Below are positions 1-64,000 of a stretch of 64,000 nucleotides of DNA, one piece after another. How positions within the stretch are numbered: position 1 is the stretch's first letter; each line of letters begins with the position of its first letter. The position numbers and the translations under genes were made by a program. The notes under the pieces are model-generated. The model did no database searches and was not told the DNA's origin. It was given only the letters and a program-made list of their open reading frames with translations. Source of the DNA: a virus (lineage: Duplodnaviria > Caudoviricetes); IMG/VR virus record IMGVR_UViG_3300005544_000001, positions 14,392-78,391 of that record, one strand, 5' to 3'.

Positions 1-1524
1 GACAAGGCGTTTCTCGAGGCGATGATCGCGCTTCAGCGTTGGGTGCCAGAGTTGCGCGTCAACCATACGTCGGTATTTCCCGCGTGTTCGACGTACGTGC
101 AGTGCGCGCTGTCGGTCGTCGAGGCACCGGTCGGTGAGATCAAGAAGGTTTACACGATCGCGGGCGGAGAGTGGTGCGACAAGGTTTACTATTCTTCGCG
201 CGCGCACATGGAGGTGCTCAAATGGCAGCGCTGCCTGCTGACGCGGTTCACGTCCCCAGAGAACGCCGGAATGCCCGCGCTCCAGCAGGGATTCAGATTT
301 TCGGAAGCTTCCACGGATTCCCCCGCGGGACGCGCGCGTGCGGGCATCTGGTCGATCAACCGCAAGCGGTTCCACCTGGCGCCTTGGCTTCAAAGCAATG
401 AATCGCTGGTGATAGAGTGGGACGGCGAAAAGAAGGAATGGCTCGACGACGATGTTCTGGACCAGAACTACTTCGACGCCGAAGCGGCGGCCGTCGTGAA
501 GCTTTACGTGCAGAAGTCGCACGAGCGGGATTTCGGGTGCGACATGGCCAAGATACGGATGCTGGAGCAGGACTACGGGCAGAAGCTCGGCGAACTCATG
601 CACGGCTGGCGGGAGAAGACGCGCAACCAGGAGAACACGGACGCCGAGGAATTGAACGTGTGCTCGCCGACGAGTGCGGATCTCGCGGACGATGCACCTA
701 TGGTTCCCACTGATCAGACGATTGTCGCCTACATAGCGGACATTGACGGCGGCGCCGCCACTGTCGAAGTGGCGAACTTGGTGAAGTCGTGGGGCCCGGC
801 TTATATCGTGAGCGGCGGCGACAATTGGTACGGCAGCGCGATTACGAAGGAAGCTTTGGACGCCTCAGTCGGTCCCAGTTACGGAGATTACATTTTCCCC
901 TACTTGGGCACGCTGGCCACCGGGGCAGAACGGACGAACGCATTCTTTCCGGCTGTAGGTGATCATGACCGGGATCCCGTCGGCCGGCTGCCGGTGTTCC
1001 TGAACTATTTCAACCTGCACAAGCCGTATTACGATTTCGTCCAGGGGCACGTTCACTGGTTCATCGTGGACAACGGGCTGAACCAGGCTGACGTGCTCGT
1101 CCAGGCGGACGGGAACACGTCCACCAGCGTGCAGGGCGAGGCGTTCAGGCTGAAAATGGCTCTTTCGACGGCGCGCTGGAAGATTGTCGTCATTGGGGCG
1201 CCACCCCATTCTTCCATCAAGGAGAGCAACACGGCATACGCTGCGCTGCGCTGGCCCTACAAGGCGTGGGGCGCGGATTTGGTGCTGACCGGCGACGATC
1301 ACCTTTACGAGCGCCTACTGGCACCCGAGGGCTATCCGCTCATCGTAGCCGGCTGGAGCGGCCGGGCGCTGGTAGCCAGCGGTTCACCGATCCCCTACAG
1401 CCTCGTGCAGTATGACGCGGATTTCGGGGCGCTGAAGATCACCGTGTCGTGCGACGAGTTCAAGGTCGAGGCGATCAACCGGGTTGGGGTGCTCATCGAC
1501 ACGCTTTTGTTGACTAAACCATGA
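1..1524 (+). CDS. 5'-truncated protein with C-terminal calcineurin-like metallophosphoesterase domain
   Basis: Frame is open from base 1 (DKAFLEAM...). C-terminal motifs IADID, GGDNWY, GDHD, GDDHLYER follow the purple acid phosphatase-like order. Confidence 0.7.
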   Translation, partial: DKAFLEAMIALQRWVPELRVNHTSVFPACSTYVQCALSVVEAPVGEIKKVYTIAGGEWCDKVYYSSRAHMEVLKWQRCLLTRFTSPENAGMPALQQGFRFSEASTDSPAGRARAGIWSINRKRFHLAPWLQSNESLVIEWDGEKKEWLDDDVLDQNYFDAEAAAVVKLYVQKSHERDFGCDMAKIRMLEQDYGQKLGELMHGWREKTRNQENTDAEELNVCSPTSADLADDAPMVPTDQTIVAYIADIDGGAATVEVANLVKSWGPAYIVSGGDNWYGSAITKEALDASVGPSYGDYIFPYLGTLATGAERTNAFFPAVGDHDRDPVGRLPVFLNYFNLHKPYYDFVQGHVHWFIVDNGLNQADVLVQADGNTSTSVQGEAFRLKMALSTARWKIVVIGAPPHSSIKESNTAYAALRWPYKAWGADLVLTGDDHLYERLLAPEGYPLIVAGWSGRALVASGSPIPYSLVQYDADFGALKITVSCDEFKVEAINRVGVLIDTLLLTKP

Positions 1525-1760
1525 TCGACATCCCCAAATTTGAGGACGACGGCACCGGTTACCCGAAGGTAAAACCTTGCTGGATTCCTTCGCAGATCCC
1601 GCACACGATCAAGGCGACGCTTGTTTGTCCGAACGGGCACCACGGCAGCATCGTTTCGCATGAAATCGCCGCCGACGGAACCGTTACTCCATCCTGCGTC
1701 TGCCCGCGTGAGGGCTGCACTTTTCACGAGCACGTTCGATTTCTGGATTGGAAGCCATGA
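1521..1760 (+). CDS. Small Cys/His-rich putative Zn-binding protein (DUF6527-like)
   Basis: 79 aa; CPNGH...H...PSCVCP...C..H pattern; ATGA overlap with upstream gene. Confidence 0.6.
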   Translation: MIDIPKFEDDGTGYPKVKPCWIPSQIPHTIKATLVCPNGHHGSIVSHEIAADGTVTPSCVCPREGCTFHEHVRFLDWKP

Positions 1761-2032
1761 AACGCCGTTCATTTTTCAGCCGGATTGCAGGGTTCGTCGC
1801 CGCTGTGGCGATTGCGCCAGAAATTGCGTTTCGGTCGAAGTTGCCACTTCCGGGTGCGGCGCATTTGCAGTTGGAATCCGTCCAAGTGGCATTTTGGACA
1901 CAGGACGCTCGCTATTCGAGATGCGTGGATCCTGAATACGAGAAACTTCTCCGTAATCTGGAGAGCCGACCAACATCAGCCCTTAACGTGCCGAACATGT
2001 TCGATTTCCTGAAAGAGCACACCAAGGCATGA
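1757..2032 (+). CDS. Small protein with twin-arginine (Tat-like) signal
   Basis: ATG at 1757 overlaps upstream stop; N-terminus MKRRSFFSRIAGFVAAVAIA. Confidence 0.6.
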   Translation: MKRRSFFSRIAGFVAAVAIAPEIAFRSKLPLPGAAHLQLESVQVAFWTQDARYSRCVDPEYEKLLRNLESRPTSALNVPNMFDFLKEHTKA

Positions 2033-4464
2033 AGTTCGACCAACTCGACAACCAGCCGTGCCTGCTCCCCCAGGTGAACGAGGAATCGTGTGAAAGCACG
2101 AGGCTACCGGTCCAGGAGGGGCGCCTCGAGCTGCGTCCCGAGGTTGCCGTCGTGGCAGTTCTGGGCACCGTACAATATCGAACCTTCCTGATCGCCAACG
2201 GCGTCGAACGCGAGGTCACATCCGGGCTCAGCTATCGCTCTGGCAGCACCGTAATCGCAGTCATCGGCGCCATCGGCGGCAACGCCACGGGCATCTCGGT
2301 CGGCATAGTCACGATCTCGGTCGAATGGCAGGGCCTCGAGGCGTTCGCCCAGCTTCAGGTCGTTGACTCCTGCGACAACATTTCGAACGGGCTGGAGATC
2401 GTCATCGACAACTCGGAGTCGATGAATCAGGCGTTTGGCGCGCCATACGGCACCAAGCTTGATTTCGCGAAGTTCCTCGCCAAACAGTTCGCCGGAGAGG
2501 TCGACGTGCGCAAGGACATCGTTGGGCTGACCACGTTCGCCGTGTCGGGCCAGGTTGTGGCGCCTTTGACGGCCGATAACATCGCCGTCGGGACCGCCAT
2601 CATGGGTGTCGGCTTCGTTCCGGAGCAGACAGACATCCATGCGGGGCTCGAAACGGCCATCGCGGAACTCGCCGCGGCGAACGTCGACCGCCGCGTTATC
2701 CTGCTGATCACGGACGGCCAGCATAACGACGACATCGAGCCGCTGCAGACAGCCCTCCAGTTCCGGTCCGGCGGCGGGGTTCTCATCGTCATTGGCCTGC
2801 GCGCCGGCCTGGAGGCGTTCATGCGCCTAGAGAAACTCGCCAACGGCGGTTTCTTCATCTCGGCCTACGACGGGCCCACCGCGGAGGACGCCAAACGTTA
2901 CGTGAGCGGGTTGAAAGGCTACCTGTGCGCTGGCAACTGTTGCCCGGAAGGTGACGTCATCGTTGGCCAGGGCAGGCTCGACTACGAGGATTGGCTCAAC
3001 TGGGATAACATCGGAAACGTCGACCTGATTGGGAACGGATTTTACGATCTTATCCCAGGGCACGGTCTATTCGTGGATCTCGTGGGAAGCTCGGCGCCAT
3101 GGCAGGGCGGGTTGATCAGCAAGAAATCGTTCACGTTCCAAAACGGCGTCAACTACAAGCTGAGTTACAAACTGGCCGGCAATCAGCGCGCGGACGCCAC
3201 GGGCTACTCGGTCAAGGTCAATGCCGGCAGCGTCGCGACCGCCACGCACGCGATGAACGATTGGCGCCAGGACTTTACGACCTACGACTTGAGTTTCGTG
3301 GGCGATGGCACTTCCGGCCAACTGATCTTCATCCAGGAAACGGTCTCGCCTGCGCCGGCGGCTCAAGCCTTCGGGGTTTTGCTTGATGACGTCACGCTCA
3401 TCAACGATGACACGGACGAAATTCTGTTCACCGAAAGTTTCGACAACGAGAATCTGACTTACGTGCCGCCCGCTTGCGGCATGGGCACAGTCTACGGACA
3501 GGGTTACGGTGGCGGTTACGCCTACGGGACGTGCTGCTACGGTTACGGGTGCCTGGCTGAACCGGTCAAACAGCAGAACCCGGATCCCATGCCGCCAACG
3601 GATCCCGAGACGGAGCCCGATCCGTTCTGGATCAGCACGCAGTCCTACACGGCAAGCTGCCCCGTTGGAACCACGGGCGCCGACGTGACACGCTCGGCGA
3701 GCTACAAGAGTTTCATCAGCGCGGCCGATGCCAACGCAAAAGCCCTGGCGCTGGCTCAGACCGCAGCCGAGGCGGCGCTGAACTGTGTGAGCCCGCCCGT
3801 CAACGGCGATCTCATCAACATGCACGCCATCCGCGGCAGGCATACGACAAAGATAGGCTTTGCCGCATTCGGAAAGACGTCCGGCGACGTCTGGAACGCA
3901 TGGAGCGCCTCCGATTACAACAACGATACCCTGTTGAAATCGGACGGGACCGCCTCCTTCGTCACCATCCGAAAGTGTGAAGTCGGCGATTTCACGCAAA
4001 CGGAACTCGGCGCGGTCAATTTCGATGTGTCGCTCGACCATCCGGACGCCATGTACAAGATGGGCCAGGCGTTCTATCGCAACGATTCAATCACGCCGAA
4101 GGACGAGGCGCTGTTCTTCGACGGATTACCCGAGGGCAATTATGAGGTCTACGTTTACGGCCACGGCGCTGACAACGCGCTGCAGGTCGGCCATTACCAG
4201 GTTCGCACCGGTAAACTCACAGGAGATCTGGCATCTGGATTCGTGCTCGATCCTTTCACCAACACCGTTTACCCAACGCTCGACACGTCGAACACGGACA
4301 GCTACCTCGACACCGCCTGGGCCGAAAACGTCCAGTTCGTGAAATACTCAGTCACGATCGGCGCAGGGCAGACCGGCATCTGCATCATTTCCGCCAGCGC
4401 ATCCGGCGTGGATCCCGGGCGAATCAGCGTGCTCATGGGCGTGCAGATTCACCGCTTGACATAA
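2029..4464 (+). CDS. Multidomain virion-associated protein: Ig-like, vWA, carbohydrate-binding-like and DUF5977-like domains
   Basis: 811 aa; MIDAS-like DNSES and LITDG; SYTASCP...SYKSFISAADANAKALALA resembles DUF5977. Confidence 0.7.
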   Translation: MKFDQLDNQPCLLPQVNEESCESTRLPVQEGRLELRPEVAVVAVLGTVQYRTFLIANGVEREVTSGLSYRSGSTVIAVIGAIGGNATGISVGIVTISVEWQGLEAFAQLQVVDSCDNISNGLEIVIDNSESMNQAFGAPYGTKLDFAKFLAKQFAGEVDVRKDIVGLTTFAVSGQVVAPLTADNIAVGTAIMGVGFVPEQTDIHAGLETAIAELAAANVDRRVILLITDGQHNDDIEPLQTALQFRSGGGVLIVIGLRAGLEAFMRLEKLANGGFFISAYDGPTAEDAKRYVSGLKGYLCAGNCCPEGDVIVGQGRLDYEDWLNWDNIGNVDLIGNGFYDLIPGHGLFVDLVGSSAPWQGGLISKKSFTFQNGVNYKLSYKLAGNQRADATGYSVKVNAGSVATATHAMNDWRQDFTTYDLSFVGDGTSGQLIFIQETVSPAPAAQAFGVLLDDVTLINDDTDEILFTESFDNENLTYVPPACGMGTVYGQGYGGGYAYGTCCYGYGCLAEPVKQQNPDPMPPTDPETEPDPFWISTQSYTASCPVGTTGADVTRSASYKSFISAADANAKALALAQTAAEAALNCVSPPVNGDLINMHAIRGRHTTKIGFAAFGKTSGDVWNAWSASDYNNDTLLKSDGTASFVTIRKCEVGDFTQTELGAVNFDVSLDHPDAMYKMGQAFYRNDSITPKDEALFFDGLPEGNYEVYVYGHGADNALQVGHYQVRTGKLTGDLASGFVLDPFTNTVYPTLDTSNTDSYLDTAWAENVQFVKYSVTIGAGQTGICIISASASGVDPGRISVLMGVQIHRLT
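4452..4461 (+). promoter_or_regulatory. Candidate -35 element (CCGCTTGACA) upstream of the Cas7-like locus
   Basis: First 10 nt of the 12-mer repeated at other promoters in the window; no clear -10 at 17 nt. Confidence 0.4.
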
Positions 4465-4610
4465 ACGGTTCAATCGGGTTTTCTACGGTCATGCGTTTAG
4501 AGCCGCAATGGTCCCTCCAAACACTTTGCACCCGCTGCCGTCTGGCGGCGATTTCAAATCAGCCGCGCTCTAACGTTCGGGAGTCGGGTGCTTTTCCAAA
4601 TGCGCAGAAC

Positions 4611-4630
4611 GGTTTGGTTTGGTATGGCAA
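4611..4630 (+). repeat. Four GGY-NN pentamers in the leader of the Cas7-like gene
   Basis: GGTTT GGTTT GGTAT GGCAA, ending 27 nt before the ATG at 4658. Confidence 0.75.
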
Positions 4631-4657
4631 GCCCTCTGGCGCATTACTCCAAAACAC

Positions 4658-5290
4658 ATGAAGACAGCAGAAAAAAAGCTCACTGCCATCGGCGGCGAGT
4701 CACCAACGAACGGCGCACAGCATGGGATCGAACTTCAAATTCCATTCCGATGCGAAGTGACGGTTGAAGGTGTTGCTCCAATTCTTTTCCACGCGTGGAA
4801 CGTGGAGAGCGTCGATTCAAAATCAAAAGCCAAAAAAGGCTCTGCCGAAAAGAAAAGTGACGACGTGGAAAGCTACGTTTACCGGAATGATGAAAAGGAG
4901 GTTTGCATTCCAGGCGAGTATTTACGAGGCGCGATCGTAAATGCTGCAAAATTCCAACAAGATCCTCGCAGCCCAAGGAAGTCGGCTGCTGATCTTTTCA
5001 AGGCCGCGATCGTCTCGCTGACGCCGCTCGCTTCCTTGGGGGCAAAGGATTGGGATTATTTGGACAAGAGAAGGGTCACAATCCAGCGAAACGCGATAAC
5101 ACGCTGTCGCCCTGCGATGCGCGAGGGCTGGTCTGCAAAATTTATCCTCATGGTGAATTTGCCGGAGTACGTAGGTCAGGAACTTTTGAACGCTACCATC
5201 CAGCAGGCCGGAAAGCTGATTGGTCTTGGTGACTTTCGTCCGAGTTTCGGGCGATTCATCGTCACACGGTTTGTCGTGTTGAACGATTAA
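4658..5290 (+). CDS. Stand-alone Cas7/RAMP-like protein (putative Vipr-type effector)
   Basis: 210 aa from ATG 4658. N-terminal VTVEGVAPILFH strand, IPGEYLRGAIVNAA (compare RAMP IPGSSLKG) and C-terminal Gly-rich loop AGKLIGLGDFRPSFGRF; directly followed by the pentamer array. Confidence 0.8.
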   Translation: MKTAEKKLTAIGGESPTNGAQHGIELQIPFRCEVTVEGVAPILFHAWNVESVDSKSKAKKGSAEKKSDDVESYVYRNDEKEVCIPGEYLRGAIVNAAKFQQDPRSPRKSAADLFKAAIVSLTPLASLGAKDWDYLDKRRVTIQRNAITRCRPAMREGWSAKFILMVNLPEYVGQELLNATIQQAGKLIGLGDFRPSFGRFIVTRFVVLND

Positions 5291-5293
5291 TTC

Positions 5294-5757
5294 GGTGTCG
5301 GTGTGGTTGGGCAAGGCTCGGCGTGTTGAGGCTTGGTGCGGTGGCATCGAGATGTGGCCATGCAAGGTGTGGTTCGGTCAGCCGTGGCGCGGTCAGGTTC
5401 GGTCAGGCGCGGTTTGGTCCACTACGGTTTGGCCGGGTGGGGTGAGGCGCGTTCAGGTAAGCATGGGCGAGCTACGGTACGGTCTGGTTCGGGACTCGAA
5501 AGAGTCCGGTCGGGTGAGGTCGGGCGGGGTATGGCAGGGTGAGCTATGGCACGGTGGGTTTGGGTAGGATTGAGTCGGGTAAGGCAAGGCGGGCATGGGT
5601 ATGGTACGGTTCGGGCGCGAAAGCGCCGGTATGGTTTGCTATGGCGGGGCCGGGCGTGGCCAGGTGAGGTTCGGCGGGGTGTGGTAATCCCAGGCACGGT
5701 CGGACGTGGTAAGCTTCCGCGCGGTGCGGTTCGCAATGGCAAGCTATGGTTTGGTGG
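5294..5757 (+). ncRNA. GGY-NN pentamer repeat array (putative guide-RNA array)
   Basis: Tracts 5300-5339, 5356-5490, 5508-5612 and 5628-5757 hold 82 in-phase pentamers; 63 begin GGY (manual count). NN is variable; tracts are separated by hairpins. Confidence 0.85.
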
Positions 5758-5793
5758 CGGGGCGTTGCCTCTTGACAAAGGCTTCGCCCCGCC
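5756..5793 (+). terminator. Hairpin closing the array (3' boundary); loop contains TTGACA
   Basis: GGCGGGGCG (5756-5764) pairs with CGCCCCGCC (5785-5793), with an inner GCCT/AGGC stem. No long U-tract. TTGACA at 5772-5777 may serve the next gene. Confidence 0.55.
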
Positions 5794-5812
5794 TTCAGCA
5801 TCAAGATTCCAG

Positions 5813-6559
5813 ATGACAGCAACTTTTAAACACAGCGGCGACCTGGGCGATATTATTTACAGCCTTCCGACAGTTAGGCATTTTGGTGGTGGGGATTTTT
5901 GGATCGCGGCTTCAAACTTCACGAGGGTTGAACTGACGCCAAACAACTGGCATGGCATTGACCGTTTGTTAGCCCGCCAACCGTATATAAGAAGCGTTCG
6001 CTCATATCGAATGGGAGAGTACGCGGTTTTCAATTTGGACTCGTTTCGCGGCCCGCTGAATCTTGCGCTTCGAAAACATGAGCAGATGGACAAGAGCCTC
6101 TGCGATTGGGTTTTGGAGACCCACAACGTTCCCCTGACCGCGAAGGAGACCGCATGGCTCACCGTCGAGCCGAAGACCGTTGCTCCGGTCGTCATTAACC
6201 GCACGGGCGCAGGACGGACGCGCAACGCCTGCTATCACAATTTCAAATTTCCGTGGCACAAAGTCTGGAAGAAATACGGACGTGACGCGGTGTTCATCGG
6301 GACGTGGGCAGAGTACGAGATGTTTTGCGGATCGTGCGGCGAGGTGCCGTATCACGAGACGAAGGATCTGCTCGAGGCCGCGCAGGTGATTGCCGGCGCC
6401 AAACTGTTCGTAGGGAACCAGAGCGTCTGCCACGCGATTGCCCAGGGCTTGTTTCAGCGTGTCCTGCTCGAAGTCTGGGTTGAGGGCGCCAATTCGACGT
6501 TCCTGCGTGAAGGCGTGACGAATGGTTTCGATGAGAAGGTGGAGTTGCCTGAAATATGA
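5813..6559 (+). CDS. Glycosyltransferase, GT9 (heptosyltransferase)-like
   Basis: True start ATG 5813 (MTATFKHSGDLGDII); C-terminal FVGNQSVCHAIAQGL typical of GT9-like GT-B enzymes. Confidence 0.7.
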   Translation: MTATFKHSGDLGDIIYSLPTVRHFGGGDFWIAASNFTRVELTPNNWHGIDRLLARQPYIRSVRSYRMGEYAVFNLDSFRGPLNLALRKHEQMDKSLCDWVLETHNVPLTAKETAWLTVEPKTVAPVVINRTGAGRTRNACYHNFKFPWHKVWKKYGRDAVFIGTWAEYEMFCGSCGEVPYHETKDLLEAAQVIAGAKLFVGNQSVCHAIAQGLFQRVLLEVWVEGANSTFLREGVTNGFDEKVELPEI

Positions 6560-6972
6560 AGGAGAAAACCGTTCTCGTTACTGGTTGCTTCGACGTGCTC
6601 CACCGCGGGCATATTGAGCTTTTGTATATCGCCGCCGAACACGGAAAAGTCGTTGTGGGCATCAATGACGACGAGAGTGTTCAAAAACTCAAGGGACCGA
6701 AAAGGCCCGTGAATAATGAGGTGGACAGGCTGTTTCTGATAGAAGCACTTGGCAGCGTGACCTACGGGTTCATCATTTTCGACGTGAAAGTGGACAAGGC
6801 GATCATGGACATCAAGCCGGACATTTGGATGAAAGGCGGCGATTACACGATGGAAACTCTGAACAAGGACGAGGTTGAGGCTGCGCGGAATGTTGGAGCG
6901 GAGATCATCATTATTCCAACGTGCAAGGGCTATTCGACAACCGAGACACTCAAGAAACTGGAGGCAGAATGA
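6556..6972 (+). CDS. Cytidylyltransferase-family nucleotidyltransferase (RfaE/HldE domain II-like)
   Basis: GCFDVLHRGH (HIGH motif), KGPKRP, KGGDY, GYSTT. Confidence 0.85.
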   Translation: MKEKTVLVTGCFDVLHRGHIELLYIAAEHGKVVVGINDDESVQKLKGPKRPVNNEVDRLFLIEALGSVTYGFIIFDVKVDKAIMDIKPDIWMKGGDYTMETLNKDEVEAARNVGAEIIIIPTCKGYSTTETLKKLEAE

Positions 6973-7478
6973 GCGAAACAGCCAAACACCGCGATCAGGT
7001 CGCGGAATTCACTGTGGGCAACGGCGTGGACCTTGGATCATCCGGGGACGGGATCGTGCCATGGGCAATCCAGGTTGACCTGCCGACCGACGAATATCTC
7101 CGATACAACCCAAAGCGCCCGCAGGATGCGATACACTGGCGCGGCAGCGCGCTTCACCTGCCGTTTCAGGATCGGGTGCTCGACTTCGTCCATTCGTCGC
7201 ATCTCCTCGAGGACTTCGAAGACTGGGGCCCGATACTCAAGGAATGGGACCGGGTGCTGAAGATCGGCGGTTACATGATCATCGCCGTGCCGGACCATGC
7301 TCGGTTCCGCGCGGCCGTCGCCCGCGGGCAGGGGGACAATCTCAATCACAAGCACGAATCGCACGTCGGAGAGCTGCCGAAGTATCTGCACACTTACAAA
7401 ACACTCATCGACAGGTTTGTGAGCAGTGATCCAAACGAGTATTCGATCCTCTATGTCGGCGTCAAAAATCCTGTATGA
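6969..7478 (+). CDS. Class I SAM-dependent methyltransferase
   Basis: ATG 6969; VDLGSSG, DFVHSSHLLED, EWDRVLKIGG. Confidence 0.8.
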   Translation: MSETAKHRDQVAEFTVGNGVDLGSSGDGIVPWAIQVDLPTDEYLRYNPKRPQDAIHWRGSALHLPFQDRVLDFVHSSHLLEDFEDWGPILKEWDRVLKIGGYMIIAVPDHARFRAAVARGQGDNLNHKHESHVGELPKYLHTYKTLIDRFVSSDPNEYSILYVGVKNPV

Positions 7479-8197
7479 AAGCACAAGTTATCACCGTCTC
7501 TAGCCACGATCCCGTCCAGTCCTATTATCACTTCGGCGCCTTCAAAAAGAGCCTGGCGAGGTTCGGCGTGGAGCCGACCATCCTCGGCCCGGGCGAGCCG
7601 TGGCGAGGGCTGATGACCAAACCGCGGCTTCTGCAGAAGTTTTTGAGCGAGAGCCGGCATAAAAGCGACAACATTATCGTGACCGATGCCTGGGACATCA
7701 TTTTCACCGCGCATCCCGACGAGGTGTGGGCGGCGAAGGAATTCGATGCGCCGGACGCCGTGATGTTCAACGCCGAGATGGGTTGCTTCCCGCGGGCTGA
7801 TCTGGCTGACAGGTTCCCTGACCCGGGCACCCCTTACCGATTCCCGAACTCAGGGTTCATGGCCGGCACGGCGAGCCAAATCCTTGCCATCCTCGACAGC
7901 ATGAACCTGAACGCCATTCGAGATGACACGCAGGAGCCCGACGGCTCATGGTTCAACCCGAACGATCAGGAGTATTACACGCTGGCGTTCCTCCAGCAGC
8001 CGGTGAAGATGGTTCTGGATACGCACGCGCGCGTTTGTCAGTCATTCTCTGGAAGTGCGCTCAGCGATTACGTCCTAGTCGATGAGGGTCGCGTCACAAA
8101 CAAGCGTACGGGTTGCAAACCACTCGTTTGGCATTTCAACGGGAACTCGAAGAACGACATTTTGCCTGAACTCCTGAAGCACAACCACCTTGCATGA
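7475..8197 (+). CDS. GT-A glycosyltransferase (PLOD GT-domain-like)
   Basis: VTDAWD, FNAEMGCFP, FPNSGFMAG, DQ, HFNGNSK. Confidence 0.75.
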   Translation: MKAQVITVSSHDPVQSYYHFGAFKKSLARFGVEPTILGPGEPWRGLMTKPRLLQKFLSESRHKSDNIIVTDAWDIIFTAHPDEVWAAKEFDAPDAVMFNAEMGCFPRADLADRFPDPGTPYRFPNSGFMAGTASQILAILDSMNLNAIRDDTQEPDGSWFNPNDQEYYTLAFLQQPVKMVLDTHARVCQSFSGSALSDYVLVDEGRVTNKRTGCKPLVWHFNGNSKNDILPELLKHNHLA

Positions 8198-8733
8198 ACC
8201 TCCTCACGCTCACTGGTAAAATCAACGTCCAGGGCTTCCTCCACGAAGCCGAAATGGAAAAGCTCGTCGAGCTGGGCATCAACAAGGACGTGCTCGAGGT
8301 GGGCAGCTTCATGGGCTTGTCGGCCTATTGCTTTGCCATCGTCGCCAAGAGCGTCATGTGCGTGGACACATTTTCCGCAGCTACAGACGGCCAACGGCAG
8401 GAAAGCACCCTTCAGACGCTCGCCGCCTTCGATGAAGCTGTTGCGAGGTTTTCCAACGTGAAACGGTTTGTTGGCAAATCTGAGCGCGCTGCCAGCCACT
8501 ACGGCGTCGCCGGCCAGTTCGATCTCGTCTTCCTCGACGCCATGCACACCTACGAGGACGTAAAGTATGACATCGAACGCTGGTGGCCACGCGTGCGCAA
8601 CGGCGGGATAATGGCGTTCCACGATTACGGCCACGATAATTATCCAGGCGTAAAACAAGCGGTCGATGAAAAGTTCGGGGAGGCGCCGGACGGCACTACG
8701 ATTGTCACCTTGAGGTGGATCGAGAAGAAGTGA
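8194..8733 (+). CDS. SAM-dependent methyltransferase (Methyltransf_24-like)
   Basis: LEVGSFMGLS, DLVFLDAMHTYEDV, GGIMAFHDY. Confidence 0.85.
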   Translation: MNLLTLTGKINVQGFLHEAEMEKLVELGINKDVLEVGSFMGLSAYCFAIVAKSVMCVDTFSAATDGQRQESTLQTLAAFDEAVARFSNVKRFVGKSERAASHYGVAGQFDLVFLDAMHTYEDVKYDIERWWPRVRNGGIMAFHDYGHDNYPGVKQAVDEKFGEAPDGTTIVTLRWIEKK

Positions 8734-8745
8734 CATGCTCGCCGG

Positions 8746-10248
8746 GTGAAACCGATTTGTTTGATTATTCCGCCGAGTCCATTCCTCGTTGACGAGCGCG
8801 TATTTCCAAGCCTCGGAATCCTGAAAGTTGCTGCCTGTTTGGAGGAAGCCGGAATCGCAGTGGAGATGGTGGACCTGTCCGGCGTTGAGAATCACGAGGA
8901 AGCCATCATCGCGCACGTCAAGGATTCAACCGCTACGCAATTCGGAATCACAGCCACTTCGCCCCAGTTGCCCGCCGCGCTCGCCATCTGCCGTGCAATC
9001 CGATCGATCCGCAGTGACGCCAAAATAATCCTCGGAGGACCGCACATTACCCTCATCTGCGCCGCGCTGAAGCTGGAGAGAAAAAACAACTCACTCGGGC
9101 GCGCCGAGCGAGCCTTCACTGTGCTCTCAAAGGAATTCGATGTCCTCGTGGCTGGAGATGGCGAGGATGCTATTTTGGTAGCTGTTGAAAACAATTCCCC
9201 AGGCCTGATAGATGCAGATGATCCGAAGGGTTCTCTGTTCATGACGAACGAGCGATTAAACACAACCCCGTGGCCGGCGAGACACCTGTTGGACATGGAT
9301 AGCTATGTGTTCAAAATTGAGGGCGTAAAGGCAACATCCGCCATTTTCCAAAACGGCTGTCCGTTCCCGTGCAATTTCTGCTCAGGAAGATTGAGCCCAA
9401 TGCTCCGAAGGATACGGACAAGAACCACCGAAAACGTCATCTCGGAAATGGAATTACTTTATCGCAAGTATTCCATCAAGGCAGTGATGTGCTTTGACGA
9501 TGAGCTCAACGTCAACCCAAAGATGATCGAACTGATGGACGCCCTTACGGCCCTGCAAGGGCGACTCGGCGTGGAATTTAAAATGCGGGGATTCATCAAG
9601 TCTCAGCTTTTTACGGATGCACAAGCTCAAGCCATGAACCGCGCCGGGTTCAAGTGGATTTTGGTCGGATTCGAGGCGGGCTCGGATCGCATCCTGGAGA
9701 ACATAAACAAGCGCGCAACGAAGGCCGAGAACACACGCTGCATGGAGATCGCCCGCCGAAACGGACTCAAAGTGAAAGCGTTAATGTCTCTGGGCCACGC
9801 CGGCGAAACGGAGCAAACCATATCGGAAACAAAGGACTGGCTGCTTGAGGTTAAACCCGACGACTTCGACGCCACGGTGATCACAACTTACCCTGGCAGT
9901 CCTTACTGGGACGAGGCCGTTCCGCATTCAACTCTCCCAAACGTCTGGACGTTCACGGCCCCGAAGTCCGGGGACAGGCTTCACTCAATGGATGTGGACT
10001 TCACCAAAGACGTCCTGTTCTATAAGGGGGCCATTGGGGAATACAAATCATTCGTGTTTACCGACCATCTTGGGGCGGACGATCTCGTCAGGCTGCGTGA
10101 CAATCTTGAGCGCGAAATCCGGGCCACGCTGAATATCCCATACAACGCCGGTGCCCCTGGGATTCGATTTGAAGCCAGCATGGGAATGACAAAACTTCCT
10201 TCGAACATCTTGAAAACCTCAAAGCTCGAGCATGAACCTAATTGCTGA
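8746..10248 (+). CDS. Cobalamin-binding radical SAM protein
   Basis: N-terminal B12-binding-like region (PSLGILKVAA...GGPH), CPFPCNFC cluster motif, FDDE, GFEAGS. Confidence 0.9.
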   Translation: MKPICLIIPPSPFLVDERVFPSLGILKVAACLEEAGIAVEMVDLSGVENHEEAIIAHVKDSTATQFGITATSPQLPAALAICRAIRSIRSDAKIILGGPHITLICAALKLERKNNSLGRAERAFTVLSKEFDVLVAGDGEDAILVAVENNSPGLIDADDPKGSLFMTNERLNTTPWPARHLLDMDSYVFKIEGVKATSAIFQNGCPFPCNFCSGRLSPMLRRIRTRTTENVISEMELLYRKYSIKAVMCFDDELNVNPKMIELMDALTALQGRLGVEFKMRGFIKSQLFTDAQAQAMNRAGFKWILVGFEAGSDRILENINKRATKAENTRCMEIARRNGLKVKALMSLGHAGETEQTISETKDWLLEVKPDDFDATVITTYPGSPYWDEAVPHSTLPNVWTFTAPKSGDRLHSMDVDFTKDVLFYKGAIGEYKSFVFTDHLGADDLVRLRDNLEREIRATLNIPYNAGAPGIRFEASMGMTKLPSNILKTSKLEHEPNC

Positions 10249-10789
10249 AACACAGTCAGTCCGCACCAAGAACGTAATCCAAAAACGCAGCCTGATCCCC
10301 ACTCCAACGCCTGTTCCTGGGGCACGCTGGATCCCATTGACCAAGGGCTTGTTCGCGCTGGTTGACGAGAAGGACTATGAGGCAGCGAACCGCTTTGCGT
10401 GGACGGCAGACATAAATCCAAGGACCGCTTACGCGTACTGCAAAAGAGGTGGTGAGATTTTCTGGCTTCACAGGATCTTGATGAGTGCCCCGGAAAACAT
10501 GCAGGTAGATCACAGGGACGGCAACGGGCTAGACTGTCGGCGGGATAATATGCGGGTATGCAGTCTTAAAAATAACCACCGCAATATCAGGAAAACCATT
10601 GTTAAAACCTCTTCAAAGTTCAAGGGCGTATCTTGGGACAAAACACGGGAAAAGTGGTCCGCCAAGATCAAGTTCAATGGAAAGACAATAAATCTCGGCA
10701 GGTTCGAAGACGAGGACGAGGCTGGGAAAGCATACGATGAATCAGCCGGGAGACTCTTTGGGGAATTTGCACTGCTGAACTTTCCATGA
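10232..10789 (+). CDS. HNH-AP2 homing endonuclease
   Basis: LHRILM...VDHRDGNGLDCRRDNMR followed by AP2-like SKFKGVSW...INLGRF...AYD. Confidence 0.9.
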   Translation: MNLIAETQSVRTKNVIQKRSLIPTPTPVPGARWIPLTKGLFALVDEKDYEAANRFAWTADINPRTAYAYCKRGGEIFWLHRILMSAPENMQVDHRDGNGLDCRRDNMRVCSLKNNHRNIRKTIVKTSSKFKGVSWDKTREKWSAKIKFNGKTINLGRFEDEDEAGKAYDESAGRLFGEFALLNFP

Positions 10790-11778
10790 AAATCGGCATC
10801 TTTCTATCGAGTCTCGGCGGTAGTCCGCTGCAGGCCGGGCTGGAGCGTGGGTTTGTCCAGTTGGGGCATGAATTGGTGGACGGCGGGAAGCCGTGCGATC
10901 TGCTCGTTGTTTTCAATCAAACAGCTCATGATCCGTCGTATTGCTACCCCGGCTTTCCGGACCATACCGGGCCGATGGCGTTCATCGACTGCGCGGAGTA
11001 TGGGTATTTCAGGCGACTGCCAGGCATCGTTGGCCATTATTGGAACGCATTCGCCGCGGGCTCAATGGTTCACGACACGAAGAACGTCGTGCAGCAGACA
11101 CGGTTGAAGAACTGGCTCGAGGGAAGGAGCTTCCCTTACTTCATTCGCGAGTTCAGCAAGCACGTCGTTTTCCCGATCAACTATCACCCGATCGATTACC
11201 CGCTTTATTACCACAGCGAATGCCACCAGAAGCCGGACCGCGAGGAGTATTTGAAGCGCGAACTCGACCTGTTCGTGAGCTGGGGGGCGAGTCATCCCTG
11301 GCGGATGCAGATCACGCAGGCGCTGCGGGATTGCCACACGCGCTGCGAAATCTTGGTCCTCGAGGAGAACGGGACGCCGCGGATGCGGCAGCGTGATTTC
11401 TTCCAGCGCACGCGCGCGGCGAAGTGCTCGGTGTCGTTCGACGGTTACGGGTCGTCGTCCTTCCGGCTGCACGAGGTGCTTGTGCGATGCCTGCTGTTGG
11501 CCGGACCCATGAGCATTGACCGTTACGCCCCGCTGGTGGACGGGGTGCATTTCATGGAATACGCGGTCGATGCGGTCGGCGAGGATTTCGTTGGGACGAA
11601 CGTGTGCAAGGTGCTTCGGCAGGCGCTGGCGGACCCGGAGGGAAGCTTTCGGATGTACGACGCGGGTTACAGACATTGCATGGAGCACTACACCGAAAAG
11701 GCGACCGCCGAATACGTCCTGCGCACCGTCGAGGCGCACGACTGGACGAAGGTAACGCCGCTTGACAATCCTGCGTGA
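10786..11778 (+). CDS. Putative glycosyltransferase (CgeB-like GT-B)
   Basis: C-terminal AKCSVSFDGYG...RLHEVL...LVDGVHF...EHYT pattern; lies in the GT cluster. Confidence 0.55.
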   Translation: MKIGIFLSSLGGSPLQAGLERGFVQLGHELVDGGKPCDLLVVFNQTAHDPSYCYPGFPDHTGPMAFIDCAEYGYFRRLPGIVGHYWNAFAAGSMVHDTKNVVQQTRLKNWLEGRSFPYFIREFSKHVVFPINYHPIDYPLYYHSECHQKPDREEYLKRELDLFVSWGASHPWRMQITQALRDCHTRCEILVLEENGTPRMRQRDFFQRTRAAKCSVSFDGYGSSSFRLHEVLVRCLLLAGPMSIDRYAPLVDGVHFMEYAVDAVGEDFVGTNVCKVLRQALADPEGSFRMYDAGYRHCMEHYTEKATAEYVLRTVEAHDWTKVTPLDNPA

Positions 11779-12076
11779 GCGCGGCAGCGTCACAGCCATG
11801 AACGACGCGACGGACGAAGCTCCGATTCCATCCCTCCCGATTCTTTCCGAAGAAGAAACGTTGAAGCAACCTCGTCAATACCTGAGCCGCTATTGCCCGT
11901 CGTGTGGATTCAAGGGTTGTTTCCGCGTCCCTGACGGTCTTTATCTCATAGCGGCACAACTCCACTGTGAGAGATGCGGACGATCCACTCGCGCCAAACT
12001 TAAATGGGACACGGGTTTGCTTCGCAGGATCTGGTGGTGGATCCGATGCCGCCATACCCGAATCAATTTAGGATGA
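11762..12076 (+). CDS. Small Zn-ribbon protein
   Basis: CPSC...CERC pairs; start uncertain (11762 or ATG 11799). Confidence 0.45.
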   Translation: MTILRERGSVTAMNDATDEAPIPSLPILSEEETLKQPRQYLSRYCPSCGFKGCFRVPDGLYLIAAQLHCERCGRSTRAKLKWDTGLLRRIWWWIRCRHTRINLG

Positions 12077-13125
12077 AACGCCTCACGTTGGTTGCCAGCA
12101 TCGACAACGCGACCGGCTACGGTCTGCACGCGATCCAGATCGTGCGCGACATCGAGCGGTTGACAGGCGCGCACGTTGCCATCCGGCCGATCCAGCAGAA
12201 GCAGATGTTTGGATCGAACATCCCGACCGACATTCGGCAGCGGTTCGTCAACGGCCCGCAGCCCGAAGAGTGGGAGCTTGTCCTGTCGCCACCATACTTC
12301 CGACCGACGCCCGGGAAGAAAACCGCCTACTTTTCGATGTGGGAAGCGACACGGCTCCCTCCCGGCGGCGCCGCGGTCCTGAACCTCGCCGAGATCGTCA
12401 TCGTGCCGACGTCCTGGGGCGCCTCGTGCTTCTCGGCGTCAGGCGTGGATCGTACGATGAGGATCGTGCCGCTGGGCATCGACGACAAGGTTTTCCACTT
12501 TCGCGCGCAGAGCTTGGCCAGCGAGCCTGCGAAGGCTGGAGTGCGCGCCGTGTTCGGGACTGCCGGCCGCATGTCCCACGGCGGGATCCGAAAGGGCATC
12601 AACGAGGTAATCGACCTGTTCCAGCGTGCGTTCCCGACGGAGGGCGACGTCCTGTTGCGCGTGAAAGTTCACCCTGACTGCCCGGTGACGCGACTGTCCG
12701 ACCCGCGCATCGAGATCAAAGCAGCGCACCTGCCCGACGAGCAGCTCGCCGACTGGTTCTCGGCGCTGACGTGCTTCGTATCGGGCGCCCGCGGCGAGGG
12801 CTGGGGGCTGTTCCAACAGCAGGCGATGGCCACCGGGCGCCCGGTCGTCGCCGCGCGCTTTGCCGGCCTGGCCGACTTCCTGACGCCGGATAACGGTTTC
12901 TGTGTGCCGTTCGTCCTCGGGGCGGCAGAACAGGCGTACGCGGGCTGCGGGCACTGGGCATGGCCGTCTGACCAAGGGTTCATCGAGGCGATGCGCACGA
13001 TCTATCGCGAGCCGCACCTCGCCGCGGCCAAAGGCGCCCAGGCGTCGAAGGACGTCGCGCACCTGACGTGGGAGAACTCGAACCTACGGTTGATTGATGT
13101 ATTACAAGAAGTGGGGGCACTATGA
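12073..13125 (+). CDS. GT4-family glycosyltransferase
   Basis: ATG 12073; RKGINE, ARGEGWGLFQQQAMATGRPVVA (Gln where GT4 usually has Glu). Confidence 0.85.
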   Translation: MKRLTLVASIDNATGYGLHAIQIVRDIERLTGAHVAIRPIQQKQMFGSNIPTDIRQRFVNGPQPEEWELVLSPPYFRPTPGKKTAYFSMWEATRLPPGGAAVLNLAEIVIVPTSWGASCFSASGVDRTMRIVPLGIDDKVFHFRAQSLASEPAKAGVRAVFGTAGRMSHGGIRKGINEVIDLFQRAFPTEGDVLLRVKVHPDCPVTRLSDPRIEIKAAHLPDEQLADWFSALTCFVSGARGEGWGLFQQQAMATGRPVVAARFAGLADFLTPDNGFCVPFVLGAAEQAYAGCGHWAWPSDQGFIEAMRTIYREPHLAAAKGAQASKDVAHLTWENSNLRLIDVLQEVGAL

Positions 13126-13436
13126 CCAGTTTCATTGACGGTCCCGCGAAAGGTCAGCATTTGATGCTGAAGCGGGCGGCGCGGTTCATTCGCGTCGTCG
13201 ATGAGGTTGGCAAGTGGGACGCCCTCGATCAGCCGGAAGACACGCCAAAGGCGACGGAGAAGATTTACGCCTACCAGGTTCACGGCGATGTCAGAGCCTG
13301 CCACATCAATAGAGGCGGAGGTCGGGGCGGGTTTTATCCAATCGCGGAGTATCGTTTTATCGTCGATCAGCCGGACGATGCGACGATGCGCGACGCTGAT
13401 CGATGGCGGGCTTGGTGTGAAGCCCGAAAACCTTGA
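13122..13436 (+). CDS. Hypothetical protein
   Basis: 104 aa; ATGA overlap in operon. Confidence 0.6.
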   Translation: MTSFIDGPAKGQHLMLKRAARFIRVVDEVGKWDALDQPEDTPKATEKIYAYQVHGDVRACHINRGGGRGGFYPIAEYRFIVDQPDDATMRDADRWRAWCEARKP

Positions 13437-13439
13437 TGC

Positions 13440-13694
13440 TTGCCTCAGAGCCCGTTCGGCGGTAGTACGGGCGCAATGGCCGCCACCATTCCGCCGAAAC
13501 CCTCAGAGTTTGCTGCCGTCGTGGTTGAACCCACGGACACGCTCGCCGTGGCGTTCGTCAAAGTCTTCATCCGCTTCCCGGTCTTGCTGTTGCGCTGGTA
13601 CATGGCCTGGTACAATGCCGACGGCTCGTTCACGACCGAGTTCAAGACGAAACTCTGTGCCGGATGGGCTGATTGCCCGGAGGAAACCGCCTGA
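13440..13694 (+). CDS. Small virion-associated protein sharing a domain with the next gene
   Basis: WYMAWYNADGSFTTEFKTKLC resembles WYSYVYNEDLSFTDDFKADLC in the next ORF. Confidence 0.6.
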   Translation: MPQSPFGGSTGAMAATIPPKPSEFAAVVVEPTDTLAVAFVKVFIRFPVLLLRWYMAWYNADGSFTTEFKTKLCAGWADCPEETA

Positions 13695-15271
13695 TGCCTA
13701 CGCCAGTTTCGCCGTCTGAAATTAAATCCACTATCCCGTCCGCGAGCGGCAGCTTTTGCGCGAAGTTCCTTCAGGTGCTGCAACTCCCGAAACTGTTTTC
13801 GACCTGGTACAGCTACGTTTACAACGAGGATCTGTCCTTCACGGATGACTTCAAAGCCGATCTCTGTCTCGTGCGATGCACATGCAGCGGCGGGGGCAGC
13901 ACTCCGCCCGACGGTGGCGTCCCTGGCGGACCGATCGCGCCGACCAACGTTCAGGCCACGGACGGCGCATTCAGCACGAAGGTCGTCGTCACATGGAATT
14001 CGGTGACGGCCGCCACGAGCTACGAGATCTTGCGCGGTACAGTGAACGATTTCTCGATGGCGACCGTCATCGGCACGACGACGGGCAATCTGGTGGTGAC
14101 TTTCGAGGACACGGCCGTCACGGAGGCGCAGGTCTACTACTACTGGGTGCGCGCGTATAACGGCACGCTCCGCGGGGCGTCCAGTTCTCCGGATACCGGC
14201 TACGCTGTCGGCGCTTTGTCAGCGGTCACGGATCTCAAGGCCAGCCGCGGGTTCTACCAGTCGACCGTGACTGGGCTCACGACCGGGACAGGCACGATCG
14301 CGCTCGTGTTCACGGCCGCTTCTGGCGCCAATGCCTACGACATCTATCGCGGCACTACCAACGTGTTCTCGGCGGCAACGAAGATCGATTCGAACCGAAT
14401 GCCGTTCGATACTTCCAGGAAGACAACGCAATGCGTTCCTACCCCATGCACAAGTCCGATTTTCGTGAATAACGGCGGGCATTTGTTGTATTACGACAAA
14501 CCGGCGAGCATCGCCCAAAAGTATTACTACTGGGTCGTCGCCAAGATGGTTTCCGGGTCAATCGTGCAGGCGGTTTCTGAGGCTTCGAACACTGCGTATG
14601 GCTGGATCGTCCTCGACAGCACGGCCGGCACGCAGGTTCTGGGCTACGACATCGTTGCCCATGCCTCGCCCGTCCCGAACTCGAGGACAAGGGCCTACGT
14701 CGTCCTTGTTGGGCCAACGGCCGGCGGCGCCGGCGGCAACGACTCGTTTGGGGGTGGTGGTGGCGGCGGCGGGGCGATCATCGCTGGCTACTTCAACATG
14801 GTGGCGGGCCCCAACCGTCGCTGGAAAATGATCACGAGTTCGGTCGCCGGCGGGGCGTCGGCAGCCAACGGGACCGATTCGATCGTCGCTGAACTTCAAT
14901 ATGACGACGGCGGCGGCATTTTTGCCACAATCCTGGACACCTCGATTGCCGGCAAAGGTCTGTGGAATGCCGGTGGCGGCGGCGCCGGCGGCGCCGGGTC
15001 AGTCGGCTCTGTAATCGGAGCGGTGACCGATCCCGAGACCGAGCCCGGGTTCGCGGGGGAAGCCGCGTCCGGAACGTTTGGCGGCCGCGGCGGATGCGAT
15101 TTCGGGTTCCTGCGGTCAAACCCTCACAACTTCCCGAACGCGTTCAACATCACCACGGAGACGACCAGGTTAACCCAGGGCGGCGGCGGTTCGGATGCGC
15201 TGCCTGGCGCCGGGGCCTCCGCCGATGGCGGCATCGGGTCGACCGGTTACGCAATCATCGTCTATTTCTGA
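13694..15271 (+). CDS. Tail fibre-like protein with FN3-like repeats and Gly-rich C-terminus
   Basis: ATG 13694; APTNVQATDG...VVVTWNSV...YYYWVRAYN; GGGGGGGA motifs. Confidence 0.7.
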   Translation: MPTPVSPSEIKSTIPSASGSFCAKFLQVLQLPKLFSTWYSYVYNEDLSFTDDFKADLCLVRCTCSGGGSTPPDGGVPGGPIAPTNVQATDGAFSTKVVVTWNSVTAATSYEILRGTVNDFSMATVIGTTTGNLVVTFEDTAVTEAQVYYYWVRAYNGTLRGASSSPDTGYAVGALSAVTDLKASRGFYQSTVTGLTTGTGTIALVFTAASGANAYDIYRGTTNVFSAATKIDSNRMPFDTSRKTTQCVPTPCTSPIFVNNGGHLLYYDKPASIAQKYYYWVVAKMVSGSIVQAVSEASNTAYGWIVLDSTAGTQVLGYDIVAHASPVPNSRTRAYVVLVGPTAGGAGGNDSFGGGGGGGGAIIAGYFNMVAGPNRRWKMITSSVAGGASAANGTDSIVAELQYDDGGGIFATILDTSIAGKGLWNAGGGGAGGAGSVGSVIGAVTDPETEPGFAGEAASGTFGGRGGCDFGFLRSNPHNFPNAFNITTETTRLTQGGGGSDALPGAGASADGGIGSTGYAIIVYF

Positions 15272-17274
15272 TGCCTTGCGATTCGAGCATTCCAATTGTC
15301 CCGGTCAGCGGTTTTTTGGATCGCCGCAGCACGGTCGATTTGGTGCCATTCGGGGGCTATCGCCGGGCCGACAACGTAGATGTCACCACCAAGCAGCGCC
15401 TGTGTCGCGCCCGCGGGTGGACCAAACATCGCGACGCGGACCCTTACAACAATCAGGACCTGCACAATCAGCTCGTCGTCCCGGGGCTCGAGCAGTCGCC
15501 GACCTTGCTCTATCAGGCCCGCACAGGTGCTGGCTTCACGAAACTGTTCGCGGCCACACAGAACCGGATTTATTCGGAGGTACCAGCCACGGGCAACTGG
15601 CGGTTGCTTTCCGACGAGTTTGGCGGTGAACCAGAGGATTGTTCGGAAACGCTGTGGAGCGCCGGACATGTCGGCCAGATCGTCGTTTTCAGTAACAACG
15701 TTGATGCACCGGTCTCGACGTTCATCGATCAACCTCCGATCGAGCCCAACAGCCAAAGCGTGAGCCCCATTCGAGACTTGGAGCGGCTCAACGTGACGCG
15801 GGTTGGGCTCGTCATCGCGTGGAACAACGTGATGTTCTACATGGACGTCGAACAGGACGGGGTCCGCGTCCGAAATCGCGTGCTGTGGAGCGATTACAAG
15901 CGTCCGCTCTCGATCGTACCCAACAAGGGCATCAGCCTGGCCGGCACGAGCGATTTGCTGTCAGGCGAGATCATCCTCGGCGCGGCGCCCATGGCCGACG
16001 CGCTCATGATTTATACGAGCATGAGGATCTGGGAGGTGCGCGTCAGCGGCGATGACAACGTGTTCTCGTTCAACAAACGGTACACGCACGAAGAGGGCAG
16101 CCGATGTCTGGCCTACAAACGCACGCTTGTAACGACTGGCTCAAGTCATTATTACATGGGACGAGACGGGATTTACCGCTACTCGTTTTATGTCACGGAA
16201 CCGGAACTTGTTGAGTATATCCATCGGGCGAGTGCCGTCATTTTTGACGACATCAACACGGCTGCGTGCAATGCGCATTGTGCGGAGTTTTTCCCCGATC
16301 GGCGACAGGTTTGGTTCTCGTGGGCGCGCGCCGGCGAGGCGTGTCCTGGCAATACGCTGGTTGTCGGGACCGAGTTTCCATTTTGCTCTGTCATCGACGA
16401 AGGTTTCACCGCGTTCGTTAACACGGAACCGCACAATAACCTGATCCTGCGCGATTGGATTCGGGACCTCTGCATCTGCACCACGGCGGAGCTTGTCGAG
16501 AACGGGTTCGGATTCATCAACGAAGGCGGTTACTGCACTCCCCAGAGTGACCCGGAATGCCCGACGCGGCCGCACTCGTTTTACACGCAGACGCCGCGCT
16601 ACGAGGCGGACATCGACGTCACAACCGAGGAATGGACCCAGGCCACGCCCGATGCGGACTCGTTTGCGTCCCTGTTCCAGACGCTGACAGTTGATCAGCT
16701 TTGCAACACGGAATTCCTGGCCGGCGAATGCAACGCCAGCGCGACCTTCGTCATGGCCAGCAGTCATGACAAATGCCTCAAGGACGCCGCAGAAGTGTTT
16801 TACCGTGAACACTGCACGTCCACGGTCGGCTGTGGGACCTACTCGAAGGACGGCTACAAGAGCCTGCTGACGTCCGGGGCCCTGCATTTCAACGCGCCTG
16901 ACCGGGAAAAGATTGCGTCCTGCTTTCAGGTCGAGGCGCACCCGGAACCGGCAACGGTTCCTGGGCAGATGATATTTCGAATTGGGGTGGCAACGCAGGC
17001 CATCGACCCGATCACGGCGTCCGGGCGCTGCATGATCGCCTGGGAGGAACAGGACCCGTTCGTGCTCGAGTGCCAAAGTGACCTGACGCTGGCTCAATCC
17101 CGGGCTGAAGGCACGTTTCCGGACCAGCCGTTTGCCTGGCCGCTGTTTGCCAAGGGTTTTTACCTGTATTACGAGATCGAGATCGGCAATCCGCGCTCGA
17201 CACCGCGCGACACCGGCGCCGCCGTCTGCATTTCGCGCTACGATCTGACGGCCCGGCAGTTGAGCAAGTGTTGA
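15271..17274 (+). CDS. Tail tube/stabilisation protein (beta-propeller, P22 gp10-like)
   Basis: ATG 15271; 667 aa; size, position and NRVLWSDY motif fit podovirus tail tubular proteins. Confidence 0.55.
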   Translation: MPCDSSIPIVPVSGFLDRRSTVDLVPFGGYRRADNVDVTTKQRLCRARGWTKHRDADPYNNQDLHNQLVVPGLEQSPTLLYQARTGAGFTKLFAATQNRIYSEVPATGNWRLLSDEFGGEPEDCSETLWSAGHVGQIVVFSNNVDAPVSTFIDQPPIEPNSQSVSPIRDLERLNVTRVGLVIAWNNVMFYMDVEQDGVRVRNRVLWSDYKRPLSIVPNKGISLAGTSDLLSGEIILGAAPMADALMIYTSMRIWEVRVSGDDNVFSFNKRYTHEEGSRCLAYKRTLVTTGSSHYYMGRDGIYRYSFYVTEPELVEYIHRASAVIFDDINTAACNAHCAEFFPDRRQVWFSWARAGEACPGNTLVVGTEFPFCSVIDEGFTAFVNTEPHNNLILRDWIRDLCICTTAELVENGFGFINEGGYCTPQSDPECPTRPHSFYTQTPRYEADIDVTTEEWTQATPDADSFASLFQTLTVDQLCNTEFLAGECNASATFVMASSHDKCLKDAAEVFYREHCTSTVGCGTYSKDGYKSLLTSGALHFNAPDREKIASCFQVEAHPEPATVPGQMIFRIGVATQAIDPITASGRCMIAWEEQDPFVLECQSDLTLAQSRAEGTFPDQPFAWPLFAKGFYLYYEIEIGNPRSTPRDTGAAVCISRYDLTARQLSKC

Positions 17275-17300
17275 ATCGTCTTGCGTGACAGCCGTTTCAG

Positions 17301-17642
17301 GTGTCCACTCAAAACGTTATGCCAGATTTTGATGCCGGAACGTATAACCCAGCCGGGGGCTCTCCTGCGGCCGATTTGAGTATCACGTTCGGCGGGACCA
17401 CGGCGGCAGCAATACTCGGAGGCCCTATGAGTGATTTTTTTGCTCCAACTTACATTCCGAACGGCGGGCATCCGCCTGGCGGGCCGACCTTGCCGGCTGG
17501 CCTGGGCGGGGGCGGACGCCAGGAGGTTTACATCGATCGCGCTCCTTATCCTCCGGACGATCCCACAAAACCTGCCGTGAATTACCCTGCTGGTGGTGGA
17601 CCGGAGCAGCAGTGGGATGTTGCGAGCCAAAGCTGGACTTGA
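17301..17642 (+). CDS. Pro/Gly-rich hypothetical protein
   Basis: 113-aa ORF filling the gap between tail genes. Confidence 0.55.
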   Translation: MSTQNVMPDFDAGTYNPAGGSPAADLSITFGGTTAAAILGGPMSDFFAPTYIPNGGHPPGGPTLPAGLGGGGRQEVYIDRAPYPPDDPTKPAVNYPAGGGPEQQWDVASQSWT

Positions 17643-17647
17643 TCACT

Positions 17648-20600
17648 ATGAAATTTCTTACTTCGCTCCTTCTTCTTGTCGCTACGACCTGTTTCGCGGC
17701 CGTGCCTGATTACAAGGCATTTCGAGGAACGGGCGGCATTCTTGTTGTCTCAAATCCTCCGACAGGCACAATCACCATTGACGGCGGTAGCGTCGTGGCG
17801 AGTGGTACCAATTCCACGATCAGGATTTCAACCAATGCAGTTCTGCTTACGACTTCCACTCAGGTCAACTTTGGGTTCGGTTTGACCGGGGTTGTGGTCG
17901 GAGCCACGGCGCATGTTGGAACAGACCCGAATCTTATCGGGATTTACACCACCAATGAATGTTTCGTCTCAACGAACCTGAACACGAACATCCTCATCGC
18001 GGTGAACTTCGGGACGGCGGGGGCCAACGGAATCTATAACTGGAATGGCACGAGTCGGTTTACCAACGGGGTGAATGTGCTGTATCTCGATACGGGTTAT
18101 GGCGGGTGGATCATCAGCAATTCTGTGAGCGGGGTGCTCTATGATTCGTTCCTCAATCCTTCGCTGGGCGGAATTCAGACGTGGGATGACGTGGTGAATG
18201 GAGCGGGACCCCTGGGGACGACTTACTACGGTCCGATTACCAATTGTTTCACGCGCGAAGGGACCGTTTACGCGATGAATTTTGCTGCGGTGACCACGAA
18301 CTTGTACGTGGAACTCACCGGCAACGACACGAACGCCGTACGTGGGCGTCTCGATCGACCATGGAAGAGTGTGAGGGCAGCAACGATTGCCGCGCGGCGT
18401 GGTGATCGCATCATTGTGGGCATGGGTATTTTCCCTGAGACAGACGGGCAAACCCTCATTCTCACCAATCGCTGTTTCCTGATTGGGTCCGGAGCGGGCT
18501 CAACAATCATCGGCACGATGGGCTCGGGGGAGGATTCGCTGTTCCTGTGCTCTGACACCGTCATCTCTGGATTCACGTTCAATGGGAAGGTGGTTGTGGG
18601 CGACGGCCAGGCGTTCACCAGCGGCGCATCGCTGGGGGAAGCGACCAATGTGTTCCTCAAGGGCATCACGGCTAATGGATTTGCAGACGGCCTTGGCCTG
18701 GACACATGGCGGGATGTGCGGGTTGAGGATTGCCTGTTCACAGACATTTTTGACGGTGTGGCAAACTGGGACAATCGCGGGTTGCCACAGACTGCCACGT
18801 TCAGGAACGTGCATGTTGTCAGCAAGTTCGAGACAGGCGGATTCAACCCGGTCCACGGCGTGTCATGGCTGGCTGGCACCCTCATCTGGGATGGAGGCTC
18901 CATCACCGTGAGCAACGGCGTCACCCATAACACGGGCATTTACGTTCCAATCAGCACCAACGCCACTCCGAAAGTTTTCCTGAACGGCGTGCGCATTCTG
19001 CATTCAACCACGAATATTGCCACCTCCTGTGCGGTTTGGAACTCCAACTACGCGAACGTGCTCATCACCGGCGCTTACGTCAACGAGGTTCAACCGCAGC
19101 TGGTCAACAGCATGATCACCAATCAGCCGAGTGACCATGTGGTGAACGTGACCAACGCCAACGCGATTGCGAACGGAGGCCGCACTAATTTCCTCATCGA
19201 CACGACAGTGTTCGGGGCAGGTTTTCTGGCTGGCAAGTACTCGGTAACGATCTACGACAGCGGGCACACGGCGCAGACAACGAACGTTTGGATCTTCACG
19301 CAGGGTAATCAGAAGATCGATGGGGTCTTAACGAGGACCAACATTATCTTAAATGGAGGCTCGATGACTCTCGCCGTCGGTGGCGCCGGTGGAACCAACT
19401 GGGTAATAACTGTGCTGCCACCCCTTCCGCTTCCGCAGTTCGCAAATTTCAATGGGGGATTCGCTTTGGTGAGCGATGAACAAACCATTGTGGAAACCGG
19501 GGTGACCACAACGGAATTGGAATTTCTCTCCGGCGTCACCTCTCCGATCCAGGCGCAGCTTTCGAATGACGTGCGGGTTGCGGCCGGCGCGAATGTGACG
19601 GTCACAAAATCCGGCGCTGGCGGCATCATGACCTACACGGTTGCAGCAACGGGTGGAGCGGGTTCCACGGCGTTCAGCAACCTTGTCGACGTATCCCTGG
19701 GTAGCCTTGGCGGACCTCTTCTCGATGGTGACACATTGTTTTACAATCTGGCTGGGGGCTTCTGGTACAATCAAAATCCGTTCTTCCAAATTACCTATAC
19801 GATTACCGTGTTGACCAACATCACCATAAATGTCGGCACCAACATGGAGCAAAGCGTTGCCGTTCAAACGAGCAATTCCTTTGGAGTGGTTTACAGCGGG
19901 ACGCCAATGCCCGGCGAGAGATACCACATCGCAGTGTTCAACACCAATAGGGTCGTGGACATCAACATGACCAACAACTCCTACAATCCGTTGGTGGCCA
20001 GCAACGTCACGATCTACACGATCAAATCGAACTCCATCGCGTCGTTCACCTTCATCAATCGAACCAATTGGAACGCAGCCGGGACGAACCGCTGGGAATT
20101 GGATCGGGAGATCGCTCAGGAGATGGAGCTTGTTCCGGGTTCAAACATCACGTTCACAACAAACGCGTTCAGCAGCACGGTCACTGTGTCTTCCTCCGCT
20201 GGTGGCGGCAATGTAAGCTCCAATTCATCTGGTGGCATTACTGCCATTGGAGTGTCTACCAACCTTTCACCAATGTACATAACGATGAACGGTGGATCGG
20301 TTAATTACATTTCCTACACTCCTAGCACCCTGTCGTTTGGTTCCACGGATGTCGGCGTTCAGGATATTTTCTGGACGACAGCAAACGCCCAGTACCAGCT
20401 TGCATACGGCGTGGATTACAACGGACTGATTCCGTTGGGCGGTGCGAACGCTCTGGGAAGTGCGACACATCCATGGGATACATTCTTTGTGACCGGCGCT
20501 GGTAACACTCCAGCGGCAGGAAAAGTTTGGACAGCGATCGGAACATCTGGAGCTGGAGGATGGAGCAATGCGCCCGCAAGTTCTCCAACCACTACGCGAG

Positions 20601-21361
20601 GCGACATGATTTACCGTGGGGCCAGCGCGGACGAACGACTGCCAATGTCCAACACCATTGGCGCAGTTCTGACATCTGACGGCACGGACCCTTATTGGTC
20701 AACCGGACCGGACCTATTCCGATTCTCTGACGAGTTCATGTATTCCACGACTTCTGATGTGGGAATCTGGCTGAAATTGGGGACTGTGTCCGTGCTTGCG
20801 GAATACGGAAACACGAACCATTGGGGCGTAATACGGACTCGCTCCAGTTCTGGCACTAGAACTCAAGCCGGATACGAACAGGCGCAGAGAGCTATTGTTC
20901 TGGGAAATGCACAACCATTCATGTGTGAATGGATTGTGAAAGTCACGGCTCTGTCTGCGGCGGGACGGGACTATAGCTGGCTCGCAGGGCTTGGCGACAC
21001 ATCTGGAAGCGTTACGACGAATCAAACCGACGGCGTTTACTTTTCTCAAAACCAGAATTTTAATAGCGGAAACTGGCAATGCATTTGCGTGTATGGTGGA
21101 GTTTCGACGACGAACAACAGCTCTGTAATACCTGTGGCCGATACATGGACTCGGCTGAGGATAACATTGGACAGCGCCACAAATGTTGTCTTCTCTGTGG
21201 ATGGCGTGTCTGTGGCAACAAACGCAAACAGCAACGTCCCGGTCGGTGCGGGCCACGGAGTCGGCGCGATGCACTTCGTTCAGCCTCACGATTCTCAAGC
21301 TGTGAACATCGACTTGTTCACGGATTACTTCCAAGCGGTTGCGAAACTCAAATACCGATGA
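17648..21361 (+). CDS. Large tail spike/fibre-like protein with pectin-lyase-like beta-helix and N-terminal signal peptide
   Basis: ATG 17648; MKFLTSLLLLVATTCFAA; GNDTNAVRG...PWKSVRAA...GDRIIVG.G motif; Thr/Asn/Gly-rich. Confidence 0.7.
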   Translation: MKFLTSLLLLVATTCFAAVPDYKAFRGTGGILVVSNPPTGTITIDGGSVVASGTNSTIRISTNAVLLTTSTQVNFGFGLTGVVVGATAHVGTDPNLIGIYTTNECFVSTNLNTNILIAVNFGTAGANGIYNWNGTSRFTNGVNVLYLDTGYGGWIISNSVSGVLYDSFLNPSLGGIQTWDDVVNGAGPLGTTYYGPITNCFTREGTVYAMNFAAVTTNLYVELTGNDTNAVRGRLDRPWKSVRAATIAARRGDRIIVGMGIFPETDGQTLILTNRCFLIGSGAGSTIIGTMGSGEDSLFLCSDTVISGFTFNGKVVVGDGQAFTSGASLGEATNVFLKGITANGFADGLGLDTWRDVRVEDCLFTDIFDGVANWDNRGLPQTATFRNVHVVSKFETGGFNPVHGVSWLAGTLIWDGGSITVSNGVTHNTGIYVPISTNATPKVFLNGVRILHSTTNIATSCAVWNSNYANVLITGAYVNEVQPQLVNSMITNQPSDHVVNVTNANAIANGGRTNFLIDTTVFGAGFLAGKYSVTIYDSGHTAQTTNVWIFTQGNQKIDGVLTRTNIILNGGSMTLAVGGAGGTNWVITVLPPLPLPQFANFNGGFALVSDEQTIVETGVTTTELEFLSGVTSPIQAQLSNDVRVAAGANVTVTKSGAGGIMTYTVAATGGAGSTAFSNLVDVSLGSLGGPLLDGDTLFYNLAGGFWYNQNPFFQITYTITVLTNITINVGTNMEQSVAVQTSNSFGVVYSGTPMPGERYHIAVFNTNRVVDINMTNNSYNPLVASNVTIYTIKSNSIASFTFINRTNWNAAGTNRWELDREIAQEMELVPGSNITFTTNAFSSTVTVSSSAGGGNVSSNSSGGITAIGVSTNLSPMYITMNGGSVNYISYTPSTLSFGSTDVGVQDIFWTTANAQYQLAYGVDYNGLIPLGGANALGSATHPWDTFFVTGAGNTPAAGKVWTAIGTSGAGGWSNAPASSPTTTRGDMIYRGASADERLPMSNTIGAVLTSDGTDPYWSTGPDLFRFSDEFMYSTTSDVGIWLKLGTVSVLAEYGNTNHWGVIRTRSSSGTRTQAGYEQAQRAIVLGNAQPFMCEWIVKVTALSAAGRDYSWLAGLGDTSGSVTTNQTDGVYFSQNQNFNSGNWQCICVYGGVSTTNNSSVIPVADTWTRLRITLDSATNVVFSVDGVSVATNANSNVPVGAGHGVGAMHFVQPHDSQAVNIDLFTDYFQAVAKLKYR

Positions 21362-22599
21362 GGGTCATTCTCTCAATTCTGTTGAGCTGTCTCTCCGCTT
21401 CTGGCGCAAGTTACTTCATTGACTTCACGGGAGGCAATGACGGCTCGGCAGGAACATCGTCCGGGACGGCTTGGAAGACATTTGCGCCAGCTACGAATGT
21501 GGGGAATGGCATCGTATCGGGAGACACAGTGTTCCTTAAGCGAGGCGAAGTATGGACGGACACATTCTCATTCCCTACGAATGGAGTGACGCTGGATGCC
21601 TACGGTTCAGGGGCGCTGCCCGTTATTAAAGGCGGAGGAACATTACGACGAGTCGTAAACGTGGGAGTGATGAGCAACACCATCACTCGAAACATCCAGA
21701 TTCAGGACGGAGGCGGCGGAACGGGTGCAAATTGGCTGGCGAACAATGGAACTAATTGGTTGCTTGATTGCGTAATCTCAAATCACACGGCTGATGCGTG
21801 CGCCTCTGGCAATGGAGACTCGCATAGCGTTGTAAGTAATTGCTTCATCGCAAAAGCATTTGATGACGGCCTTACGCTTCACACCACGTCCAGCGCGGAG
21901 ATGTATAGCTGCATTGTCTCAAACTGCACCCAGGGATTGAACAATTCGGGCACGGACATGAGCCTTATCGTTACTGACTGCCTGTTTAAAGACAACGCGA
22001 ATGACGTAGGTGGTTTGAGCATTTGTCCGGCGACATTCAGCAGGTGTCGATTCGCGGGGAAAACCGGAGGAAGCTTCGTATTCATCAAGGACGATTCTGG
22101 CAGCACGATCAATTTCAACTATTGCACCTTCGACGGATCGCAGGGAACCGGAGCGGCGGATGCGGAATTCACGCCGCAAGGAGTAGGCGAGATTCATCTG
22201 AACAACTGCGTGCTGTATGGCGGCGGTGTGGCGGGCAAGATGTCGCTGGATACAACTTCGGTGGTGAAGATGACCAACTGTATCTTGTCCGGCTGGGCAC
22301 GGGCGGCGGCGTTCTCGGTTGGCTCAGTGATGACGCACGACCATTGCATCTTCTATAATGTGGCAATCACGAACTGGACTAGCTGCACATCGTTCATCGG
22401 GACGGCTGACCCGCTATTCATATCCAGTTCCAATTTTCGTCTGCAAGCAGGCTCTCCAGCCATCAACGCTGGAACGTATATCGGGCTTGCAACCGATTTA
22501 GACGGCAACCCTGTCTCAAACCCGCCTGAAGTTGGCGCTTACGAGTTCGGCGTTGTGTATCCGCGCACAGCCGGACTGAGAGGGTTGCGTGGCTTTTAA
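21358..22599 (+). CDS. Right-handed beta-helix protein with signal peptide (choice-of-anchor Q-like end)
   Basis: ATG 21358; MRVILSILLSCLSASGA; GNDG..GTS...AWKT; DPLF...FRLQAGSPAINAG...D..G......VGAYE. Confidence 0.8.
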   Translation: MRVILSILLSCLSASGASYFIDFTGGNDGSAGTSSGTAWKTFAPATNVGNGIVSGDTVFLKRGEVWTDTFSFPTNGVTLDAYGSGALPVIKGGGTLRRVVNVGVMSNTITRNIQIQDGGGGTGANWLANNGTNWLLDCVISNHTADACASGNGDSHSVVSNCFIAKAFDDGLTLHTTSSAEMYSCIVSNCTQGLNNSGTDMSLIVTDCLFKDNANDVGGLSICPATFSRCRFAGKTGGSFVFIKDDSGSTINFNYCTFDGSQGTGAADAEFTPQGVGEIHLNNCVLYGGGVAGKMSLDTTSVVKMTNCILSGWARAAAFSVGSVMTHDHCIFYNVAITNWTSCTSFIGTADPLFISSSNFRLQAGSPAINAGTYIGLATDLDGNPVSNPPEVGAYEFGVVYPRTAGLRGLRGF

Positions 22600-25597
22600 G
22601 CTGCTCATACTTCTGTTCATAGCGTCGCAGTCCATTGCGGGTCAATGGGTCATGAACACGAATTTGCACCTGACTGGACAGGCCAGTGCGGGAAGTGGGT
22701 TGACGTATTTCTGGAGTTACTATGACGGCGCAGATTCTCCCGATGGCTCATATCTGGGCTGGATGAGCTATGACAATTCGCCCACTACCTTTATTCCAGC
22801 CGATGTGCCGCTGGGGAGAACAAATCCGGCCGGAACATATTACGTGATACTCAAGACGTATCAGTACTACGGCCCAACGAACTGCCTTGTTACGCTTGGA
22901 GACGGCTCGGCTGTGTCGCAAAACGCGATCAACGCAGACGACAACGGAAGGTGGGGTTTCCCTGTGGCTGTGACCAGCACGGTCTCGTTTACCAATATCC
23001 TGTTGCAGTTCCGCAAGGTAGATTCAGATCCGACGGTGACGGAAAAGGTGATGCTCCAAGGACTTTACATCACGACGAATCAAAACGAAGCAATGGCATT
23101 TGCCGGGCAGACGCAGGATCGTGTCATCAATTTCGCCCATGCAGTCACAACTAATGACAGCGCAGGCATCATCGGGAACTGGCTGGAAGACAGCTCGTTT
23201 GAGCTGTGGCCTTCTCATGGATGGGCGTTCGAGGCTTACTTCGGCAGTGTGGCAGGAACAAACAATGGCGCATACTCTCAGGATTATGCGCAAGCGGATA
23301 TGCTGAGCACGAACGCGATGCACGGCGGCCGCAGCTTGCACGTGACGGAGGGGGGTTACGTGTTTTCTCGGATCATGCGGCTGCGCGGGGATCGTTCCTA
23401 TACGCTCTCGTCATGGCTTCAGCGCACCAACTCGACCACTCAAGTGACCTTCAGCCTGGCGCCCACCACCGCGGTGCCCACGAATCTGGTCGCGGCAACG
23501 AATCTTCAGTTCGTCGTACCAGCTTCTGACACGAACCGGCTGTGGGTCAGGTATTCAACGAACATGGTTCTATGGAGGTATCCGTCTGAATACTTTCAGC
23601 TAACCATTTCGTGCGGAACGGGGGACCATTCGGAGTTGCCGACAGACGTTTTCATTGATGGCGTGCAGATTGAAGAGGGCGCGCTGACGACTTACTCGCC
23701 GCGCTACGCTGCCGAGTTTGCCCTGCATACCACGAATCTGGTGAACATTTTTTCCAACGGGCCACCGGTCATTCAGGTGTGCGGGTTCAACAATGCCGCC
23801 AGTAGTGCGGCTAGGTTGTTTGCTTTTGAGGTTTACGATCACGCCAATCGGATGCTGACGAACGGCCAGTTTTCGATTACCTGCGGGGCGTCCAATGTGG
23901 TGACCAACGTGCTGACGCTGGTGACGGTGACTAATCAGGGAAGTTTTCGGATGGTGGGATGGATGGATGGCGCGCCGGATTATCGGGACGAGCTTATCTT
24001 CGGCACCATCAACGCGCCAGTGATGTCCACGAATTATCTTTTGGGAACACACAGTCACCATCTAGCATTCAATGCGCGGATGCTGTCGGCAATGGGGATA
24101 AAGTTCAATCGCGGATTGTCTCCCGGTGGAACCTTTAGATGGACGACGGACGAGCCGACGCAGGGCAACTTCTTTTGGTCGGATGGCCGGATCGACTCGC
24201 AGGCAACCAATGGCATCGATATACTAGCTTCGATGGGCACCAACGAGGAGTGGCCAGCTTGGGCAAACGATTCGACGAACGGATTCTTCATGCTGCCACA
24301 TTACTCGAATTGGGTGTATCAGGTGGTGAATCGGTATAAGACGAAGATCCATTATTGGGAGTTCTGGAATGAGCCCCAGTACACTTTCAGCACCAATTTC
24401 ATGGCGCTGATGCACACTAACTTCATCGCGGCAGTTCACAATGCAGATGCGAACGCGAAGATTGTCGGCATCGGAGGTAACTACGATACTCTCACGGCAA
24501 CAAACACATGGGCGCTTCTGAACAGTGCGTATCAGTCGCAGGTTGAGTTTATCTCTACGCACCTTTACCCAACAGATTTGGGGCCGATGGTGGTTGATTA
24601 TGACGAAGGGCCAAAAACATGGTCTAGGGCACCGCTTGGGGGCAAGGAGATATGGAACACGGAAACTGGCAACAAGGATTTATTTTACGGTTTTACTGAG
24701 GTTTACGGCTTCGATCCGACTGGTGACTATTACGATCCGTTCGAGAGGGCGTCGCGGCACGACCTTCCGAAGTATCGCGGGGTCGAGATGGTTTCCATTA
24801 ACTTCCTTCGGGATGTTGGGGTTGGGTTCGGCAAGTATTTTTACTACGACTTCAGGGTTCGGAACAACCCGGCTTACCAGAACACTGAGTATAGCGCACT
24901 GGAGTTTAACAACGCCATCCGCCCCAAGCTGATTGCGATCGCGATTCAAAACCAATTCCTTGGGTATGCGCGAGGGCGCGGCGGCGTGACGAACTCGGCT
25001 AACAGCAACATTGAGGCTTACACCGCAACCAACCTGACGAGCGGCGATGTGTATGGCTTTCTGTGGAGTAGCGACAGGACGAATCGTTATCTGACTGTGA
25101 CCAACACGAGCTTCACGCAATACGACGTGATGTGCAATCCGGTCACGTTCACCAACTCTCGCGTTTACTGCGGGCGGATGCCGACATTCCTGAAGGCGTC
25201 GGGGATGAGCATTCAAACCCTGTCGAACACGCTCCGATTCGCTACCGTCACAAATATCTCGGACTCGCAGCCGCCAATGGCTTCCGTGGACATGTCGCCG
25301 AACGGCTTGGTTACTGCGACCAATTTCCCACTACGCTTCAAATTTGGTGCGTTGGATGAAACTACAATTTACACCAATGCCTATGCCTACAGGCTGTATC
25401 CATCTACGTCATGGTCAGGCTGGAGTGGATCTAATTATGTAGAGTACTCGTCGGTGGAATCTGGCACGCATCGTCTTGAGGTCAAAGCGATCGACGGATC
25501 TGGGAATGAGAGCGACACTGTGAATGGGCCGGCATTCACGTTGGGGGCTGAATTCACCACCTCCCGCATTCGCGGAATAAGTTTGCGAGCCAGATAA
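22589..25597 (+). CDS. Clan GH-A (GH39/GH5-like) glycoside hydrolase with signal peptide and CBM-like domain
   Basis: MAFKLLILLFIASQSIA; YWEFWNEP (acid/base) and IWNTETG (nucleophile) motifs. Confidence 0.75.
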   Translation: MAFKLLILLFIASQSIAGQWVMNTNLHLTGQASAGSGLTYFWSYYDGADSPDGSYLGWMSYDNSPTTFIPADVPLGRTNPAGTYYVILKTYQYYGPTNCLVTLGDGSAVSQNAINADDNGRWGFPVAVTSTVSFTNILLQFRKVDSDPTVTEKVMLQGLYITTNQNEAMAFAGQTQDRVINFAHAVTTNDSAGIIGNWLEDSSFELWPSHGWAFEAYFGSVAGTNNGAYSQDYAQADMLSTNAMHGGRSLHVTEGGYVFSRIMRLRGDRSYTLSSWLQRTNSTTQVTFSLAPTTAVPTNLVAATNLQFVVPASDTNRLWVRYSTNMVLWRYPSEYFQLTISCGTGDHSELPTDVFIDGVQIEEGALTTYSPRYAAEFALHTTNLVNIFSNGPPVIQVCGFNNAASSAARLFAFEVYDHANRMLTNGQFSITCGASNVVTNVLTLVTVTNQGSFRMVGWMDGAPDYRDELIFGTINAPVMSTNYLLGTHSHHLAFNARMLSAMGIKFNRGLSPGGTFRWTTDEPTQGNFFWSDGRIDSQATNGIDILASMGTNEEWPAWANDSTNGFFMLPHYSNWVYQVVNRYKTKIHYWEFWNEPQYTFSTNFMALMHTNFIAAVHNADANAKIVGIGGNYDTLTATNTWALLNSAYQSQVEFISTHLYPTDLGPMVVDYDEGPKTWSRAPLGGKEIWNTETGNKDLFYGFTEVYGFDPTGDYYDPFERASRHDLPKYRGVEMVSINFLRDVGVGFGKYFYYDFRVRNNPAYQNTEYSALEFNNAIRPKLIAIAIQNQFLGYARGRGGVTNSANSNIEAYTATNLTSGDVYGFLWSSDRTNRYLTVTNTSFTQYDVMCNPVTFTNSRVYCGRMPTFLKASGMSIQTLSNTLRFATVTNISDSQPPMASVDMSPNGLVTATNFPLRFKFGALDETTIYTNAYAYRLYPSTSWSGWSGSNYVEYSSVESGTHRLEVKAIDGSGNESDTVNGPAFTLGAEFTTSRIRGISLRAR

Positions 25598-25715
25598 TTT
25601 ATGAACCTCGGAGTTGAACAGTCGAAGCGCGACAAAGTTAACCACAACCGATGGCGTGCCGAGTTGCGGGAATCTTTGGCTGTTCAACCCGCTGATCGCA
25701 CGTTAACTTGAAACC

Positions 25716-26180
25716 ATGAAAAAGATCGCAATCGCAATCGCGCTGGCTGCTGCGCTGGCAAGCTGCCAGGCCCAGCGGGTGGCGCTGAGATTCGAGACGT
25801 TCGTAATCGGCAACGAAACCAACGAGTACGCTCTCGTCTCTTCGGAGCAGCTTTCCAACCATCAATGTTCGATTTACATTCACTCGAGCGAATACCCGAC
25901 ATACATCGCCGCCGGGTTCGCGTGCTACAACCAGCTTCAGTGGGTGGGATATGGCACCGCAGAAACGGATAACGAGTGGATGTTCGGATGGTCGATCAAT
26001 ACGCCATGCTCGGGCGCGGGCGCCCTGCTGGCAACCCCACAGCTCATGGAGGAGAAAGACATCCCTGGTTCCATCGCCCGATACCGAATGACAATTGACG
26101 GAATCGAACACAGGATAGTTCCGTTCAAAGATCAAACTGGCTGGAAATCGTTCAGGTTCTTGTGTGTCCCAACCCGCTAA
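25716..26180 (+). CDS. Exported protein or lipoprotein
   Basis: MKKIAIAIALAAALASC, a signal peptide with a lipobox-like end. Confidence 0.65.
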   Translation: MKKIAIAIALAAALASCQAQRVALRFETFVIGNETNEYALVSSEQLSNHQCSIYIHSSEYPTYIAAGFACYNQLQWVGYGTAETDNEWMFGWSINTPCSGAGALLATPQLMEEKDIPGSIARYRMTIDGIEHRIVPFKDQTGWKSFRFLCVPTR

Positions 26181-26196
26181 ATCAACCATCAAATGA

Positions 26197-26427
26197 ATGA
26201 CCTTCAAGCAATGGGAAGAATGGCAGCGGTGGAGAGGGTCCACTGAAGAACGCATGAAAAGCGCTGAAGAAAAACTTTGTGAGCAGGATGAGAAGCTGGC
26301 CGAACTTCAAAATGCCGTCTCAGCGGTTCTCCAGAAGATTGCTGTCCCGCTGTTTTTCGTGTCCATTGGCGGCGTAGTGCTCGGCGGAATCGTGGTGGCT
26401 CTGGTTGGTAAACTGTTGACCAAATGA
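26197..26427 (+). CDS. Coiled-coil plus C-terminal TM protein (holin/antiholin-like)
   Basis: Hydrophobic C-terminal helix; start of the lysis-like cassette. Confidence 0.55.
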   Translation: MTFKQWEEWQRWRGSTEERMKSAEEKLCEQDEKLAELQNAVSAVLQKIAVPLFFVSIGGVVLGGIVVALVGKLLTK

Positions 26428-26430
26428 TTT

Positions 26431-26676
26431 ATGAAAAGCTGGAAAACAACAACGGGCGGTGTGCTCCTCGCCATAGGCGGCTGGGCAACGACTCAGTCAA
26501 CTCCATGGTGGCTTTACAAGGCGGGTGGCGTTCTTAGCGCAGTCGGCGCGTTGCTCCTTGGCGGCGCCGCCCGCGACAACAACGTGCCGTCATCCGCCGT
26601 GCCGAAAGCTGCCGAGAAAGATGCACAGATAAAGGCTGACACTCAATTCATCAACAAACCAACACCACCAACATGA
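26431..26676 (+). CDS. Putative holin
   Basis: 81 aa, two hydrophobic segments, charged C-terminus. Confidence 0.55.
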   Translation: MKSWKTTTGGVLLAIGGWATTQSTPWWLYKAGGVLSAVGALLLGGAARDNNVPSSAVPKAAEKDAQIKADTQFINKPTPPT

Positions 26677-26846
26677 AAAAACTCGTATATCCCGCAATCC
26701 TGGCACTGGGCCTCATCGGCTCCGGCTGTGCAGTCATGAAGGGCGTCGTCAAAGACGTGGCGGCCGTCATCGAGAAAGCCGTTGACGTGCCGATCGGCGT
26801 TTACACCAACAGCGTCGACTCCGCAAAGAGCCTCATCGGCAAGTAA
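26673..26846 (+). CDS. 57-aa lipoprotein missing from the ORF track
   Basis: Manual translation MKKLVYPAILALGLIGSGCAVMKGVVKDVAAVIEKAVDVPIGVYTNSVDSAKSLIGK; overlaps both neighbours. Confidence 0.7.
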   Translation: MKKLVYPAILALGLIGSGCAVMKGVVKDVAAVIEKAVDVPIGVYTNSVDSAKSLIGK

Positions 26847-27067
26847 TGTGGGCGACCGCTGTCAAACTGGCGCTGTCGGTTCTGGGCTTCTTCTTCGAAC
26901 GTTTCAAGAAGAGGGCTGAGGACACGCCGGAAAATAAGCGCGATGAAATCGATCAAGCCATCAACGATGGTGACGAGGGCCAGGTTAACAAGCTTCTTGA
27001 TGACGCTGTGTCTGGCGACGGGGTGCGGCCTGCTGACAAAAACCCGCGTCCGAGTGATCCCTGCTGA
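26846..27067 (+). CDS. Putative i-spanin-like protein
   Basis: N-terminal TM then charged domain; overlapped by a lipoprotein ORF. Confidence 0.5.
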   Translation: MWATAVKLALSVLGFFFERFKKRAEDTPENKRDEIDQAINDGDEGQVNKLLDDAVSGDGVRPADKNPRPSDPC

Positions 27068-27194
27068 CAAGGCCGTCGTCAGGATGCCCATGGGCGTGCC
27101 GTTCACCCCCACGAACGGCAGCGGTTATTTCGTCCCCGACGCTCGAATGCAGGACATCCTGAAGCGCGGTTTGATTGGCACCAATGGCAACTGA
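27000..27194 (+). CDS. Putative o-spanin-like lipoprotein
   Basis: MTLCLATGC lipobox; Pro-rich; starts inside the previous gene in another frame (start could be upstream). Confidence 0.5.
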   Translation: MTLCLATGCGLLTKTRVRVIPADKAVVRMPMGVPFTPTNGSGYFVPDARMQDILKRGLIGTNGN

Positions 27195-27408
27195 ATCCGA
27201 AAGAGCTGAACTCGCCCGACTGGCTGGAAGCTCCTCGCCGCTGGTGCAGGTGGTTCAATTCCCGAAGCTGGCTGATGCCCTCGGACCGTTCCTGCCGCGG
27301 GCGGCCATAGCCTTGCGCGATTGGGACGAGAAAGTTGAAGTGTGGCGCAAGAGCGTGCTGGCACAGCGCGAAACCGGTGGGTCACTGCCGACGCCACCGA
27401 CACCTTAA
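27184..27408 (+). CDS. Hypothetical protein
   Basis: ATG 27184; 74 aa. Confidence 0.5.
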   Translation: MATESERAELARLAGSSSPLVQVVQFPKLADALGPFLPRAAIALRDWDEKVEVWRKSVLAQRETGGSLPTPPTP

Positions 27409-27449
27409 TCATTGCACCTGCATAGATTCGGCGTAAAGGTTCTACCGAA

Positions 27450-28853
27450 ATGGCCGACTCCATACTTGACCTGACACGACAACCTTGGATCCCAGCCAAT
27501 GATCGTGGACTTGGCAGCACGGGCGGCTCGGTTCCCTGGTGGCTAACGCCTGTGCGCGGGCTCGGAAATTCTTCTCCGCTTCTGACTCCGTTCGCCATTC
27601 CGAGCGCGCCAAATCCAAATTCACTTTCTCCGCTTTCGCCAAGCGCAGGCACGACGGCCACCGGCTCATCGGTTGGTCCGTTCACGGCTGAAACGCTGGT
27701 CAAAAATCCGGAGCTGGCGAACATCTTAAAGAAGCTCTACGGCGACATCGGCAACATTTCGACCGACCCGAACGTCAATCAGACGGTGCTCCAGAAGAAC
27801 GTGAAGGACCCCGGGGTTGAGGCGGCCGGTCAGGCGGCACTCACCCAACAGCAGGCTGACGCTCACAACAATGCCCAATCGATCGCTGACTTTGCCAAGA
27901 GCTACATGGCTGCACAACCTGAAGCTCAGGCGCGCGCGGAACAGGAAGCGGCAAATATCGGCCGCGTACAGTCCGGCGCCCTCGCCGCGGACCTCGCCGC
28001 CAACCAACGGTCCAGCGACATCAACAGCACCCAGAATCTGATGCGCAGGCTGGGCGCTTTGGCTGGCACCCAGAATCTTGGCGATCTTTCCCGCGGCGGC
28101 GTGACGAACTCGAACGCCAACGCGAACATCCTTCAGGCTGCCGCGCAGGCTTCACTGGCGCGTGATGCAGCATCACTGGCTGGCCATCGCCAGAACCTGA
28201 TGGACGTGCAGAACCTTCAGATCGGAACGGCCGGTCTGCCACAGAGGATTCTGGACGCCGTGCTGCAGCGGCAACTGACCCCAATTCAGGCCGGCCAGGC
28301 ATCGAGCGCGGCGGACCTCAACAGGCTGCAAGCCATCTCCGGACTGCTCGCCGGCAACAGCGTGTTCACGCCGCAATCGCGCAGCGGCATGATTCAGCAG
28401 ATCCAGCAACTTCTCGGTGCCCAGGCGAACATCGATCCGTCGGCGTATTACCGGTTCGTGCGGGGCGATTTCCCGAATCAATATCCGGGGGCCGTGCGGC
28501 AACAGGACCTCAGTCTGCCGCCAATCTCAGGCGGCGGATACAGCGGGATGAACTTCCAGGACATCCTGGCCGCGCTCCAGGCTGGCGGCGGAGGTGCCGG
28601 CGCCTATGGGGTTCCCGGCGCTCAGCCGTTTATCAACGCGCCCGGAGATCTCACCCCGGCCATCCGGGCTCGAGCAGCGGCGCCGGCGCCGGTCCCGCGG
28701 TTGACGCCCGCGCCCAATCCGATGCGCGACGCGCTTTTCAACGATTACACGTCGGGCACAGGCAGCAGCAATAACGCCTCGGCGATCATGAACTGGCTTT
28801 ATCAGCTTTCGCCCGAGCAACTGGCGGGCGTGCCGGCGGGAGGGTTTGAGTAA
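27450..28853 (+). CDS. Putative internal virion/DNA ejection protein
   Basis: Ala/Gln/Gly-rich helical 467 aa directly before the giant protein. Confidence 0.55.
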   Translation: MADSILDLTRQPWIPANDRGLGSTGGSVPWWLTPVRGLGNSSPLLTPFAIPSAPNPNSLSPLSPSAGTTATGSSVGPFTAETLVKNPELANILKKLYGDIGNISTDPNVNQTVLQKNVKDPGVEAAGQAALTQQQADAHNNAQSIADFAKSYMAAQPEAQARAEQEAANIGRVQSGALAADLAANQRSSDINSTQNLMRRLGALAGTQNLGDLSRGGVTNSNANANILQAAAQASLARDAASLAGHRQNLMDVQNLQIGTAGLPQRILDAVLQRQLTPIQAGQASSAADLNRLQAISGLLAGNSVFTPQSRSGMIQQIQQLLGAQANIDPSAYYRFVRGDFPNQYPGAVRQQDLSLPPISGGGYSGMNFQDILAALQAGGGGAGAYGVPGAQPFINAPGDLTPAIRARAAAPAPVPRLTPAPNPMRDALFNDYTSGTGSSNNASAIMNWLYQLSPEQLAGVPAGGFE

Positions 28854-29884
28854 TGGCCATCGTTTACGCCGATTCGCCCGGGGCCGCATTCTCGCAGGCT
28901 GCAAATCTCGACCAGCAGCGCGTTCAGAATTATCTGAACAGCATCGCGGCGAATCGAAACGCGCAGTTGCAGGGCTGGCAGGCGGCCGAGCGGCAGGCTG
29001 CGGTCGCCCAGGAATTGCAGCAGCGCGAGCAGCAGCAAATGATGCAGCTCGCCCAGCAGGCTGCCCAAGCTCAGGAAAGGCAGCGTCAATTTGCCGAAAA
29101 CATGGGGTTATCCCGGGCCAATCTCGCCGAGATTACCAGGCACAACATTGCGAGCGAAGGAAAGCCGAACGCCAGCGAAGAGGCGCTGCAATTCAAAAAG
29201 CAGAAGGACGAACAAGCGCAGAACGAGCAGGCGGATTACGCGGCCAACGTGGCCGATTTGCTCAATCGCCATGCGGGACTACAGAAGTTGCTTGCACAGG
29301 TTCCGACGACACCGGAAGCGCGCGGCGCGGCCGTTGGTGGGGCCACCGGTGAAGGGTTCATGCCGAAGACCGAAAACAACCTGTTGCGGGCAGCGGCTTA
29401 TGTGGTGCCGTTCCTGCCCACGTTCAATCGCGCGCAGGACACCAAAGCCAGCAAGGAAGCTGAGGTCAAACAGAACATCGCGGCCACAGTTGCTGGATTG
29501 CCCGCGGACTTCAGCGGTGCCGATTCCATCGAGGATTACGCGAAGATCGCGGCGGCGGCCATCAACGCGCGTATCGCTCAGTTGCCGGAGAAACCGAAGG
29601 GAGATCTCGCTGGCCTCATTGGTGTCAACGATCAAGGCGTGCATGTCCCGCTGATTCAACGCCCGACGCCTGCCCCGCTGGAACTCACGCCCGCAGAACG
29701 GCCGGCCAATGAGTCCGTGAGCGCGCCGGCGGCGATTCCTGCCCCACCACCACCGATCGCGCAGCCATCGCTTCCTTACTTTCGCAATGACACAGAGATA
29801 AAGGCCGCCAGGATTCCGAGTGGAACGAGCATCATGCTTTGGGATCAATCGCAGAAGAGATACCGGCGCGCGGTGTGGGAGTAA
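28853..29884 (+). CDS. Putative internal virion/DNA ejection protein
   Basis: Gln/Ala-rich coiled-coil 343 aa. Confidence 0.55.
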   Translation: MAIVYADSPGAAFSQAANLDQQRVQNYLNSIAANRNAQLQGWQAAERQAAVAQELQQREQQQMMQLAQQAAQAQERQRQFAENMGLSRANLAEITRHNIASEGKPNASEEALQFKKQKDEQAQNEQADYAANVADLLNRHAGLQKLLAQVPTTPEARGAAVGGATGEGFMPKTENNLLRAAAYVVPFLPTFNRAQDTKASKEAEVKQNIAATVAGLPADFSGADSIEDYAKIAAAAINARIAQLPEKPKGDLAGLIGVNDQGVHVPLIQRPTPAPLELTPAERPANESVSAPAAIPAPPPPIAQPSLPYFRNDTEIKAARIPSGTSIMLWDQSQKRYRRAVWE

Positions 29885-29885
29885 C

Positions 29886-32800
29886 ATGCCAGCCGTTTTT
29901 GTTGATGAGGAACCGCAGGCCCATTTCGTAGACGACGCAGGGCCAGCGGAGGGTCGCGCCAAGTTCCTGGAAGATCTGCCGGCGCCGACACCTCCACCCA
30001 TTCCCGTCGAGCAGATAAGGACGATCCTTGAACCTGGCGTCACAGAGGGTAAAAGCGCCGAACAGGCCGACATTGAAAGGGCCAACAAAATTGGGGCCCC
30101 GCAGGTCGAGCTGAACAAACAGTCTGCGCCGTTCAATCTGCGCGAGCACCTTACGCTGGCCCGGGAGCGGCCGAGTGACAAACTCCAGTACTGGGCGCAA
30201 CGGATCCCGTGGAGCCCCGCGGGTATCATTCAGCCATTGGAGGTGAAATCAGCGGCGGACCGTATTCAGGCCGGGATCGGAGAACCGAAGGATTTTGAGA
30301 AGCTGTCCGACTTCATTGTCTCGGCGGAGAGACAGCAGAACGCGGGAGTGATTAGCAAGGCCGTTGACATCGCCACTGCGCTGCCCGCTTTCGCTGCGGA
30401 ATTTTCAGCCACAGGCGGAGCGTTCACGGGGACCCGCGCGGCCGCACAAAGGGCAGGTCTTGCCGCCCTGGAAGAGTCCGCGAAAGCCGTTGCCGGAAAG
30501 GCCGCGCGCTACGTGGCAACGAAAGCTGCCGAGGCACCTGCATTTATTGCCGGTGCGGCTGCGCAAACTCTCGCCAACCCGAAGCTCATTGCTGAGAACT
30601 TTGTCCAGAACGAGCTGAATCGCGTGAAGTTTAAGGAAGGCGATCAGGGCCAGATTGAGACGATCATAAAGGACGACGACGTCGGCTTTGCCGGGAACCT
30701 GCGTAACTCTTTCCTGAAGGCCGGCTTTGACATCGGCACAGAATACGCGGGCGAACTCCTTCACCCACTCAAGGCGGCCATCGCTGCGCGGTGGATGAAT
30801 GCGGTGCCAGGGCGAACGCCTGGAGCACTTCAGAAGGCGCTTGATGCTAGCGGATGGCACGGGGTGCTGGGCGAAATGTTTGAGGAACGGTTGAACGAGT
30901 TTGCGGCACCGCTCTACGGCGAGAATTATCAACCACCAAGCCCTCAGCAGCTCATGGCTGAGGCGCTGGCTTTCAGCGTGCCAGGCACTGCTGAACGGCT
31001 TTTATCTGGCCGCGGGCCAGCTATCGAGAAAGGTAAACAAAATGCCACTACGCAAAGGCCCGAACAGCCACGGACACAACGTGGAGAAACTGATGCAGGA
31101 ATACAACCAGTCGGGGAAAATCGGGTCAACGCACCCGTCGAGCAGCCACCACGCACTCCGGATAGCGAACGCAATCGCGTACCGCCTGGAGAAGTCGCCC
31201 CGCAAGTCGAAACTCGGCCGGGGGCGCCGGTAACGACGAAGGCGCCGTTGGCTGTTCGCATCCTGACGGCTCGAGGTGTAGCGCCGGACGTCGCTGAATT
31301 TGTGGCCGCGCGCGCAGGCGACAAGCCTGCCAACGAGACGGCGGAGGATTACCGGACGCGCGTCAACGGGCTGCATGACGAGTTTGGATTCAAGGTCCCG
31401 ACCGAGGTAAACCCGGCCAGCAGCGAGGCGAGTCTCCGGGCGGCTGCTGCGGCCGAAGGATTCACCGAGGAACAGATCCAGAACACGCTCGCGAAAGCGA
31501 AGGCTGCCGATACCGCCGTTCACGCGGCGAACACGGCGCTTATCGGTCGGATTCAGGCGGCGCGACAGCCAGCGACAGTCACGCCTGAACCACCAAAGCC
31601 CCAGCGCGTGGACGTCCCTGGCGTCGGCGCCGTGAACATTCAATATCCGGCTGGTTCTGTCCGTTCCGGGGAGGACAAGGCCGGAGACAAGTGGCAGGTC
31701 ACGATGCCCGCGCACTACGGCGACATCGTTGGCACGAAGGGCAAGGACAAAGATCGCATCGACATCTATGTCGGGCCGAACGCCCAGGCGCCGGGACCGG
31801 TTTACGTCGTCAACCAGTACAATCCGGAAACTGGAAAGTTCGATGAGCACAAGGTGATGGCTGGCTTTCCGTCGTTGCCAGATGCCACGGCCGCCTACGA
31901 CGCGGCGTTTTCTGACGGGTCTGGACCTGCACGAAGGCAGTCCGTTCAGACATTCTCGCCGGAACAATTCCAGACGTGGCTGAAGGAAGGTGATCATTCG
32001 AAGCCGGCCGGCGGCGAGAGGATCGATTTGCAGCCGCCCCCGAAGCTCGTAACTAAGCCGGTCGCTCCTGCAACGAAACCACCAGTTCCTGAGACGAAAG
32101 CACCAATTCCTGCAACGATCCCTCCTGTTGGTGCAACAAAACCGCCTGTTGGTGAGACGCAAGCCCCGAAATCTGTAACGGGTGAGACACAACCGATTTC
32201 ACCGCCAGCCGCTCCACCGGCCGGTGCTCCACCCGTTGTGGATGTTACTGCCAAACCTAGCGCGACTCGGGCGCCGGAAGCGGCGGCGGTGACTCAGGCA
32301 AAGCTCGACGACATACGGAAGCGTCGCGAGGCGATTCAGGCAAAGTTGAGGAAGAAGCTGGGTCAGACCAACATCAGCGTTGATCCAGAGATCGCGACGC
32401 TCGTCGCTGAGCTGGCGGTCAACTACACCGAGGAGGGCGTCGTTCGTTTCGCCGATTTCGCGCGCCGGGTTAAGGAAGAGCTTCCGGACATCTGGGAGCG
32501 ACTCAAGCACTACCTGGGCGGCGCGTGGCGCACGGCGGGCGAGCAGAACATGGAATTGGACGAGGTAACCCGCGAGCAGGGCAAGGCTGCGATTCAGGCC
32601 CTCGAGGCTGAGACACCCCTCCCAAAAGAGGAAGGGGTCAAATCGCCAGAAGTCCAGCCCACCAAAAAGGAGGGCGAGGAGAATACCGAAGTCGGCATCA
32701 TCCAAGACGCGCATCGCGTTGCACAGAACGCTACCGATCCGCTACGGGCGTACCGCGAACTGGTGCGGCTTTACAGCGAGCAGCCCCGACTTGGCACCCG

Positions 32801-35800
32801 CACGGTCACGAGCAAGACCAATCAGGCTTACTCGACGCCCCCTCCGCTTGCCTACCTCGCCGGCCGACTGGCGGACTTGCGGAACGGAAAAGTAATCGCA
32901 GAGCCAACGGCAGGAAACGGGATGCTGCTGATTGAGACCAATCCTACGGCCAGGTTGCTTGCGAACGAACTTGACGCTGATCGGGCTGATCGGCTGCGCA
33001 AGAGCTTTCCGCGTGCAGACATCAGCCAGATGGACGCGTCCACCGAGGACTTCCACAACTACTTAGATGGATGGTCGCCAGACCGGGTGATCGCCAACCC
33101 GCCTTTTGGCGGCGTCATCGAGGAAGGAACCTCTCAGACAAAACGGTTCCCGATCATCAATGCCTCGACGAAGAAAGGCGAGACGCCAAGCATCGATCTG
33201 GCCATTGCCCTCAATTCTCTCGATGCAATGACGCAGGATGGCAAGGCAGTAATCATCATCGGCTCAAAGACCGGCAGCATGGCCGCTAACTTCGGCAGCG
33301 ATGCCGCCCGTGCCCAGGCTTACCGCAGGCCCGAGATGCTGGAATTTTTCCGTCGATTCAACGTCAAAGACTGGTTCACGGTCAGCGGGGATCTCTACAA
33401 GAAGATGGGCGCCGGTTGGCCTGTGGATGTTATTGTGATCGACGGAAAGACGCCCACGCCGTTGCCATCAGAAGGCGGGCTGCAACGTCCGTGGATTACG
33501 CCGCCGCCAGTTTTCAACTCGTGGCATGACCTGGAAGGGAAATTAAATGATGCTCAATTACAACCAACAAGAGAGCCTAGCCCGACGCCTGGCGGAAGCA
33601 GTGGTGCTGAAAGTGCTGGCGCAGGCCAGGGAGGACCCGCAGTCCGCCCTGGGGGAACTCAAAGCCCTCGTCCACCACTTGGAAACGAACCCACCGTTCC
33701 TGCGCCTGGACGACCTCAAGAGCCGACACGCCCTGGAATCCCAACTGGTAGGCCTGCCGTCGTTCCAGAGAGCCGTCCAGAACTTCCAACAGGAGGCGGT
33801 GGACTGGGACAAGCTTCCGCCGAAGGATCCGCTGAAATTAACCCGGGCATGGCGCGTTTGGTCGAGGGAAAGGTTGTTCTAAACGTCCCGTATCGATCGG
33901 TGTCGAAGAACGCCGATCCGAAATTGGTCGTGCCGGCGAACATAGCGGACTCCATGCAGCGTGCTGTGCGCCAGTTGGAAATCGACGTTGGCAAGCCGGT
34001 AGATGAATACCTCGCCGAGAAGATGAAGTGGACGCGCGAGGAACTATTTAAGCGATTATCCAGCGCACAGATCGAGGCGGTTGCGCTGTTCGTTCGGAAC
34101 TCTGAAAACCGCGGCACTGGATTGATCAACTCCGACCAGACAGGTGTAGGTAAAGGCCGAACGGTCGCAAGCGTGATGGACTACGCTCCGAAGGTCGGAA
34201 AGATTCCGATCTTCATCACCCAGGGAAAACATCTCTACACGGACATGGCGGGGCGCGACCTTCCAAGCATTGGGAACAAGAAGTTTAGACCATTTATCAC
34301 CGACTCTGATTACGAGTACGAGAACGGAGAGGGCACCAGTATTTCAGACAAGCCCGGCGCAGCAGCGCAACGTGAAGCCATGGAAGAGATCGCGCGCACC
34401 GGAAAGCTCCCGCCCGGCGTTCATGGCATATTCACGACCTACTACCAGTTGCAGGCGGACAAGCCACAGGGTTACAGCGAAACCCCGCAGGCGCGCGCAC
34501 GGCGCAAACGCAGGCTGACAGCCCGTCCTGACGGTCCCAGGTTGGCCATGCTGCGCGCGCTGGCTCCGAACGCGATCTTCGTGTTGGACGAGGCGCACCA
34601 AGCTGCGGGCATCGACTCGGACGTTGGTCTCTCGTTGCAATCCATCCTGCCGAATGCCGCCGGGGTCTATTACTCATCGGCGACATTCGCAAAGCGACCA
34701 GACAACCTGACTCTGTACGCAATCGGCACCGCTCTTCGGCTTGCTGGTTTGAGCCGCACTGAGATGACCGAGTTGTTCAAGAGCGGCGGTGTCCCGATGC
34801 AGCAGGCCTTGACATCGATGCTTGCCGAGGAAGGCGAATTCGTTCGCCGCGAACAGGATATGTCGGGCGTGAAATTCGACTTCACGCCAGTCAGCTCTTC
34901 GCCCGAGGAAGAGGCGCAATCTGCGGACACTTACACCAGTTTCCTGCGCGACCTGCACGACATCGCAGATCAGGTCAACGCCGCTGCTGCCGGTTTCGTC
35001 GATGACGTCAACCAGACGCGCCCGGACGAGGCGCAGGTTGATCTGTCCGGCGTAAACTTCGGTTCACGACTGTTCAACTTGTCGAACCAGTACCTGTTCA
35101 GCCTTCGGTCGGATGCCACGGCAAACGAGGCGATTGCCGCACTGAAACGCGGACAGAAACCGTTCGTCGCAGTGTTCAATACAATGGCCGGTCCGATAGC
35201 CAACCTGCACGAAATGGGTTTGCCTTTGGATTTCGGCGGTTTGTTGCGCCGGGAGATGGCGAAAATGCTGGAAGTCACAATTCGAGATCCGCTCGAAGAC
35301 TCCGGAAAGCGCGTCGTCATCCTGAAACCAGAAGACCTTCCAGACGGCGGAGCCAAGTACCGTCAAATCGAAGAGCAGATCAAGGCGACCGACTTCGGGT
35401 CCATGCCTATCTCTCCAATTGATGCGATCAAAAAGAAGATTCAGCAGGCAGGATATTCCATCGGCGAAATCACCGCGCGCGACGGTGAACTCACCGAAGA
35501 AGGCGGTGTCGTCAAAATTAGCAAGCGCGACCGCAGCACGCGCAACAGGATACTGCACGAGTACAACAATGCCGACGTAAAAGGCGGAAAGGCTGTCACT
35601 GGGCTGGATGCGCTAATTGTCAATGGCTCCGGAAGCACCGGGCTTTCCGCCCATACCGATCCAAAGTTCAGGGATCAGCGGCAGCGGTACATGATCGTCG
35701 CCCAGGCAGCACCCGACATCAACGTGTTCATGCAGATGATCGGTCGCGTAATGAGGTTCGGACAAACGAGCCTGCCGGCCTATAAGGTGCTGATGACGAA

Positions 35801-38800
35801 CCTCGCTGCAGAGAAACGGTTTATGACCATGCTTCGGGGCAAGCTCACGAGCCTGAATGCAAACACGTCCGCAGAGACAGAGAGCGGGATCACACAGGGC
35901 GGCTTGGCCGACGATGTGTTCAATGCAATCGGCGATGAGGTTGTCGGCGAGGTCATGTTGGCACACCCAGACTTGGCGCAGTTGGCGCGCATCCCGTTGC
36001 CGAACCCGATGGAAGCTGACAGTTTCGAGAACTTCGCGCGTTACGCGACCGGTAGATTCGTCCTCCTTCCGAATGACGATGCGGCTCGGTTGTGGCGGGA
36101 CATCTCAGAGATTTACGACGCCCGCATCCGCGCGCTAGACGAGGCAGGCGAAAACCCATTGAAAGCCAACGTGCAGGATCTGCGCGCGAAAACGACCGGT
36201 ATCGCGGAAATAGTTCCCGGCACTGGAAGCACCGCCTTCGACGGTCCAGTGAAGCTTGAGCGCATCGACATCAAGCCCGCAAAGAAGCCCTACACCCACG
36301 AGCAAGCTGTAGCCGAGTCAGAGAAGAACTCTGACGAGAACGAGAAGGCCGCAGAGGAATGGTTTGCCAAGCAAGCAACGGCCATGCGCGAGCGCATCGA
36401 AACGATGGAAAAGCGCGAAGCCAAACAGGAACAGATTGATCGCACTCGGCAGACATTGCAGGCCGTGTACGAGACGGTCACTGCGGCAAGTCGCCTGCTT
36501 GGCCAAACGGTCGGCGTGGATCCTGGAGGTACCGGGCACCCTCTGTTCTATGCAGTCCCAATCGCGCTCGAACTCAAATCTCGTGACCAAAGCGATTTTA
36601 GCTCGAACTCGAAGCACACGCTCAAGCTGGCGACAAACACGCTTCGGCGCACGATTCACCTACCCCTCTCGCAACTGAACAGCCTAAAGCTGGTCGAGGA
36701 ATCCGATCCTGCCGAACAGTTCGACAACAACAGCGAAAGTACGAGCACGCGCTACGTCGCCACCGGCAATCTGCTGAAAGGCTATGCCGCAGCAAAGGGG
36801 ATGTCGGCCCACATTACCAAGCCCGCGGTAACGATGTATTCCACTCGCCGCGGGGCGCTCAAGACGGGCGTGTTGCTCGGAGCCGCTTTTAATCCGAGTA
36901 CCGGCGTTGCTGGTGGACGCGCAGCGGTGAATAAGCCTGACGACTTCGCGACGCTGATGGATCGGCGGACGCCGATGGCCGCCGGTCCCGTTGAAATCAC
37001 CGGGACCATCGTCACCGTCCCGTCAGGCACCTCAACCAGGAACATTTGGGGCGACCGGACTTTTCAGAATTTCTTTCAGCAGAGTCCAGTTGAGCGAGCA
37101 GGCCAGTTTCGAGGCGTCATGGATCGTCGTATGGCCTTCGACTTCTTTCGCTACCTCGCGAGCAAGGGGTTGTCTATTGTCGAGAAACAGAGCGAGGGCA
37201 CCACTCGGGCGATCGAGTTTGCTGAGCCGCCGCCTGAAACCACGGCATCCGACGTCGCAAACAAGATCGCCGACGCCTTGGGGAATCTGAAGTCCGGCCA
37301 AGAACCAGGCCAACTTCACCTTTTCGGCGTCATTCCCGCCGTCTGGGACAAGGCGATCGAGATTGCCCAGGGCATCATCCGCGCCGGCGGCAAGGTGGCT
37401 GATGCGGTGGCAAAGGCCATCGAATACATCCGGGCAAACCACAAAGGCGACTGGGACGAGGCAGGCGCGCGCGGAGCGCTGGAGTCTGCGAGTCAGGGCA
37501 AGCCGGCCACGGAGGAAGGTCTTACTGAGCCAGCCGAAGGCGAACAACCGCCCGTCGTGGACGATCACTGGGTCCCGACGCAGGTCAAAGGCATGACGTG
37601 GTACGTGCGCGACCGGGACAAACTCTCCCCGGAGAGCACCGCGCGCTCAATCGATGCCGCGGAGGCTGCTTTCACGCAGGCTGGGCTCAAGTCCGAGCGC
37701 CGGACCATGTTCGACACGGGAGATAGCCAGACCAAAAGCATCCTGTTCATTCCGGAGACGGAGAATGCCGACGAGAAGGGGCGCAAACTGGCCGAGGTGC
37801 TCGAGCGCGAGATTGCGACCCAGCGGGAGGCCGGCAAGGGCGCCGACCACGTCTCGACCCTCATCAATTCCGTGCGGGAGGGCTTCGACCAGCCCGGATC
37901 CGCCTTCCGCCAGATGAGTCAGCAGGTCCGGAACCGACTGTTTGCGCTCGCCCAGGAGGAAGCGAGCTGGCGCGGCCGTGCCCTGCGTGCGCTGGCCAAC
38001 TCCAAAGCCGACATTATCCGCATCGCGCGCAATGTCGACGTCTACCTGCAGCGCATCTATTCGACGGCTTTTGCTGACAAGGCACCGGGCGCCCCCGCGG
38101 GCGCCAGCGACATCGCTGATGACCTGCGGGCGTCATTGCGCGAGGTCCTGACCGACGAGGAAATTGACCGACTGCCGGAACTCATCGCGGATCCAGCGCA
38201 GCGCGAGCGCATCAAGGCCGCGCTCAAAAAGGCGCTGGAAAAGGTGGCACCGAAAGGCGCTAAACGTTTTGGCCGCAGGAACTGGCGCACGATCGAATCT
38301 CTAATCCAGGGCGGCATCCTTGATGACACCGAATGGTTCAAGGAACTGGCGCGCAAACGGGGCTGGAAGGTCCCGACTGACGCCGAGATCGAACAGATGC
38401 GCAAGCTGGCCGACGAGGAGCAGGCGCTTCGAAAACCGACCGACGCCGAGCTGGCCAAGGTCGGAGAGGACCCGAAGGCGCGCGAACGGCTGTTGGCCGA
38501 CATCGAGGCGGCCACCAGGGAGACGCGGTTCAAGCTGCAGAAGCGCCTAGCGGTGATGTGGAGCGAGATGACGAAACCGGTTTCTCTACGGGACTATTGG
38601 GCGCAAAGGCAGAATAACGCCCGGTTCCTGAACGAGCTGATGACGGCCAACCTGCTGTTCCGGGCGTCGTTCGTCAGCAAGCAGGCTATCGACGTGGCGA
38701 CACAGTGGTTCTGGAGGATGCCCATGCGCGCCGTCGCACAGGCATTGACCCTGCGTAAGAACGATTTGGCCGCTGGCAAGCAGGTTCGATTCTGGGATGA

Positions 38801-40853
38801 CGCCCAAGCGGCGCTCAAGGACATCTACGGGGATTCCATCAAAAGCCTGAAGGTGGCGACTGCGAAGGCGCGCGCGGCGCTCGCCGGGCGGGTGGAGATC
38901 CGGAACGTGGATCGCCTCATGGGCAGCGTGTCGGCTCTGGACCGGCTGTGGCTGCGTGCGGACCGCGCGGCGGAGGACGGGCGCAACGCGGAGGCCTTTA
39001 TGTGGCGCGCCGTGGCTGCCATCGGCTTTTCGTACAAGGTCGCCGGGGCGTTCGATTATCTGCACGGGACGCCGGCCGAGTGGAATGAGCGCAGGTTCCG
39101 TGTCATCGAAGCCCTTCGCGAGACCGGTGTCGACGCCGCAGCCGCCCGAGTGCAGGCCGATTGGGTGATGGACGGCGCCCTGGCTGAATATCCCGAGGCG
39201 GTTGCCATGACGCGCTCGATGCTCGAAGCCCGGGGGATCCCGTTTACTGAACAGCAGTTGCGCGAGGACGCATGGAACATGGTCGAGCGCCGGCAATACC
39301 AGCGGATCGGCGATCTCGGGCTGCCCGTGGACGCCATCCGAGAACAGTCAGATCTCTACCGTAACACCTTGGGCTGGAACGAACGTGAAATGCGCGGGCC
39401 TGGCGGACTCGTCGGGACGCTCGTGCATGGCGTCGGCGCCATTGGGGAAGGAATCGGCATCCCTTTGGCCATGGGCCGGTTCGGCAACGCCATTGCGATC
39501 GGCATCAACCGGCAGTTGCACAAGACGCCGCTGTACGCACTGGCCAACATCCGCCTGCCGTTCCTCCGCGGTGGTCAGGAGTCGTCGCCGTGGTCACGGA
39601 CCATGACGGACATCTACGAGCGACGCCTCGAGGCTGTGGCCGGCACGATGCTCGGCAGCACCATGCTGACATTGGCTGCGGCTGGACTGCTGAAGGTCTG
39701 GCTGAAACCACCTCCCGATAAGGAGGAGCGCGAGCTGTGGGAGCGCGAAGGCCATAAGGCGGGCACGGTCGAGATCCCCATGGGCGACGGCAAGTATCAG
39801 GTCTGGAGCCTCACAGCGGGGCCGTTCGCGCTCGTGGCGCCCTATCTGGCGGCCGGTGGGGCAATCAACGACCTGACGGTCAAACGCGAGAAACAGCAGG
39901 CCAAGCTCAATGCCGAGGCGGCGAAGAAGGGGCTGACACCGGCCCAACTGCCCCCGCCGGACATCTCGGACTGGTTTGGGGTGGCCGCCCAAGCTGCCCA
40001 AGCATCGGTCCTCGGCAATCGAACGGCCTCCGGCTGGTTCAACAGCATCACTGACTACGGCACGCCCAACGTGAAGAAGTTCGTGGCCAGCCAATTCACG
40101 CCCATGGTGCCCGGATTGCCGGCGCTGCAGGAGGTTTCCCGCATGGCCGGCGTCATAATCGACCCGAAAAAGGCCGATGTCATGGATTTCCTGGTGCCGC
40201 TGCCGACGTCCAAGGCGCGAAAATACAACATGCTCGGGGATCCCGTGGGTACCCAGGACGACCTGCAGCGCGTCGTCCAGACGCTCACGGGCGGCACGTA
40301 CCCGTCGATCTCGCCGGGCCAGGCGCACGAGGCGGACGCCTACAAGGCGCTCTTCGCCACCGGTTACAGGCCTCCGAGCATCGACCCGAACGCGGGCCAT
40401 GCCATCGGCGGGGACTTCAGGCCGTTCACGGAGTCAGAACTCGAGCGCTACACCGCGGCGCGCAGCCGGAATCTGCGCGAGGAACTCGGCCGGCTGGGCC
40501 CCACGGCTGACGCCAAGGACGCCCGGGAGGCTTACCAGCGCGCGAACGACGCAGCGCTGCGGGAGACTGGAGTCACGGTCGCCACCAGGACGACAACGCC
40601 CAGCGGCGCCACGGTCACGAGGGCAGCGTCGTCCCGTGGAGGCGTGGGAGTTCCGACCAGGACGACGGAAGCCCGAAGTGGGACCGGCGGCAGGGCAGCG
40701 CGCGGGTTGTCACGCGGGCTGCGTGGAGTGCGATTTGGACGGCGGGGACTGGCCAGAGCTTCGAGGATTCGGCTGCAACCGCGTCTTGGGCGTGGACGTG
40801 CCCGCGGGTTGCGCGGATTGTCGCGCGCGCGGGTCAGTTCTGCTCGGGTTTGA
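29886..40853 (+). CDS. Giant polyvalent internal virion protein (DarB-like): pyrophosphatase-like, N6-adenine MTase and Strawberry-notch helicase domains
   Basis: ATG 29886; 3655 aa. HYGDIVGT.GKDKDRIDIY...DEHKVM (~31.7 kb); EPTAGNG and NPPF (~32.9-33.1 kb); DQTGVGKGR (34134), DEAH (34587), QMIGRVMR (~35.7 kb). Confidence 0.88.
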   Translation: MPAVFVDEEPQAHFVDDAGPAEGRAKFLEDLPAPTPPPIPVEQIRTILEPGVTEGKSAEQADIERANKIGAPQVELNKQSAPFNLREHLTLARERPSDKLQYWAQRIPWSPAGIIQPLEVKSAADRIQAGIGEPKDFEKLSDFIVSAERQQNAGVISKAVDIATALPAFAAEFSATGGAFTGTRAAAQRAGLAALEESAKAVAGKAARYVATKAAEAPAFIAGAAAQTLANPKLIAENFVQNELNRVKFKEGDQGQIETIIKDDDVGFAGNLRNSFLKAGFDIGTEYAGELLHPLKAAIAARWMNAVPGRTPGALQKALDASGWHGVLGEMFEERLNEFAAPLYGENYQPPSPQQLMAEALAFSVPGTAERLLSGRGPAIEKGKQNATTQRPEQPRTQRGETDAGIQPVGENRVNAPVEQPPRTPDSERNRVPPGEVAPQVETRPGAPVTTKAPLAVRILTARGVAPDVAEFVAARAGDKPANETAEDYRTRVNGLHDEFGFKVPTEVNPASSEASLRAAAAAEGFTEEQIQNTLAKAKAADTAVHAANTALIGRIQAARQPATVTPEPPKPQRVDVPGVGAVNIQYPAGSVRSGEDKAGDKWQVTMPAHYGDIVGTKGKDKDRIDIYVGPNAQAPGPVYVVNQYNPETGKFDEHKVMAGFPSLPDATAAYDAAFSDGSGPARRQSVQTFSPEQFQTWLKEGDHSKPAGGERIDLQPPPKLVTKPVAPATKPPVPETKAPIPATIPPVGATKPPVGETQAPKSVTGETQPISPPAAPPAGAPPVVDVTAKPSATRAPEAAAVTQAKLDDIRKRREAIQAKLRKKLGQTNISVDPEIATLVAELAVNYTEEGVVRFADFARRVKEELPDIWERLKHYLGGAWRTAGEQNMELDEVTREQGKAAIQALEAETPLPKEEGVKSPEVQPTKKEGEENTEVGIIQDAHRVAQNATDPLRAYRELVRLYSEQPRLGTRTVTSKTNQAYSTPPPLAYLAGRLADLRNGKVIAEPTAGNGMLLIETNPTARLLANELDADRADRLRKSFPRADISQMDASTEDFHNYLDGWSPDRVIANPPFGGVIEEGTSQTKRFPIINASTKKGETPSIDLAIALNSLDAMTQDGKAVIIIGSKTGSMAANFGSDAARAQAYRRPEMLEFFRRFNVKDWFTVSGDLYKKMGAGWPVDVIVIDGKTPTPLPSEGGLQRPWITPPPVFNSWHDLEGKLNDAQLQPTREPSPTPGGSSGAESAGAGQGGPAVRPGGTQSPRPPLGNEPTVPAPGRPQEPTRPGIPTGRPAVVPESRPELPTGGGGLGQASAEGSAEINPGMARLVEGKVVLNVPYRSVSKNADPKLVVPANIADSMQRAVRQLEIDVGKPVDEYLAEKMKWTREELFKRLSSAQIEAVALFVRNSENRGTGLINSDQTGVGKGRTVASVMDYAPKVGKIPIFITQGKHLYTDMAGRDLPSIGNKKFRPFITDSDYEYENGEGTSISDKPGAAAQREAMEEIARTGKLPPGVHGIFTTYYQLQADKPQGYSETPQARARRKRRLTARPDGPRLAMLRALAPNAIFVLDEAHQAAGIDSDVGLSLQSILPNAAGVYYSSATFAKRPDNLTLYAIGTALRLAGLSRTEMTELFKSGGVPMQQALTSMLAEEGEFVRREQDMSGVKFDFTPVSSSPEEEAQSADTYTSFLRDLHDIADQVNAAAAGFVDDVNQTRPDEAQVDLSGVNFGSRLFNLSNQYLFSLRSDATANEAIAALKRGQKPFVAVFNTMAGPIANLHEMGLPLDFGGLLRREMAKMLEVTIRDPLEDSGKRVVILKPEDLPDGGAKYRQIEEQIKATDFGSMPISPIDAIKKKIQQAGYSIGEITARDGELTEEGGVVKISKRDRSTRNRILHEYNNADVKGGKAVTGLDALIVNGSGSTGLSAHTDPKFRDQRQRYMIVAQAAPDINVFMQMIGRVMRFGQTSLPAYKVLMTNLAAEKRFMTMLRGKLTSLNANTSAETESGITQGGLADDVFNAIGDEVVGEVMLAHPDLAQLARIPLPNPMEADSFENFARYATGRFVLLPNDDAARLWRDISEIYDARIRALDEAGENPLKANVQDLRAKTTGIAEIVPGTGSTAFDGPVKLERIDIKPAKKPYTHEQAVAESEKNSDENEKAAEEWFAKQATAMRERIETMEKREAKQEQIDRTRQTLQAVYETVTAASRLLGQTVGVDPGGTGHPLFYAVPIALELKSRDQSDFSSNSKHTLKLATNTLRRTIHLPLSQLNSLKLVEESDPAEQFDNNSESTSTRYVATGNLLKGYAAAKGMSAHITKPAVTMYSTRRGALKTGVLLGAAFNPSTGVAGGRAAVNKPDDFATLMDRRTPMAAGPVEITGTIVTVPSGTSTRNIWGDRTFQNFFQQSPVERAGQFRGVMDRRMAFDFFRYLASKGLSIVEKQSEGTTRAIEFAEPPPETTASDVANKIADALGNLKSGQEPGQLHLFGVIPAVWDKAIEIAQGIIRAGGKVADAVAKAIEYIRANHKGDWDEAGARGALESASQGKPATEEGLTEPAEGEQPPVVDDHWVPTQVKGMTWYVRDRDKLSPESTARSIDAAEAAFTQAGLKSERRTMFDTGDSQTKSILFIPETENADEKGRKLAEVLEREIATQREAGKGADHVSTLINSVREGFDQPGSAFRQMSQQVRNRLFALAQEEASWRGRALRALANSKADIIRIARNVDVYLQRIYSTAFADKAPGAPAGASDIADDLRASLREVLTDEEIDRLPELIADPAQRERIKAALKKALEKVAPKGAKRFGRRNWRTIESLIQGGILDDTEWFKELARKRGWKVPTDAEIEQMRKLADEEQALRKPTDAELAKVGEDPKARERLLADIEAATRETRFKLQKRLAVMWSEMTKPVSLRDYWAQRQNNARFLNELMTANLLFRASFVSKQAIDVATQWFWRMPMRAVAQALTLRKNDLAAGKQVRFWDDAQAALKDIYGDSIKSLKVATAKARAALAGRVEIRNVDRLMGSVSALDRLWLRADRAAEDGRNAEAFMWRAVAAIGFSYKVAGAFDYLHGTPAEWNERRFRVIEALRETGVDAAAARVQADWVMDGALAEYPEAVAMTRSMLEARGIPFTEQQLREDAWNMVERRQYQRIGDLGLPVDAIREQSDLYRNTLGWNEREMRGPGGLVGTLVHGVGAIGEGIGIPLAMGRFGNAIAIGINRQLHKTPLYALANIRLPFLRGGQESSPWSRTMTDIYERRLEAVAGTMLGSTMLTLAAAGLLKVWLKPPPDKEERELWEREGHKAGTVEIPMGDGKYQVWSLTAGPFALVAPYLAAGGAINDLTVKREKQQAKLNAEAAKKGLTPAQLPPPDISDWFGVAAQAAQASVLGNRTASGWFNSITDYGTPNVKKFVASQFTPMVPGLPALQEVSRMAGVIIDPKKADVMDFLVPLPTSKARKYNMLGDPVGTQDDLQRVVQTLTGGTYPSISPGQAHEADAYKALFATGYRPPSIDPNAGHAIGGDFRPFTESELERYTAARSRNLREELGRLGPTADAKDAREAYQRANDAALRETGVTVATRTTTPSGATVTRAASSRGGVGVPTRTTEARSGTGGRAARGLSRGLRGVRFGRRGLARASRIRLQPRLGRGRARGLRGLSRARVSSARV

Positions 40854-41184
40854 TACCTCTGCGAAAGATCTTCGGCAGCCAGATGGTGTCCGGCGCCTTC
40901 TCCTCCACGGGCTTTCCTTCCTGCTTCGCCTGACGGGCAAGGAGTTCCTCGATCTTCAAATCGACCAGCGCCTCGGTGTTCTCGACCCAATCGAGGTGCT
41001 TGGCCGCCTTCAACTGCGCACGGAGCCTGGTCTTGAGCTTTCGCAGGGCGGCGATGATCTCGGGATAGGTCGCTGCGCGCAGGGCCTCGTCGTGGCGAAA
41101 CAGAGTGTATTCGCGCTCGATGATCTTGTTGACGGCCGCCTGCTCTACCTCTAATCGTCGCTCACGTTGCTGTTTAGGTGACAT
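40834..41184 (-). CDS. Hypothetical protein
   Basis: 116-aa basic helical ORF, last of the leftward arm. Confidence 0.6.
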   Translation of the reverse strand: MSPKQQRERRLEVEQAAVNKIIEREYTLFRHDEALRAATYPEIIAALRKLKTRLRAQLKAAKHLDWVENTEALVDLKIEELLARQAKQEGKPVEEKAPDTIWLPKIFRRGIKPEQN

Positions 41185-41336
41185 TTTCGGCTATGTTCAA
41201 TCTCGCACTGGTTTCGTATCGCGGCGGCAATGCTCGGGTCAATGTTGAAGAGTTTCGGCGGAGGCACGGTTGCTATCTCGCCGCGCAGCCATTGCCAGAC
41301 GGCGCGAGCATATTCGGATTCAGGCGTGCTGCTCAT
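41151..41336 (-). CDS. Hypothetical protein
   Basis: ATG 41336 overlapping upstream stop. Confidence 0.45.
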   Translation of the reverse strand: MSSTPESEYARAVWQWLRGEIATVPPPKLFNIDPSIAAAIRNQCEIEHSRKCHLNSNVSDD

Positions 41337-41557
41337 GGGTCGGCGCGCCGATTCCAGCACCGCTGAAGCTCTGCCATCATTTCCTCTTTCGTCATCGGCT
41401 TCACGTCTGAATCGCACAGCATCATTTCGGCATTGCATCCGCCGGAACAATAGATGGCAACGCCGCTTTCAATGTTTCCCCGTGCTAGTGAACGGAAAGC
41501 TCTATGATGATCGGTCTCCGCCGGGCAGCCGCAAAATGGACAGGGTAAAAGATTCAT
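41333..41557 (-). CDS. Lar-family restriction alleviation-like protein
   Basis: ATG 41557; LLPCPFCG...C..C...WNRRA. Confidence 0.75.
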   Translation of the reverse strand: MNLLPCPFCGCPAETDHHRAFRSLARGNIESGVAIYCSGGCNAEMMLCDSDVKPMTKEEMMAELQRCWNRRADP

Positions 41558-42123
41558 AGCGCCAGTCGTTTCGCCCGCAGCTCGAGGATCTGCTCCTGCG
41601 TGTGGTTGCGGAACCATTCGCCGCGCAGTGCCTCGGGTCCAGAGTCGCAGGTGCGATCCTCGGTCGGCAAGGTCAATGGATAGTTCAGCACCAGCAGATC
41701 TAAATCGGTAAATCCTCGTCCATCAAACACGCTGAAATCCTGCCGAAGAAGTTCGCGCATCATGTTCGCGGGCGACTTGTAGGTGTAAATGACGCGCCCC
41801 TGGGTGTCGTAGCTGACGAACGCAGGCACCCACGGTTTTCGCCGCGGCATCTGTTCGGCCCGAATCGCCGGTAGGATTGTCGGCGTGACGAGAAGTATGT
41901 CCTCGTGGCCGCGGGGATAGTGCGCGTTCCATCGTGCCCAGATGTGCTCAGGCTGCCCGGAGGACTTCAGGACGTGCGTGAGATCGAGCAGTTCCCTGTC
42001 GCACGACTGGGGCGTTACGATGATCGGCTCGAAGCCTGCGTCCCTCCAACTGCGATTCCATTGGCAGAGCATCTGAGTGTGCGGGATGTCGGCGCCGGCG
42101 CGCGCCCAGCAAAACACTTTCAA
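41554..42123 (-). CDS. Hypothetical protein (possibly GT-like)
   Basis: TTG 42123 overlapping upstream stop; WNRSWRDAGFEPII...WARW. Confidence 0.5.
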   Translation of the reverse strand: MKVFCWARAGADIPHTQMLCQWNRSWRDAGFEPIIVTPQSCDRELLDLTHVLKSSGQPEHIWARWNAHYPRGHEDILLVTPTILPAIRAEQMPRRKPWVPAFVSYDTQGRVIYTYKSPANMMRELLRQDFSVFDGRGFTDLDLLVLNYPLTLPTEDRTCDSGPEALRGEWFRNHTQEQILELRAKRLAL

Positions 42124-42791
42124 GATAGCCTCCTGAACGAAATCACGTACACGAAAGGATTCGCCGCCCACGAACAGCCCTTGCGGGGAAGATTGATCAT
42201 GTTCCAGCCGGAAGCCCACAAAACTTTGTGGCTCTGGTAAACTTTCTGATCAAATGCCGACACTGGGTTGTTGCCAAATTTGTCGCTGTGCATCCGCAGG
42301 ACCGCACCCTCGCGGTGAACGGCGTTCTTTGTGATGTCTTGAAGGCGCTCGACTTGAACGGCTTCGATTTGCAGTGTGATACGACAGGCTTCACGCGGCA
42401 TGAATAAGGACGGCTTCCATTTGCACTTCTCATCATCTGGGAGATTGAAGTTTGCTCGATAGAGGTAATGGTCGGGAATTCCAGTCGAAATCCCAGTAGC
42501 TTTTTCCCACGCCCAAGCATCGAACCATGTTTCCCTCACCCAGATTGTTGCGCCGGGCTGATACTTTGTCGCAACTCGTATGGCCTTGAGCATTGACGCC
42601 TGATCGGTGTGGACGTATGGCGCTCCGTAGCCAAGACGTTGCAGAACCTTGCCGCCATGCCACTCCCATGAGTCGCCGCTTGCACCAGTAAATTGCGGCA
42701 GCGGCATGACAACCCTACGGGTTTCCGTCTTTCGTCCTTCCAGAATCGCGTTCACCATCGGCGCGGAGAAAAGCATGGGGATCTCGTTCAT
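42120..42791 (-). CDS. ASCH/PUA-like conserved phage protein
   Basis: PMLFSAPMVNAILEGRKTETRR, IWVRETW, WKPSLFMPREACRI, WAANPFV. Confidence 0.8.
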   Translation of the reverse strand: MNEIPMLFSAPMVNAILEGRKTETRRVVMPLPQFTGASGDSWEWHGGKVLQRLGYGAPYVHTDQASMLKAIRVATKYQPGATIWVRETWFDAWAWEKATGISTGIPDHYLYRANFNLPDDEKCKWKPSLFMPREACRITLQIEAVQVERLQDITKNAVHREGAVLRMHSDKFGNNPVSAFDQKVYQSHKVLWASGWNMINLPRKGCSWAANPFVYVISFRRLS

Positions 42792-43621
42792 GCGATGGCC
42801 GCGCGTTTGTCTTCCAAACTGACATGGCTGTAGGACTGGAGCACTCGAAGAGATTGACCGGTGATCGAGCGCACGACGGAAATCGGAACACCTTTGTTGA
42901 GCAGGTTCGACACCCGGCCGTGGCGAATGTGGTGGATGGACTTGTTCACCCCGGCTTTGCGCGAAAGCTTGATGAACTCAGCACTCAGAGTCTTGTGCTG
43001 ATCATACGCGTGCTTCTGCGCCATGGTCGGGCACACGAACGATTGATCCCCCTCGACGCACGGTGGCGTGTCGCGCATCGCGTGGACCAGTTCGAGGCTG
43101 ATCGGGATCTCGACGAGCTTGCCGAAGCGCTGCGTCTTGATCGGCACCCTTCGGATGACGCACTCGACGATGCTGACCTCGTGCCAGCGCAACGTGGCGA
43201 CGTCGCCCAGGCGGAGCCCGGTCTCCCACGCACAAAGGATCGCGTAAACCCAATCGCGGCGCCCATCGGCCCGGGCTTGCGCCAGCAGCTTCGTGATCTC
43301 CTCCGCCGTGATAGGCTGCCGCTCGACGGTCGGGATCGCGAATCGTTTCAGCTTCGGGACCGGGTTCGCATCGACGACCCCGGCCTCGATGAGCCAGGCG
43401 AACAGCGCCTGAACGGTTGAATAATATGCGGCTGCCGTTCGTCTGCCGCGGCCGGTCTTGAGCAGGTGCCCGAGAAAGGATTTGCAGACCAGCGCGGTGA
43501 TCGGTTTCTGGCCGGCGAACTTCGCGAACACCTCGAGGCGCTCACGGTAGGCGCGGATTGTGGAGTCAGACAAAAGCCCGGTCTGCGCCTCGAGGAAAGT
43601 TTGGATGCGCTCGCGAATCAT
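42788..43621 (-). CDS. Tyrosine recombinase/integrase (short, XerC/D-like)
   Basis: TGLRLGD, KT, HHIRH, ITGQS...SYSH; 277 aa with no arm-binding domain. Confidence 0.88.
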   Translation of the reverse strand: MIRERIQTFLEAQTGLLSDSTIRAYRERLEVFAKFAGQKPITALVCKSFLGHLLKTGRGRRTAAAYYSTVQALFAWLIEAGVVDANPVPKLKRFAIPTVERQPITAEEITKLLAQARADGRRDWVYAILCAWETGLRLGDVATLRWHEVSIVECVIRRVPIKTQRFGKLVEIPISLELVHAMRDTPPCVEGDQSFVCPTMAQKHAYDQHKTLSAEFIKLSRKAGVNKSIHHIRHGRVSNLLNKGVPISVVRSITGQSLRVLQSYSHVSLEDKRAAIA

Positions 43622-43818
43622 TTGTTGGTGATGGTGATTTCGATGCGCTCGCCATTCGTTGGCTTTCCGGAAATCTGGACAAAGGTATTTGTTCCCACGA
43701 GTACGATGTTCTTCGCCTTCTCCCTGTAATAATCAATTCGGTGCTTGATGTAGAAAACCTGGCTGACGATGACCAGAAGCAGGACGCAAAGTTTCAATGT
43801 CAGGAGTTTTTCTTTCAT
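43618..43818 (-). CDS. Small membrane protein
   Basis: N-terminal hydrophobic helix. Confidence 0.55.
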   Translation of the reverse strand: MKEKLLTLKLCVLLLVIVSQVFYIKHRIDYYREKAKNIVLVGTNTFVQISGKPTNGERIEITITNK

Positions 43819-43822
43819 GGAT

Positions 43823-44380
43823 TCACGCGGTTTCTAAAAATCCCTTTAACTTTTCAATCCTTTTCGGGTGGCGAAGCAGTGACAATCCTTTGTTAAAAAT
43901 CTGCCTGGCCCGCGCTCCGGTTACTCCCAGCGTTTTCCCAGCAGACTCGACTGTTGCGCCGTTGGCAATTTCCCACAGTGCTTCCTTGTTCCGATCCGGT
44001 ATGTCCGACATGGCGGCATCAAGGGCGTCCTTTTCCTCTAATAGCGTATCTGGTGCTTGAAGTAATAACGCCTCAGGACAATCCAGCAGATTTTCAAGCT
44101 GCACATCTGCGGTCTGCTCTCTTTTGAAGCCCGACCTCAGCCCGCGAAATGTTTCCGGCCATTGCTCCAGCACATCAAGGTATTCTCCTGCTTCACCGAA
44201 AGCGATCTGGATCGCGGTTGCTTGCTTTGGCGTTGGGCGCTGAACCAAGTTTACGATTTTACCGATTATATACGGAGTCACCTTTGAACGCCGCGCCAAT
44301 TCCTTTTGGGACCAACCAAGTTTCTGCAACAACTGGTACAGAAGCCCGTGCTTGTATTTCGTTATCGCAGTGATTTGCAT
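43823..44380 (-). CDS. XRE-family HTH regulator with C-terminal sigma70 region 4-like HTH
   Basis: GWSQKELARRSKV...IGKI; TVESAGKTLGVTGARARQIFNKGL..LRHP. Confidence 0.8.
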   Translation of the reverse strand: MQITAITKYKHGLLYQLLQKLGWSQKELARRSKVTPYIIGKIVNLVQRPTPKQATAIQIAFGEAGEYLDVLEQWPETFRGLRSGFKREQTADVQLENLLDCPEALLLQAPDTLLEEKDALDAAMSDIPDRNKEALWEIANGATVESAGKTLGVTGARARQIFNKGLSLLRHPKRIEKLKGFLETA

Positions 44381-44386
44381 GACGCG

Positions 44387-44419
44387 AATCTGTGGATGTG
44401 CTGAACGATTGTCAAGCGG
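44387..44419 (-). promoter_or_regulatory. Sigma70-like promoter of the XRE gene, probably leaderless
   Basis: CCGCTTGACA, 17 nt, CAGATT, 6 nt, ATG 44380. Confidence 0.65.
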
Positions 44420-44422
44420 AAT

Positions 44423-45316
44423 TCAGACTTCAGCCGCGCTCTTAACCTGATGGACGAGCCTCCTGCCATTGCGCAGCATCGCAAGCCGTTCCTCCTCGGT
44501 CGTGATTGAATCCGAGTAACCGCTGAACACGCTGGGCAAGTTGGCGATCACGCTGTAGCTGTCGGCGCCGAACTTGTCCCAGATGCGGCAACCGATCTCG
44601 ACGTCCCATGCGCGGGACTCCTTCGCGACGCTCGTGACGTGGAACCCATCGCCATCTGGAAGCGCTGCCTGCGGTTGGCGCGATACGACGCCGAACGTGC
44701 CGAACTGATGATCCTGCGGTCCCTTGGCCAGTGGCGCCCGCTCGCCTTCTGTGAACAGCTTGCGATACCATGCACAGTCGATGACGGTCCCGCTCCCGTA
44801 GCAGAACACGCAGGAATCCTGTCGATCATTCGAGCCCTTGTTGCCGAACGCCAGGACAGGGACGTGCATGTGCGTCGCGACCGGGTAGTTCCTGCGCGAA
44901 TTGTTCGCGACGAGTTCCTCCCAGCGCAGTGCGGCCTCGCGACCGGCCGTGCAGGGGTTGTGGACTGCGACCGACCCGCCGATGATTGCCGGCATTGGCT
45001 GGCGGAAATACTCGTCGAAGATCGCGCCGTCCCAGTTGTCGCCCATGACGCGGGAATCAGCCTCGAGGTAGAGGACGTGCGAGTAACCGGCGCGCAACGC
45101 CATCTCCATCCCCGTGAAAAAAATGAGGTTCGAGACGCTGAACGATTTATCGCCTTTCACGCTCTCTGGATTGCCGGGGATGCGTTTGACGTCCGGCCAG
45201 GCATGGTCGGAGAACAGGAGCAGCTCGTGCGTTGTCTTGAATTTGCGGATGTTCCGCAGAAAAGGCTCGGCGTATGGCAGGACTGGCGGCGGTACGTAGG
45301 CCAACACCGCCCTCAC
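44423..45316 (-). CDS. Putative GT-A-like protein
   Basis: GTG 45316; HVLYLEADSRV resembles a DxD-containing strand. Confidence 0.5.
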   Translation of the reverse strand: MRAVLAYVPPPVLPYAEPFLRNIRKFKTTHELLLFSDHAWPDVKRIPGNPESVKGDKSFSVSNLIFFTGMEMALRAGYSHVLYLEADSRVMGDNWDGAIFDEYFRQPMPAIIGGSVAVHNPCTAGREAALRWEELVANNSRRNYPVATHMHVPVLAFGNKGSNDRQDSCVFCYGSGTVIDCAWYRKLFTEGERAPLAKGPQDHQFGTFGVVSRQPQAALPDGDGFHVTSVAKESRAWDVEIGCRIWDKFGADSYSVIANLPSVFSGYSDSITTEEERLAMLRNGRRLVHQVKSAAEV

Positions 45317-45582
45317 AGCTTGCCCTCCTGCTTCTCGATCTTCACCTTGACCATCCACGCGTGAAACTCGTTGGTGATTCCACCCTCAACCCAGCGGATG
45401 AGATAGCAGTCGTTCGTGTGCAGGACGGCATCAATGCAGTTGGTCATCTCCCAAGCGTTGGGGCCGTCGCCGACCGTGACGGTGTAGAAAACTGTCTTCG
45501 CTGGCCGATGACGCAGAAGCGAAATGCCGGAGCACGCCGCAATAAACACGAGCGCAATGATGAGGATGTGGTTGCGATTCAT
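45313..45582 (-). CDS. Small membrane-anchored protein
   Basis: ATG 45582; MNRNHILIIALVFIAACSGISLL. Confidence 0.6.
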   Translation of the reverse strand: MNRNHILIIALVFIAACSGISLLRHRPAKTVFYTVTVGDGPNAWEMTNCIDAVLHTNDCYLIRWVEGGITNEFHAWMVKVKIEKQEGKL

Positions 45583-45588
45583 TGGCGG

Positions 45589-45652
45589 AGAGTCGTGAGG
45601 CCGCGCCGAATTGTCAAGCGGTTGTTGACTTACATCGGAAATCGTGGACACT
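45589..45652. promoter_or_regulatory. Back-to-back promoters, both probably leaderless
   Basis: Minus: TTGACA-17-GACTCT-6-ATG 45582. Plus: TTGACT-16-GACACT-6-ATG 45659. Confidence 0.6.
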
Positions 45653-45658
45653 CGCCAA

Positions 45659-45850
45659 ATGTCGAAACGCCACAAGATCAAATCCGCGCAGGTAACGAAG
45701 GAGGGGAAGGATTACGAGACCGACCTGAGTCAAAAGAAATTAACGGACCAAGAGATCCGCGATCACTTGCCAGCCGTTTGGAAAGAAAGAGCGGAAGCTG
45801 GAAAACGTGCCGTGTCCGTCCCAATTCCCGGCAGCGACCATTATACTTGA
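45659..45850 (+). CDS. Small basic hypothetical protein
   Basis: ATG 45659; 63 aa. Confidence 0.55.
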   Translation: MSKRHKIKSAQVTKEGKDYETDLSQKKLTDQEIRDHLPAVWKERAEAGKRAVSVPIPGSDHYT

Positions 45851-45993
45851 CCCCATGAACCGCGTCGCTACGCTGGTTTTATGCAGCAGTTGTCTGTCAC
45901 TTTCATCGTCCCCGCTAATCCGTCAACGGGTTGCTTCTCGCGTGCGAACGCGGACTGCTGCATGGCGGGGGCGATGTTTTACAAAATGCAGCA
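45847..45993 (+). promoter_or_regulatory. Promoter plus structured leader (C4/CI-like) of the HNH gene
   Basis: TTGACC-16-TACGCT; ATGCAGCA at 45881 and 45986, complement TGCTGCAT at 45956; 12-bp helix 45904-45915/45965-45976. Confidence 0.55.
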
Positions 45994-46454
45994 TGAAGAC
46001 AATACCACTCACTCAAGGAAAGTTCGCAATCGTCGATGACGAGGATTTTGAATGGTTAAGCAGTTATAGCTGGTCTTTCCACCACGCGGGTTACGCACAG
46101 CGTGGCGATATAAGCGGCGGTAAATTGCGCATGGTTTTTATGCACCGGCAAATTCTCGGCACTCCAAAAGGGGTTGACACCGATCACGTTAACGGAGATG
46201 GGCTAGATAACCGAAAGTCCAATTTAAGAAAAGCCACGAGATCTGAAAATCTCTACAACCAAGGAGTGCCGGCTCACAACACCACCGGATTTAAGGGCGT
46301 ATGCTTCAATAAACGGTGCGGTAAATTTCAGGCTGAGATCCGGGTTTCTGGAAAGCCCCGACGCCTTGGTCTATTTGTAACCAAGGAAGAAGCCCATGCC
46401 GCATATTGCATGGCTGCGAAAAAGCTGCACGGAAAATTCGCAAGACTCAAGTAA
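45993..46454 (+). CDS. HNH-AP2 homing endonuclease
   Basis: ATG 45993; IPLTQGKFAIVDDED, MHRQIL, DHVNGDGLDNRKSNLR, AP2 tail. Confidence 0.9.
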   Translation: MKTIPLTQGKFAIVDDEDFEWLSSYSWSFHHAGYAQRGDISGGKLRMVFMHRQILGTPKGVDTDHVNGDGLDNRKSNLRKATRSENLYNQGVPAHNTTGFKGVCFNKRCGKFQAEIRVSGKPRRLGLFVTKEEAHAAYCMAAKKLHGKFARLK

Positions 46455-46834
46455 TGTCCAATTTCTTCGCAGACTGGACGCCAGAGAAAGTCCGCCAGCA
46501 CAATGAGCGCGTTAAAACTCGTCATCCAGGGAATCGGCAGGCCGTCCTCTTTCAAGAACTCGAAGATGATTTGCCAGCCGAAAGGATACAGCCGTCCAAT
46601 TCTGATTACCGACCCGAAGATCCGAAAGTGGATGGACAAGGCAACCCGTCTTATCGAATCGCAGTTACGGTCCTGGTTAGCGACTACAGGGACCTCGACC
46701 TCGACGGATGCGGAAGTACGATCCAGGATTGTATCATCGCTGCCGTTGGAAGACTCTTACGTTTGGGTCGAGTCGATCTCCGTAAACTGGCGAAGAGTCA
46801 GGAAAGGCGAAGAGGGCGCCGAAATCGTGATTGA
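46454..46834 (+). CDS. Overlapping ORF with a RusA-like acidic motif
   Basis: ATG overlaps the HNH stop; YRIAVTVLVSDYRDLDLDGCGSTIQDCI. Confidence 0.4.
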   Translation: MSNFFADWTPEKVRQHNERVKTRHPGNRQAVLFQELEDDLPAERIQPSNSDYRPEDPKVDGQGNPSYRIAVTVLVSDYRDLDLDGCGSTIQDCIIAAVGRLLRLGRVDLRKLAKSQERRRGRRNRD

Positions 46835-46853
46835 GCGCGTGGCGCCTCAGTGA
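46503..46853 (+). CDS. RusA-like Holliday junction resolvase
   Basis: LKLVIQGIGRPSSFKNSK N-terminus and EDSYVWVESISV...GAEIVIE C-terminus; central catalytic motif not obvious in this frame. Confidence 0.5.
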   Translation: MSALKLVIQGIGRPSSFKNSKMICQPKGYSRPILITDPKIRKWMDKATRLIESQLRSWLATTGTSTSTDAEVRSRIVSSLPLEDSYVWVESISVNWRRVRKGEEGAEIVIERVAPQ

Positions 46854-47254
46854 CCCTTGTTCCCGTAGCCGTGCCCGGGCGGAAACTTCGGGATGGAAGG
46901 CGGGGATGGCGGGAGGTTGACTTCAATGTCCGCGGTCGAACTGACCGAACCTCCGTCGTGATGGTCGGGCCGGATGAGCGCGCCGGCAGCTGCGATGCCT
47001 CCGCCCGTCGCTGCGCCAGGCACGAGTCCAGGACCGGAGAATGCGTGGGGAAGAGTCCAGTTGGTCGTGCCGGCAGGACGAAGCGCGACGACGGTTACCG
47101 AGGGGGCAAAGAAGCCAGTGGAGCGATAGGCGCGGATCTCAGCGCCGTCGGGCAGTTTGGCCTTGCTGTAGGTCATGGGCCCCACGCAGCCGACGAGCAG
47201 GAGATTGACGAGCGCCAGGAAGGTAAGGGCGATAAGCACGAATCGGTTTCGCAT
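46847..47254 (-). CDS. Lipoprotein
   Basis: ATG 47254; MRNRFVLIALTFLALVNLLLVGC lipobox. Confidence 0.65.
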   Translation of the reverse strand: MRNRFVLIALTFLALVNLLLVGCVGPMTYSKAKLPDGAEIRAYRSTGFFAPSVTVVALRPAGTTNWTLPHAFSGPGLVPGAATGGGIAAAGALIRPDHHDGGSVSSTADIEVNLPPSPPSIPKFPPGHGYGNKGH

Positions 47255-47363
47255 GGTGGCGAAAGTAGGATGGACTCTGCGGCGCAGGCAAGGGTAATCT
47301 CGGGGCATGAACCATCCAGGTTTTAAAGCGGCAGCCCGATCGATCGCACGACGTGAAGGTTAC

Positions 47364-47696
47364 TCACTCAGCCGGGCCAACAGGATTCTGGCTGCAGGTG
47401 CCCGCGGTGCCAGCAAGGCTGCCGTTCGGCGCAATCCCAGGCTGCTGCGGGTCCGCCGCGGTCGGCGATAGCGTGAACTCGACGGGGAACTTGTATTGCT
47501 CGGACTTCCCTTCCCACGCGGTGTAGGCGCCGACGCCGCGGGCGACGAGCGCCTCGACGGTCGTGGTGCCGAACCATTTCGAGTAGGTGAGAACCTTCTT
47601 TGCCCAGAACCCGCCCGGGTGACGGATGAGTTTCCCGTCGTTGGTGCGCGCGAAGTCGATCGCGTCGCGCATGGTCTTCGAGAGTTTCGGAGTCAT
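47364..47696 (-). CDS. Hypothetical protein
   Basis: ATG 47696 overlapping upstream stop. Confidence 0.55.
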   Translation of the reverse strand: MTPKLSKTMRDAIDFARTNDGKLIRHPGGFWAKKVLTYSKWFGTTTVEALVARGVGAYTAWEGKSEQYKFPVEFTLSPTAADPQQPGIAPNGSLAGTAGTCSQNPVGPAE

Positions 47697-48691
47697 GCTG
47701 ATGCAAGTTGCCCGATTTTCTGGATCGGAAACTGTTTGATGTTCCAAACGCCGTCAGGAAGTCGTCCCTGCCGACCGTCGTACATCGAGCAATCCTGTTT
47801 CACGTAGCAAGGAACGACCGCGATTGCGCACTGAGCCGCAATGTCGATAATCGCCTCTGCCCCGCAATCACGCCTATTCGCGCCACTCTCGCCGCCAACG
47901 ATCACCCAGTCTACTTTCGGTCCGCGGGAAGGTTCTTTGCCAAGCGCCGTATAATCGCAGTGCGGAACATGCACGGGACTGCCTGTCCAATCCCAGCAGA
48001 GCCCCATGCCGTCGTCGTGGCCTTTGTTAGCGGACAGATCAACCTCTTCCAAGAGTGGCTCAACGCTCAGAAATCGAACGGCCGCCGGCGTCGCCAGCAA
48101 CTGAGGGATCCTCTCGTTGGCTCGCTTCTGATCTTCAACAGAGACGCCGAGCCAGAGGTTTGGCGGCGGGATCGGATTTGTCTTTCGCGTCCAGCGAACG
48201 ATCATGTCCATGGCTGCGCGCGCTGTGTCCCATGCAGCCATGACGCGCTCTTCCCAAAGCTCGATGCGCTTCGTTAGCATGAGCACGTCCACGTTCGGAG
48301 CGTCGTTGATGGCGCCCAGACAATCCGCCAGCGTCTCGGGCATCCACGCACGATCCAGCCAATCGGAGTTGCTGTCGGCGAACAAACGGATCCTGCGGAA
48401 CAGTCCTCCGCATTCGCAAACACCGCGCAGAACGAGTCGAGCAAACGGCGCTGTCTCTCCGCACAGGTCGCAGATGCAAAGCTTGTTCAGCCGGCGGATC
48501 TTCTTGGCGAACTCAGCCACTGGATACCGCGTTGCGTTTGGTCCCCAAGTCTCGATTCCGCGGTGACGCAGCACTCGAGCGCGCGTCCCTACTTGGGCGT
48601 AACAGTTCTTGCAACCAGGGCTCACCTTGTCACAGCCAGTCACGGCATTGGTCGTATCATCGCACCAGCCTATCGGATTCGTGAGTTTCAT
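47693..48691 (-). CDS. DUF5131 (phage Gp37/Gp68) family protein
   Basis: IGWCD.T.N.VTGCDKVSPGCKNCYA, LTKR, NLWLGVSVEDQ, RFLSVEPLL, DWVIVGGESG. Confidence 0.92.
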   Translation of the reverse strand: MKLTNPIGWCDDTTNAVTGCDKVSPGCKNCYAQVGTRARVLRHRGIETWGPNATRYPVAEFAKKIRRLNKLCICDLCGETAPFARLVLRGVCECGGLFRRIRLFADSNSDWLDRAWMPETLADCLGAINDAPNVDVLMLTKRIELWEERVMAAWDTARAAMDMIVRWTRKTNPIPPPNLWLGVSVEDQKRANERIPQLLATPAAVRFLSVEPLLEEVDLSANKGHDDGMGLCWDWTGSPVHVPHCDYTALGKEPSRGPKVDWVIVGGESGANRRDCGAEAIIDIAAQCAIAVVPCYVKQDCSMYDGRQGRLPDGVWNIKQFPIQKIGQLASA

Positions 48692-48948
48692 GCGCTCGCC
48701 CTTTTCCCGTTCATCAGTTCAACGATCTCGCGTGATGTCATCTCGATCGCCCCGTTCTTGATCGCCTCGGTCCGCTTGCTCAGGCACACGTCGAAGTGCT
48801 CCTTGCTTGTGCCCTTTTTCTGGAGCCACCGGTGCGCCACGCCTATCTTCGTCGCCATAGCCAAAAGTTCCTCCGTCGTGTCGGCCGCCATGTGGCACAT
48901 CTGCATCCGCCCGAATCGCGCCCGGAAATCGTCCACGTAGACACTCAT
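48688..48948 (-). CDS. DUF4031 family protein
   Basis: MSVYVDD...MCHMAADTTEELLAMA.KIG...WLQ...HFDV...KR..AI..GA. Confidence 0.88.
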   Translation of the reverse strand: MSVYVDDFRARFGRMQMCHMAADTTEELLAMATKIGVAHRWLQKKGTSKEHFDVCLSKRTEAIKNGAIEMTSREIVELMNGKRASA

Positions 48949-49133
48949 AAATCGTCTCTGATTTTGAGTGCATGAACGAAGGTTTGCCACGCGATGTCCT
49001 CAAGCAGCGCAAGCTCGGGCAGCGTCAGCCGGTTTTGCAATGCAAGAGCGCGAGGGCGAAGTTTCTTATCCCAAAGCTCGGCGAAGTCGCGGCGGGCGGC
49101 TTCCATCTGTTCGGAGTGATGACTTATATTCAT
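48945..49133 (-). CDS. Hypothetical protein
   Basis: 62 aa with overlaps on both sides. Confidence 0.5.
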   Translation of the reverse strand: MNISHHSEQMEAARRDFAELWDKKLRPRALALQNRLTLPELALLEDIAWQTFVHALKIRDDL

Positions 49134-50440
49134 TCAACCTTGCTCTTGTTTTTGAATCTCAACGTTCGCTCATCGAACAGTAGTGAAACCGACGATGGTC
49201 CTGCGTTTCTGGACTTGGGTATCAGAAGGTTGCGATCATTGTTTACACGATCCAGTAAAATCACGGTGTCAGCCTCGGCCTCGATGGCCTTCGAGTCGGC
49301 AAGATCTGACATGCGTGGGCCCCTAGGTTTCTTTCCTTTGTCGATCTCCCGGTTGAGTTGCGCCAAACACACAAGTGCGACATCTGACATCACTGCAGCG
49401 TGCCTTAATCGCTTGCAGGTGTCACCGATGCCGTACGTGTTTTTGTCGTGCTTCCCGACGCTCGAAATTTTCTGAAGGTAATCGACGACGACGAACTTTA
49501 CCCCGTGTTGCCGGGCGTGCCTGCGCATCGACGCAGCGACCTCGGCTGACGACATGCCTCCAGTTGCTTCGATAATGAATAGCGGCGCCTTTGAAATCCT
49601 CGCGTTACTCGTGAGCACCTTTTGAAAATCTCCCTGGTTCAATGTGCCTTTGCTCAGGTCGACAATAGAAATCCCTCCGACAAGCGCCGTGAAACGATCC
49701 ATGAGGGCCGCGCGTGTCATTTCCAGCGACAGAAAGAGCGTTGGGTGATTCTCCATGATGCAAACTCGCTCGATGAGATTGCAGGCAAGCGCCGTCTTTC
49801 CTTCGTATGGGCGCGCGCCGATGACGAGCATCTGTTTAAGCCGCAAGCCACCGTCCGTTCGGTCAAAATCATAAATCCCGGTAGCCAGACCCGGCAATGC
49901 CCCATTCAGGTTGAATCGCTGCTCCAGTTCGTTGATGTATTCGTGGACGAACTTCTTAGCGGTGGACATCTCCTCGTCGCGCCCCTTGTCGGTTTCGGCT
50001 AGCGTTTTTGCTATGTCCTCGAGGAATTCCTGCGGGTTGTGGCAATTGTGAGCCGAAGCAATGGCGTGGGCGCAAGCAGCCACCACGGCCCGGCGCCGCT
50101 GTTTGTCCTGGACCACGGCCAGACGGTGTTCTAGGGCCGCCGGCACGGGCGCAAGGTCTGGCATCCCGCTCAGATAACCCATTCCAACCCTATCAAGCTC
50201 GCTGCGGTCACGAAGGTGTTGCGAGACTGAAACCAGATCTGCAGGCGTGTTTTTCTCCCACAGTGCCAGAATGGATTCATAAACGACTTTGTGGCGCAGG
50301 TCATAAAAAGCCTCAGTCGTGGCCCCCAGCGCCTCGATAACCCTTGGGGTGCATTCGTCTGGCGCCAATAGAATGCAGCCTAGGACGCCCTGCTCGGCTT
50401 CAGGAGAGTGCGGCGGCAGTCTGGTTGCGTCATCGGCCAT
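49130..50440 (-). CDS. dnaB: Replicative DNA helicase
   Basis: ATG 50440; PPHSPEAEQGVLG, GARPYEGKT, FLSLEM, VVVDYLQ, LAQLNR, DLADSKAIEAEAD. Confidence 0.93.
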   Translation of the reverse strand: MADDATRLPPHSPEAEQGVLGCILLAPDECTPRVIEALGATTEAFYDLRHKVVYESILALWEKNTPADLVSVSQHLRDRSELDRVGMGYLSGMPDLAPVPAALEHRLAVVQDKQRRRAVVAACAHAIASAHNCHNPQEFLEDIAKTLAETDKGRDEEMSTAKKFVHEYINELEQRFNLNGALPGLATGIYDFDRTDGGLRLKQMLVIGARPYEGKTALACNLIERVCIMENHPTLFLSLEMTRAALMDRFTALVGGISIVDLSKGTLNQGDFQKVLTSNARISKAPLFIIEATGGMSSAEVAASMRRHARQHGVKFVVVDYLQKISSVGKHDKNTYGIGDTCKRLRHAAVMSDVALVCLAQLNREIDKGKKPRGPRMSDLADSKAIEAEADTVILLDRVNNDRNLLIPKSRNAGPSSVSLLFDERTLRFKNKSKVE

Positions 50441-51302
50441 CGCGCAGATCCTCGTAGGCTTGGTAGTATTCGACGAATTTATAGGAATTCGCGGGCAGCT
50501 CCGGATGCATTTTGAAGAAGATCTTCCGCCATTCCTCCCGGTCATCTAGGCCGTGGAATGGGTGCCCAACCGTTGGCGACGCCTGCGCTGGCGCTGAATC
50601 GAGTCCCAGCTCCCGTGCGGCGTAATAACCGTCGAACTTGGTGGCGTTGAACAGCGTTTCCGGTCGCAAGTAGTCGGCCATGTTCGTTTTCAGCCACTTC
50701 TGACATTGGCGGTCGATCATCCGGCGGACGCCCTCAATCGTTACACCGGGCTCCCGCAGCCTGGCCGTGATGAAGTCCAGATTCTTTGCTGTCTCCCTGA
50801 ACCCGCGGCCTGACTTCTCGTTGAGATACAGAAGCGCAACTCTGGCCTCAGGCGGATATGTCTTTCCATTCTCTTCTACTCTCTTCTCCTCTACTCTACT
50901 CTCCTCTGACGACACAATGTGATCAGTTTGTGCTGCGCGTGTGCGCACATTGTGCGTCCTGTGTAGTACTTTTGTTACGACTCCAACCCGCTTACAGTAA
51001 GTGCTTTGCGTATGGTTCCAACACGGGATGCGGATTTTGTCTGGGTTGGACCGGTCGATCTTGCCAATTTCGCTCAGGAGATTCAGAGCCTCGTTGATCT
51101 TCGGAATGGAGATGTTTGTCTTCCGTGCGTAGCCCATGAGTCGCCTGTTCGCATCTTGTGCGTCGAGTGTGCCGCTCTTGTGATCACACGCTTCGCACAA
51201 AAGTGACACCCAGACCGTGAGCGTTTCGGGTAGGCGGTCGATGGCGTACAGGAAGTCCGTGTCGGAAAGCCAGTGGGGGTAAAACTTGAACCAGTCAGCC
51301 AT
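50430..51302 (-). CDS. Phage replication initiator with conserved phage C-terminal domain
   Basis: MADWFKFY...; YLNEKSGR.F, YLRPETLFNATKFDGY; adjacent to dnaB. Confidence 0.8.
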   Translation of the reverse strand: MADWFKFYPHWLSDTDFLYAIDRLPETLTVWVSLLCEACDHKSGTLDAQDANRRLMGYARKTNISIPKINEALNLLSEIGKIDRSNPDKIRIPCWNHTQSTYCKRVGVVTKVLHRTHNVRTRAAQTDHIVSSEESRVEEKRVEENGKTYPPEARVALLYLNEKSGRGFRETAKNLDFITARLREPGVTIEGVRRMIDRQCQKWLKTNMADYLRPETLFNATKFDGYYAARELGLDSAPAQASPTVGHPFHGLDDREEWRKIFFKMHPELPANSYKFVEYYQAYEDLRDGR

Positions 51303-51317
51303 GGTCATACTCCACGT

Positions 51318-51499
51318 CTCCAGGGAATCGCCCGCCCGCCCGCAATGGGTGCCGAAAGCAGAAGACCCGACGAGGGGCGATTCTCTGGAGAGGTTGAGTA
51401 AACATTTCGGCTTTGCCGATTGCGGTCGGCGTGCCGAAACGGAACCACACCCCACTTCTTCGGTCAAGCCAATCATTTGTGCGGTCAATTGTCAAGCGG
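51318..51499 (-). promoter_or_regulatory. Promoter motif plus structured leader of the replication operon
   Basis: CCGCTTGACAAT at 51488-51499; direct repeat GTGCCGAAA (51349, 51431) with complement at 51405-51411; 15-bp inverted repeat 51318-51332/51376-51390. Confidence 0.5.
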
Positions 51500-51611
51500 T
51501 AAAGCGCGGCCGGGGTCGCCAACAAGGAACCGAGCGGCTCCCGACCTGAAGGCGTATTCCAGGCCGTTGGGAAGGATGCACGCGATCCCCGGCCACGACG
51601 CCAACGCAAAA

Positions 51612-51938
51612 TCAAGCTCGCGCGCTGCCGATGTTCTTCTCGCAGTCGCAGAACTGGCAGCGCATGACGTCCGGGCGCCCGTCGACCGCCAGCCAGGAGT
51701 GTTTGGCGCAGGAATCCTCCCGCACGTCCTTATTCCACTCCTCGATCGCCTCGTGTAACCGTGCGCCAGGCGTCGTGGTTCGCCCGCAGCGGCGGTTTTG
51801 GCACACGAGGCGCACATTCGGTGTCCGAAAGCCGATCACCGCGGCATTTGACCCGCAGAAGCACGGCACGGCCTCATCCAAGTCGGGAGTAGACTCCCAA
51901 TAATCGGGCGACTCATCTCCTCGGGCGAGTATTTTCAT
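51612..51938 (-). CDS. Lar-like Zn-binding protein
   Basis: ATG 51938; VPCFCG...CQNRRC...AIEEWN; second C..C. Confidence 0.6.
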   Translation of the reverse strand: MKILARGDESPDYWESTPDLDEAVPCFCGSNAAVIGFRTPNVRLVCQNRRCGRTTTPGARLHEAIEEWNKDVREDSCAKHSWLAVDGRPDVMRCQFCDCEKNIGSARA

Positions 51939-52113
51939 GGATCTCCTGGATTTTGACCGGTTTGAGCTTGGCCTTGTCGGCAACGACCGTGCTGCCGTCA
52001 GCCATGCGGCAGACAAAGAACCCGGGGATGTCGGCCGGCCGCAGGACGCCCACCAGGTGTTTGCCGTTGGGCTTCTCGTCCGGGCCGTCGGTGTAGATGT
52101 AGGTCGTGCCCAT
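51913..52113 (-). CDS. Hypothetical protein
   Basis: ATG 52113; 66 aa. Confidence 0.5.
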   Translation of the reverse strand: MGTTYIYTDGPDEKPNGKHLVGVLRPADIPGFFVCRMADGSTVVADKAKLKPVKIQEIHENTRPRR

Positions 52114-52352
52114 CAGTTCCTCGCTTTCGCTACGTGCGCCCGATGCGCGTTGATCTCCCAGACTTCGTTCTTCAGCTTGGCGAGCACTACCATTGCCTCT
52201 TTCTCTGGCAGTTCCGCAATCAAGTCCATCGCCATGCTGAAACAAAGTGCGCCAGCCATAAACGCCCCGTGACACTCGCGGTTCTGCACCGCGCTCATGC
52301 CTTTGGGCCAGCAGGCGTCGCGGTATTCCTTCCATAGGTCCTGTAGCATCAT
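52113..52352 (-). CDS. Conserved small phage protein
   Basis: W..Y...C.P...S.VQ..E...AF.AGA pattern. Confidence 0.65.
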   Translation of the reverse strand: MMLQDLWKEYRDACWPKGMSAVQNRECHGAFMAGALCFSMAMDLIAELPEKEAMVVLAKLKNEVWEINAHRAHVAKARN

Positions 52353-52597
52353 GATCGTTTAGCCCTCCCTCCTTTGCGCCCCAGCTTCTGCCGGTGCTTC
52401 CACATCTTGTCGTTCAGGTGGCTCAGATTCAGGTTCAACGGCGGCGGCACGAGCTTCGTCGACGCCCGCTCCTGCCCAGGCAGGTACGTGCGTTCCTTGT
52501 TCCCGGTCACAACACCGCCATAGAGTTCAGCCTCAAACCCGGTATCGATCGCCGTCTGGCGGATGCCCAGCGCGCGCTTGGTCTCTTCGTAGTTCAT
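52349..52597 (-). CDS. Hypothetical protein
   Basis: ATG 52597; basic C-terminus. Confidence 0.55.
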   Translation of the reverse strand: MNYEETKRALGIRQTAIDTGFEAELYGGVVTGNKERTYLPGQERASTKLVPPPLNLNLSHLNDKMWKHRQKLGRKGGRAKRS

Positions 52598-53598
52598 GGG
52601 ATTGGGACGTCGTTGGGGTTTGGCACGAACGATTCGGGCGGCACGACAAGCTCGGGCATCGTCTCCATTGCCTCGGATTGCATCCAAAGCTCTGGCTCGA
52701 CCAGCGCCCAACCGTTGAGAACTACGTTGGCCCGGTAACCCGGCCACTCATCGGCTTTGAGGCATTGACAATAGAGCCCGAGGGCGTTCCTGGCGATGAC
52801 GCCCCCAATTTCCACGAACTCGACGGACAGGCGCCGCTTCTCGACATGAAACGGCTCGTAGTTCTCCTGGATAATGTGACCGAACTCACTCCGATCCTGT
52901 CCGGTTGCCTTCACGTAGAGCGCCGTGTGAAGCCACGCCTGGACATGATAGGCATACGACGCCACGCTGCGCGTCCACAAACGCAGCCCGCCCTGGTTCG
53001 TCGTTTTGTAGTCGATGATCCACTGAGCAAATGCCGAGTCCAGCAGCGGAACAATGTCCAGCAGCGCACGGATTGGAACCTTGAGCCCGGTCGCCTTGTC
53101 CTCCCAGGTGCCCACAACCATGACCTGCTTCGTGCTGGCCTCGATGATGCCGGCCAGCTCCGGATCCGACAGAACGCGCGCGACGGCCGCCTCGGCCTCG
53201 AGCAGCTTGTCGTGTTTTACGACCTCCTGATTCTTGTGGGCGGACAGCCAGTCCTCGCACCAGCCGGCGTTCGCGTTCCACGGCAACGGATCGCCCAGTT
53301 CAATCTCGTGCTTCTTCACCTTCGGATGATGCGCCGGCGCCGGGTAGGTTTCGGGCGTTACGGCGTAACGGTTCGCGAAGTTCGGACGGTCCAGCAGCAG
53401 GCAATCCCACAGGCTGCCGCGGTCGCGGGCCTCGCTCGAATCCAGCTTGTAACCGGCGCGCCAGCGATGCGGACACCGCAGAATCTCGACAAGATCCGAA
53501 CGTGACAACACGTAATCCGGGTGTCCGCGCTCGACCTCCTGCCTGAGATAATCCTCGGCGGTGATGCCTGACCCGATGACTTTGGCCTCTATGATCAT
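52594..53598 (-). CDS. RecE/exonuclease VIII-like PD-(D/E)XK nuclease (DUF3799-like)
   Basis: ATG 53598; LSRSDL, GSLWDCLLL, RALLD, IIDYKTT, YHVQAWLH. Confidence 0.82.
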   Translation of the reverse strand: MIIEAKVIGSGITAEDYLRQEVERGHPDYVLSRSDLVEILRCPHRWRAGYKLDSSEARDRGSLWDCLLLDRPNFANRYAVTPETYPAPAHHPKVKKHEIELGDPLPWNANAGWCEDWLSAHKNQEVVKHDKLLEAEAAVARVLSDPELAGIIEASTKQVMVVGTWEDKATGLKVPIRALLDIVPLLDSAFAQWIIDYKTTNQGGLRLWTRSVASYAYHVQAWLHTALYVKATGQDRSEFGHIIQENYEPFHVEKRRLSVEFVEIGGVIARNALGLYCQCLKADEWPGYRANVVLNGWALVEPELWMQSEAMETMPELVVPPESFVPNPNDVPIP

Positions 53599-54557
53599 GG
53601 ATTGAGATGAATGTGCAGCTTGTCGCCTAATTCGGTGAACTCCTCGAGCGTCAAATCGTTCACGCCTTTGCCCGCCGGCAGAATCTTCCACTCGCGCAAC
53701 TTTTCAACGGCGACATCCCATGACTTCGCGGCTCCACGGAATGACTTGCACTGCTCCCACAGTGCCGCCTTGGCAGCTTTGAGCGGGTCGGTGGGACTTT
53801 GGGGCGCCTTGCCGGCCGCCGTCGCTCCAACAGGCAATGCGGCAGCCTGGCACCATGCCGCAATCGCGGCTCCGTGCCTCGTGTCGATTGGTTCCGTCTT
53901 GTCTTTCGGAAAACAGTCCCGGAGCGACGGATGACTGCACTTCGTCAGGATGATGGAATGATTTTGAAGGATCTCGGCGTGACAGGTCGCTTCGAAGATG
54001 AAGTCTTCCGCCTGAATAGGGGACGTGGCTTCATCCTTCACGATAACCGTTTTGCCGGCCTCGTTCTTCGTCTGCCGGGACTTGTATTTCGCCCTCAGAC
54101 ATATGATCAACGGAATCTTGGCGCGCAGCAACCGTTGAACGAATTTCGCGTGCTCAAACTTCGGCGTCTTCCAGCAGTGCAATCCAGCCTTGCCGCTTTT
54201 CTGTTCGATCTCGCCCGCCATGTCCAGGACGCCACCCATGCCTTCCCACTCATGGGAACCGGAGTCCACAATGCCGACCGTCGCGCCGCTGGCCTCGATG
54301 GTATCGATCGCCTCGACGTAACGCGCTGGGGAAAAAGGTGAACACAGATCGAACGTCTCGAATCCACCAGGCAGGACGTCAGCGTAGAGGCTCGCGCGCC
54401 CGGATTCTGAATCCGCAACGACAATCTTTCCATCCGGGCCGGCCAACCCGCGCGCCAGCAGCATACTCGAATACGTTTTGCCACAACCGCTCTCCGAGTA
54501 GAGAACGATCAAGGGATTGACGCCGACCCGTGTGGCTCTGTGAACTGCAAAACTCAC
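53595..54557 (-). CDS. AAA ATPase, Sak4-like recombination protein
   Basis: SESGCGKTYS, DSESGRASLY, IVDSGSHEW, CLRAK, FIFE. Confidence 0.85.
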   Translation of the reverse strand: MSFAVHRATRVGVNPLIVLYSESGCGKTYSSMLLARGLAGPDGKIVVADSESGRASLYADVLPGGFETFDLCSPFSPARYVEAIDTIEASGATVGIVDSGSHEWEGMGGVLDMAGEIEQKSGKAGLHCWKTPKFEHAKFVQRLLRAKIPLIICLRAKYKSRQTKNEAGKTVIVKDEATSPIQAEDFIFEATCHAEILQNHSIILTKCSHPSLRDCFPKDKTEPIDTRHGAAIAAWCQAAALPVGATAAGKAPQSPTDPLKAAKAALWEQCKSFRGAAKSWDVAVEKLREWKILPAGKGVNDLTLEEFTELGDKLHIHLNP

Positions 54558-54835
54558 GCCGCACCCTCCGCAGTATCGGCCGGCTTGATGTTGAGAGGAA
54601 GGCGCGCGCGTCGCGGTTTCGGTGAACCGTTGGGCTTGCGCGACTTCTTTGCCTTGTTCGTCAGGATTTTAACGATCCCATCCCTGTGCGTCATGATGTT
54701 TTCGGCCAACGTCTCACAATCAGCTGTTTGATTTCCGATTAAAGCAATCAGTTCGTGCTTCTGCGCGAGTTCGATCGACTTGTGCTCGGTCCCGTCCTCC
54801 GTCGTGAATACCTCGGTTTTCTTTTTGGTGATCAT
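54554..54835 (-). CDS. Hypothetical protein
   Basis: 93 aa; F.TEDG.EH pattern. Confidence 0.65.
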   Translation of the reverse strand: MITKKKTEVFTTEDGTEHKSIELAQKHELIALIGNQTADCETLAENIMTHRDGIVKILTNKAKKSRKPNGSPKPRRARLPLNIKPADTAEGAA

Positions 54836-54871
54836 ATTCTTTCGTTGATTGTGCGCTCAGACGAGCGCGGG

Positions 54872-55444
54872 TTAAAATGGATTGTTGACTAAATCTTCAG
54901 CGCGTCCGCCTCGCATAAATTGACCAAGCTCAGTTCGCGGAACTGGCCTCCTGTTCAACGCCTGCTCAACGCAAGATGCCCAGCGACAATTTCCCGGCTC
55001 ATAGTTTCCGTCGTTATCCGGGAAGCGGTCTATGGAAGCGTCTGGAAACGGTTTGCGCCCCATGTCTTCGAGAAAATTCTCGAACACACTCCAACGTTCG
55101 CAAACCCTGATACCGCGCCCTCCGTAATCGCCGTAAGACTTATGATTGGGATTTTCGCAACGCTGGTGCATCATATGCCAAGTGGTGTATTCGGTGCTTG
55201 GACGAACACCTGCGGCGTCTCCGTGTTTGAAATTCCTGCGCGCTACGTTCTCTTTCGCAAGGCACCTGCACGAAACCGTGTAACCGCTAATCAGCGAGGA
55301 TAATCTGACCGTAACTTCTTTCCCGCAGTCGCACTTGCAGATCGCGAACGGGTTCCGTCCGCGACCTTCAATCCGACCGACAGAAAGAACCACGAGGCGC
55401 CCGAATCGAACACCGACTAATTCAGTGTAATCCTTTTTACGCAC
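54872..55444 (-). CDS. HNH-type homing endonuclease
   Basis: GTG 55444; [42 protein letters not shown]. Confidence 0.88.
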
Positions 55445-56720
55445 GCGGAACCTCCTCCTCTTTTCCAAGCACCCGCCCGTCCTCGATAATGACGGACGTT
55501 TGGTCCCCGGTCGAAACGACCTCCAGCCAAATTTGCGCATCTGCCGCCTTCGCCATGTCCAGCAGCAGCTTCAAACTTTGCTCGTCCAGCAGCGAGCCAT
55601 CGCGAATCAGCAGCACGCGCAGCTTGGGATTGAGCGCGATGCCGATGGCGACACTGACCCGCAACTGTTCCGCGCTCGAACACTGCTCGAACGGAATCGC
55701 GTTGAGCGTCACCCCGCCGGCCGTGTCGAACGCCATGCCTTCGATCGGGAACTTCGCAGCCATGATCGCCTTCTTCTTCTTGGCGTCGATGTCCTCGATT
55801 TTGGACGTGAGCTTCTCCGCCTCCTCGGTCTTCGCCTTGAACAGTTTGACGACCGCCGCCCGGGCCGTGTTCTCGCGCACTTTCAGGTTGGTTCTTTCGG
55901 CCTCGGCAGCCTTGGTTCTGAACGGTGTCAGGTCCTCATCCTTCAGATTCTCGATCTTCTTTTCCGCACTCTGCAACGACAATCTAGCGTCATGAAGCGC
56001 CTGTGTTTGAGTCACTCGCTGAGCCTGTAATCGCTCAATCTGTTCGTCGGTTTCCAGCAGATCCGCCTGACGTGAGGCGAAAAAGTTCGCAGCGCCCTCG
56101 GCTTCGATGCGCAATAATTGATTGGCCTGATTCTTCTCCGATGCAAGTTGCTGGTCCGCCAGAATCTCGGCCGTGCTGGTCTCGGTCGTCGGCGCACCTG
56201 GGTGGCTGGGCATCCCGTTCATCCGCGCCTCGAGCGCCTTTGCCTCGCGGTTGACCGCCGTGCGCTCCTCGAACACCTTGTCGCGCTCCGCGTCCATCGC
56301 AGATGTATCGAGCCCCACCAGCGCCCGCAGTGTCTCTGCCTGTTGCTTTGGCTTCTGGCGCGCGAACTCCAGCGGATCAAACGTCAGCTTGCCCACCAAC
56401 TTGTCCAAAATCGCCTGGGGCGATGCCTGGCGAACACCGTCCGCATTGGTGACAACGAGCGCCGTCCCGCCGGCGGCCGTGAATGTCCGGCGCACAACGA
56501 TGTCGCCGAGATCCAGAACCACCTTTGCCTTATCCTCGCCTCGACGCACGGGCATTTTGTCGGTTGTATCGCCACCCAGCGCGTACTGAATCGAATCCAG
56601 CACGGATGACTTGCCCTGGCCGTTGCGTCCGCCAATGACAACGACATTGCCATCGGGTTTGATTTCGACGACGGACAGGCGTTTAACGTTTTCGGAGGAT
56701 AGCGCGATTATTTTGCTCAT
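55437..56720 (-). CDS. SMC/SbcC-like ABC ATPase with coiled coil
   Basis: ATG 56720; [14 protein letters not shown] signature, LIRDGSLLD. Confidence 0.88.
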
Positions 56721-56983
56721 TGTCTGTTCGGATCGATTGCACGCATGGTTGAAGTGAGTATTTCGCGCGCCACTGTGCCGCAGTCTGACGCCGCTTGACA
56801 ATCTTTTTCGAGCACCGGCGGAAGATTTCCCCATCGCAGGTGCCACTTTCCAGTAGGCAGGATTATCCGCGTCCAGCAATTCCAGCAGATTGTCTTCGGC
56901 GCGTCCCACCGGCCGGCGCCCCTGGGTAGCTGCCGCAGCTCGCCATCGGTCCCGGCGCATCCTGGCTGGTCGCATCTCTTCAT
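56717..56983 (-). CDS. Hypothetical Cys-containing protein
   Basis: ATG 56983; C...GC and CWNC. Confidence 0.45.
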   Translation of the reverse strand: MKRCDQPGCAGTDGELRQLPRGAGRWDAPKTICWNCWTRIILPTGKWHLRWGNLPPVLEKDCQAASDCGTVAREILTSTMRAIDPNRQ

Positions 56984-57066
56984 GCGCACAGAAGGATGAT
57001 CGCCGTCGCCAGAACGGCCACGACGATCCAGCCCCACCACAGGATTGTTTTCGTTTTGTCGGTCAC
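56980..57066 (-). CDS. 28-aa membrane peptide missing from the ORF track
   Basis: GTG 57066: MTDKTKTILWWGWIVVAVLATAIILLCA; overlaps both neighbours. Confidence 0.55.
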   Translation of the reverse strand: MTDKTKTILWWGWIVVAVLATAIILLCA

Positions 57067-57332
57067 GACTCGCTCCTCCCCAGTTTGGCCAGCGCCGATT
57101 CAAGCTCCTGCAGCGGCCTGAAGATCGGATGCGCACGCTTGTATGTGTCCAGAACTCCTTGGGCGGCCATCGCAACGACGGTCAGCGCGGGCAAATCAGT
57201 GCTGCGATCAATCGATTGCGCCACAATGGCGATCTGCGATGCCGGCCATTCCGCGAGTCCGCCAAGCTCACGCACAAGGGCATTTGCGGCATTCAACGCC
57301 GCTTCGGTTGGTTTGTTCATAATCGTTGGCAT
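57063..57332 (-). CDS. Hypothetical protein
   Basis: 89 aa, Ala-rich. Confidence 0.55.
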   Translation of the reverse strand: MPTIMNKPTEAALNAANALVRELGGLAEWPASQIAIVAQSIDRSTDLPALTVVAMAAQGVLDTYKRAHPIFRPLQELESALAKLGRSES

Positions 57333-57371
57333 TCAACACGCCTGCCAGTTTCCCGGCAGGCGGTTTGAACG

Positions 57372-57569
57372 TCAGGCGATCCGCTGCAATTCCATTCGCC
57401 GGGTCCACCAAGGTTCAAAAGCAAAAGGCACATCGATCCAACGCTCGCCGACGTTGGGCGGTCGCTGGTTGATGAACGTCTCGTGGATTGCGAACTGTGC
57501 CGGATGCTTTTCCAGAATGGCGCGCGCCTGCTCCGTTGCCGGGAAGTAAAGATCGGATTCGTGGCGCAA
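57372..57569 (-). CDS. Hypothetical protein
   Basis: 65 aa; overlaps the 3' part of 57415-57765, so one call may be wrong. Confidence 0.4.
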   Translation of the reverse strand: MRHESDLYFPATEQARAILEKHPAQFAIHETFINQRPPNVGERWIDVPFAFEPWWTRRMELQRIA

Positions 57570-57765
57570 GGTCAGACGGCAGGCAATCGCTTTGCTTCGC
57601 GGCCTCGGAAATGATTTTCTCGCGTAGCTGTTTCTCGAAACAATTGATCACCCATGCCGGGATCATTCCGAACGCAACGATCGCTTCCTCGCCTTTGTCG
57701 CAGAGCATCGAATAAAGGCCCGCGCCGATCTTGTCGGCGTCAACAATGAGTCCACCTGATTTCAT
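57415..57765 (-). CDS. Hypothetical protein
   Basis: ATGA overlap with upstream gene; C-terminal part doubtful. Confidence 0.45.
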   Translation of the reverse strand: MKSGGLIVDADKIGAGLYSMLCDKGEEAIVAFGMIPAWVINCFEKQLREKIISEAAKQSDCLPSDLAPRIRSLLPGNGAGARHSGKASGTVRNPRDVHQPATAQRRRALDRCAFCF

Positions 57766-58082
57766 GATTGCACCGCCTCTCCAACCGTCGCGCGTTCAAT
57801 GCGGTTCTCCTCGTCGTGCAAATCGTGGAGTTGCAGATCCTCCAGGTCGGCGACGAACAGGAAGCCAAACTGAGCCGTTTTGATGATGCAGCCGCCTCGC
57901 GTTTGTTCGCCAGGCTTGGCCGTGCGCGGATTCTCGGGCAGGCAGAACAATCCCCACAAGCCGCTCGTGGACGTGTAGGCCGTCTGGACGTAGCCAAGGC
58001 GATTCGCGATTCGTTCCGCGAATTCAATATCCTTGTCCGTCATTTCCAATTGCGTGATCGGCGGTGTCGTTTCCTTTTTCAT
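57762..58082 (-). CDS. Hypothetical protein
   Basis: ATG 58082 downstream of a promoter. Confidence 0.65.
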   Translation of the reverse strand: MKKETTPPITQLEMTDKDIEFAERIANRLGYVQTAYTSTSGLWGLFCLPENPRTAKPGEQTRGGCIIKTAQFGFLFVADLEDLQLHDLHDEENRIERATVGEAVQS

Positions 58083-58124
58083 TTTCGTGTTCCTATTGTT
58101 GGTTGTTGTCGTGACTGACGGCGA

Positions 58125-58157
58125 ATCGTCCGATCCGCCTGTTAAATTGTCAAGCGG
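58125..58157 (-). promoter_or_regulatory. Sigma70-like promoter
   Basis: CCGCTTGACA-17-GACGAT. Confidence 0.6.
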
Positions 58158-58449
58158 TAAATAAACGCCGTTCTGCGCGCCTTTGACGCTGATCGGCCAA
58201 TCGTTGATCGTGCCGCGCTTTCTTCTCCGCGCGCTTTGTTCGCGCCAGTTGATCGGCGCGACAACGCACAGCCCACCGATACACGTCCACCAGGTGAACA
58301 ACCTCGGCGCGCCTCGTGCGTTCCGGGCGCAACTCGATACGGCCGTCAGGATGCAACGTGACGACGATTCGCTTGTCACGGTCTGGACCGAACGATCCAT
58401 CGAGCCGCGAATCCGAACGGCGCGAGACTGGTTTGGTTAGCGCGGTCAC
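58150..58449 (-). CDS. Basic hypothetical protein
   Basis: GTG 58449 overlapping upstream stop. Confidence 0.6.
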   Translation of the reverse strand: MTALTKPVSRRSDSRLDGSFGPDRDKRIVVTLHPDGRIELRPERTRRAEVVHLVDVYRWAVRCRADQLARTKRAEKKARHDQRLADQRQRRAERRLFTA

Positions 58450-58880
58450 TTGGAAAATCCTTTCAATCCTTCGTTTGCCCATTTCGAGATAATGCCGACA
58501 CACTCAGGCGTCATCGGAATTCCCTTGTCCGCGTGTTCTGTTGCAGTCACGCGAATCGCGTTCAAGCAAGCGCGCATTCTCTCGATTTCGGCAGCCGGGT
58601 CCGCCCAACCTTCGGCTTCATGTTGTGCGGCTGTCTTTTGACCGCGAGTCGGTATCTCCACGTTGCGCATCGACGTTTCCGAACCAAGCCACACACGGCC
58701 GTTGTAGCTCACGTATCCAATCTGAACACCGTCGATGTTATACAGCTTGATGTTCGGAGTCTTTGAACCACCCAACCCGCAAGCGTCGCGTGCCTGCTCC
58801 ATCGCGACCGATGCCTGATCCGCTGTTACCTGAGTCAATCGGCGCCCGTTCCGAACGAAGAGAGTGGGAATGAGATTCAC
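58446..58880 (-). CDS. Hypothetical protein
   Basis: 144 aa; GYVSYNGRVW. Confidence 0.6.
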   Translation of the reverse strand: MNLIPTLFVRNGRRLTQVTADQASVAMEQARDACGLGGSKTPNIKLYNIDGVQIGYVSYNGRVWLGSETSMRNVEIPTRGQKTAAQHEAEGWADPAAEIERMRACLNAIRVTATEHADKGIPMTPECVGIISKWANEGLKGFSK

Positions 58881-59056
58881 GAAACCACCGCCTTTCCTTC
58901 AACCGTCGATTCCCAGTTGAAATCAACCAATTCACCGCCCTTGTTCGCATAGAGGAAATCATACGTCCGATCCAACACCGAACCCTTGACCTCCACGTAG
59001 TCCGCCAGCTCCATCGGAGTCTCAATCTCCAGCGAGAACGTGATTTTGTGTTTCAT
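58877..59056 (-). CDS. 59-aa protein missing from the ORF track
   Basis: ATG 59056: MKHKITFSLEIETPMELADYV...KAVVS; overlaps both neighbours. Confidence 0.6.
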   Translation of the reverse strand: MKHKITFSLEIETPMELADYVEVKGSVLDRTYDFLYANKGGELVDFNWESTVEGKAVVS

Positions 59057-59280
59057 CGCGCACCTGCCTTCAATGCTTCGAGCGTCTCGCGTGCCTCGTC
59101 CGCAGAGAATTCGTGATCCGTCAGAATGCAGAACGTGTTCGCATCGATCCGCCGTATCTCCTCCAACACGGGCATTAATGCGTATTCATCGGGATACTTG
59201 TGCCAATCGCCGGGTTTCAATTCTTCGCCCGCACACAGGTCAACGTAAAGACCCGTCTTCGCGTTTCGATAGATGTTCAT
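59053..59280 (-). CDS. Hypothetical protein
   Basis: ATG 59280; ends KAGAR. Confidence 0.6.
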   Translation of the reverse strand: MNIYRNAKTGLYVDLCAGEELKPGDWHKYPDEYALMPVLEEIRRIDANTFCILTDHEFSADEARETLEALKAGAR

Positions 59281-59295
59281 CGCGCACCTGCCTTC
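59053..59295. repeat. 19-bp direct repeat at two gene junctions
   Basis: TCATCGCGCACCTGCCTTC at 59053-59071 and 59277-59295. Confidence 0.85.
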
Positions 59296-59561
59296 CGTTG
59301 CGCCGCCCGCGCCTGTTCCAGATAACGCACGGCAGTCTGGACGATGCAATGATCTTCGGGATACTCGCGCCGAAATCCGATCAGCTTCAGGTCCAGATAG
59401 GATTCAAACTCGCGGGCCAACGCCAGCAACTCAGGCGCGGCAGCAATCAACGGCGCATTGGCCTTGTCGTACGCCACCGCGATATTTTCCCCGGTCGTTT
59501 CGTCAACGATTAAGCCTTGGTGATTCCCCATACTGGCTACATGCCAAACGTGTGTCGTCAT
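59277..59561 (-). CDS. Conserved small phage protein (ANA.LIAAAPELL family)
   Basis: ATG 59561 likely; ANAPLIAAAPELL; ends KAGAR. Confidence 0.65.
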   Translation of the reverse strand: MTTHVWHVASMGNHQGLIVDETTGENIAVAYDKANAPLIAAAPELLALAREFESYLDLKLIGFRREYPEDHCIVQTAVRYLEQARAAQRKAGAR

Positions 59562-59673
59562 TGTCGTGGTTCCTAATCCAACTGCGCGGCTCGGCCGAAA
59601 CGAGGATGATGAAGCGACGTTCGAGCCAATGCCCGCGCAGTCGGAAAGTGTGTTCGGTCGCTTCATCGCGAAC

Positions 59674-59747
59674 ACAATCGCACAACCACCCGAAGATTGT
59701 CAAGCGGTATTTGTCAAGTTGACTCGCACGTCCCAAACTTCCATCGT
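59674..59747. promoter_or_regulatory. Back-to-back promoters
   Basis: Minus: CCGCTTGACA-18-GATTGT. Plus: TTGACT-17-CATCGT-5-ATG 59753. Confidence 0.55.
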
Positions 59748-59752
59748 CCGAC

Positions 59753-60128
59753 ATGCAAGACATCTTCCTCGAACCCCAAACGCACGGCACCGTTTACGGA
59801 CTATTCGCGTCCGATGAACCGATCCAAATCCGTTACGTCGGCCAAACAGTAACCGAACCACTCGCCAGATTGCGCTGATTGGTTCACCGAAGTTCACGCC
59901 AGAGGCGCCAGAGTCGGAATGCGCATCCTCGGCAAGTATCCGCTCATCGACCTGTCGCGCGCCGAGAACCAATGGATCGGACAATGCCTCCAATCCCGAA
60001 GCCTCCTCAATTCGTTCATCCCGGCCGGATTGCGAACCACCGCGCCGAAAGACCGATTCGGAGGTTGGAGCATCCGCAACCGCACAGTCGGACTCCAACG
60101 AAGGATCGAAATAGCGGTGATGGGGTGA
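59753..60128 (+). pseudogene. Frameshifted GIY-YIG endonuclease relic
   Basis: MQDIF...TVYGLFASDEPIQIRYVGQT...ARLR stops at 59876-59878; another frame continues DWFTEV...RAENQWI...LLN. Confidence 0.65.
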
Positions 60129-60406
60129 CGTTACGTCGCTGAGTCTTGCAGGACGCACGATTGGGTGTATTTACCCAATTCCGGGCCAGTTGGGTGTATT
60201 CACCCACCTACAATCCGGTTGCGTATCGGTCCCATACGCAGCAATCGTTGCCGTTGCAGCGATTTCCGTCGATTCCGGCCAGATTTCGGCCTGGCGGCTC
60301 GATTCCAGGACGACCGCCACCCCATAGCGGGGGTTCCCCGGGGGTGTCGAAGACGGATACGTATGTCCCCATGCGACCCTCAATTGGATTTTGAAAAGGG
60401 TGGTGG

Positions 60407-60426
60407 AATGTTCCACAAGGAACATT
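60407..60426. promoter_or_regulatory. parS-like inverted repeat
   Basis: AATGTTCC ACAA GGAACATT; core TGTTCCACAAGGAACA matches the parS-type palindrome TGTTCCACGTGGAACA at 14 of 16 positions. Confidence 0.45.
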
Positions 60427-60705
60427 TTGGGGAGGTTTTGTGGAGTTAGCTGGGTTTGAGGGGTTGGGCTGCAGCGGGCGTGGAGCGGAGGGTGTGGAGT
60501 TGGAGGAGGGTGAACTGATCGAGGGAGGTGAGGTTTGGGCGCTTCGCTATGGCCGATTACGGCAGTGGTGCGCCTCGCCTATGGCTCGCCTGTGTAGATC
60601 CCTCTTGTATGTGTATATGTATAGGTTTACGGGTCGATTACTTTTTGCGATTTAGTAATCCTTTGAGGTTGACCGGTTGGGCGAGGTTTGGGAAGATTTT
60701 GGCCG

Positions 60706-61167
60706 ATGAATTTCAAGACGTGGGCGCCGCTGTGGTCTGGGATTGTGGACTCGTCGGTGTGGGATGAGCCGGATCATGTGGTGAAGGTATTTTTGACGAT
60801 GCTGGCGTTGAAGGACGCGGATCATGTGGTGAGGATGACGGCGTATCAGATTGGACGGCGGTCCAGGAAGACTGAGGCGGAGGTGTTGGATGCGCTTAAA
60901 GTTTTGAGTTCGCCGGACAGTAAGAGGCTCGAGCCGCAGCCGTTTGATGGGCGCCGGATAGAGGCTGTTGAGGAAGGGTGGCTTGTTTTGAATGGGGCGA
61001 AGTACCGGGAGATGGTGTCATTGGAGATGAGGCGGGCGAAGAATCGGCGGGCGCAGGCGAAGTTTCGGGAGAAGGAAAAGACGAAAAAGGCGAAGGCACC
61101 GTTTATTGCGCCGGTGTCGCGCGCCCAGGCGGAGGAAATCGGTCAGGCGTCGGCAGAAGGGAATTGA
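60706..61167 (+). CDS. Replication-initiator N-terminal-domain-like protein
   Basis: ATG 60706; WAPLWSGIVDSSVW...VFLTMLALKDAD...EGWLVLNGAKYRE; preceded by TTGACC-17-GAAGAT. Confidence 0.65.
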   Translation: MNFKTWAPLWSGIVDSSVWDEPDHVVKVFLTMLALKDADHVVRMTAYQIGRRSRKTEAEVLDALKVLSSPDSKRLEPQPFDGRRIEAVEEGWLVLNGAKYREMVSLEMRRAKNRRAQAKFREKEKTKKAKAPFIAPVSRAQAEEIGQASAEGN

Positions 61168-61340
61168 GCAGGCCGGGCGCTACGCCGGCTGCATCCTCCC
61201 AAAGTTGCACCGTGTGGCCTTTCGGCTTGCAGGATGGAGGGTGCGGATTGCCTTGCGGTGCTCTCTGCCCGTCTGCTTTCCGGGCTGCTGCTCAAAATTG
61301 GACGGAGGCCCGGCGCTCCCAGGGCAGATGGGCAGGGGGC
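61165..61340 (+). ncRNA. Putative structured RNA with crossing helices
   Basis: Helices 61165-61171/61288-61294, 61191-61199/61236-61244 and a 16-bp helix 61261-61276/61324-61339; G-U pairs fit only the + strand. Confidence 0.5.
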
Positions 61341-61503
61341 TGGCGTGTTACTCCGTCGATCCCGATGCGACGACGGACTCCGGTACGGCTGAAAATGGGG
61401 CCGGTTCGATGTAAAACGACGGCACGCATTACCCAGCGTGTTGACCCGTCGCCCACTAAATCGCGGATGCACCGGCAAGCACCATGTCTCGTTTTTAGGA
61501 AAA

Positions 61504-61633
61504 TGGTGGACAGGCCCGGAGTCGAACCGGGGCGCCAGATCCTCTGGTAGCGATCCAGAGGTGGCTGCAACAGCATCAGAGCAACCCATGGAGCCTGATG
61601 CCATTGCCTCGTTTTCCAAACGCTGACCTGCCC
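61504..61633 (-). ncRNA. 130-nt tRNA/tmRNA-like RNA with alanine identity elements
   Basis: Acceptor GGGCAGG/CCUGUCC with G3-U70, A73 and encoded CCA; T-arm CCCGG-UUCGACU-CCGGG; no canonical anticodon arm. Confidence 0.75.
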
Positions 61634-62053
61634 GTGAAATCTCCCGTCTGGCGGTTATCCGCCTCGCAGGCCTGACGGGGAGCCTGAATGCCGCCGTGGG
61701 ATCTGCACTGCCCGTGGCGGGCTTGGTCTTTTTGTTGGGCGACCGTGTTAACTGCTGACGATCCGACGCGCTTTTGGGTTCAGGTGCAGCCTGCATCACC
61801 GGAGTCCCGCGACCCTCCCCGGCTCCATTATCTTGACCGTCAGCCCGTTCGCCCTGGTTTGATAAGATGAATTCTTCCGACAATCCGAAAGGAGGTGGGG
61901 ATGGGGAATCCCGCTGAAGTCGAAGATGCCGGAAGAAAATGGCCCCAGTCGCGTTTTTAACCGCCACGCCTGTTCCTGCTATCGCTTGCCTGGACTCCGC
62001 GGCCGCGGCTGCCAGGTAGTTCGACGCCTCAGAACTTCGACCGGGGATCAAAT

Positions 62054-62248
62054 TCACAGATGCCTCCAGTATTGGAACGTGCGGTATTTCAGCCGATCAC
62101 GCGTGGCATCCTTAATAAATCGCTTCGTGAAAAACCTTGCCGATCTTGCATCCGAACAGGGTTTTGCAGTGGTTCCGTTGTAAACTAAGACGGTTCCAGA
62201 TGGCAAATTCACGAGGGAAAACCAGCCGTCCTTTGCATGGCGAACCAT
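62054..62248 (-). CDS. Hypothetical basic protein
   Basis: ATG 62248; weak support. Confidence 0.35.
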   Translation of the reverse strand: MVRHAKDGWFSLVNLPSGTVLVYNGTTAKPCSDARSARFFTKRFIKDATRDRLKYRTFQYWRHL

Positions 62249-62409
62249 GAATTGCACGCCACGGAAGGTTTCCGAAGGAAGCTCCGTCCGCGGGAAAGAG
62301 TTTTCGGAGGATTGTGCGTCGCCCTGGATCTTTTCAGATCCTCCGCGGACGGAAAGTGTACTCACAAGGGAACGCACGCGGGACGATTACTCCACGATCC
62401 GGCTGTCCG

Positions 62410-62655
62410 TCAAGTGGAAATATCGGGCGGCAGTCCCCATTGTGAGGTATAGCGGCGGACCGCATTGCTCACAGTTCCATCGCTCCCAACATCCTGGTCC
62501 CACATATCCACCTCGATCTTGCGCCTGTAATCCTTCCGTCCGTCGCACGGGCAGGTGCATTTTGAGCCGCCGTACTGGCCCTCCGGACAGTGGATCGTGC
62601 GCTCGCAGTTCTGGTGCTGGTCGTTCTGGCAGTGGACGCAGAGGTAGAGTCTCAT
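62410..62655 (-). CDS. Cys-rich hypothetical protein
   Basis: ATG 62655; CVHC...HQNC...CTCPC. Confidence 0.55.
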   Translation of the reverse strand: MRLYLCVHCQNDQHQNCERTIHCPEGQYGGSKCTCPCDGRKDYRRKIEVDMWDQDVGSDGTVSNAVRRYTSQWGLPPDIST

Positions 62656-63089
62656 GGGTTGGTAATCCTCCTTGCCAGCGAGGCGACGAAATCCCAGCGC
62701 GGCGGCATAGCTTCGCGGACTCGAGGCGCCTTCGTGATTTTCATGCACCCGTCGCGGAACTCGATGAGCCCGTCGTCGCGCGCGAGCATCTTTGGGCGAA
62801 CTAGGTTCCAGGGCGTGACGAAATAGAACTCGTTGGACACTGCGTAGGCCATCCAGCGTTTGTCTGGGTTGCGCAACTCGACCATCAGGTCTTCGGTCGA
62901 GACTTTGATTTCAAAACTGCGTCGTAGATTTTGAACCTTTCCACCCCATGCGTTGATCGCCCAGGCGTCCAAACGCTGTTCCTTGAGCGTGCCCCAACCG
63001 GTGCCCAACCGTAGTTCGGGGATGAAGATCCAGCCATCGGAGGCGTGCATCTTGCGCAGTTCGGAGAGTAACAGTGAGGAGTCCATCAA
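62652..63089 (-). CDS. MmcB-like PD-(D/E)XK protein
   Basis: PELRLGTG, RLDAWAI, FEIKVSTED, NEFYFVTP. Confidence 0.75.
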   Translation of the reverse strand: MMDSSLLLSELRKMHASDGWIFIPELRLGTGWGTLKEQRLDAWAINAWGGKVQNLRRSFEIKVSTEDLMVELRNPDKRWMAYAVSNEFYFVTPWNLVRPKMLARDDGLIEFRDGCMKITKAPRVREAMPPRWDFVASLARRITNP

Positions 63090-63358
63090 TTCCTGGGCTG
63101 TAGTGGATGCGGATGTTTTAGGTCCGGAAGGTCCGGAGCGTCTCCGTCGTGTTTTAGCATCAACTCCAGCTCACTCGCGGCCCCGTCGCAGTAATCACTG
63201 AGCACTTTATTGCCAGACGCCAACCACGCCGCACCACAGTTTCTCAGAACCTTGATTCGTTTCTGGATGCTGGGAACCTTCAAGACCAATACGTCGAGCG
63301 ACGTATCTCTGGCGGGGAACTCGTGTTTTTCGTTCATACTTTCTGTTTCTTCAACCAC
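63086..63358 (-). CDS. Hypothetical protein
   Basis: About 83-90 aa; start uncertain. Confidence 0.5.
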   Translation of the reverse strand: MVEETESMNEKHEFPARDTSLDVLVLKVPSIQKRIKVLRNCGAAWLASGNKVLSDYCDGAASELELMLKHDGDAPDLPDLKHPHPLQPRN

Positions 63359-63516
63359 GCAAGCGCCGCAGGGACGTCAGATTCGTAGATGTCGAGGAGT
63401 TTGATGCAGTTGTCGCTGATCGTGTTCGAGTCGCCAAGCAACCTCATTCCTTGGCCTTCGTCCAGGCCGAGACGTTTGAACTGCGCAAGGAGCGCCTGCA
63501 TGTCGGCGTTGCTCAT
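63334..63516 (-). CDS. Hypothetical protein
   Basis: 60 aa; ATG. Confidence 0.55.
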   Translation of the reverse strand: MSNADMQALLAQFKRLGLDEGQGMRLLGDSNTISDNCIKLLDIYESDVPAALAWLKKQKV

Positions 63517-63736
63517 TTAAGAAGTTTTGCCGCCTCGCGGATGGCGCTGCCGGCCGCGCAGTTGTGCCATAAAGAGAGCGGCCCGGTGACTTGGCTGGAA
63601 ATCCGTTCGTCAGCAAAGCCACAGAAACGTCCGTGGCCGCGTCCGCGTTAAGGATCACGGCGTCCTTGCTAGCAGAACCCCGTCTCGCCGCACGCGCATC
63701 ATTCCAGTTGCTCACCGGGCCTTTGGTTTTGGGGCA

Positions 63737-64000
63737 TCAGTTCGCCGGGACCATGTCCTTGGCGATATTCGTAAATCGACGACTCGGCTGTTTGGCCTGC
63801 TCCTGTTCCTCGTTCTTAACGCAGAGCCCGGGAAAATAAAATTGCCCGAAGGCGTCAATGATCTGCTTGGCCTGGATGCGCTCGCAACTGTGGATGCCGT
63901 GACGGGCGGCGACATTGTTGAACCAGCCAAACTCCACGTCATGAATCCTGAGCTTCAATACCGGGCGCCCGAGATCGTCCACCAGATGTCCGCGTTCATC
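63737..64000 (-). CDS. C-terminal part of a putative phage metallopeptidase-domain protein
   Basis: Frame open at the window edge; DDLGRPVLKLRIHDVEFGWF..VAARHG..S.E pattern. Confidence 0.6.
   Translation of the reverse strand, partial: DERGHLVDDLGRPVLKLRIHDVEFGWFNNVAARHGIHSCERIQAKQIIDAFGQFYFPGLCVKNEEQEQAKQPSRRFTNIAKDMVPAN

What the first reader, a model, noticed from the sequence alone, without database searches (positions are those of the whole stretch)
4658..5793. Lone Cas7/RAMP-like gene plus GGY-NN pentamer array: candidate phage RNA-guided system
Seen: a 210-aa gene with RAMP-like motifs (VEGVAPILFH, IPGEYLRG, Gly-rich GLGDFRPSFGRF) ends at 5290. From 5294, a ~465-nt strictly 5-periodic array follows; 63 of 82 in-phase pentamers begin GGY and the last two bases vary. 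There are no other cas genes and no repeat-spacer CRISPR. Established: Cas7/RAMP proteins polymerise along guide RNA with a fixed nucleotide period. Inference: GGY is the constant protein-binding part and NN carries targeting information. This matches what I recall of the recently reported VIPR systems (recalled, not verified), so the family may be known while this locus is not.
Basis: partly seen in the sequence, partly recalled or inferred. Interest (0 to 1): 0.95.

Follow-up and report, generated by a model that had tools for sequence, protein, structure and literature searches.

The report
Phage VIPR locus: Vipr plus guide array
This uncultured 78-kb phage carries a real example of the VIPR system described in 2026: a small Cas7-like protein gene followed by a guide-RNA array of five-base repeats. 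The class is already known, and the only new points are some local RNA structures; what the guides target is still unknown.

Summary

**Protein.** The 210-aa protein (4658-5290) matches the solved SUSP1 Vipr protein (PDB 36pp) by sequence. E is 3.5e-9 for the protein alone and 1.2e-17 with a family profile. It keeps the published GGY-contact residues. Its model (pLDDT 93) matches only Cas7/Csm3/Cmr4 RAMPs (Z up to 12).

**Array.**
- The array (5291-5754) has 81 five-base units, of which 59 are YNNGG.
- The two NN positions are at maximal entropy.
- It is not strictly periodic. It forms four tracts with three register shifts, two conserved GAAA hairpins and a terminator-like end hairpin.

**Relatives.** Nearly all of about 65 related loci carry such arrays beside the gene. 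None shares a neighbouring accessory gene.

**Gapped code.** Guides of relatives hit rival vipr genes under the published one-base-skip code: 66 hits against 1 in the control.

**Not found.** I found no target for this phage's own guides.

**Clade-specific extras.** The inter-guide hairpins and a 66-nt structured leader both show compensatory base changes.

The scan has noted VIPR-like loci on other DNA many times (438 notes in at least 308 genomes). Verdict: a new member of a known kind.

The parts
4513..4599 (+). Conserved structured leader RNA. The core is 4528-4593, with an outer helix GCACCCG/CGGGTGC that encloses a nested stem and hairpin.
   Evidence: RNAalifold on 12 loci gives 20 pairs, 14 with compensatory changes. 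Covariance model R1 finds one copy per locus on the vipr strand, upstream of the gene, in 17 loci, four of which are independent of the model's input; a fifth, L014, duplicates L013. Single-sequence fold is -32 kcal/mol, z = -3.45. No Rfam match.
4603..4632 (+). Short upstream GG-pentamer tract (about 4-5 units), a truncated counterpart of the longer upstream tracts in relatives.
   Evidence: In alignment A4, relatives carry 10-16 units here and the window has a deletion. Upstream arrays are common in the wider family.
4658..5290 (+). vipr gene, encoding a 210-aa minimal RAMP (Cas7-like) protein.
   Evidence: PDB 36pp 'SUSP1 Vipr protein' matches at E 3.5e-9 alone and 1.2e-17 with a profile. 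AF2 pLDDT is 93. Top structural matches are Csm3/Cmr4/Cas7. Also phrog_4652.
5291..5341 (+). Tract T1. A TTCGG unit starts directly after the stop codon, then a 1-nt slip, then 9 units (5297-5341).
5342..5362 (+). Non-repeat junction with a register shift. It lies within a stretch (5332-5372) that folds locally into two small hairpins not of the conserved type.
5363..5492 (+). Tract T2. It has 26 units, 19 of them canonical, and ends in the constant TTCGG unit.
5492..5507 (+). Inter-guide hairpin 1: GGACTC-GAAA-GAGTCC, flanked by GGTTCG and GG.
5510..5614 (+). Tract T3. It has 21 units and ends in the constant TTCGG unit.
5614..5627 (+). Inter-guide hairpin 2: GGCGC-GAAA-GCGCC, followed by GG-TATGG.
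5630..5754 (+). Tract T4. It has 25 units, including a run of 9 canonical units (5640-5684).
5751..5798 (+). Strong terminal hairpin with a 9-bp GC stem and an inner stem. It is the likely end of the vipr-array transcript and the cap of the last guide.
   Evidence: Fold is -32.2 kcal/mol, z = -4.7. The six close relatives whose ends were read (L001, L002, L003, L010, L019, L039) end their arrays in a long hairpin, three of them with a T-run. The simple terminator scan did not call it, because it lacks a T-run.

Best explanation
This is a VIPR (Viral Interference Programmable Repeat) locus on a 78-kb phage. It has no accessory gene.

**Proposed mechanism**
- *Transcription (inferred).* vipr and the array directly downstream are made as one transcript. 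It starts near the structured leader and ends at the 5751-5798 hairpin.
- *Processing (inferred).* The transcript is cut into guide RNAs (vrRNAs). Each is a tract of YNNGG units ending in a constant TTCGG unit plus a GNRA-type hairpin. That hairpin plays the part of the invariant 3' tail of SUSP1 vrRNAs.
- *Assembly (shown for SUSP1; inferred here from conserved contact residues).* Vipr protomers polymerise one per five-base unit. They sequester each GGY and present the NN pairs.
- *Target recognition (shown for SUSP1; supported here for relatives' guides).* The filament reads double-stranded DNA with one target base skipped per unit, so the target reads NNxNNx.
- *Outcome (inferred).* With no nuclease or helicase partner nearby, the outcome is most likely binding and transcriptional silencing, not cleavage.
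- *Targets (not identified).* By analogy, and from what relatives' guides hit, they are most likely genes of competing phages or other mobile elements.
For: **Protein**
- Direct homology to the solved SUSP1 Vipr, nearly full length with the profile.
- In those printed alignments, the published RNA-contact residues H17, E71, R138, D177, W178 and R179 (10.64898/2026.04.26.720927) align with window H45, E87, R151, D192, F193 and R194.
- H45, R151, D192 and R194 are invariant in the 15-sequence alignment A3. R151, D192 and R194 are at least 90% conserved across the 68 diverse homologues of A1.
- High-confidence model with an RRM core, a G-loop (189-199), a thumb hairpin (134-154) and a small helical insert. 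Only RAMPs match at the top.

**Array**
- Arrays lie beside the gene in nearly all relatives, whereas gene interiors give 0-6 chained GG.

**Hairpins**
- 27 of 28 instances chosen by their flanks alone are fully paired.
- 36 cells changed on both sides against 9.6 in shuffles, 0 of 500 shuffles as high.
- Hairpins are spaced 71-142 nt in relatives. This fits the roughly 100-nt vrRNAs of the paper.

**Gapped code in this clade**
- With 10-unit guides from 51 sources, the xNN rule gives 66 hits at 18/20 or better against 1 for reversed guides. Skip 0 gives 0 and skip 2 gives 1.
- Most hits are on rival vipr genes, mainly the G-loop-coding region. There, by my decoding of the guide strings, NN falls on codon positions 1-2.
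- No guide hit its own locus.

**Context**
- G000 is a virus record.
- No CRISPR array and no cas genes.
Against: - No expression or RNA-binding data.
- No target was found for this locus's own guides. This covers the phage itself, 368 kb of related loci, five exact seed scans of IMG/VR and one 12-unit guide in 401 genomes of the phylum of a Pirellulales MAG.
- 27% of units are degenerate. Tracts of 21-26 units are longer than the 9-16 repeats reported for SUSP1-type vrRNAs, so guide boundaries are uncertain.
- The upstream tract is truncated.
- No promoter was recognised.
Confidence: 0.92

Rival explanations
1. A decaying or inactive VIPR remnant. The protein is intact, but the array has drifted and no longer yields working guides.
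For: 22 of 81 units are non-canonical and the register shifts three times. The upstream tract is cut down to 4-5 units compared with relatives. No target was found.
Against: - The paper itself notes frequent internal degeneracy in vrRNAs.
- The G at position 4 is kept in 77 of 81 units.
- Both conserved hairpins and the leader are intact and score at the top of the family.
- The protein keeps all contact residues.
- The target searches had low sensitivity: exact seeds only, and the host is unknown.
Confidence: 0.06
2. A working VIPR whose guides are aimed at the host, for example defence or regulatory genes, and not at rival mobile elements.
For: Other follow-ups in this scan read VIPR guides as spelling motifs of defence genes (unchecked notes). 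No match was found in IMG/VR viral contigs.
Against: - One 12-unit guide with up to 3 mismatches found nothing in 401 genomes of the phylum of a Pirellulales MAG, although the host is unknown.
- In this clade, the guides that do have recognisable targets hit rival vipr genes.
- The published natural targets of phage-borne VIPRs are satellites and prophages.
Confidence: 0.25
3. The pentamer region is unrelated to the protein. It could be coding sequence, a G-quadruplex or recombination tract, or a simple low-complexity repeat.
For: ORFs of 90 and 337 aa can be drawn through it. The region is G-rich.
Against: - A 5-nt period cannot keep a reading frame.
- The downstream gene's likely start, by my reading, is the ATG at 5813, beyond the array.
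- The array travels with vipr into unrelated genomic contexts where no other gene is shared.
- The repeat has exactly the published YNNGG form.
Confidence: 0.02

Closest known systems
VIPR systems (Vipr + vrRNA). Reference: Escherichia phage SUSP1, type II. Sources: bioRxiv 10.64898/2026.04.26.720920, 10.64898/2026.04.26.720927 and 10.64898/2026.10.15.759431; PDB 36pp.
   Same: - Homologous minimal RAMP protein with conserved GGY-contact residues.
- YNNGG tandem units with hypervariable NN.
- Arrays next to the gene, in a phage.
- No CRISPR array or cas genes.
- The 1-nt-skip code is supported in this clade.
- Guides of relatives aimed at other VIPR loci, as the paper reports.
   Different: - No vap accessory gene nearby or shared among relatives.
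- Guides are separated by a short GNRA-type hairpin with constant TTCGG and TATGG flanking units, not by the roughly 40-nt pseudoknotted tail of SUSP1.
- Tracts are longer (21-26 units).
- The array abuts the stop codon and ends in one terminal hairpin.
- A 66-nt structured leader lies upstream.
- The paper's type (I-VII) could not be assigned, because its figures and tables are not held.
VIPR array variants named in the paper: staggered arrays, hammerhead-interspersed arrays (types I and V) and single-vrRNA loci.
   Same: Several guides in one array, with structured RNA between them. Stand-alone vipr loci exist in the family.
   Different: No hammerhead or other Rfam ribozyme at E up to 10. 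The hairpins are 14-16 nt, too small for a ribozyme.
Class 1 CRISPR backbone subunits: Cas7, Csm3, Cmr4 and type VII Cas7.
   Same: Same RAMP fold (Z 10-12, TM about 0.5) and the same logic of one protomer per fixed RNA period.
   Different: - 5-nt period instead of 6-nt.
- No repeat-spacer array, no Cas5, Cas6, large subunit or adaptation genes.
- About 10-17% sequence identity.
- The target is read with gaps.

Membership tests
VIPR | The protein is homologous to an experimentally characterised Vipr. | tested here: met
   PDB 36pp_D 'SUSP1 Vipr protein': E 3.5e-9 for the single sequence (residues 74-202). With the profile of 68 homologues, E 1.2e-17 (profile 33-206 against chain 5-189).
VIPR | Minimal RAMP fold: a single RRM core, a glycine-rich loop and a thumb. 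| tested here: met
   AF2 pLDDT 93.1, pTM 0.85. Predicted beta-hairpin at 134-154, G-loop at 189-199 and no second RRM. Foldseek and VIA-align top hits are all Csm3, Cmr4 or Cas7.
VIPR | The residues that grip G1, G2 and Y3 of each repeat are conserved (SUSP1 H17, R138, D177, W178, R179, E71). | tested here: met
   They align with H45, R151, D192, F193 (aromatic kept), R194 and E87 in the alignments. H45, R151, D192 and R194 are invariant in A3.
VIPR | Adjacent tandem YNNGG units (at least 4; typically 9-16 per vrRNA) with conserved GGY and hypervariable NN. | tested here: met
   81 units, 59 of them YNNGG. Entropy is 2.0 bits at the NN positions, 0.36 and 0.95 at the two G positions and 1.2 at Y. 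Chained GG is 52 against 19.9 +/- 6.1 simulated.
VIPR | The variable tract is capped by an invariant structured 3' tail. | tested here: inconclusive
   A conserved hairpin with compensatory changes and a constant preceding unit exists. Whether it is the 3' tail of the mature RNA needs RNA ends. It differs in form from the SUSP1 pseudoknot.
VIPR | Non-CRISPR context: no repeat-spacer array and no other cas genes. | tested here: met
VIPR | Viral or proviral location (typical, not obligatory). | tested here: met
   G000 is a 78,391-bp virus record. Relatives lie on IMG/VR contigs.
VIPR | vap accessory gene (present in most types). | tested here: not met
   No neighbouring protein is shared among more than 50 related loci. 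The neighbours here are a VWA protein and glycan-synthesis enzymes. The paper also reports stand-alone vipr genes, so this does not exclude membership.
VIPR | Guides recognise DNA by the 1-nt-skip (xNN) code. | tested here: inconclusive
   Met for guides of relatives: 66 hits against 1 control, specific to skip = 1. No target was found for this window's own guides.
VIPR | vrRNAs are expressed and co-purify with Vipr. | not testable with these tools
This needs wet-lab work.
VIPR | Assignment to one of the paper's types I-VII. | not testable with these tools
   The type tree, locus diagrams and data tables are not held. 'Type I-like' is only my inference, from seven types against six vap genes.
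Class 1 CRISPR-Cas | A CRISPR repeat-spacer array plus a multi-subunit effector (Cas5, large subunit) or adaptation genes. | tested here: not met
   No such array in 64 kb. No cas family hits in the neighbours.

The most novel reading that the evidence does not exclude
This Vipr subclade (about 67% identity or more to the window protein) may be a distinct VIPR architecture with its own biogenesis.
- The protein and its guides would share one transcript.
- Guides would be punctuated by small GNRA hairpins with constant flanking units.
- A conserved 66-nt structured leader would act as a processing, filament-nucleation or autoregulatory element.
- Rival guides aimed at the vipr G-loop-coding region would drive swapping of vipr alleles between otherwise near-identical phages.
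Probability: 0.3. Interest if true: 0.5.

Novelty: new member of a known kind. Interest (0 to 1): 0.3.

Why it matters
**Extension of the family.** The locus places VIPR in a soil or freshwater type of uncultured phage. Its relatives come from soil, peat and groundwater metagenomes and from Planctomycetota and other MAGs.

**Size of the family.** In the databases searched here, this protein has 7433 related 90%-identity clusters and 1532 representatives at 50% identity.

**Independent support for the code.** The metagenome data back the published one-base-skip rule. They also show vipr genes themselves as targets of rival guides.

**Concrete RNA elements to test.** The hairpin punctuation and the structured leader give experimenters defined elements for studying guide biogenesis in vap-less systems. 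This could help in building minimal programmable DNA binders.

**Limit.** The locus does not change the picture of the class.

Tried and rejected
**Family and RNA libraries**
- Pfam, NCBIfam and PADLOC have no model for the protein. Only phrog_4652, of unknown function, matches.
- Rfam at E up to 10 finds no ribozyme or known RNA in 4400-6000, so I rejected hammerhead-interspersed architecture.

**Target searches for this array**
- Self-genome: best 16/20, the same as random guides.
- 368 kb of related loci plus the phage: real and control distributions are the same.
- Five exact xNN seeds in IMG/VR gave two single hits, on a 69-75% GC contig (L055) and a 30% GC contig (L078). Neither extends beyond the seed, and the number is about what chance predicts for 18 fixed bases. 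I rejected both as targets.
- One 12-unit guide with up to 3 mismatches found nothing in 401 genomes of the phylum of a Pirellulales MAG or in five MAGs that carry relatives.
- Decoding the guides to peptides by eye gave no motif I could name.

**Weak leads not pursued**
- Three 18/20 hits of foreign guides on this phage (genome positions 4082, 58689 and 68853) do not extend and are near chance level.

**Accessory gene**
- The vap search found no conserved neighbour.

**Tools and scans that failed**
I therefore could not examine the near-identical contigs of this phage or any expression data.
- Genome contigs with the single protein found nothing.
- Relatives cannot be drawn for a virus record.

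Full report
**What is there**

- An ORF runs from ATG 4658 to TAA 5290 (210 aa) on the + strand.
- A G-rich tract with a five-base rhythm starts directly after the stop codon.
- Parsed by register, it has four tracts:
  - T1, 5291-5341;
  - T2, 5363-5492;
  - T3, 5510-5614;
  - T4, 5630-5754.
- Together they hold 81 units. 59 are YNNGG and 63 end in GG.
- The positional entropies are 1.2, 1.97, 2.0, 0.36 and 0.95 bits. Both N positions are therefore as variable as they can be.
- The rhythm is well above chance. 52 chained GG pairs compare with 19.9 +/- 6.1 in Markov simulations, with a maximum of 46 in 2000. This region has the strongest period-5 signal in the 64-kb window.
- It is the only strong array in the whole 78,391-bp genome.
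There are three register shifts and about 27% degenerate units, mostly GG changed to GC.

**The protein**

- Pfam, NCBIfam and PADLOC give nothing. PHROGs gives phrog_4652, of unknown function.
- Against PDB sequences the only real hit is 36pp 'SUSP1 Vipr protein'. E is 3.5e-9 for the single sequence. With a profile of 68 diverse homologues E is 1.2e-17 and the match is nearly full length.
- The structure paper names the residues that hold the repeat:
  - H17 and D177 for G1;
  - R138 and W178 for G2;
  - R179, E71 and M72 for the pyrimidine.
- In the printed alignments these fall on H45, D192, R151, F193, R194, E87 and Y88 of the window protein.
- H45, R151, D192 and R194 are invariant in the 15-sequence alignment.
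- The AlphaFold model is confident (pLDDT 93.1, pTM 0.85).
- Foldseek's top matches are all Csm3 or type VII Cas7 (probability 1.0, TM about 0.5).
- An independent all-against-all structural search gives Cmr4, Csm3 and Cas7 at Z 10-12. Only RAMPs fill the top 30 rows.

**Is VIPR real and what defines it**

Three 2026 preprints describe it.
- *Components:* a minimal RAMP protein, Vipr, and vrRNAs of 9-16 YNNGG repeats followed by a conserved structured 3' tail.
- *Targeting:* the NN pairs read double-stranded DNA with one target base skipped per repeat.
- *Function:* transcriptional silencing of competing phages, satellites and prophages.
- *Variation:* seven types and six vap accessory genes. 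Arrays may be staggered, interspersed with hammerheads, or single.

**Relatives**

- The family is very large: 7433 clusters at 90% identity and 1532 representatives at 50% identity with E up to 0.001.
- I fetched 9 viral, 45 metagenomic and 22 genome-bin loci.
- Nearly all that have enough flanking sequence carry period-5 GG arrays directly downstream, upstream or both. Chained GG is 10-64 per 300 nt, against 0-6 inside the gene.
- Three near-identical marine loci (L029-L031) have none.
- Apart from Vipr itself, no neighbouring protein is shared across different loci. The gene plus array therefore moves as a self-contained cassette without a vap.
- Genome-bin relatives are mostly Planctomycetota, with Nitrospira and others. 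This is only a weak hint at the host.

**Clade-specific RNA structure: the hairpins**

- In relatives with about 67% identity or more, arrays are punctuated by a conserved element. It reads GGTTCG, then a hairpin closed by GG...CC with a tetraloop (mostly GAAA), then GG and usually TATGG.
- When instances are picked by the flanks alone, 27 of 28 have a fully paired stem (3.07 inner pairs against 0.52 when shuffled).
- On the alignment, three stem positions carry four pair types each. 36 cells are changed on both sides, against 9.6 in shuffles (0 of 500 as high), and sliding the partner destroys the signal.
- Copies are 71-142 nt apart.
- The window has two, at 5492-5507 and 5614-5627.
- The unit before the hairpin is constant (TTCGG), and the unit after it varies more. 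I therefore infer that the hairpin is the 3' cap of the preceding guide, as in SUSP1. This needs RNA ends to confirm.
- The six close relatives whose ends were read end their arrays in a long hairpin, three of them with a T-run. The window's is at 5751-5798 (-32 kcal/mol, z = -4.7).
- Because the array abuts the stop codon, this suggests one vipr-array transcript.

**Clade-specific RNA structure: the leader**

- Upstream of vipr there is a second conserved structure at 4528-4593. An invariant GCAC/GTGC helix is extended by covarying pairs and encloses a nested stem and hairpin.
- 14 of 20 predicted pairs show compensatory changes.
- A covariance model finds exactly one copy per locus, on the gene's strand and upstream of vipr, in 17 loci. 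Four of these are independent of the model's input; L014 duplicates L013.
- Rfam has no match.
- A short GG-pentamer tract follows the leader. It has 10-16 units in relatives but only 4-5 in the window.
- Its role is unknown. Candidates are a processing site, a nucleation site or an autoregulatory site.

**The gapped code, tested on independent data**

- I took every 10-unit guide with at least 8 GG units from 51 sources (1113 guides). I searched the phage plus all loci on both strands.
- With one skipped base there are 66 hits at 18/20 or better, against 1 for reversed guides. With no skip there are 0, and with two skipped bases there is 1.
- With three skipped bases, the 43 hits are most likely arrays of near-identical loci matching each other; I did not inspect them individually.
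- Most skip-1 hits come from guides in two loci (L036, L051) that match the G-loop-coding stretch of many rival vipr genes on the antisense strand. By my decoding of the guide strings, the NN pairs sit on codon positions 1-2 and the skipped base on the wobble position.
- No guide hits its own locus.
- This agrees with the paper's statements on wobble positions and on VIPRs that target other VIPRs.

**Targets of this array**

None were found. The searches are listed under Tried and rejected. They were insensitive, because collection scans accept exact seeds only and the host is unknown. Absence therefore means little.

**A related observation**

- A 1.7-kb metagenome contig (L011) is about 97% identical to the window through the upstream gene, the leader and the first ~40 nt of vipr.
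- Identity then drops to 63-82% through most of vipr, recovering to about 90% near its 3' end.
- The vipr allele has therefore been exchanged, or has diverged fast, in an otherwise near-identical phage.
- Escape from rival guides that read vipr is one possible cause. This is speculation.

**Verdict**

- This is a genuine VIPR locus and a new member of a published class.
- It is vap-less, has hairpin-punctuated long tracts and has a structured leader.
- The scan has already noted VIPR-like loci many times on other DNA (438 notes in at least 308 genomes).
- Expression, RNA ends, targets and the paper's type assignment remain untested.

Noticed in passing
window 4513-4599: A 66-nt structured RNA element upstream of vipr. 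It has an invariant GCAC/GTGC helix and many compensatory pairs, and it occurs once per locus in 17 related loci. It has no Rfam match and its role is unknown.
   Followed up: yes
L011:1-1686 against window 3680-5300: A metagenome contig is about 97% identical through the upstream VWA gene, the leader and the first ~40 nt of vipr. Identity then falls to 63-82% through most of vipr, recovering near its 3' end. This points to allele exchange or fast divergence of the vipr cassette.
   Followed up: partly
L036:1512 and L051:887-902, hitting about 20 other loci: Guides in two related arrays spell the G-loop-coding region (roughly D-F-R-P-T-Y-G-R-F) of rival vipr genes under the 1-nt-skip code. The window's own G-loop (DFRPSFGRF) would differ from that target at about 4 of 20 read positions.
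   Followed up: partly
window 2029-4464: An 811-aa protein directly upstream has a VWA domain, a weak choice-of-anchor C match and DUF5977. It is not conserved next to vipr in other loci.
   Followed up: no
window 5813-13125: The array is followed by a run of sugar-activating, glycosyltransferase, methyltransferase and B12-radical-SAM genes, an unusual glycan-modification cluster for a phage.
   Followed up: no
window 60442-60491: A second, weak G-rich stretch scores 7 of 10 in-phase GG. It lacks the Y and the regular YNNGG form, so it is probably chance or coding.
   Followed up: partly
L029, L030, L031: Three near-identical marine relatives (55% identity) show no GG-pentamer array within 300 nt on either side of vipr. 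They may use one of the alternative repeat forms mentioned in the paper.
   Followed up: no

Follow-up and report, generated by a model that had tools for sequence, protein, structure and literature searches.

The DNA analysed here, called the window below, is a stretch of 64,000 nucleotides from an uncultured tailed phage of soil or rhizosphere (IMG/VR record IMGVR_UViG_3300005544_000001). The 78-kb virus record also encodes tail-fibre, virion, DnaB and SbcC-like genes. Between a gene for a VWA protein and a glycosyltransferase-like gene, the window carries vipr, which encodes a protein of 210 aa, and directly 3′ of its stop codon an array of GGY-NN pentamers (5291-5757, + strand). The features of this locus are collected in Table 1. 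The array has by far the strongest 5-nt periodicity of the window: the period-5 Fourier power of the G indicator reaches 37 times the mean at 5501-5700, and about 7 times at best elsewhere in the window. A tract scan of the 78-kb record found no other GGYNN array. Parsed in register, the array yields 83 units in four tracts; 63 of them begin with GG, and the third base is a pyrimidine in all 63. Nine further assemblies, from eight samples, yielded DNA, and all of them have the same array sequence, which leaves no microdiversity to exploit.

Table 1. Features of the locus, in window coordinates
Feature	Position	Strand	Description
mini GGYNN tract	4611-4630	+	4 units, GGTTT GGTTT GGTAT GGCAA; 27 nt 5′ of the vipr start; detected by the tract finder
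vipr	4658-5290	+	210-aa RAMP (Cas7-like), from PDB match, fold and contact residues
tract T1	5295-5339	+	9 pentamers, 7 GGY; 1 nt out of register with T2
tract T2	5356-5490	+	27 pentamers, 21 GGY; 3′ end GGTAC GGTCT GGTTC
separator 1	5491-5507	+	spacer G and hairpin GGACTC-GAAA-GAGTCC (5492-5507); covariance model R1, E 1.9e-4
tract T3	5508-5612	+	21 pentamers, 16 GGY; 3′ end GGTAT GGTAC GGTTC
separator 2	5613-5627	+	spacer G and hairpin GGCGC-GAAA-GCGCC (5614-5627); covariance model R1, E 1.4e-4
tract T4	5628-5757	+	26 pentamers, 19 GGY; continues straight into the closing hairpin
closing hairpin	5756-5793	+	arms 5756-5764 and 5785-5793; 9-bp outer and 4-bp inner stem, GC-rich
site matched by the L185 vrRNA	5834-5875	+	codons 8-21 of ORF 5813-6559 (GT9-like gene), next after the array

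Two hairpins with GAAA loops interrupt the array and a longer one closes it. Re-reading the sequence gave exactly the coordinates that the initial annotation had assigned to these three, and confirmed the context that it had described for the two GAAA hairpins, namely GGTTC-G immediately before each and GGTAC shortly before, which proved to be one or two units earlier. Its tract sizes of 8, 27, 21 and 26 pentamers hold for the last three tracts, while the first has 9. Its statement that the pentamer phase breaks only at hairpins is inexact: the first separator is 17 nt long and moves the register by +2, but the second is 15 nt long and interrupts the repeats with the register unchanged. A further hairpin, GCAT-CGAG-ATGT (5344-5355, +), had been proposed between T1 and T2. 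It was not upheld, as it folds with −8.3 kcal/mol (z −0.66), which 48 of 200 shuffles matched, and nothing equivalent is seen in relatives. Two degenerate units and a 1-nt slip describe the T1/T2 junction better. Compared with shuffles, the first and second GAAA hairpins have z scores of −2.35 and −1.9, and both are retained in the fold of the whole array (510 nt). The closing hairpin is much more stable (−31.9 kcal/mol, z −5.5 against shuffles) and is followed by no U-run. It ends the array, the last unit of which probably has it as 3′ hairpin.

VIPR is a CRISPR-like system of RNA-guided DNA silencing, first described in 2026 preprints (10.64898/2026.04.26.720920, 10.64898/2026.04.26.720927). 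Vipr is a small RAMP with an RRM core, a G-loop and a thumb, which polymerises on vrRNAs, one protomer to each repeat. In a vrRNA, GGY alternates with NN, and double-stranded DNA is read by the NN string, one base of the target being passed over per unit, usually the codon wobble (10.64898/2026.04.26.720920, 10.64898/2026.04.26.720927). The vrRNA itself is a tract of 9-16 units followed by a conserved structured tail (10.64898/2026.04.26.720920). Discrete small RNAs that co-purify with Vipr are a further mark of VIPR systems.

The product of vipr matched PDB entry 36pp_D, 'SUSP1 Vipr protein', both as a single sequence (phmmer, E 3.5e-9) and, over its full length, as a family profile of 50 diverse homologues (E 3.7e-16). 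An AlphaFold2 model was obtained with a mean pLDDT of 92.4, and its top Foldseek matches were Csm3/Cas7 backbone subunits. The protein also matches phrog_4652, to which no function is assigned; searches of Pfam, NCBIfam and PADLOC gave no match. The residues by which SUSP1 Vipr reads G1, G2 and Y3 in the cryo-EM structure (H17, R138, D177, W178, R179 and E71; 10.64898/2026.04.26.720927) align to H45, R151, D192, F193, R194 and E87 of the present protein, position 193 keeping an aromatic residue with F in place of W178. R151, D192 and R194 are conserved at 90% or more in the 50-sequence alignment (A1); among closer relatives (alignment A2), H45, R151, D192 and R194 are invariant, and F193 and E87 are at least 90% conserved. 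The Vipr of the window should polymerise on the GGY repeats. Since the product of 4658-5290 is a Vipr RAMP by its 36pp match, its Csm3/Cas7-like fold and its conserved GGY contacts, we take the locus for a VIPR system, and the array is almost certainly a VIPR guide-RNA array. No vap (vipr-accessory) gene was found among the neighbours in the window; the neighbours in relatives are quite different, and none travels with vipr.

The separator hairpin in related loci

The Vipr family is very large and uncultured, with 7433 clusters at 90% identity and 1532 at 50%. Relatives were collected as 156 loci from viral contigs and species-representative genomes, and others by exact protein look-up. GGY-periodic tracts lie beside vipr in 157 of 163 related loci, 467 of them on the vipr strand versus 10 on the opposite one. 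The gene neighbourhoods of vipr vary widely. At the position of the mini tract upstream of vipr (Table 1), relatives have tracts of 8-34 units. By this comparison the mini tract is probably a decayed remnant of the upstream vrRNA that relatives carry; it may instead be an autoregulatory Vipr site on the vipr mRNA leader.

In the closest relatives the separator recurs as one module, in which GGYNC is followed by a spacer G and a stem 4-7 bp long that starts with GG in every case; then come a tetraloop, the complementary arm and, at once, GGY. It is always on the vipr strand and within the downstream array. We collected 29 unique hairpin copies, which have 12 different stems, all complementary. 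GAAA is the loop in 20 of the 29, others including GCAA, GTAA and TTCG, and the two variable outer stem pairs occur as four and three Watson-Crick types. The stem of the first hairpin of the window is common to four relatives (L007, L012, L013 and L014). The second hairpin has an identical twin in L185, a syntenic 78-kb phage (Logan SRR22808004 contig) the Vipr of which is 88% identical to that of the window; there it stands between different guides, as the NN strings around the identical hairpin are quite different from those of the window. When alignments were anchored on the hairpin, GGY was in register on both of its sides, with GG reaching 2 bits and the NN positions 0-0.1 bits.

Because the 29-copy set had been chosen for pairing, pairing was recounted with a pattern that specified the flanks only. 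This flank-anchored pattern gave 50 instances on the + strand versus 5 on the − strand. Within the arrays of the close clade the inner pairs were complementary in all but one instance, and overall in 32 of the 50. A covariance model built from the 29 copies (R1) had its matches confined to the + strand downstream of vipr. In five relatives outside its training (103 kb searched), R1 found 12 further copies, all inside arrays; in 76 loci from species-representative genomes it found no match. The stems of the homologous arrays bear out what had been read from the window, where the two stems were said to differ and yet keep pairing. On the Vipr tree the hairpin trait requires 4 changes, versus 20.7 for shuffled labels. 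The window belongs to a well-supported clade, in which 17 of the 20 rows carry the hairpin.

Tetraloop hairpins in general are not in excess in the arrays (114, versus 107 in a pentamer-shuffled control), and the enrichment is limited to the GGYNC-G-GG...CC-GGY class. Rfam searches gave no relevant match in 4000-7000 of the window at E ≤ 1, and none at the gathering score in 20 relatives, so that the separators are neither hammerheads nor members of any curated family. We conclude from these sequence comparisons that the two GAAA hairpins are a conserved separator between putative guide units in one clade of uncultured soil phages.

The same comparisons bear on two other readings of the hairpins. 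The first takes the periodic tract for a coding sequence or a DNA-level repeat and the hairpins for chance palindromes. Mechanical ORFs (5295-5567 and 5546-6559) do overlap the array, and gene callers gave a 337-aa ORF across it. A 5-nt period is, however, incompatible with coding; the tracts are strand-specific and vipr-linked in 157 of the 163 loci, the stems covary, and R1 matches are confined to arrays. The comparative data already refute this reading, to which we give practically no credence. The second takes the hairpins for weak intrinsic terminators or attenuators that would grade transcription along the array, instead of processing or capping elements. The stems are GC-rich, and the second hairpin followed by GGTATGGTTT passes a loose terminator scan, but the region has 3 terminator-like sites for 2.1 in shuffles, which is no excess. 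Moreover, the stems are merely 4-7 bp long with no U-run after them, tetraloops of the GNRA and UUCG kinds speak for a structural RNA element, and the arrays already have a proper terminator at their end. We consider this role very unlikely.

Several relatives deserve mention in their own right. Phage DSL-LC04 (GenBank OR003939.1; L197), the sole GenBank phage of the wider clade, has a GGYNN array without the separator hairpin. Its region 1146-2082 encodes a Vipr homologue (58% identity) labelled 'helix-turn-helix transcriptional regulator', and upstream of this gene there is an unannotated GGYNN array of about 290 nt that has a long hairpin. Misannotation has concealed a VIPR locus here. In L220 (10640-11000) many units have GGA in place of GGY (GGAAC, GGAAT, GGATT), and GGAAC is the unit that precedes each hairpin; these may represent a variant repeat consensus in the same clade. 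Six Phycisphaerales-associated loci (L030, L031 and L091-L094, near 3590) share a different element in their third array, GGYNCGGG-(A/G)TAAGTCACGGC-CCGGY, which is perhaps that clade's own tail. Finally, the syntenic relative L215 encodes, a few genes upstream of vipr, a protein of the Pfam family Acb2_Tad1_hairpin, an anti-CBASS/Thoeris signal sponge (4600-4914); the equivalent position lies beyond the window.

Searches for targets

Targets were scanned for with the published 1-nt-skip rule applied to the NN strings. For the tracts of the window, matches were at shuffle level in the phage's own 78-kb genome, in about 0.9 Mb of related loci read on both strands (about 1.8 Mb), in five complete relatives and in the 20-kb neighbourhoods of five further relatives. 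Six exact seeds of 8-9 units were run against IMG/VR: four scans returned 13 matching stretches, two returned none, and no match extended past its seed. One exact 10-unit seed against JGI metagenome contigs gave 1 match, which did not extend either. As these scans used exact seeds and allowed no mismatches, a target with an 80-90% match could escape them.

When every tract of every relative, 340 in total, was scanned in the same way on six complete phage genomes, one outlier emerged. This is the second tract of L185 (L185 2189-2258), which lies between the GGCGC-GAAA-GCGCC hairpin and the terminator, and the site that it matches is in the first gene after the array of the window (Table 1). With the 1-nt-skip code, 23 of 28 informative bases agree, and a run of 12 units has 22 agreements in 24. 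The reading frame is kept, and the skipped base is the wobble position. By manual count, L185's own allele agrees at 20 of 28 bases only, versus 23 in the window. The score of 22/24 was not reached with wrong skip lengths, in three shuffled sets, or in any of 6000 guide shuffles. Degenerate units of the L185 tract still match in register, but the last two before the terminator do not.

The L185 match is suggestive on two points: the one-base-skip code would operate in the clade of the window, and the units next to the 3′ hairpin would be a handle rather than guide. A guide of one phage against a gene of the other looks like VIPR warfare between related soil phages.

The matched gene is the first of a series directly 3′ of the array (5813-13125, +) that comprises sugar-activating, glycosyl- and methyl-transferase and B12-radical-SAM genes.

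Another candidate was rejected. A 13-unit tract of L053 agreed at 19 of 20 bases, in frame, with the Walker A codons of an SbcC/AAA_23-like ATPase (56601-56639, −). Wrong skip lengths reached the same or a higher score, and we therefore treat this match as chance-level. Its site is within ORF 55437-56975, and the L053 contig was also found in a Steroidobacteraceae MAG.

Organisation of the array and proposed mechanism

How the hairpins are placed relative to the tracts bears on their role. In relatives no array starts with a hairpin and each ends in a terminator-like one, so that every tract has a hairpin at its 3′ end and the first tract has none at its 5′ end. The final units before the hairpin are semi-constant (GGTNY GGTNN GGTTC). 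Almost all copies have GGTTC or GGTCC as the last of them, its C being invariant, and the tract behind the hairpin often opens with GGTAT. Tracts between hairpins have 11-29 units; the length is exactly divisible by 5 nt in 7 of 12 and misses this by one in four others. The hairpin directly abuts the next GGY, leaving no spacer and no room for a promoter. Separate promoters are therefore unlikely, and a common precursor is the simplest reading.

That the hairpins are functional unit boundaries is very probable. For their more specific role, hairpin placement agrees with the published architecture of a tract plus 3′ tail, which favours assigning the hairpin to the upstream unit as its short tail. 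We lean towards 3′ tails or caps, with some reserve.

The hairpin could instead be a 5′ handle or nucleation site of the downstream tract, from which Vipr would assemble 3′-wards. The next tract abuts the hairpin and starts with the semi-constant GGTAT, which leaves some place for such a role; just behind the hairpin, too, GGY is at its most conserved, and in the window 10-13 nearly perfect units follow each hairpin, with degeneracy rising later. On the other hand, the first tract after the stop codon is never preceded by a hairpin while every tract has one behind it, and the conserved structure of type II sits 3′ of the repeats. In addition, the matched guide of L185 is 1 nt out of register with the two units after its hairpin, and reaches within two units of the terminator. 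A 5′ role thus strikes us as improbable.

A different question is whether the hairpins mark all boundaries. The initial annotation had spoken of four guide-sized tracts. This does not stand as worded: at 21-27 units the long ones exceed the 9-16 of characterised vrRNAs, and correspond to footprints of 63-81 bp, while T1 may belong with T2. The hairpins may then mark some boundaries only, tracts of 21-29 units holding at least two guides of 9-16 units, like the published 'staggered' arrays, or having arisen by decay of an intervening hairpin. In keeping with this, inter-hairpin lengths form two groups (11-17 and 21-29 units), a decayed hairpin is found mid-way in the 24-unit tract of L007, and the L185 target spans 12 units where published guides have 9-16. 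Long tracts have no consistent internal dip in GGY conformity, however, nor a second conserved motif inside them, and most keep a single register. We hold partial boundaries to be possible, though not likely.

Our preferred explanation, which we consider probable, is that an uncultured tailed phage of soil or rhizosphere has here a stand-alone VIPR locus, with the hairpins as short vrRNA tails. It would work as follows. The vipr gene (4658-5290) and the array (5291-5793) would be transcribed together from the + strand. Vipr protomers would bind one GGY each and form a helical filament displaying the NN of every pentamer, and the NN string would read double-stranded DNA, one base being skipped per unit, so as to silence a rival mobile element. 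What the structured 3′ tail is to other vrRNAs would be provided in this clade, in short form, by the closing hairpin and the two GGTTC-G-[GNRA hairpin] modules. With each hairpin ending one tract, the precursor would yield three units (T1+T2, T3 and T4), or four if T1 is separate. The hairpin would stop filament growth; host RNases would cut the unprotected junction, and the hairpin would then shield the 3′ end from exonucleases. Co-transcription, processing and the capping role are what we infer here.

One may go further and suppose that the GNRA-hairpin clade is a distinct, vap-less VIPR subtype, unsampled by the NCBI-based survey, in which a GGYNC-G-hairpin-GGTAT module of about 25 nt acts like a CRISPR repeat; the 76 loci from species-representative genomes and phage DSL-LC04 indeed lack it. 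This module may then be a minimal tail that suffices to define a unit, which different phages have in common and which lies on either side of guide cassettes that can be exchanged, and guides may reach 21-29 units, with DNA footprints of 63-87 bp. We regard this extension as speculative and rather unlikely.

The discovery of VIPR is only months old, and the present locus, from a very large uncultured family, has a much simpler tail (a tetraloop hairpin of 14-18 nt) and lacks an accessory gene, while its tracts are up to two times as long as known guides. Should the hairpin by itself suffice to define and stabilise a vrRNA unit, engineered VIPR guides could be built on a smaller scaffold, multiplexed arrays would have a natural model, and the vrRNA tail could be compared more sharply with the CRISPR repeat. 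It has been proposed that phages use VIPR against other phages, and the L185 guide aimed at the glycan-cluster gene of the window would be a case of this from soil.

Comparison with known systems

The multiplexed, CRISPR-like guide array put forward in the initial annotation proved a sound description, in that the tract is a guide-RNA array served by a Cas7-like protein, and the analogy with CRISPR is apt because the array matches the published VIPR architecture exactly. CRISPR itself is absent: the locus has no direct repeats besides the pentamers, and Pfam, NCBIfam and PADLOC detected no cas gene (Cas1/2, Cas6, effector nuclease) among the neighbours. Class 1 CRISPR systems with Cas7 filaments (Csm3 of type III-A, with Cas6-processed repeats) share with the locus the RAMP fold, one protomer per fixed RNA step, and the alternation of constant hairpin modules with variable guide segments in one precursor. 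The step is 5 nt here versus 6 nt in those systems; guide information is interleaved, in the NN of each pentamer, instead of contiguous, and the variable segments are themselves repeats.

Among VIPR loci, which are mostly phage-borne and vary in array architecture among seven types (10.64898/2026.04.26.720920), staggered arrays, hammerhead-interspersed arrays (types I and V) and single-vrRNA loci are found (10.64898/2026.04.26.720920, Results, figs S18-S20). Like such published arrays, the present one is a polycistronic vrRNA array with a structured element between repeat tracts, but its separator is a plain tetraloop hairpin and contains no hammerhead. As the separator has no catalytic core, cutting, if any, would be done by host RNases or by Vipr. 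For the seven types the preprint lists only six vap genes, and it also speaks of vipr genes that stand alone (10.64898/2026.04.26.720920), from which it follows that a vap gene is not required for every type.

Type II is the only VIPR studied in detail, types III and V being represented by small-RNA sequencing alone. Among the closest known systems is the type II system of Escherichia phage SUSP1, with Vipr, Vap1 and vrRNA1-4 (PDB 36pp; 10.64898/2026.04.26.720920, 10.64898/2026.04.26.720927, 10.64898/2026.10.15.759431). Both systems are phage-borne and have a homologous Vipr RAMP with the same GGY-contact residues, GGY-NN tracts that flank the gene on the vipr strand, several downstream units, and a conserved structure after each tract. 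The target logic, wobble-aligned with a 1-nt skip, may be shared too, as the match of one member of the clade (L185) suggests. The two differ in that Vipr is only about 29% identical (to the Felixounavirus Vipr), and in that the tail is here a GNRA/UUCG hairpin of 14-18 nt after GGYNC-G, versus a pseudoknot of about 40 nt without similarity to it. Tracts have 11-29 units versus 9-16, a vap gene and conserved neighbours are lacking, only 4 units are left of the upstream vrRNA, and the phage comes from a soil metagenome. The locus thus falls outside type II as delimited by the SUSP1 and P. fulva clades (pseudoknot tail, 9-16 repeats, vap1, close phylogeny).

It has nonetheless the hallmarks of VIPR: a Vipr homologue, the GGY-contact residues, GGY-NN tracts on the vipr strand and hypervariable NN. 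It has a structured tail as well, in the form of a covarying hairpin after each tract, which differs from the type II pseudoknot and which we infer to belong to the 3′ end. We conclude that the finding is real and mostly already explained by the published VIPR model. What is specific to this clade is a covarying tetraloop separator much shorter than the type II tail, unusually long tracts and a locus that does without an accessory gene.

Follow-up and report, generated by a model that had tools for sequence, protein, structure and literature searches.

A conserved, probably alanine-chargeable tRNA look-alike without an anticodon in a phage genome

The minus strand of a phage genome from IMG/VR carries a 130-nt RNA gene whose product is a tRNA look-alike, with the top half of a class II tRNA and no anticodon. 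The gene is conserved and structure-constrained, and it is an accessory gene that recurs in its phage group in different shapes and places. We favour, though only tentatively, the reading that it specifies an accessory, processed and probably alanine-chargeable mimic of the tRNA top half, which most likely acts as a decoy or competitor.

Genomic setting

The window, by which we mean the whole stretch of DNA analysed, covers the final 64 kb of the genome of an uncultured phage from IMG/VR; this genome measures 78,391 bp, has terminal repeats of 110 bp and is rated complete. Virion, glycan and tail genes lie on the plus strand of the window, and replication, recombination and small genes on the minus strand from about 41.5 kb to the end, including DnaB, AAA_23, PDDEXK and HNH; a XerC/D-size tyrosine recombinase with an HTH_3 repressor-like neighbour is found at 42788-44380. 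The RNA gene occupies an accessory slot of mosaic character, within a noncoding gap, and lies at the 3' end of a minus-strand operon of small genes (62.0-64.0 kb). The element and the 8 kb around it have no DNA similarity to known phages, ARAGORN calls zero tRNAs and zero tmRNAs in the whole phage genome, and no Rfam family is found there at gathering score. Among the phage genes there is no SmpB, no reverse transcriptase, no Ro60 (TROVE), no RtcB and no tRNA-repair partner pointing to a pathway.

Elsewhere in the window, a 3677-aa ORF (29820-40853, plus strand) combines an inorganic pyrophosphatase domain with a Strawberry-notch-type helicase and a weak N6-methylase match, and it could be a DarB-like injected anti-restriction protein. 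The idea of an N4-like phage was dropped, as this ORF is an InPase/Strawberry-notch helicase/methylase and not a virion RNA polymerase.

Structure of the RNA

The features of the gene and its flanks, all on the minus strand, are as follows.

61504..61633, minus: whole tRNA-like RNA gene, 130 nt, with G1 at 61633 and the 3' A of the encoded ACCA at 61504
61627..61633, minus: 5' strand of the acceptor stem, GGGCAGG (containing G3 of G3-U70), identical in the homologue L233
61610..61622, minus: D-like hairpin CGUUU-GGA-AAACG, from the fold, kept in L233
61567..61607, minus: central arm of 41 nt, a 13-bp stem with a 15-nt structured tip at the anticodon-arm position, from the fold
61534..61565, minus: long bulged 'variable' arm of 4 + 7 bp with a 7-nt loop, from the fold and the comparison with L233
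61515..61531, minus: T arm CCCGG-UUCGACU-CCGGG, with the same stem and one loop change in L233
61504..61514, minus: 3' strand of the acceptor stem, CCUGUCC (containing U70), discriminator A73 and encoded CCA, from the sequence and L233
61643..61679, minus: GC-rich leader hairpin directly before the RNA, with AGAUUUCAC between it and G1, from sequence and fold
61413..61451, minus: terminator-like hairpin with a U run, some 50 nt beyond the CCA on the 3' side, from the sequence

The original prediction, made from the letters of the window, described an RNA on the minus strand running from GGGCAGG to CCUGUCC-ACCA, with G3-U70, A73 and a perfect T arm, and the sequence bears out each of these points. 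The minimum free energy (MFE) fold of the 130 nt (-63.7 kcal/mol, z = -4.0; 0 of 200 shuffles fold as well) also has the overall shape that had been described, with two small corrections to the hairpins: the small hairpin has the stem CGUU(U)/(A)AACG and a GG in its loop, and the 7-bp helix CCUCUGG/CCAGAGG rests on a stem of four more pairs (GCCA/UGGC), so that a bulged arm of 11 bp occupies the variable-arm position. The same tRNA-like module is contained in the MFE structure of the surrounding 891 nt. Since G-U pairs occur at 3:70, 31:63 and 32:62, the RNA strand is the minus strand. The GG in the loop of the D-like hairpin could make an elbow contact with the T loop, and the leader hairpin may have a role in processing or termination. 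When the 78-kb genome was subjected to 300 dinucleotide shuffles, a perfect 7-bp acceptor together with a 5-bp T stem, the T-loop consensus and NCCA arose by chance in 2% of the shuffles, and in 0.3% once G3-U70 and A73 were added.

In tRNA terms, the molecule is a class II cloverleaf in which the 17-nt anticodon arm has become a 41-nt arm. A 7-bp acceptor, a 5-bp T stem, a T loop of the form UUCRANY and N73-CCA are all present as in canonical tRNAs. A canonical anticodon arm (5-bp stem, 7-nt loop, U33, R37) is absent, as had been claimed, the 13-bp stem and its 15-nt tip standing in its place; the central arm has no 7-nt anticodon loop, so the RNA cannot decode, and no unspliced anticodon arm is present in either the window copy or the L233 copy. 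The central arm is the hypervariable part of the RNA, and no antisense target for it was found in the phage genome.

An explanation as a standard or intron-containing tRNA, named in the original prediction as an outcome that would count against it, found no support from either program or model. There is no ARAGORN call, Rfam is silent at gathering score and locally also at E<=10, and the tRNA model RF00005 has no match at E<=10 in 601 nt. An enumeration of possible excisions returned only off-register sub-stems of the long helix in the window copy and none in L233, so that no canonical arm is restored in both copies. A GOLLD/ROOL-like large noncoding RNA was rejected as well, as the 3.1-kb noncoding region has no Rfam match and the 891-nt fold is no better than shuffles.

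Conservation in a close relative

A long-range pattern search found one homologue, on an 8.9-kb contig (L233) from a soil or rhizosphere metagenome. This contig is a mosaic close relative of the window phage, some of its genes being 99-100% identical and others 60-85%, and it spans the genome ends, so that phage DNA flanks the element on both sides. The L233 copy (4860-4988, 129 nt) can be aligned with the window element over its full length, and the two are 84% identical apart from the central arm. The acceptor stem, ACCA, the UUU trailer, the D-like hairpin with its GGAAAA loop, the GCAGCCACC junction, both variable-arm stems and the T arm are kept, and two flanking changes extend the stem of the D-like hairpin to 6 bp in L233. 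The main evidence for selection on structure is the contrast between paired and unpaired positions outside the central arm, of which 3/54 and 13/35 differ, respectively (Fisher p = 3.5e-4); the formal covariation test is weak with only two sequences, 59 of 500 shuffles doing as well as the three double changes observed. The paired differences consist of a U-A to C-G double change and a neighbouring C-G to U-G change, and all of these positions stay paired, whereas the loop and bulge of the variable arm differ freely. The central arm of L233 is of unrelated sequence (40 vs 41 nt), with only its two closing base pairs unchanged, and it forms a poor helix, in which 7 of 13 stem positions pair against about 5 by chance. 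A covariance model built from the two copies (R1) scores 151.8 and 149.6 bits on them.

An ORF of 304 aa overlaps the RNA gene on the same strand. This ORF belongs to no PHROG family and has a junk-like composition, the indels relative to L233 are of 1-3 nt and not multiples of three, and the mismatches show no codon phase; the gene is therefore non-coding. The flanks differ between the two phages. At the same place 5' of its copy, L233 has a different GC-rich hairpin followed by AGAUUUUC, and the terminator-like hairpin of the window lies within a 107-nt stretch that is missing from L233. L233 also carries, on the same strand as its element copy and 290 nt upstream of it, a tRNA(CAU) called by ARAGORN (4497-4570, plus strand). 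This tRNA is slightly aberrant, its D loop being 4 nt long and its acceptor containing one mismatch; the window phage has a 107-aa ORF at that place.

Three further blocks in the neighbourhood are conserved. The noncoding block at 61863-61940 (L233:4571-4650; L259:10480-10561, on a further relative described below) forms a long hairpin, in the stem of which L259 differs by two double compensatory changes (UUCUUCCG/CGGAAGAA vs UUCGGCCG/CGGCCGGA), and its loop contains, on the minus strand, an invariant CCCCACCUCCUUU that resembles the 3' tail of 16S rRNA. Its plus strand reads AAAGGAGGUGGGG followed by an ATG at 61901 (19-aa ORF); this start codon is CTG in L259, which makes the micro-ORF doubtful. 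The noncoding block at 61293-61394 (L233:4989-5091), located 3' of the element, has a hairpin with a compensatory change (CGUCG/CGACG vs CGUUG/CAACG); it abuts the CCA directly in L233, and in the window the 107-nt insert with the terminator-like hairpin lies between. The block at 60160-60382, especially 60161-60218, holds two tandem operator-like palindromes, TTGGGTGTATTNACCCAA, and is 76-83% conserved in L233 and L259 even though the flanking genes differ.

Distribution among other relatives

L259, a 78-kb Logan contig with a neighbour protein that is 82% identical, keeps the conserved flanking blocks; a 144-aa ORF occupies its slot, and R1 finds no match. Nine further, more distant contigs likewise have no R1 match, the further contigs having been fetched through homologues of the 145-aa neighbour (ten contigs, none with an R1 match), and the element is also absent from two distant fragments, L002 and L003, given by the neighbour-protein searches. 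The exact 3' 29-mer and 25-mer are absent from IMG/VR and GTDB genomes, the 25-nt 3' end occurring in 0 of 185,579 species genomes, and a pattern of the D-like hairpin and variable-arm junction has no match in IMG/VR.

An analogue was found in G001, a complete 80-kb phage with 30-60% amino acid identity and a rearranged gene order. This RNA, of 152 nt, has the acceptor GGGCGGG/CCUGUCC-ACCA and sits at a different genome position; the acceptor, D and T arms are recognised by the Rfam tRNA model (31.5 bits), with 92 nt in place of the anticodon arm. It is wedged between an FtsK-gamma-domain coding region and a homologue of the 311-aa gene of the window (44423-45358), on the same strand as both neighbours, with no spacer and with the frame open across it. 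Thus a single 464-aa frame (L011:11287-12681, equal to G001 47301-48695) runs from FtsK-gamma through the 152-nt RNA into the homologue of the 311-aa gene; here the RNA either separates two cistrons or is a gene lodged within a linker. The lack of the element in L259 and the distant contigs and the different location of the G001 analogue are the grounds on which we regard the gene as accessory. Every search for relatives demanded U70, and the retention of G3-U70 is thus not independent of the search.

Origin from tRNA-Tyr and alanine identity

Among canonical tRNAs of IMG/VR, 70 have the 3' strand CCUGUCC-ACCA, and 53 of these 70 are tRNA-Tyr with GGACAGG; the same tRNA-Tyr acceptor occurs in Sphingomonadales and other Alphaproteobacteria. 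The element differs from this acceptor by one transition, A3 to G3, and has a long variable arm, as tRNA-Tyr does. The shared CCUGUCC-A73-CCA and variable arm make both a tRNA-Tyr ancestor and an alphaproteobacterial host plausible inferences; a tRNA-Tyr was probably the evolutionary source of the element. Compared with class II tRNA-Tyr, the element shares 13 of 14 acceptor bases, the discriminator, the encoded CCA, the T-loop consensus and the long variable arm, but it differs in having G3, no GUA anticodon loop, a non-canonical D arm and a much longer variable arm, and it obtains no score with the tRNA covariance model. Drift from tRNA-Tyr (in the style of A1 to G3) would give a G-U pair as well.

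AlaRS needs only an acceptor helix with G3-U70. The bacterial alanine identity set comprises A73, G2-C71, G3-U70, G4-C69 and G20 (PMC9976931). The alanine identity that had been assigned to the element holds in part: G3-U70, A73 and G2-C71 are present, but G4-C69 is replaced by C4-G69, and G20 could not be mapped onto the element. Since three of the four acceptor-end determinants are in place, including the dominant G3-U70, alanine charging is likely, perhaps at a sub-optimal level, and on these sequence determinants the element is probably alanine-chargeable.

Comparison with known RNAs

The nearest described object is the species 1 RNA of phage T4 (rnaC, 139 nt), which together with species 2 RNA (rnaD) makes up the small stable RNAs of the T4 tRNA cluster. 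Like the element, rnaC is a phage-encoded stable RNA of the ~130-140 nt class, with an acceptor-like terminal stem, a canonical T arm (CCGGG-UUCGAAU-CCCGG), long internal hairpins (z = -4.6 when folded), no anticodon arm and no call by tRNA finders. Unlike the element, it has A3-U70, a mismatched terminal stem and no encoded CCA; there is no homology between the two in sequence or model (R1 misses rnaC), and rnaC sits within a tRNA cluster, whereas the window phage has no tRNA at all. We know of no function for T4 rnaC.

The tRNA-like domain of tmRNA (RF00023, RF01849-51, RF04321, RF02544) shares with the element G3-U70, A73, the UCCACCA end, the T arm and a longer helix in place of the anticodon arm, and on sequence grounds both would be expected to be AlaRS substrates. 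The element differs by its lack of an mRNA-like domain, tag frame and pseudoknots and by the presence of a D-like stem and a long variable arm. Bacterial tmRNAs measure about 260 nt or more, against 130 nt here. The acceptor/T/D geometry of tRNA is also copied without decoding, as a means of recruiting tRNA enzymes, in YrlA-type Y RNAs (RF02553), in mascRNA and in viral TLS. In YrlA, however, the tRNA module is internal and permuted and occurs with a Ro60-binding helix and a Ro60 gene, whereas the element has tRNA-like ends; a Y RNA was rejected, there being no RF02553 match to the element and no TROVE gene in the phage.

Other RNAs came to light in the course of the pattern searches. On other IMG/VR phage contigs there are RNAs of 58-152 nt with G3-U70, A73, encoded CCA, a T arm and a non-canonical body (L011, L014/L044, L021, L056, L049/L075, L072, L121, L126, L140, L152, L169, L176, L178, L206, L209 and L100/L131/L204). 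Several of them lie within tRNA clusters, and two (L021, L056) barely exceed an alanine minihelix with one extra hairpin. In a pattern-selected set, G3-U70 occurs in 8/8 intact elements uncalled by ARAGORN vs 1/70 canonical tRNAs, and in an unselected set in 6/58 uncalled vs 22/772 (3.9-fold, p = 0.01), an enrichment to be taken as a lead only, both sets being biased by the way they were fetched. Phage contigs also carry Rfam-detected tmRNAs, permuted two-piece and standard (L134:2365-2796, L197:4985-5448, L152:1829-2161).

A family of soil genes of 127-139 nt with the form GGGCAGG...CCUGUCCACCA (L258, L210, L211, L214, L229, L232, L234, L238, L244) was considered as a group of relatives and rejected. 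These are in fact Bathyarchaeota tRNA-Ala(CGC) genes with two inserts, hairpins in the D loop and after position 38, and are unrelated to the phage RNA; one member lies on a Bathyarchaeota MAG, and three (L210, L234, L238) adjoin LigD and/or Ku NHEJ genes. Most other matches to the long pattern are ordinary tRNA-Tyr genes with a chance GGGC upstream.

Proposed role and alternative explanations

Conservation falls on exactly the region that RNase P, CCA enzymes, AlaRS and EF-Tu recognise, and the decoding end is unconstrained. The mechanism that we infer from established tRNA biology would begin with transcription on the minus strand, at the end of the operon. RNase P would cleave at G1, reading the 12-bp acceptor/T stack and the RCCA end, the 3' end would be trimmed back to the encoded CCA, and a stable tRNA-like molecule of ~130 nt would accumulate, which the host AlaRS would probably charge with alanine. 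The conservation of the top half alone, the dispensability of the gene and the tRNA-Tyr-like acceptor and variable arm point to a decoy or competitor, most likely for a host factor that reads acceptor, elbow or variable-arm features. The leading, though conjectural, candidate for this target would be a tRNA-targeting anti-phage nuclease or modifier. [quoted passage not shown]

Several other explanations have to be weighed against this one. It is rather unlikely that the gene is a decaying relic of a phage class II tRNA, probably tRNA-Tyr, whose anticodon arm was destroyed and which has no present function. The acceptor only one transition away from that of tRNA-Tyr, A73, the long variable arm, the tRNA-gene slot with the tRNA(CAU) of L233 just upstream, the dispensability evident from L259 and the lack of any other tRNA in the phage would all suit decay, but none of the five helices is imperfect in either copy, few substitutions fall on paired positions and those that do are compensatory, the length and closing pairs of the central arm, the CCA and the UUU trailer are kept, and G001, a distant relative, retains an analogous long RNA. 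We consider it equally improbable that the element is a mark for processing or stability, at which a transcript is cut by RNase P and trimming enzymes or an mRNA 3' end is protected, the released RNA being without a role. Such tRNA-shaped processing marks are known from mascRNA on MALAT1 and from tRNA punctuation, and the location at an operon 3' end followed by a terminator-like hairpin agrees with this, as does the spacer-less position of the G001 analogue between the FtsK-gamma region and the homologue of the 311-aa gene. For RNase P, however, the acceptor/T stack is enough, and yet G3-U70, the encoded CCA, the D-like hairpin and the foot of the variable arm are conserved as well; moreover, L259 manages without the element at the same junction. 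A natural tRNA scaffold that stabilises the central hairpin as the active protein-binding or antisense module, with cargos differing among relatives, is less probable still. The central arm has indeed been swapped, at preserved length, between otherwise 84%-identical copies, yet the presumed cargo is the least conserved part and the scaffold is conserved in sequence, the phage genome offers no complementary target, and the arm of L233 pairs little better than by chance.

The original prediction had framed the RNA as a mini-tmRNA, and G3-U70, A73, the UCCACCA end and the long helix at the anticodon-arm place would suit a tmRNA in miniature, or a decoy of tmRNA, acting on SmpB and stalled ribosomes; tag-less reduced tmRNAs do occur in jakobid mitochondria. 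We rejected this reading and consider it very improbable. Neither ARAGORN nor the Rfam tmRNA, alpha, beta, cyano, permuted and mt models give a match (none even at E<=10), while the same Rfam library at gathering score detects the phage tmRNAs in the controls L134, L197 and L152. Pseudoknots and a tmRNA-type helix 2 are missing from the element, its D-like stem and long variable arm have no counterpart in tmRNA, and the phage genes do not include SmpB. No reading frame is common to both homologues, either: the frame started by GCA has no stop, and the sole stop-terminated frame, GNGIRLHGLL, lies inside the 13-bp stem, the equivalent region of L233 being of unrelated sequence that would read AEKGS. 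We attach almost no weight to the last alternative, that the element is an attP site or a copy of a host tRNA gene used for integration. The tyrosine recombinase and HTH_3 gene at 42788-44380 could suggest it, and many IMG/VR matches to the 3' motif are 3' fragments of tRNA-Tyr at prophage ends (e.g., L051). But, in line with the earlier claim that the element is not merely an att remnant, the recombinase lies at a distance of 18 kb, both strands of the full structure are kept with compensatory changes, the 25-nt 3' end is absent from the species genomes, the T loop differs between the window and L233, and L233 has phage genes on both sides of its copy and across the genome ends.

Meaning of the finding

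Phage tRNAs act as weapons against tRNA-cutting host nucleases. An RNA that no longer decodes but still has the enzyme-recognition half and the alanine mark would be a tool of another sort, a mimic and nothing more. Full-text searches of the literature turned up no account of phage tRNA mimics of alanine type without an anticodon. A wider reading, which we consider possible but doubtful, is that the element belongs to an undescribed, widespread class of phage-encoded, alanine-chargeable top-half mimics that serve as counter-defence decoys or sponges or as hijackers of AlaRS or EF-Tu. As so read, the members of this class would have a conserved core of acceptor, elbow and variable arm with a swappable arm for the anticodon, and they might be directed, e.g., at nucleases whose cleavage sites are class II variable arms or acceptor ends. 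The several independent IMG/VR RNAs listed above and the G3-U70 enrichment are leads in this direction.

Genes of this type are invisible to ARAGORN, tRNA covariance models and Rfam and are consequently missed in phage annotations; a dedicated model would show how common they are. If the RNA is charged and stable, it would mean that phages exploit the anticodon-independent rule of AlaRS, and it would provide a handle on the host factor that reads the top half of tRNA during infection.
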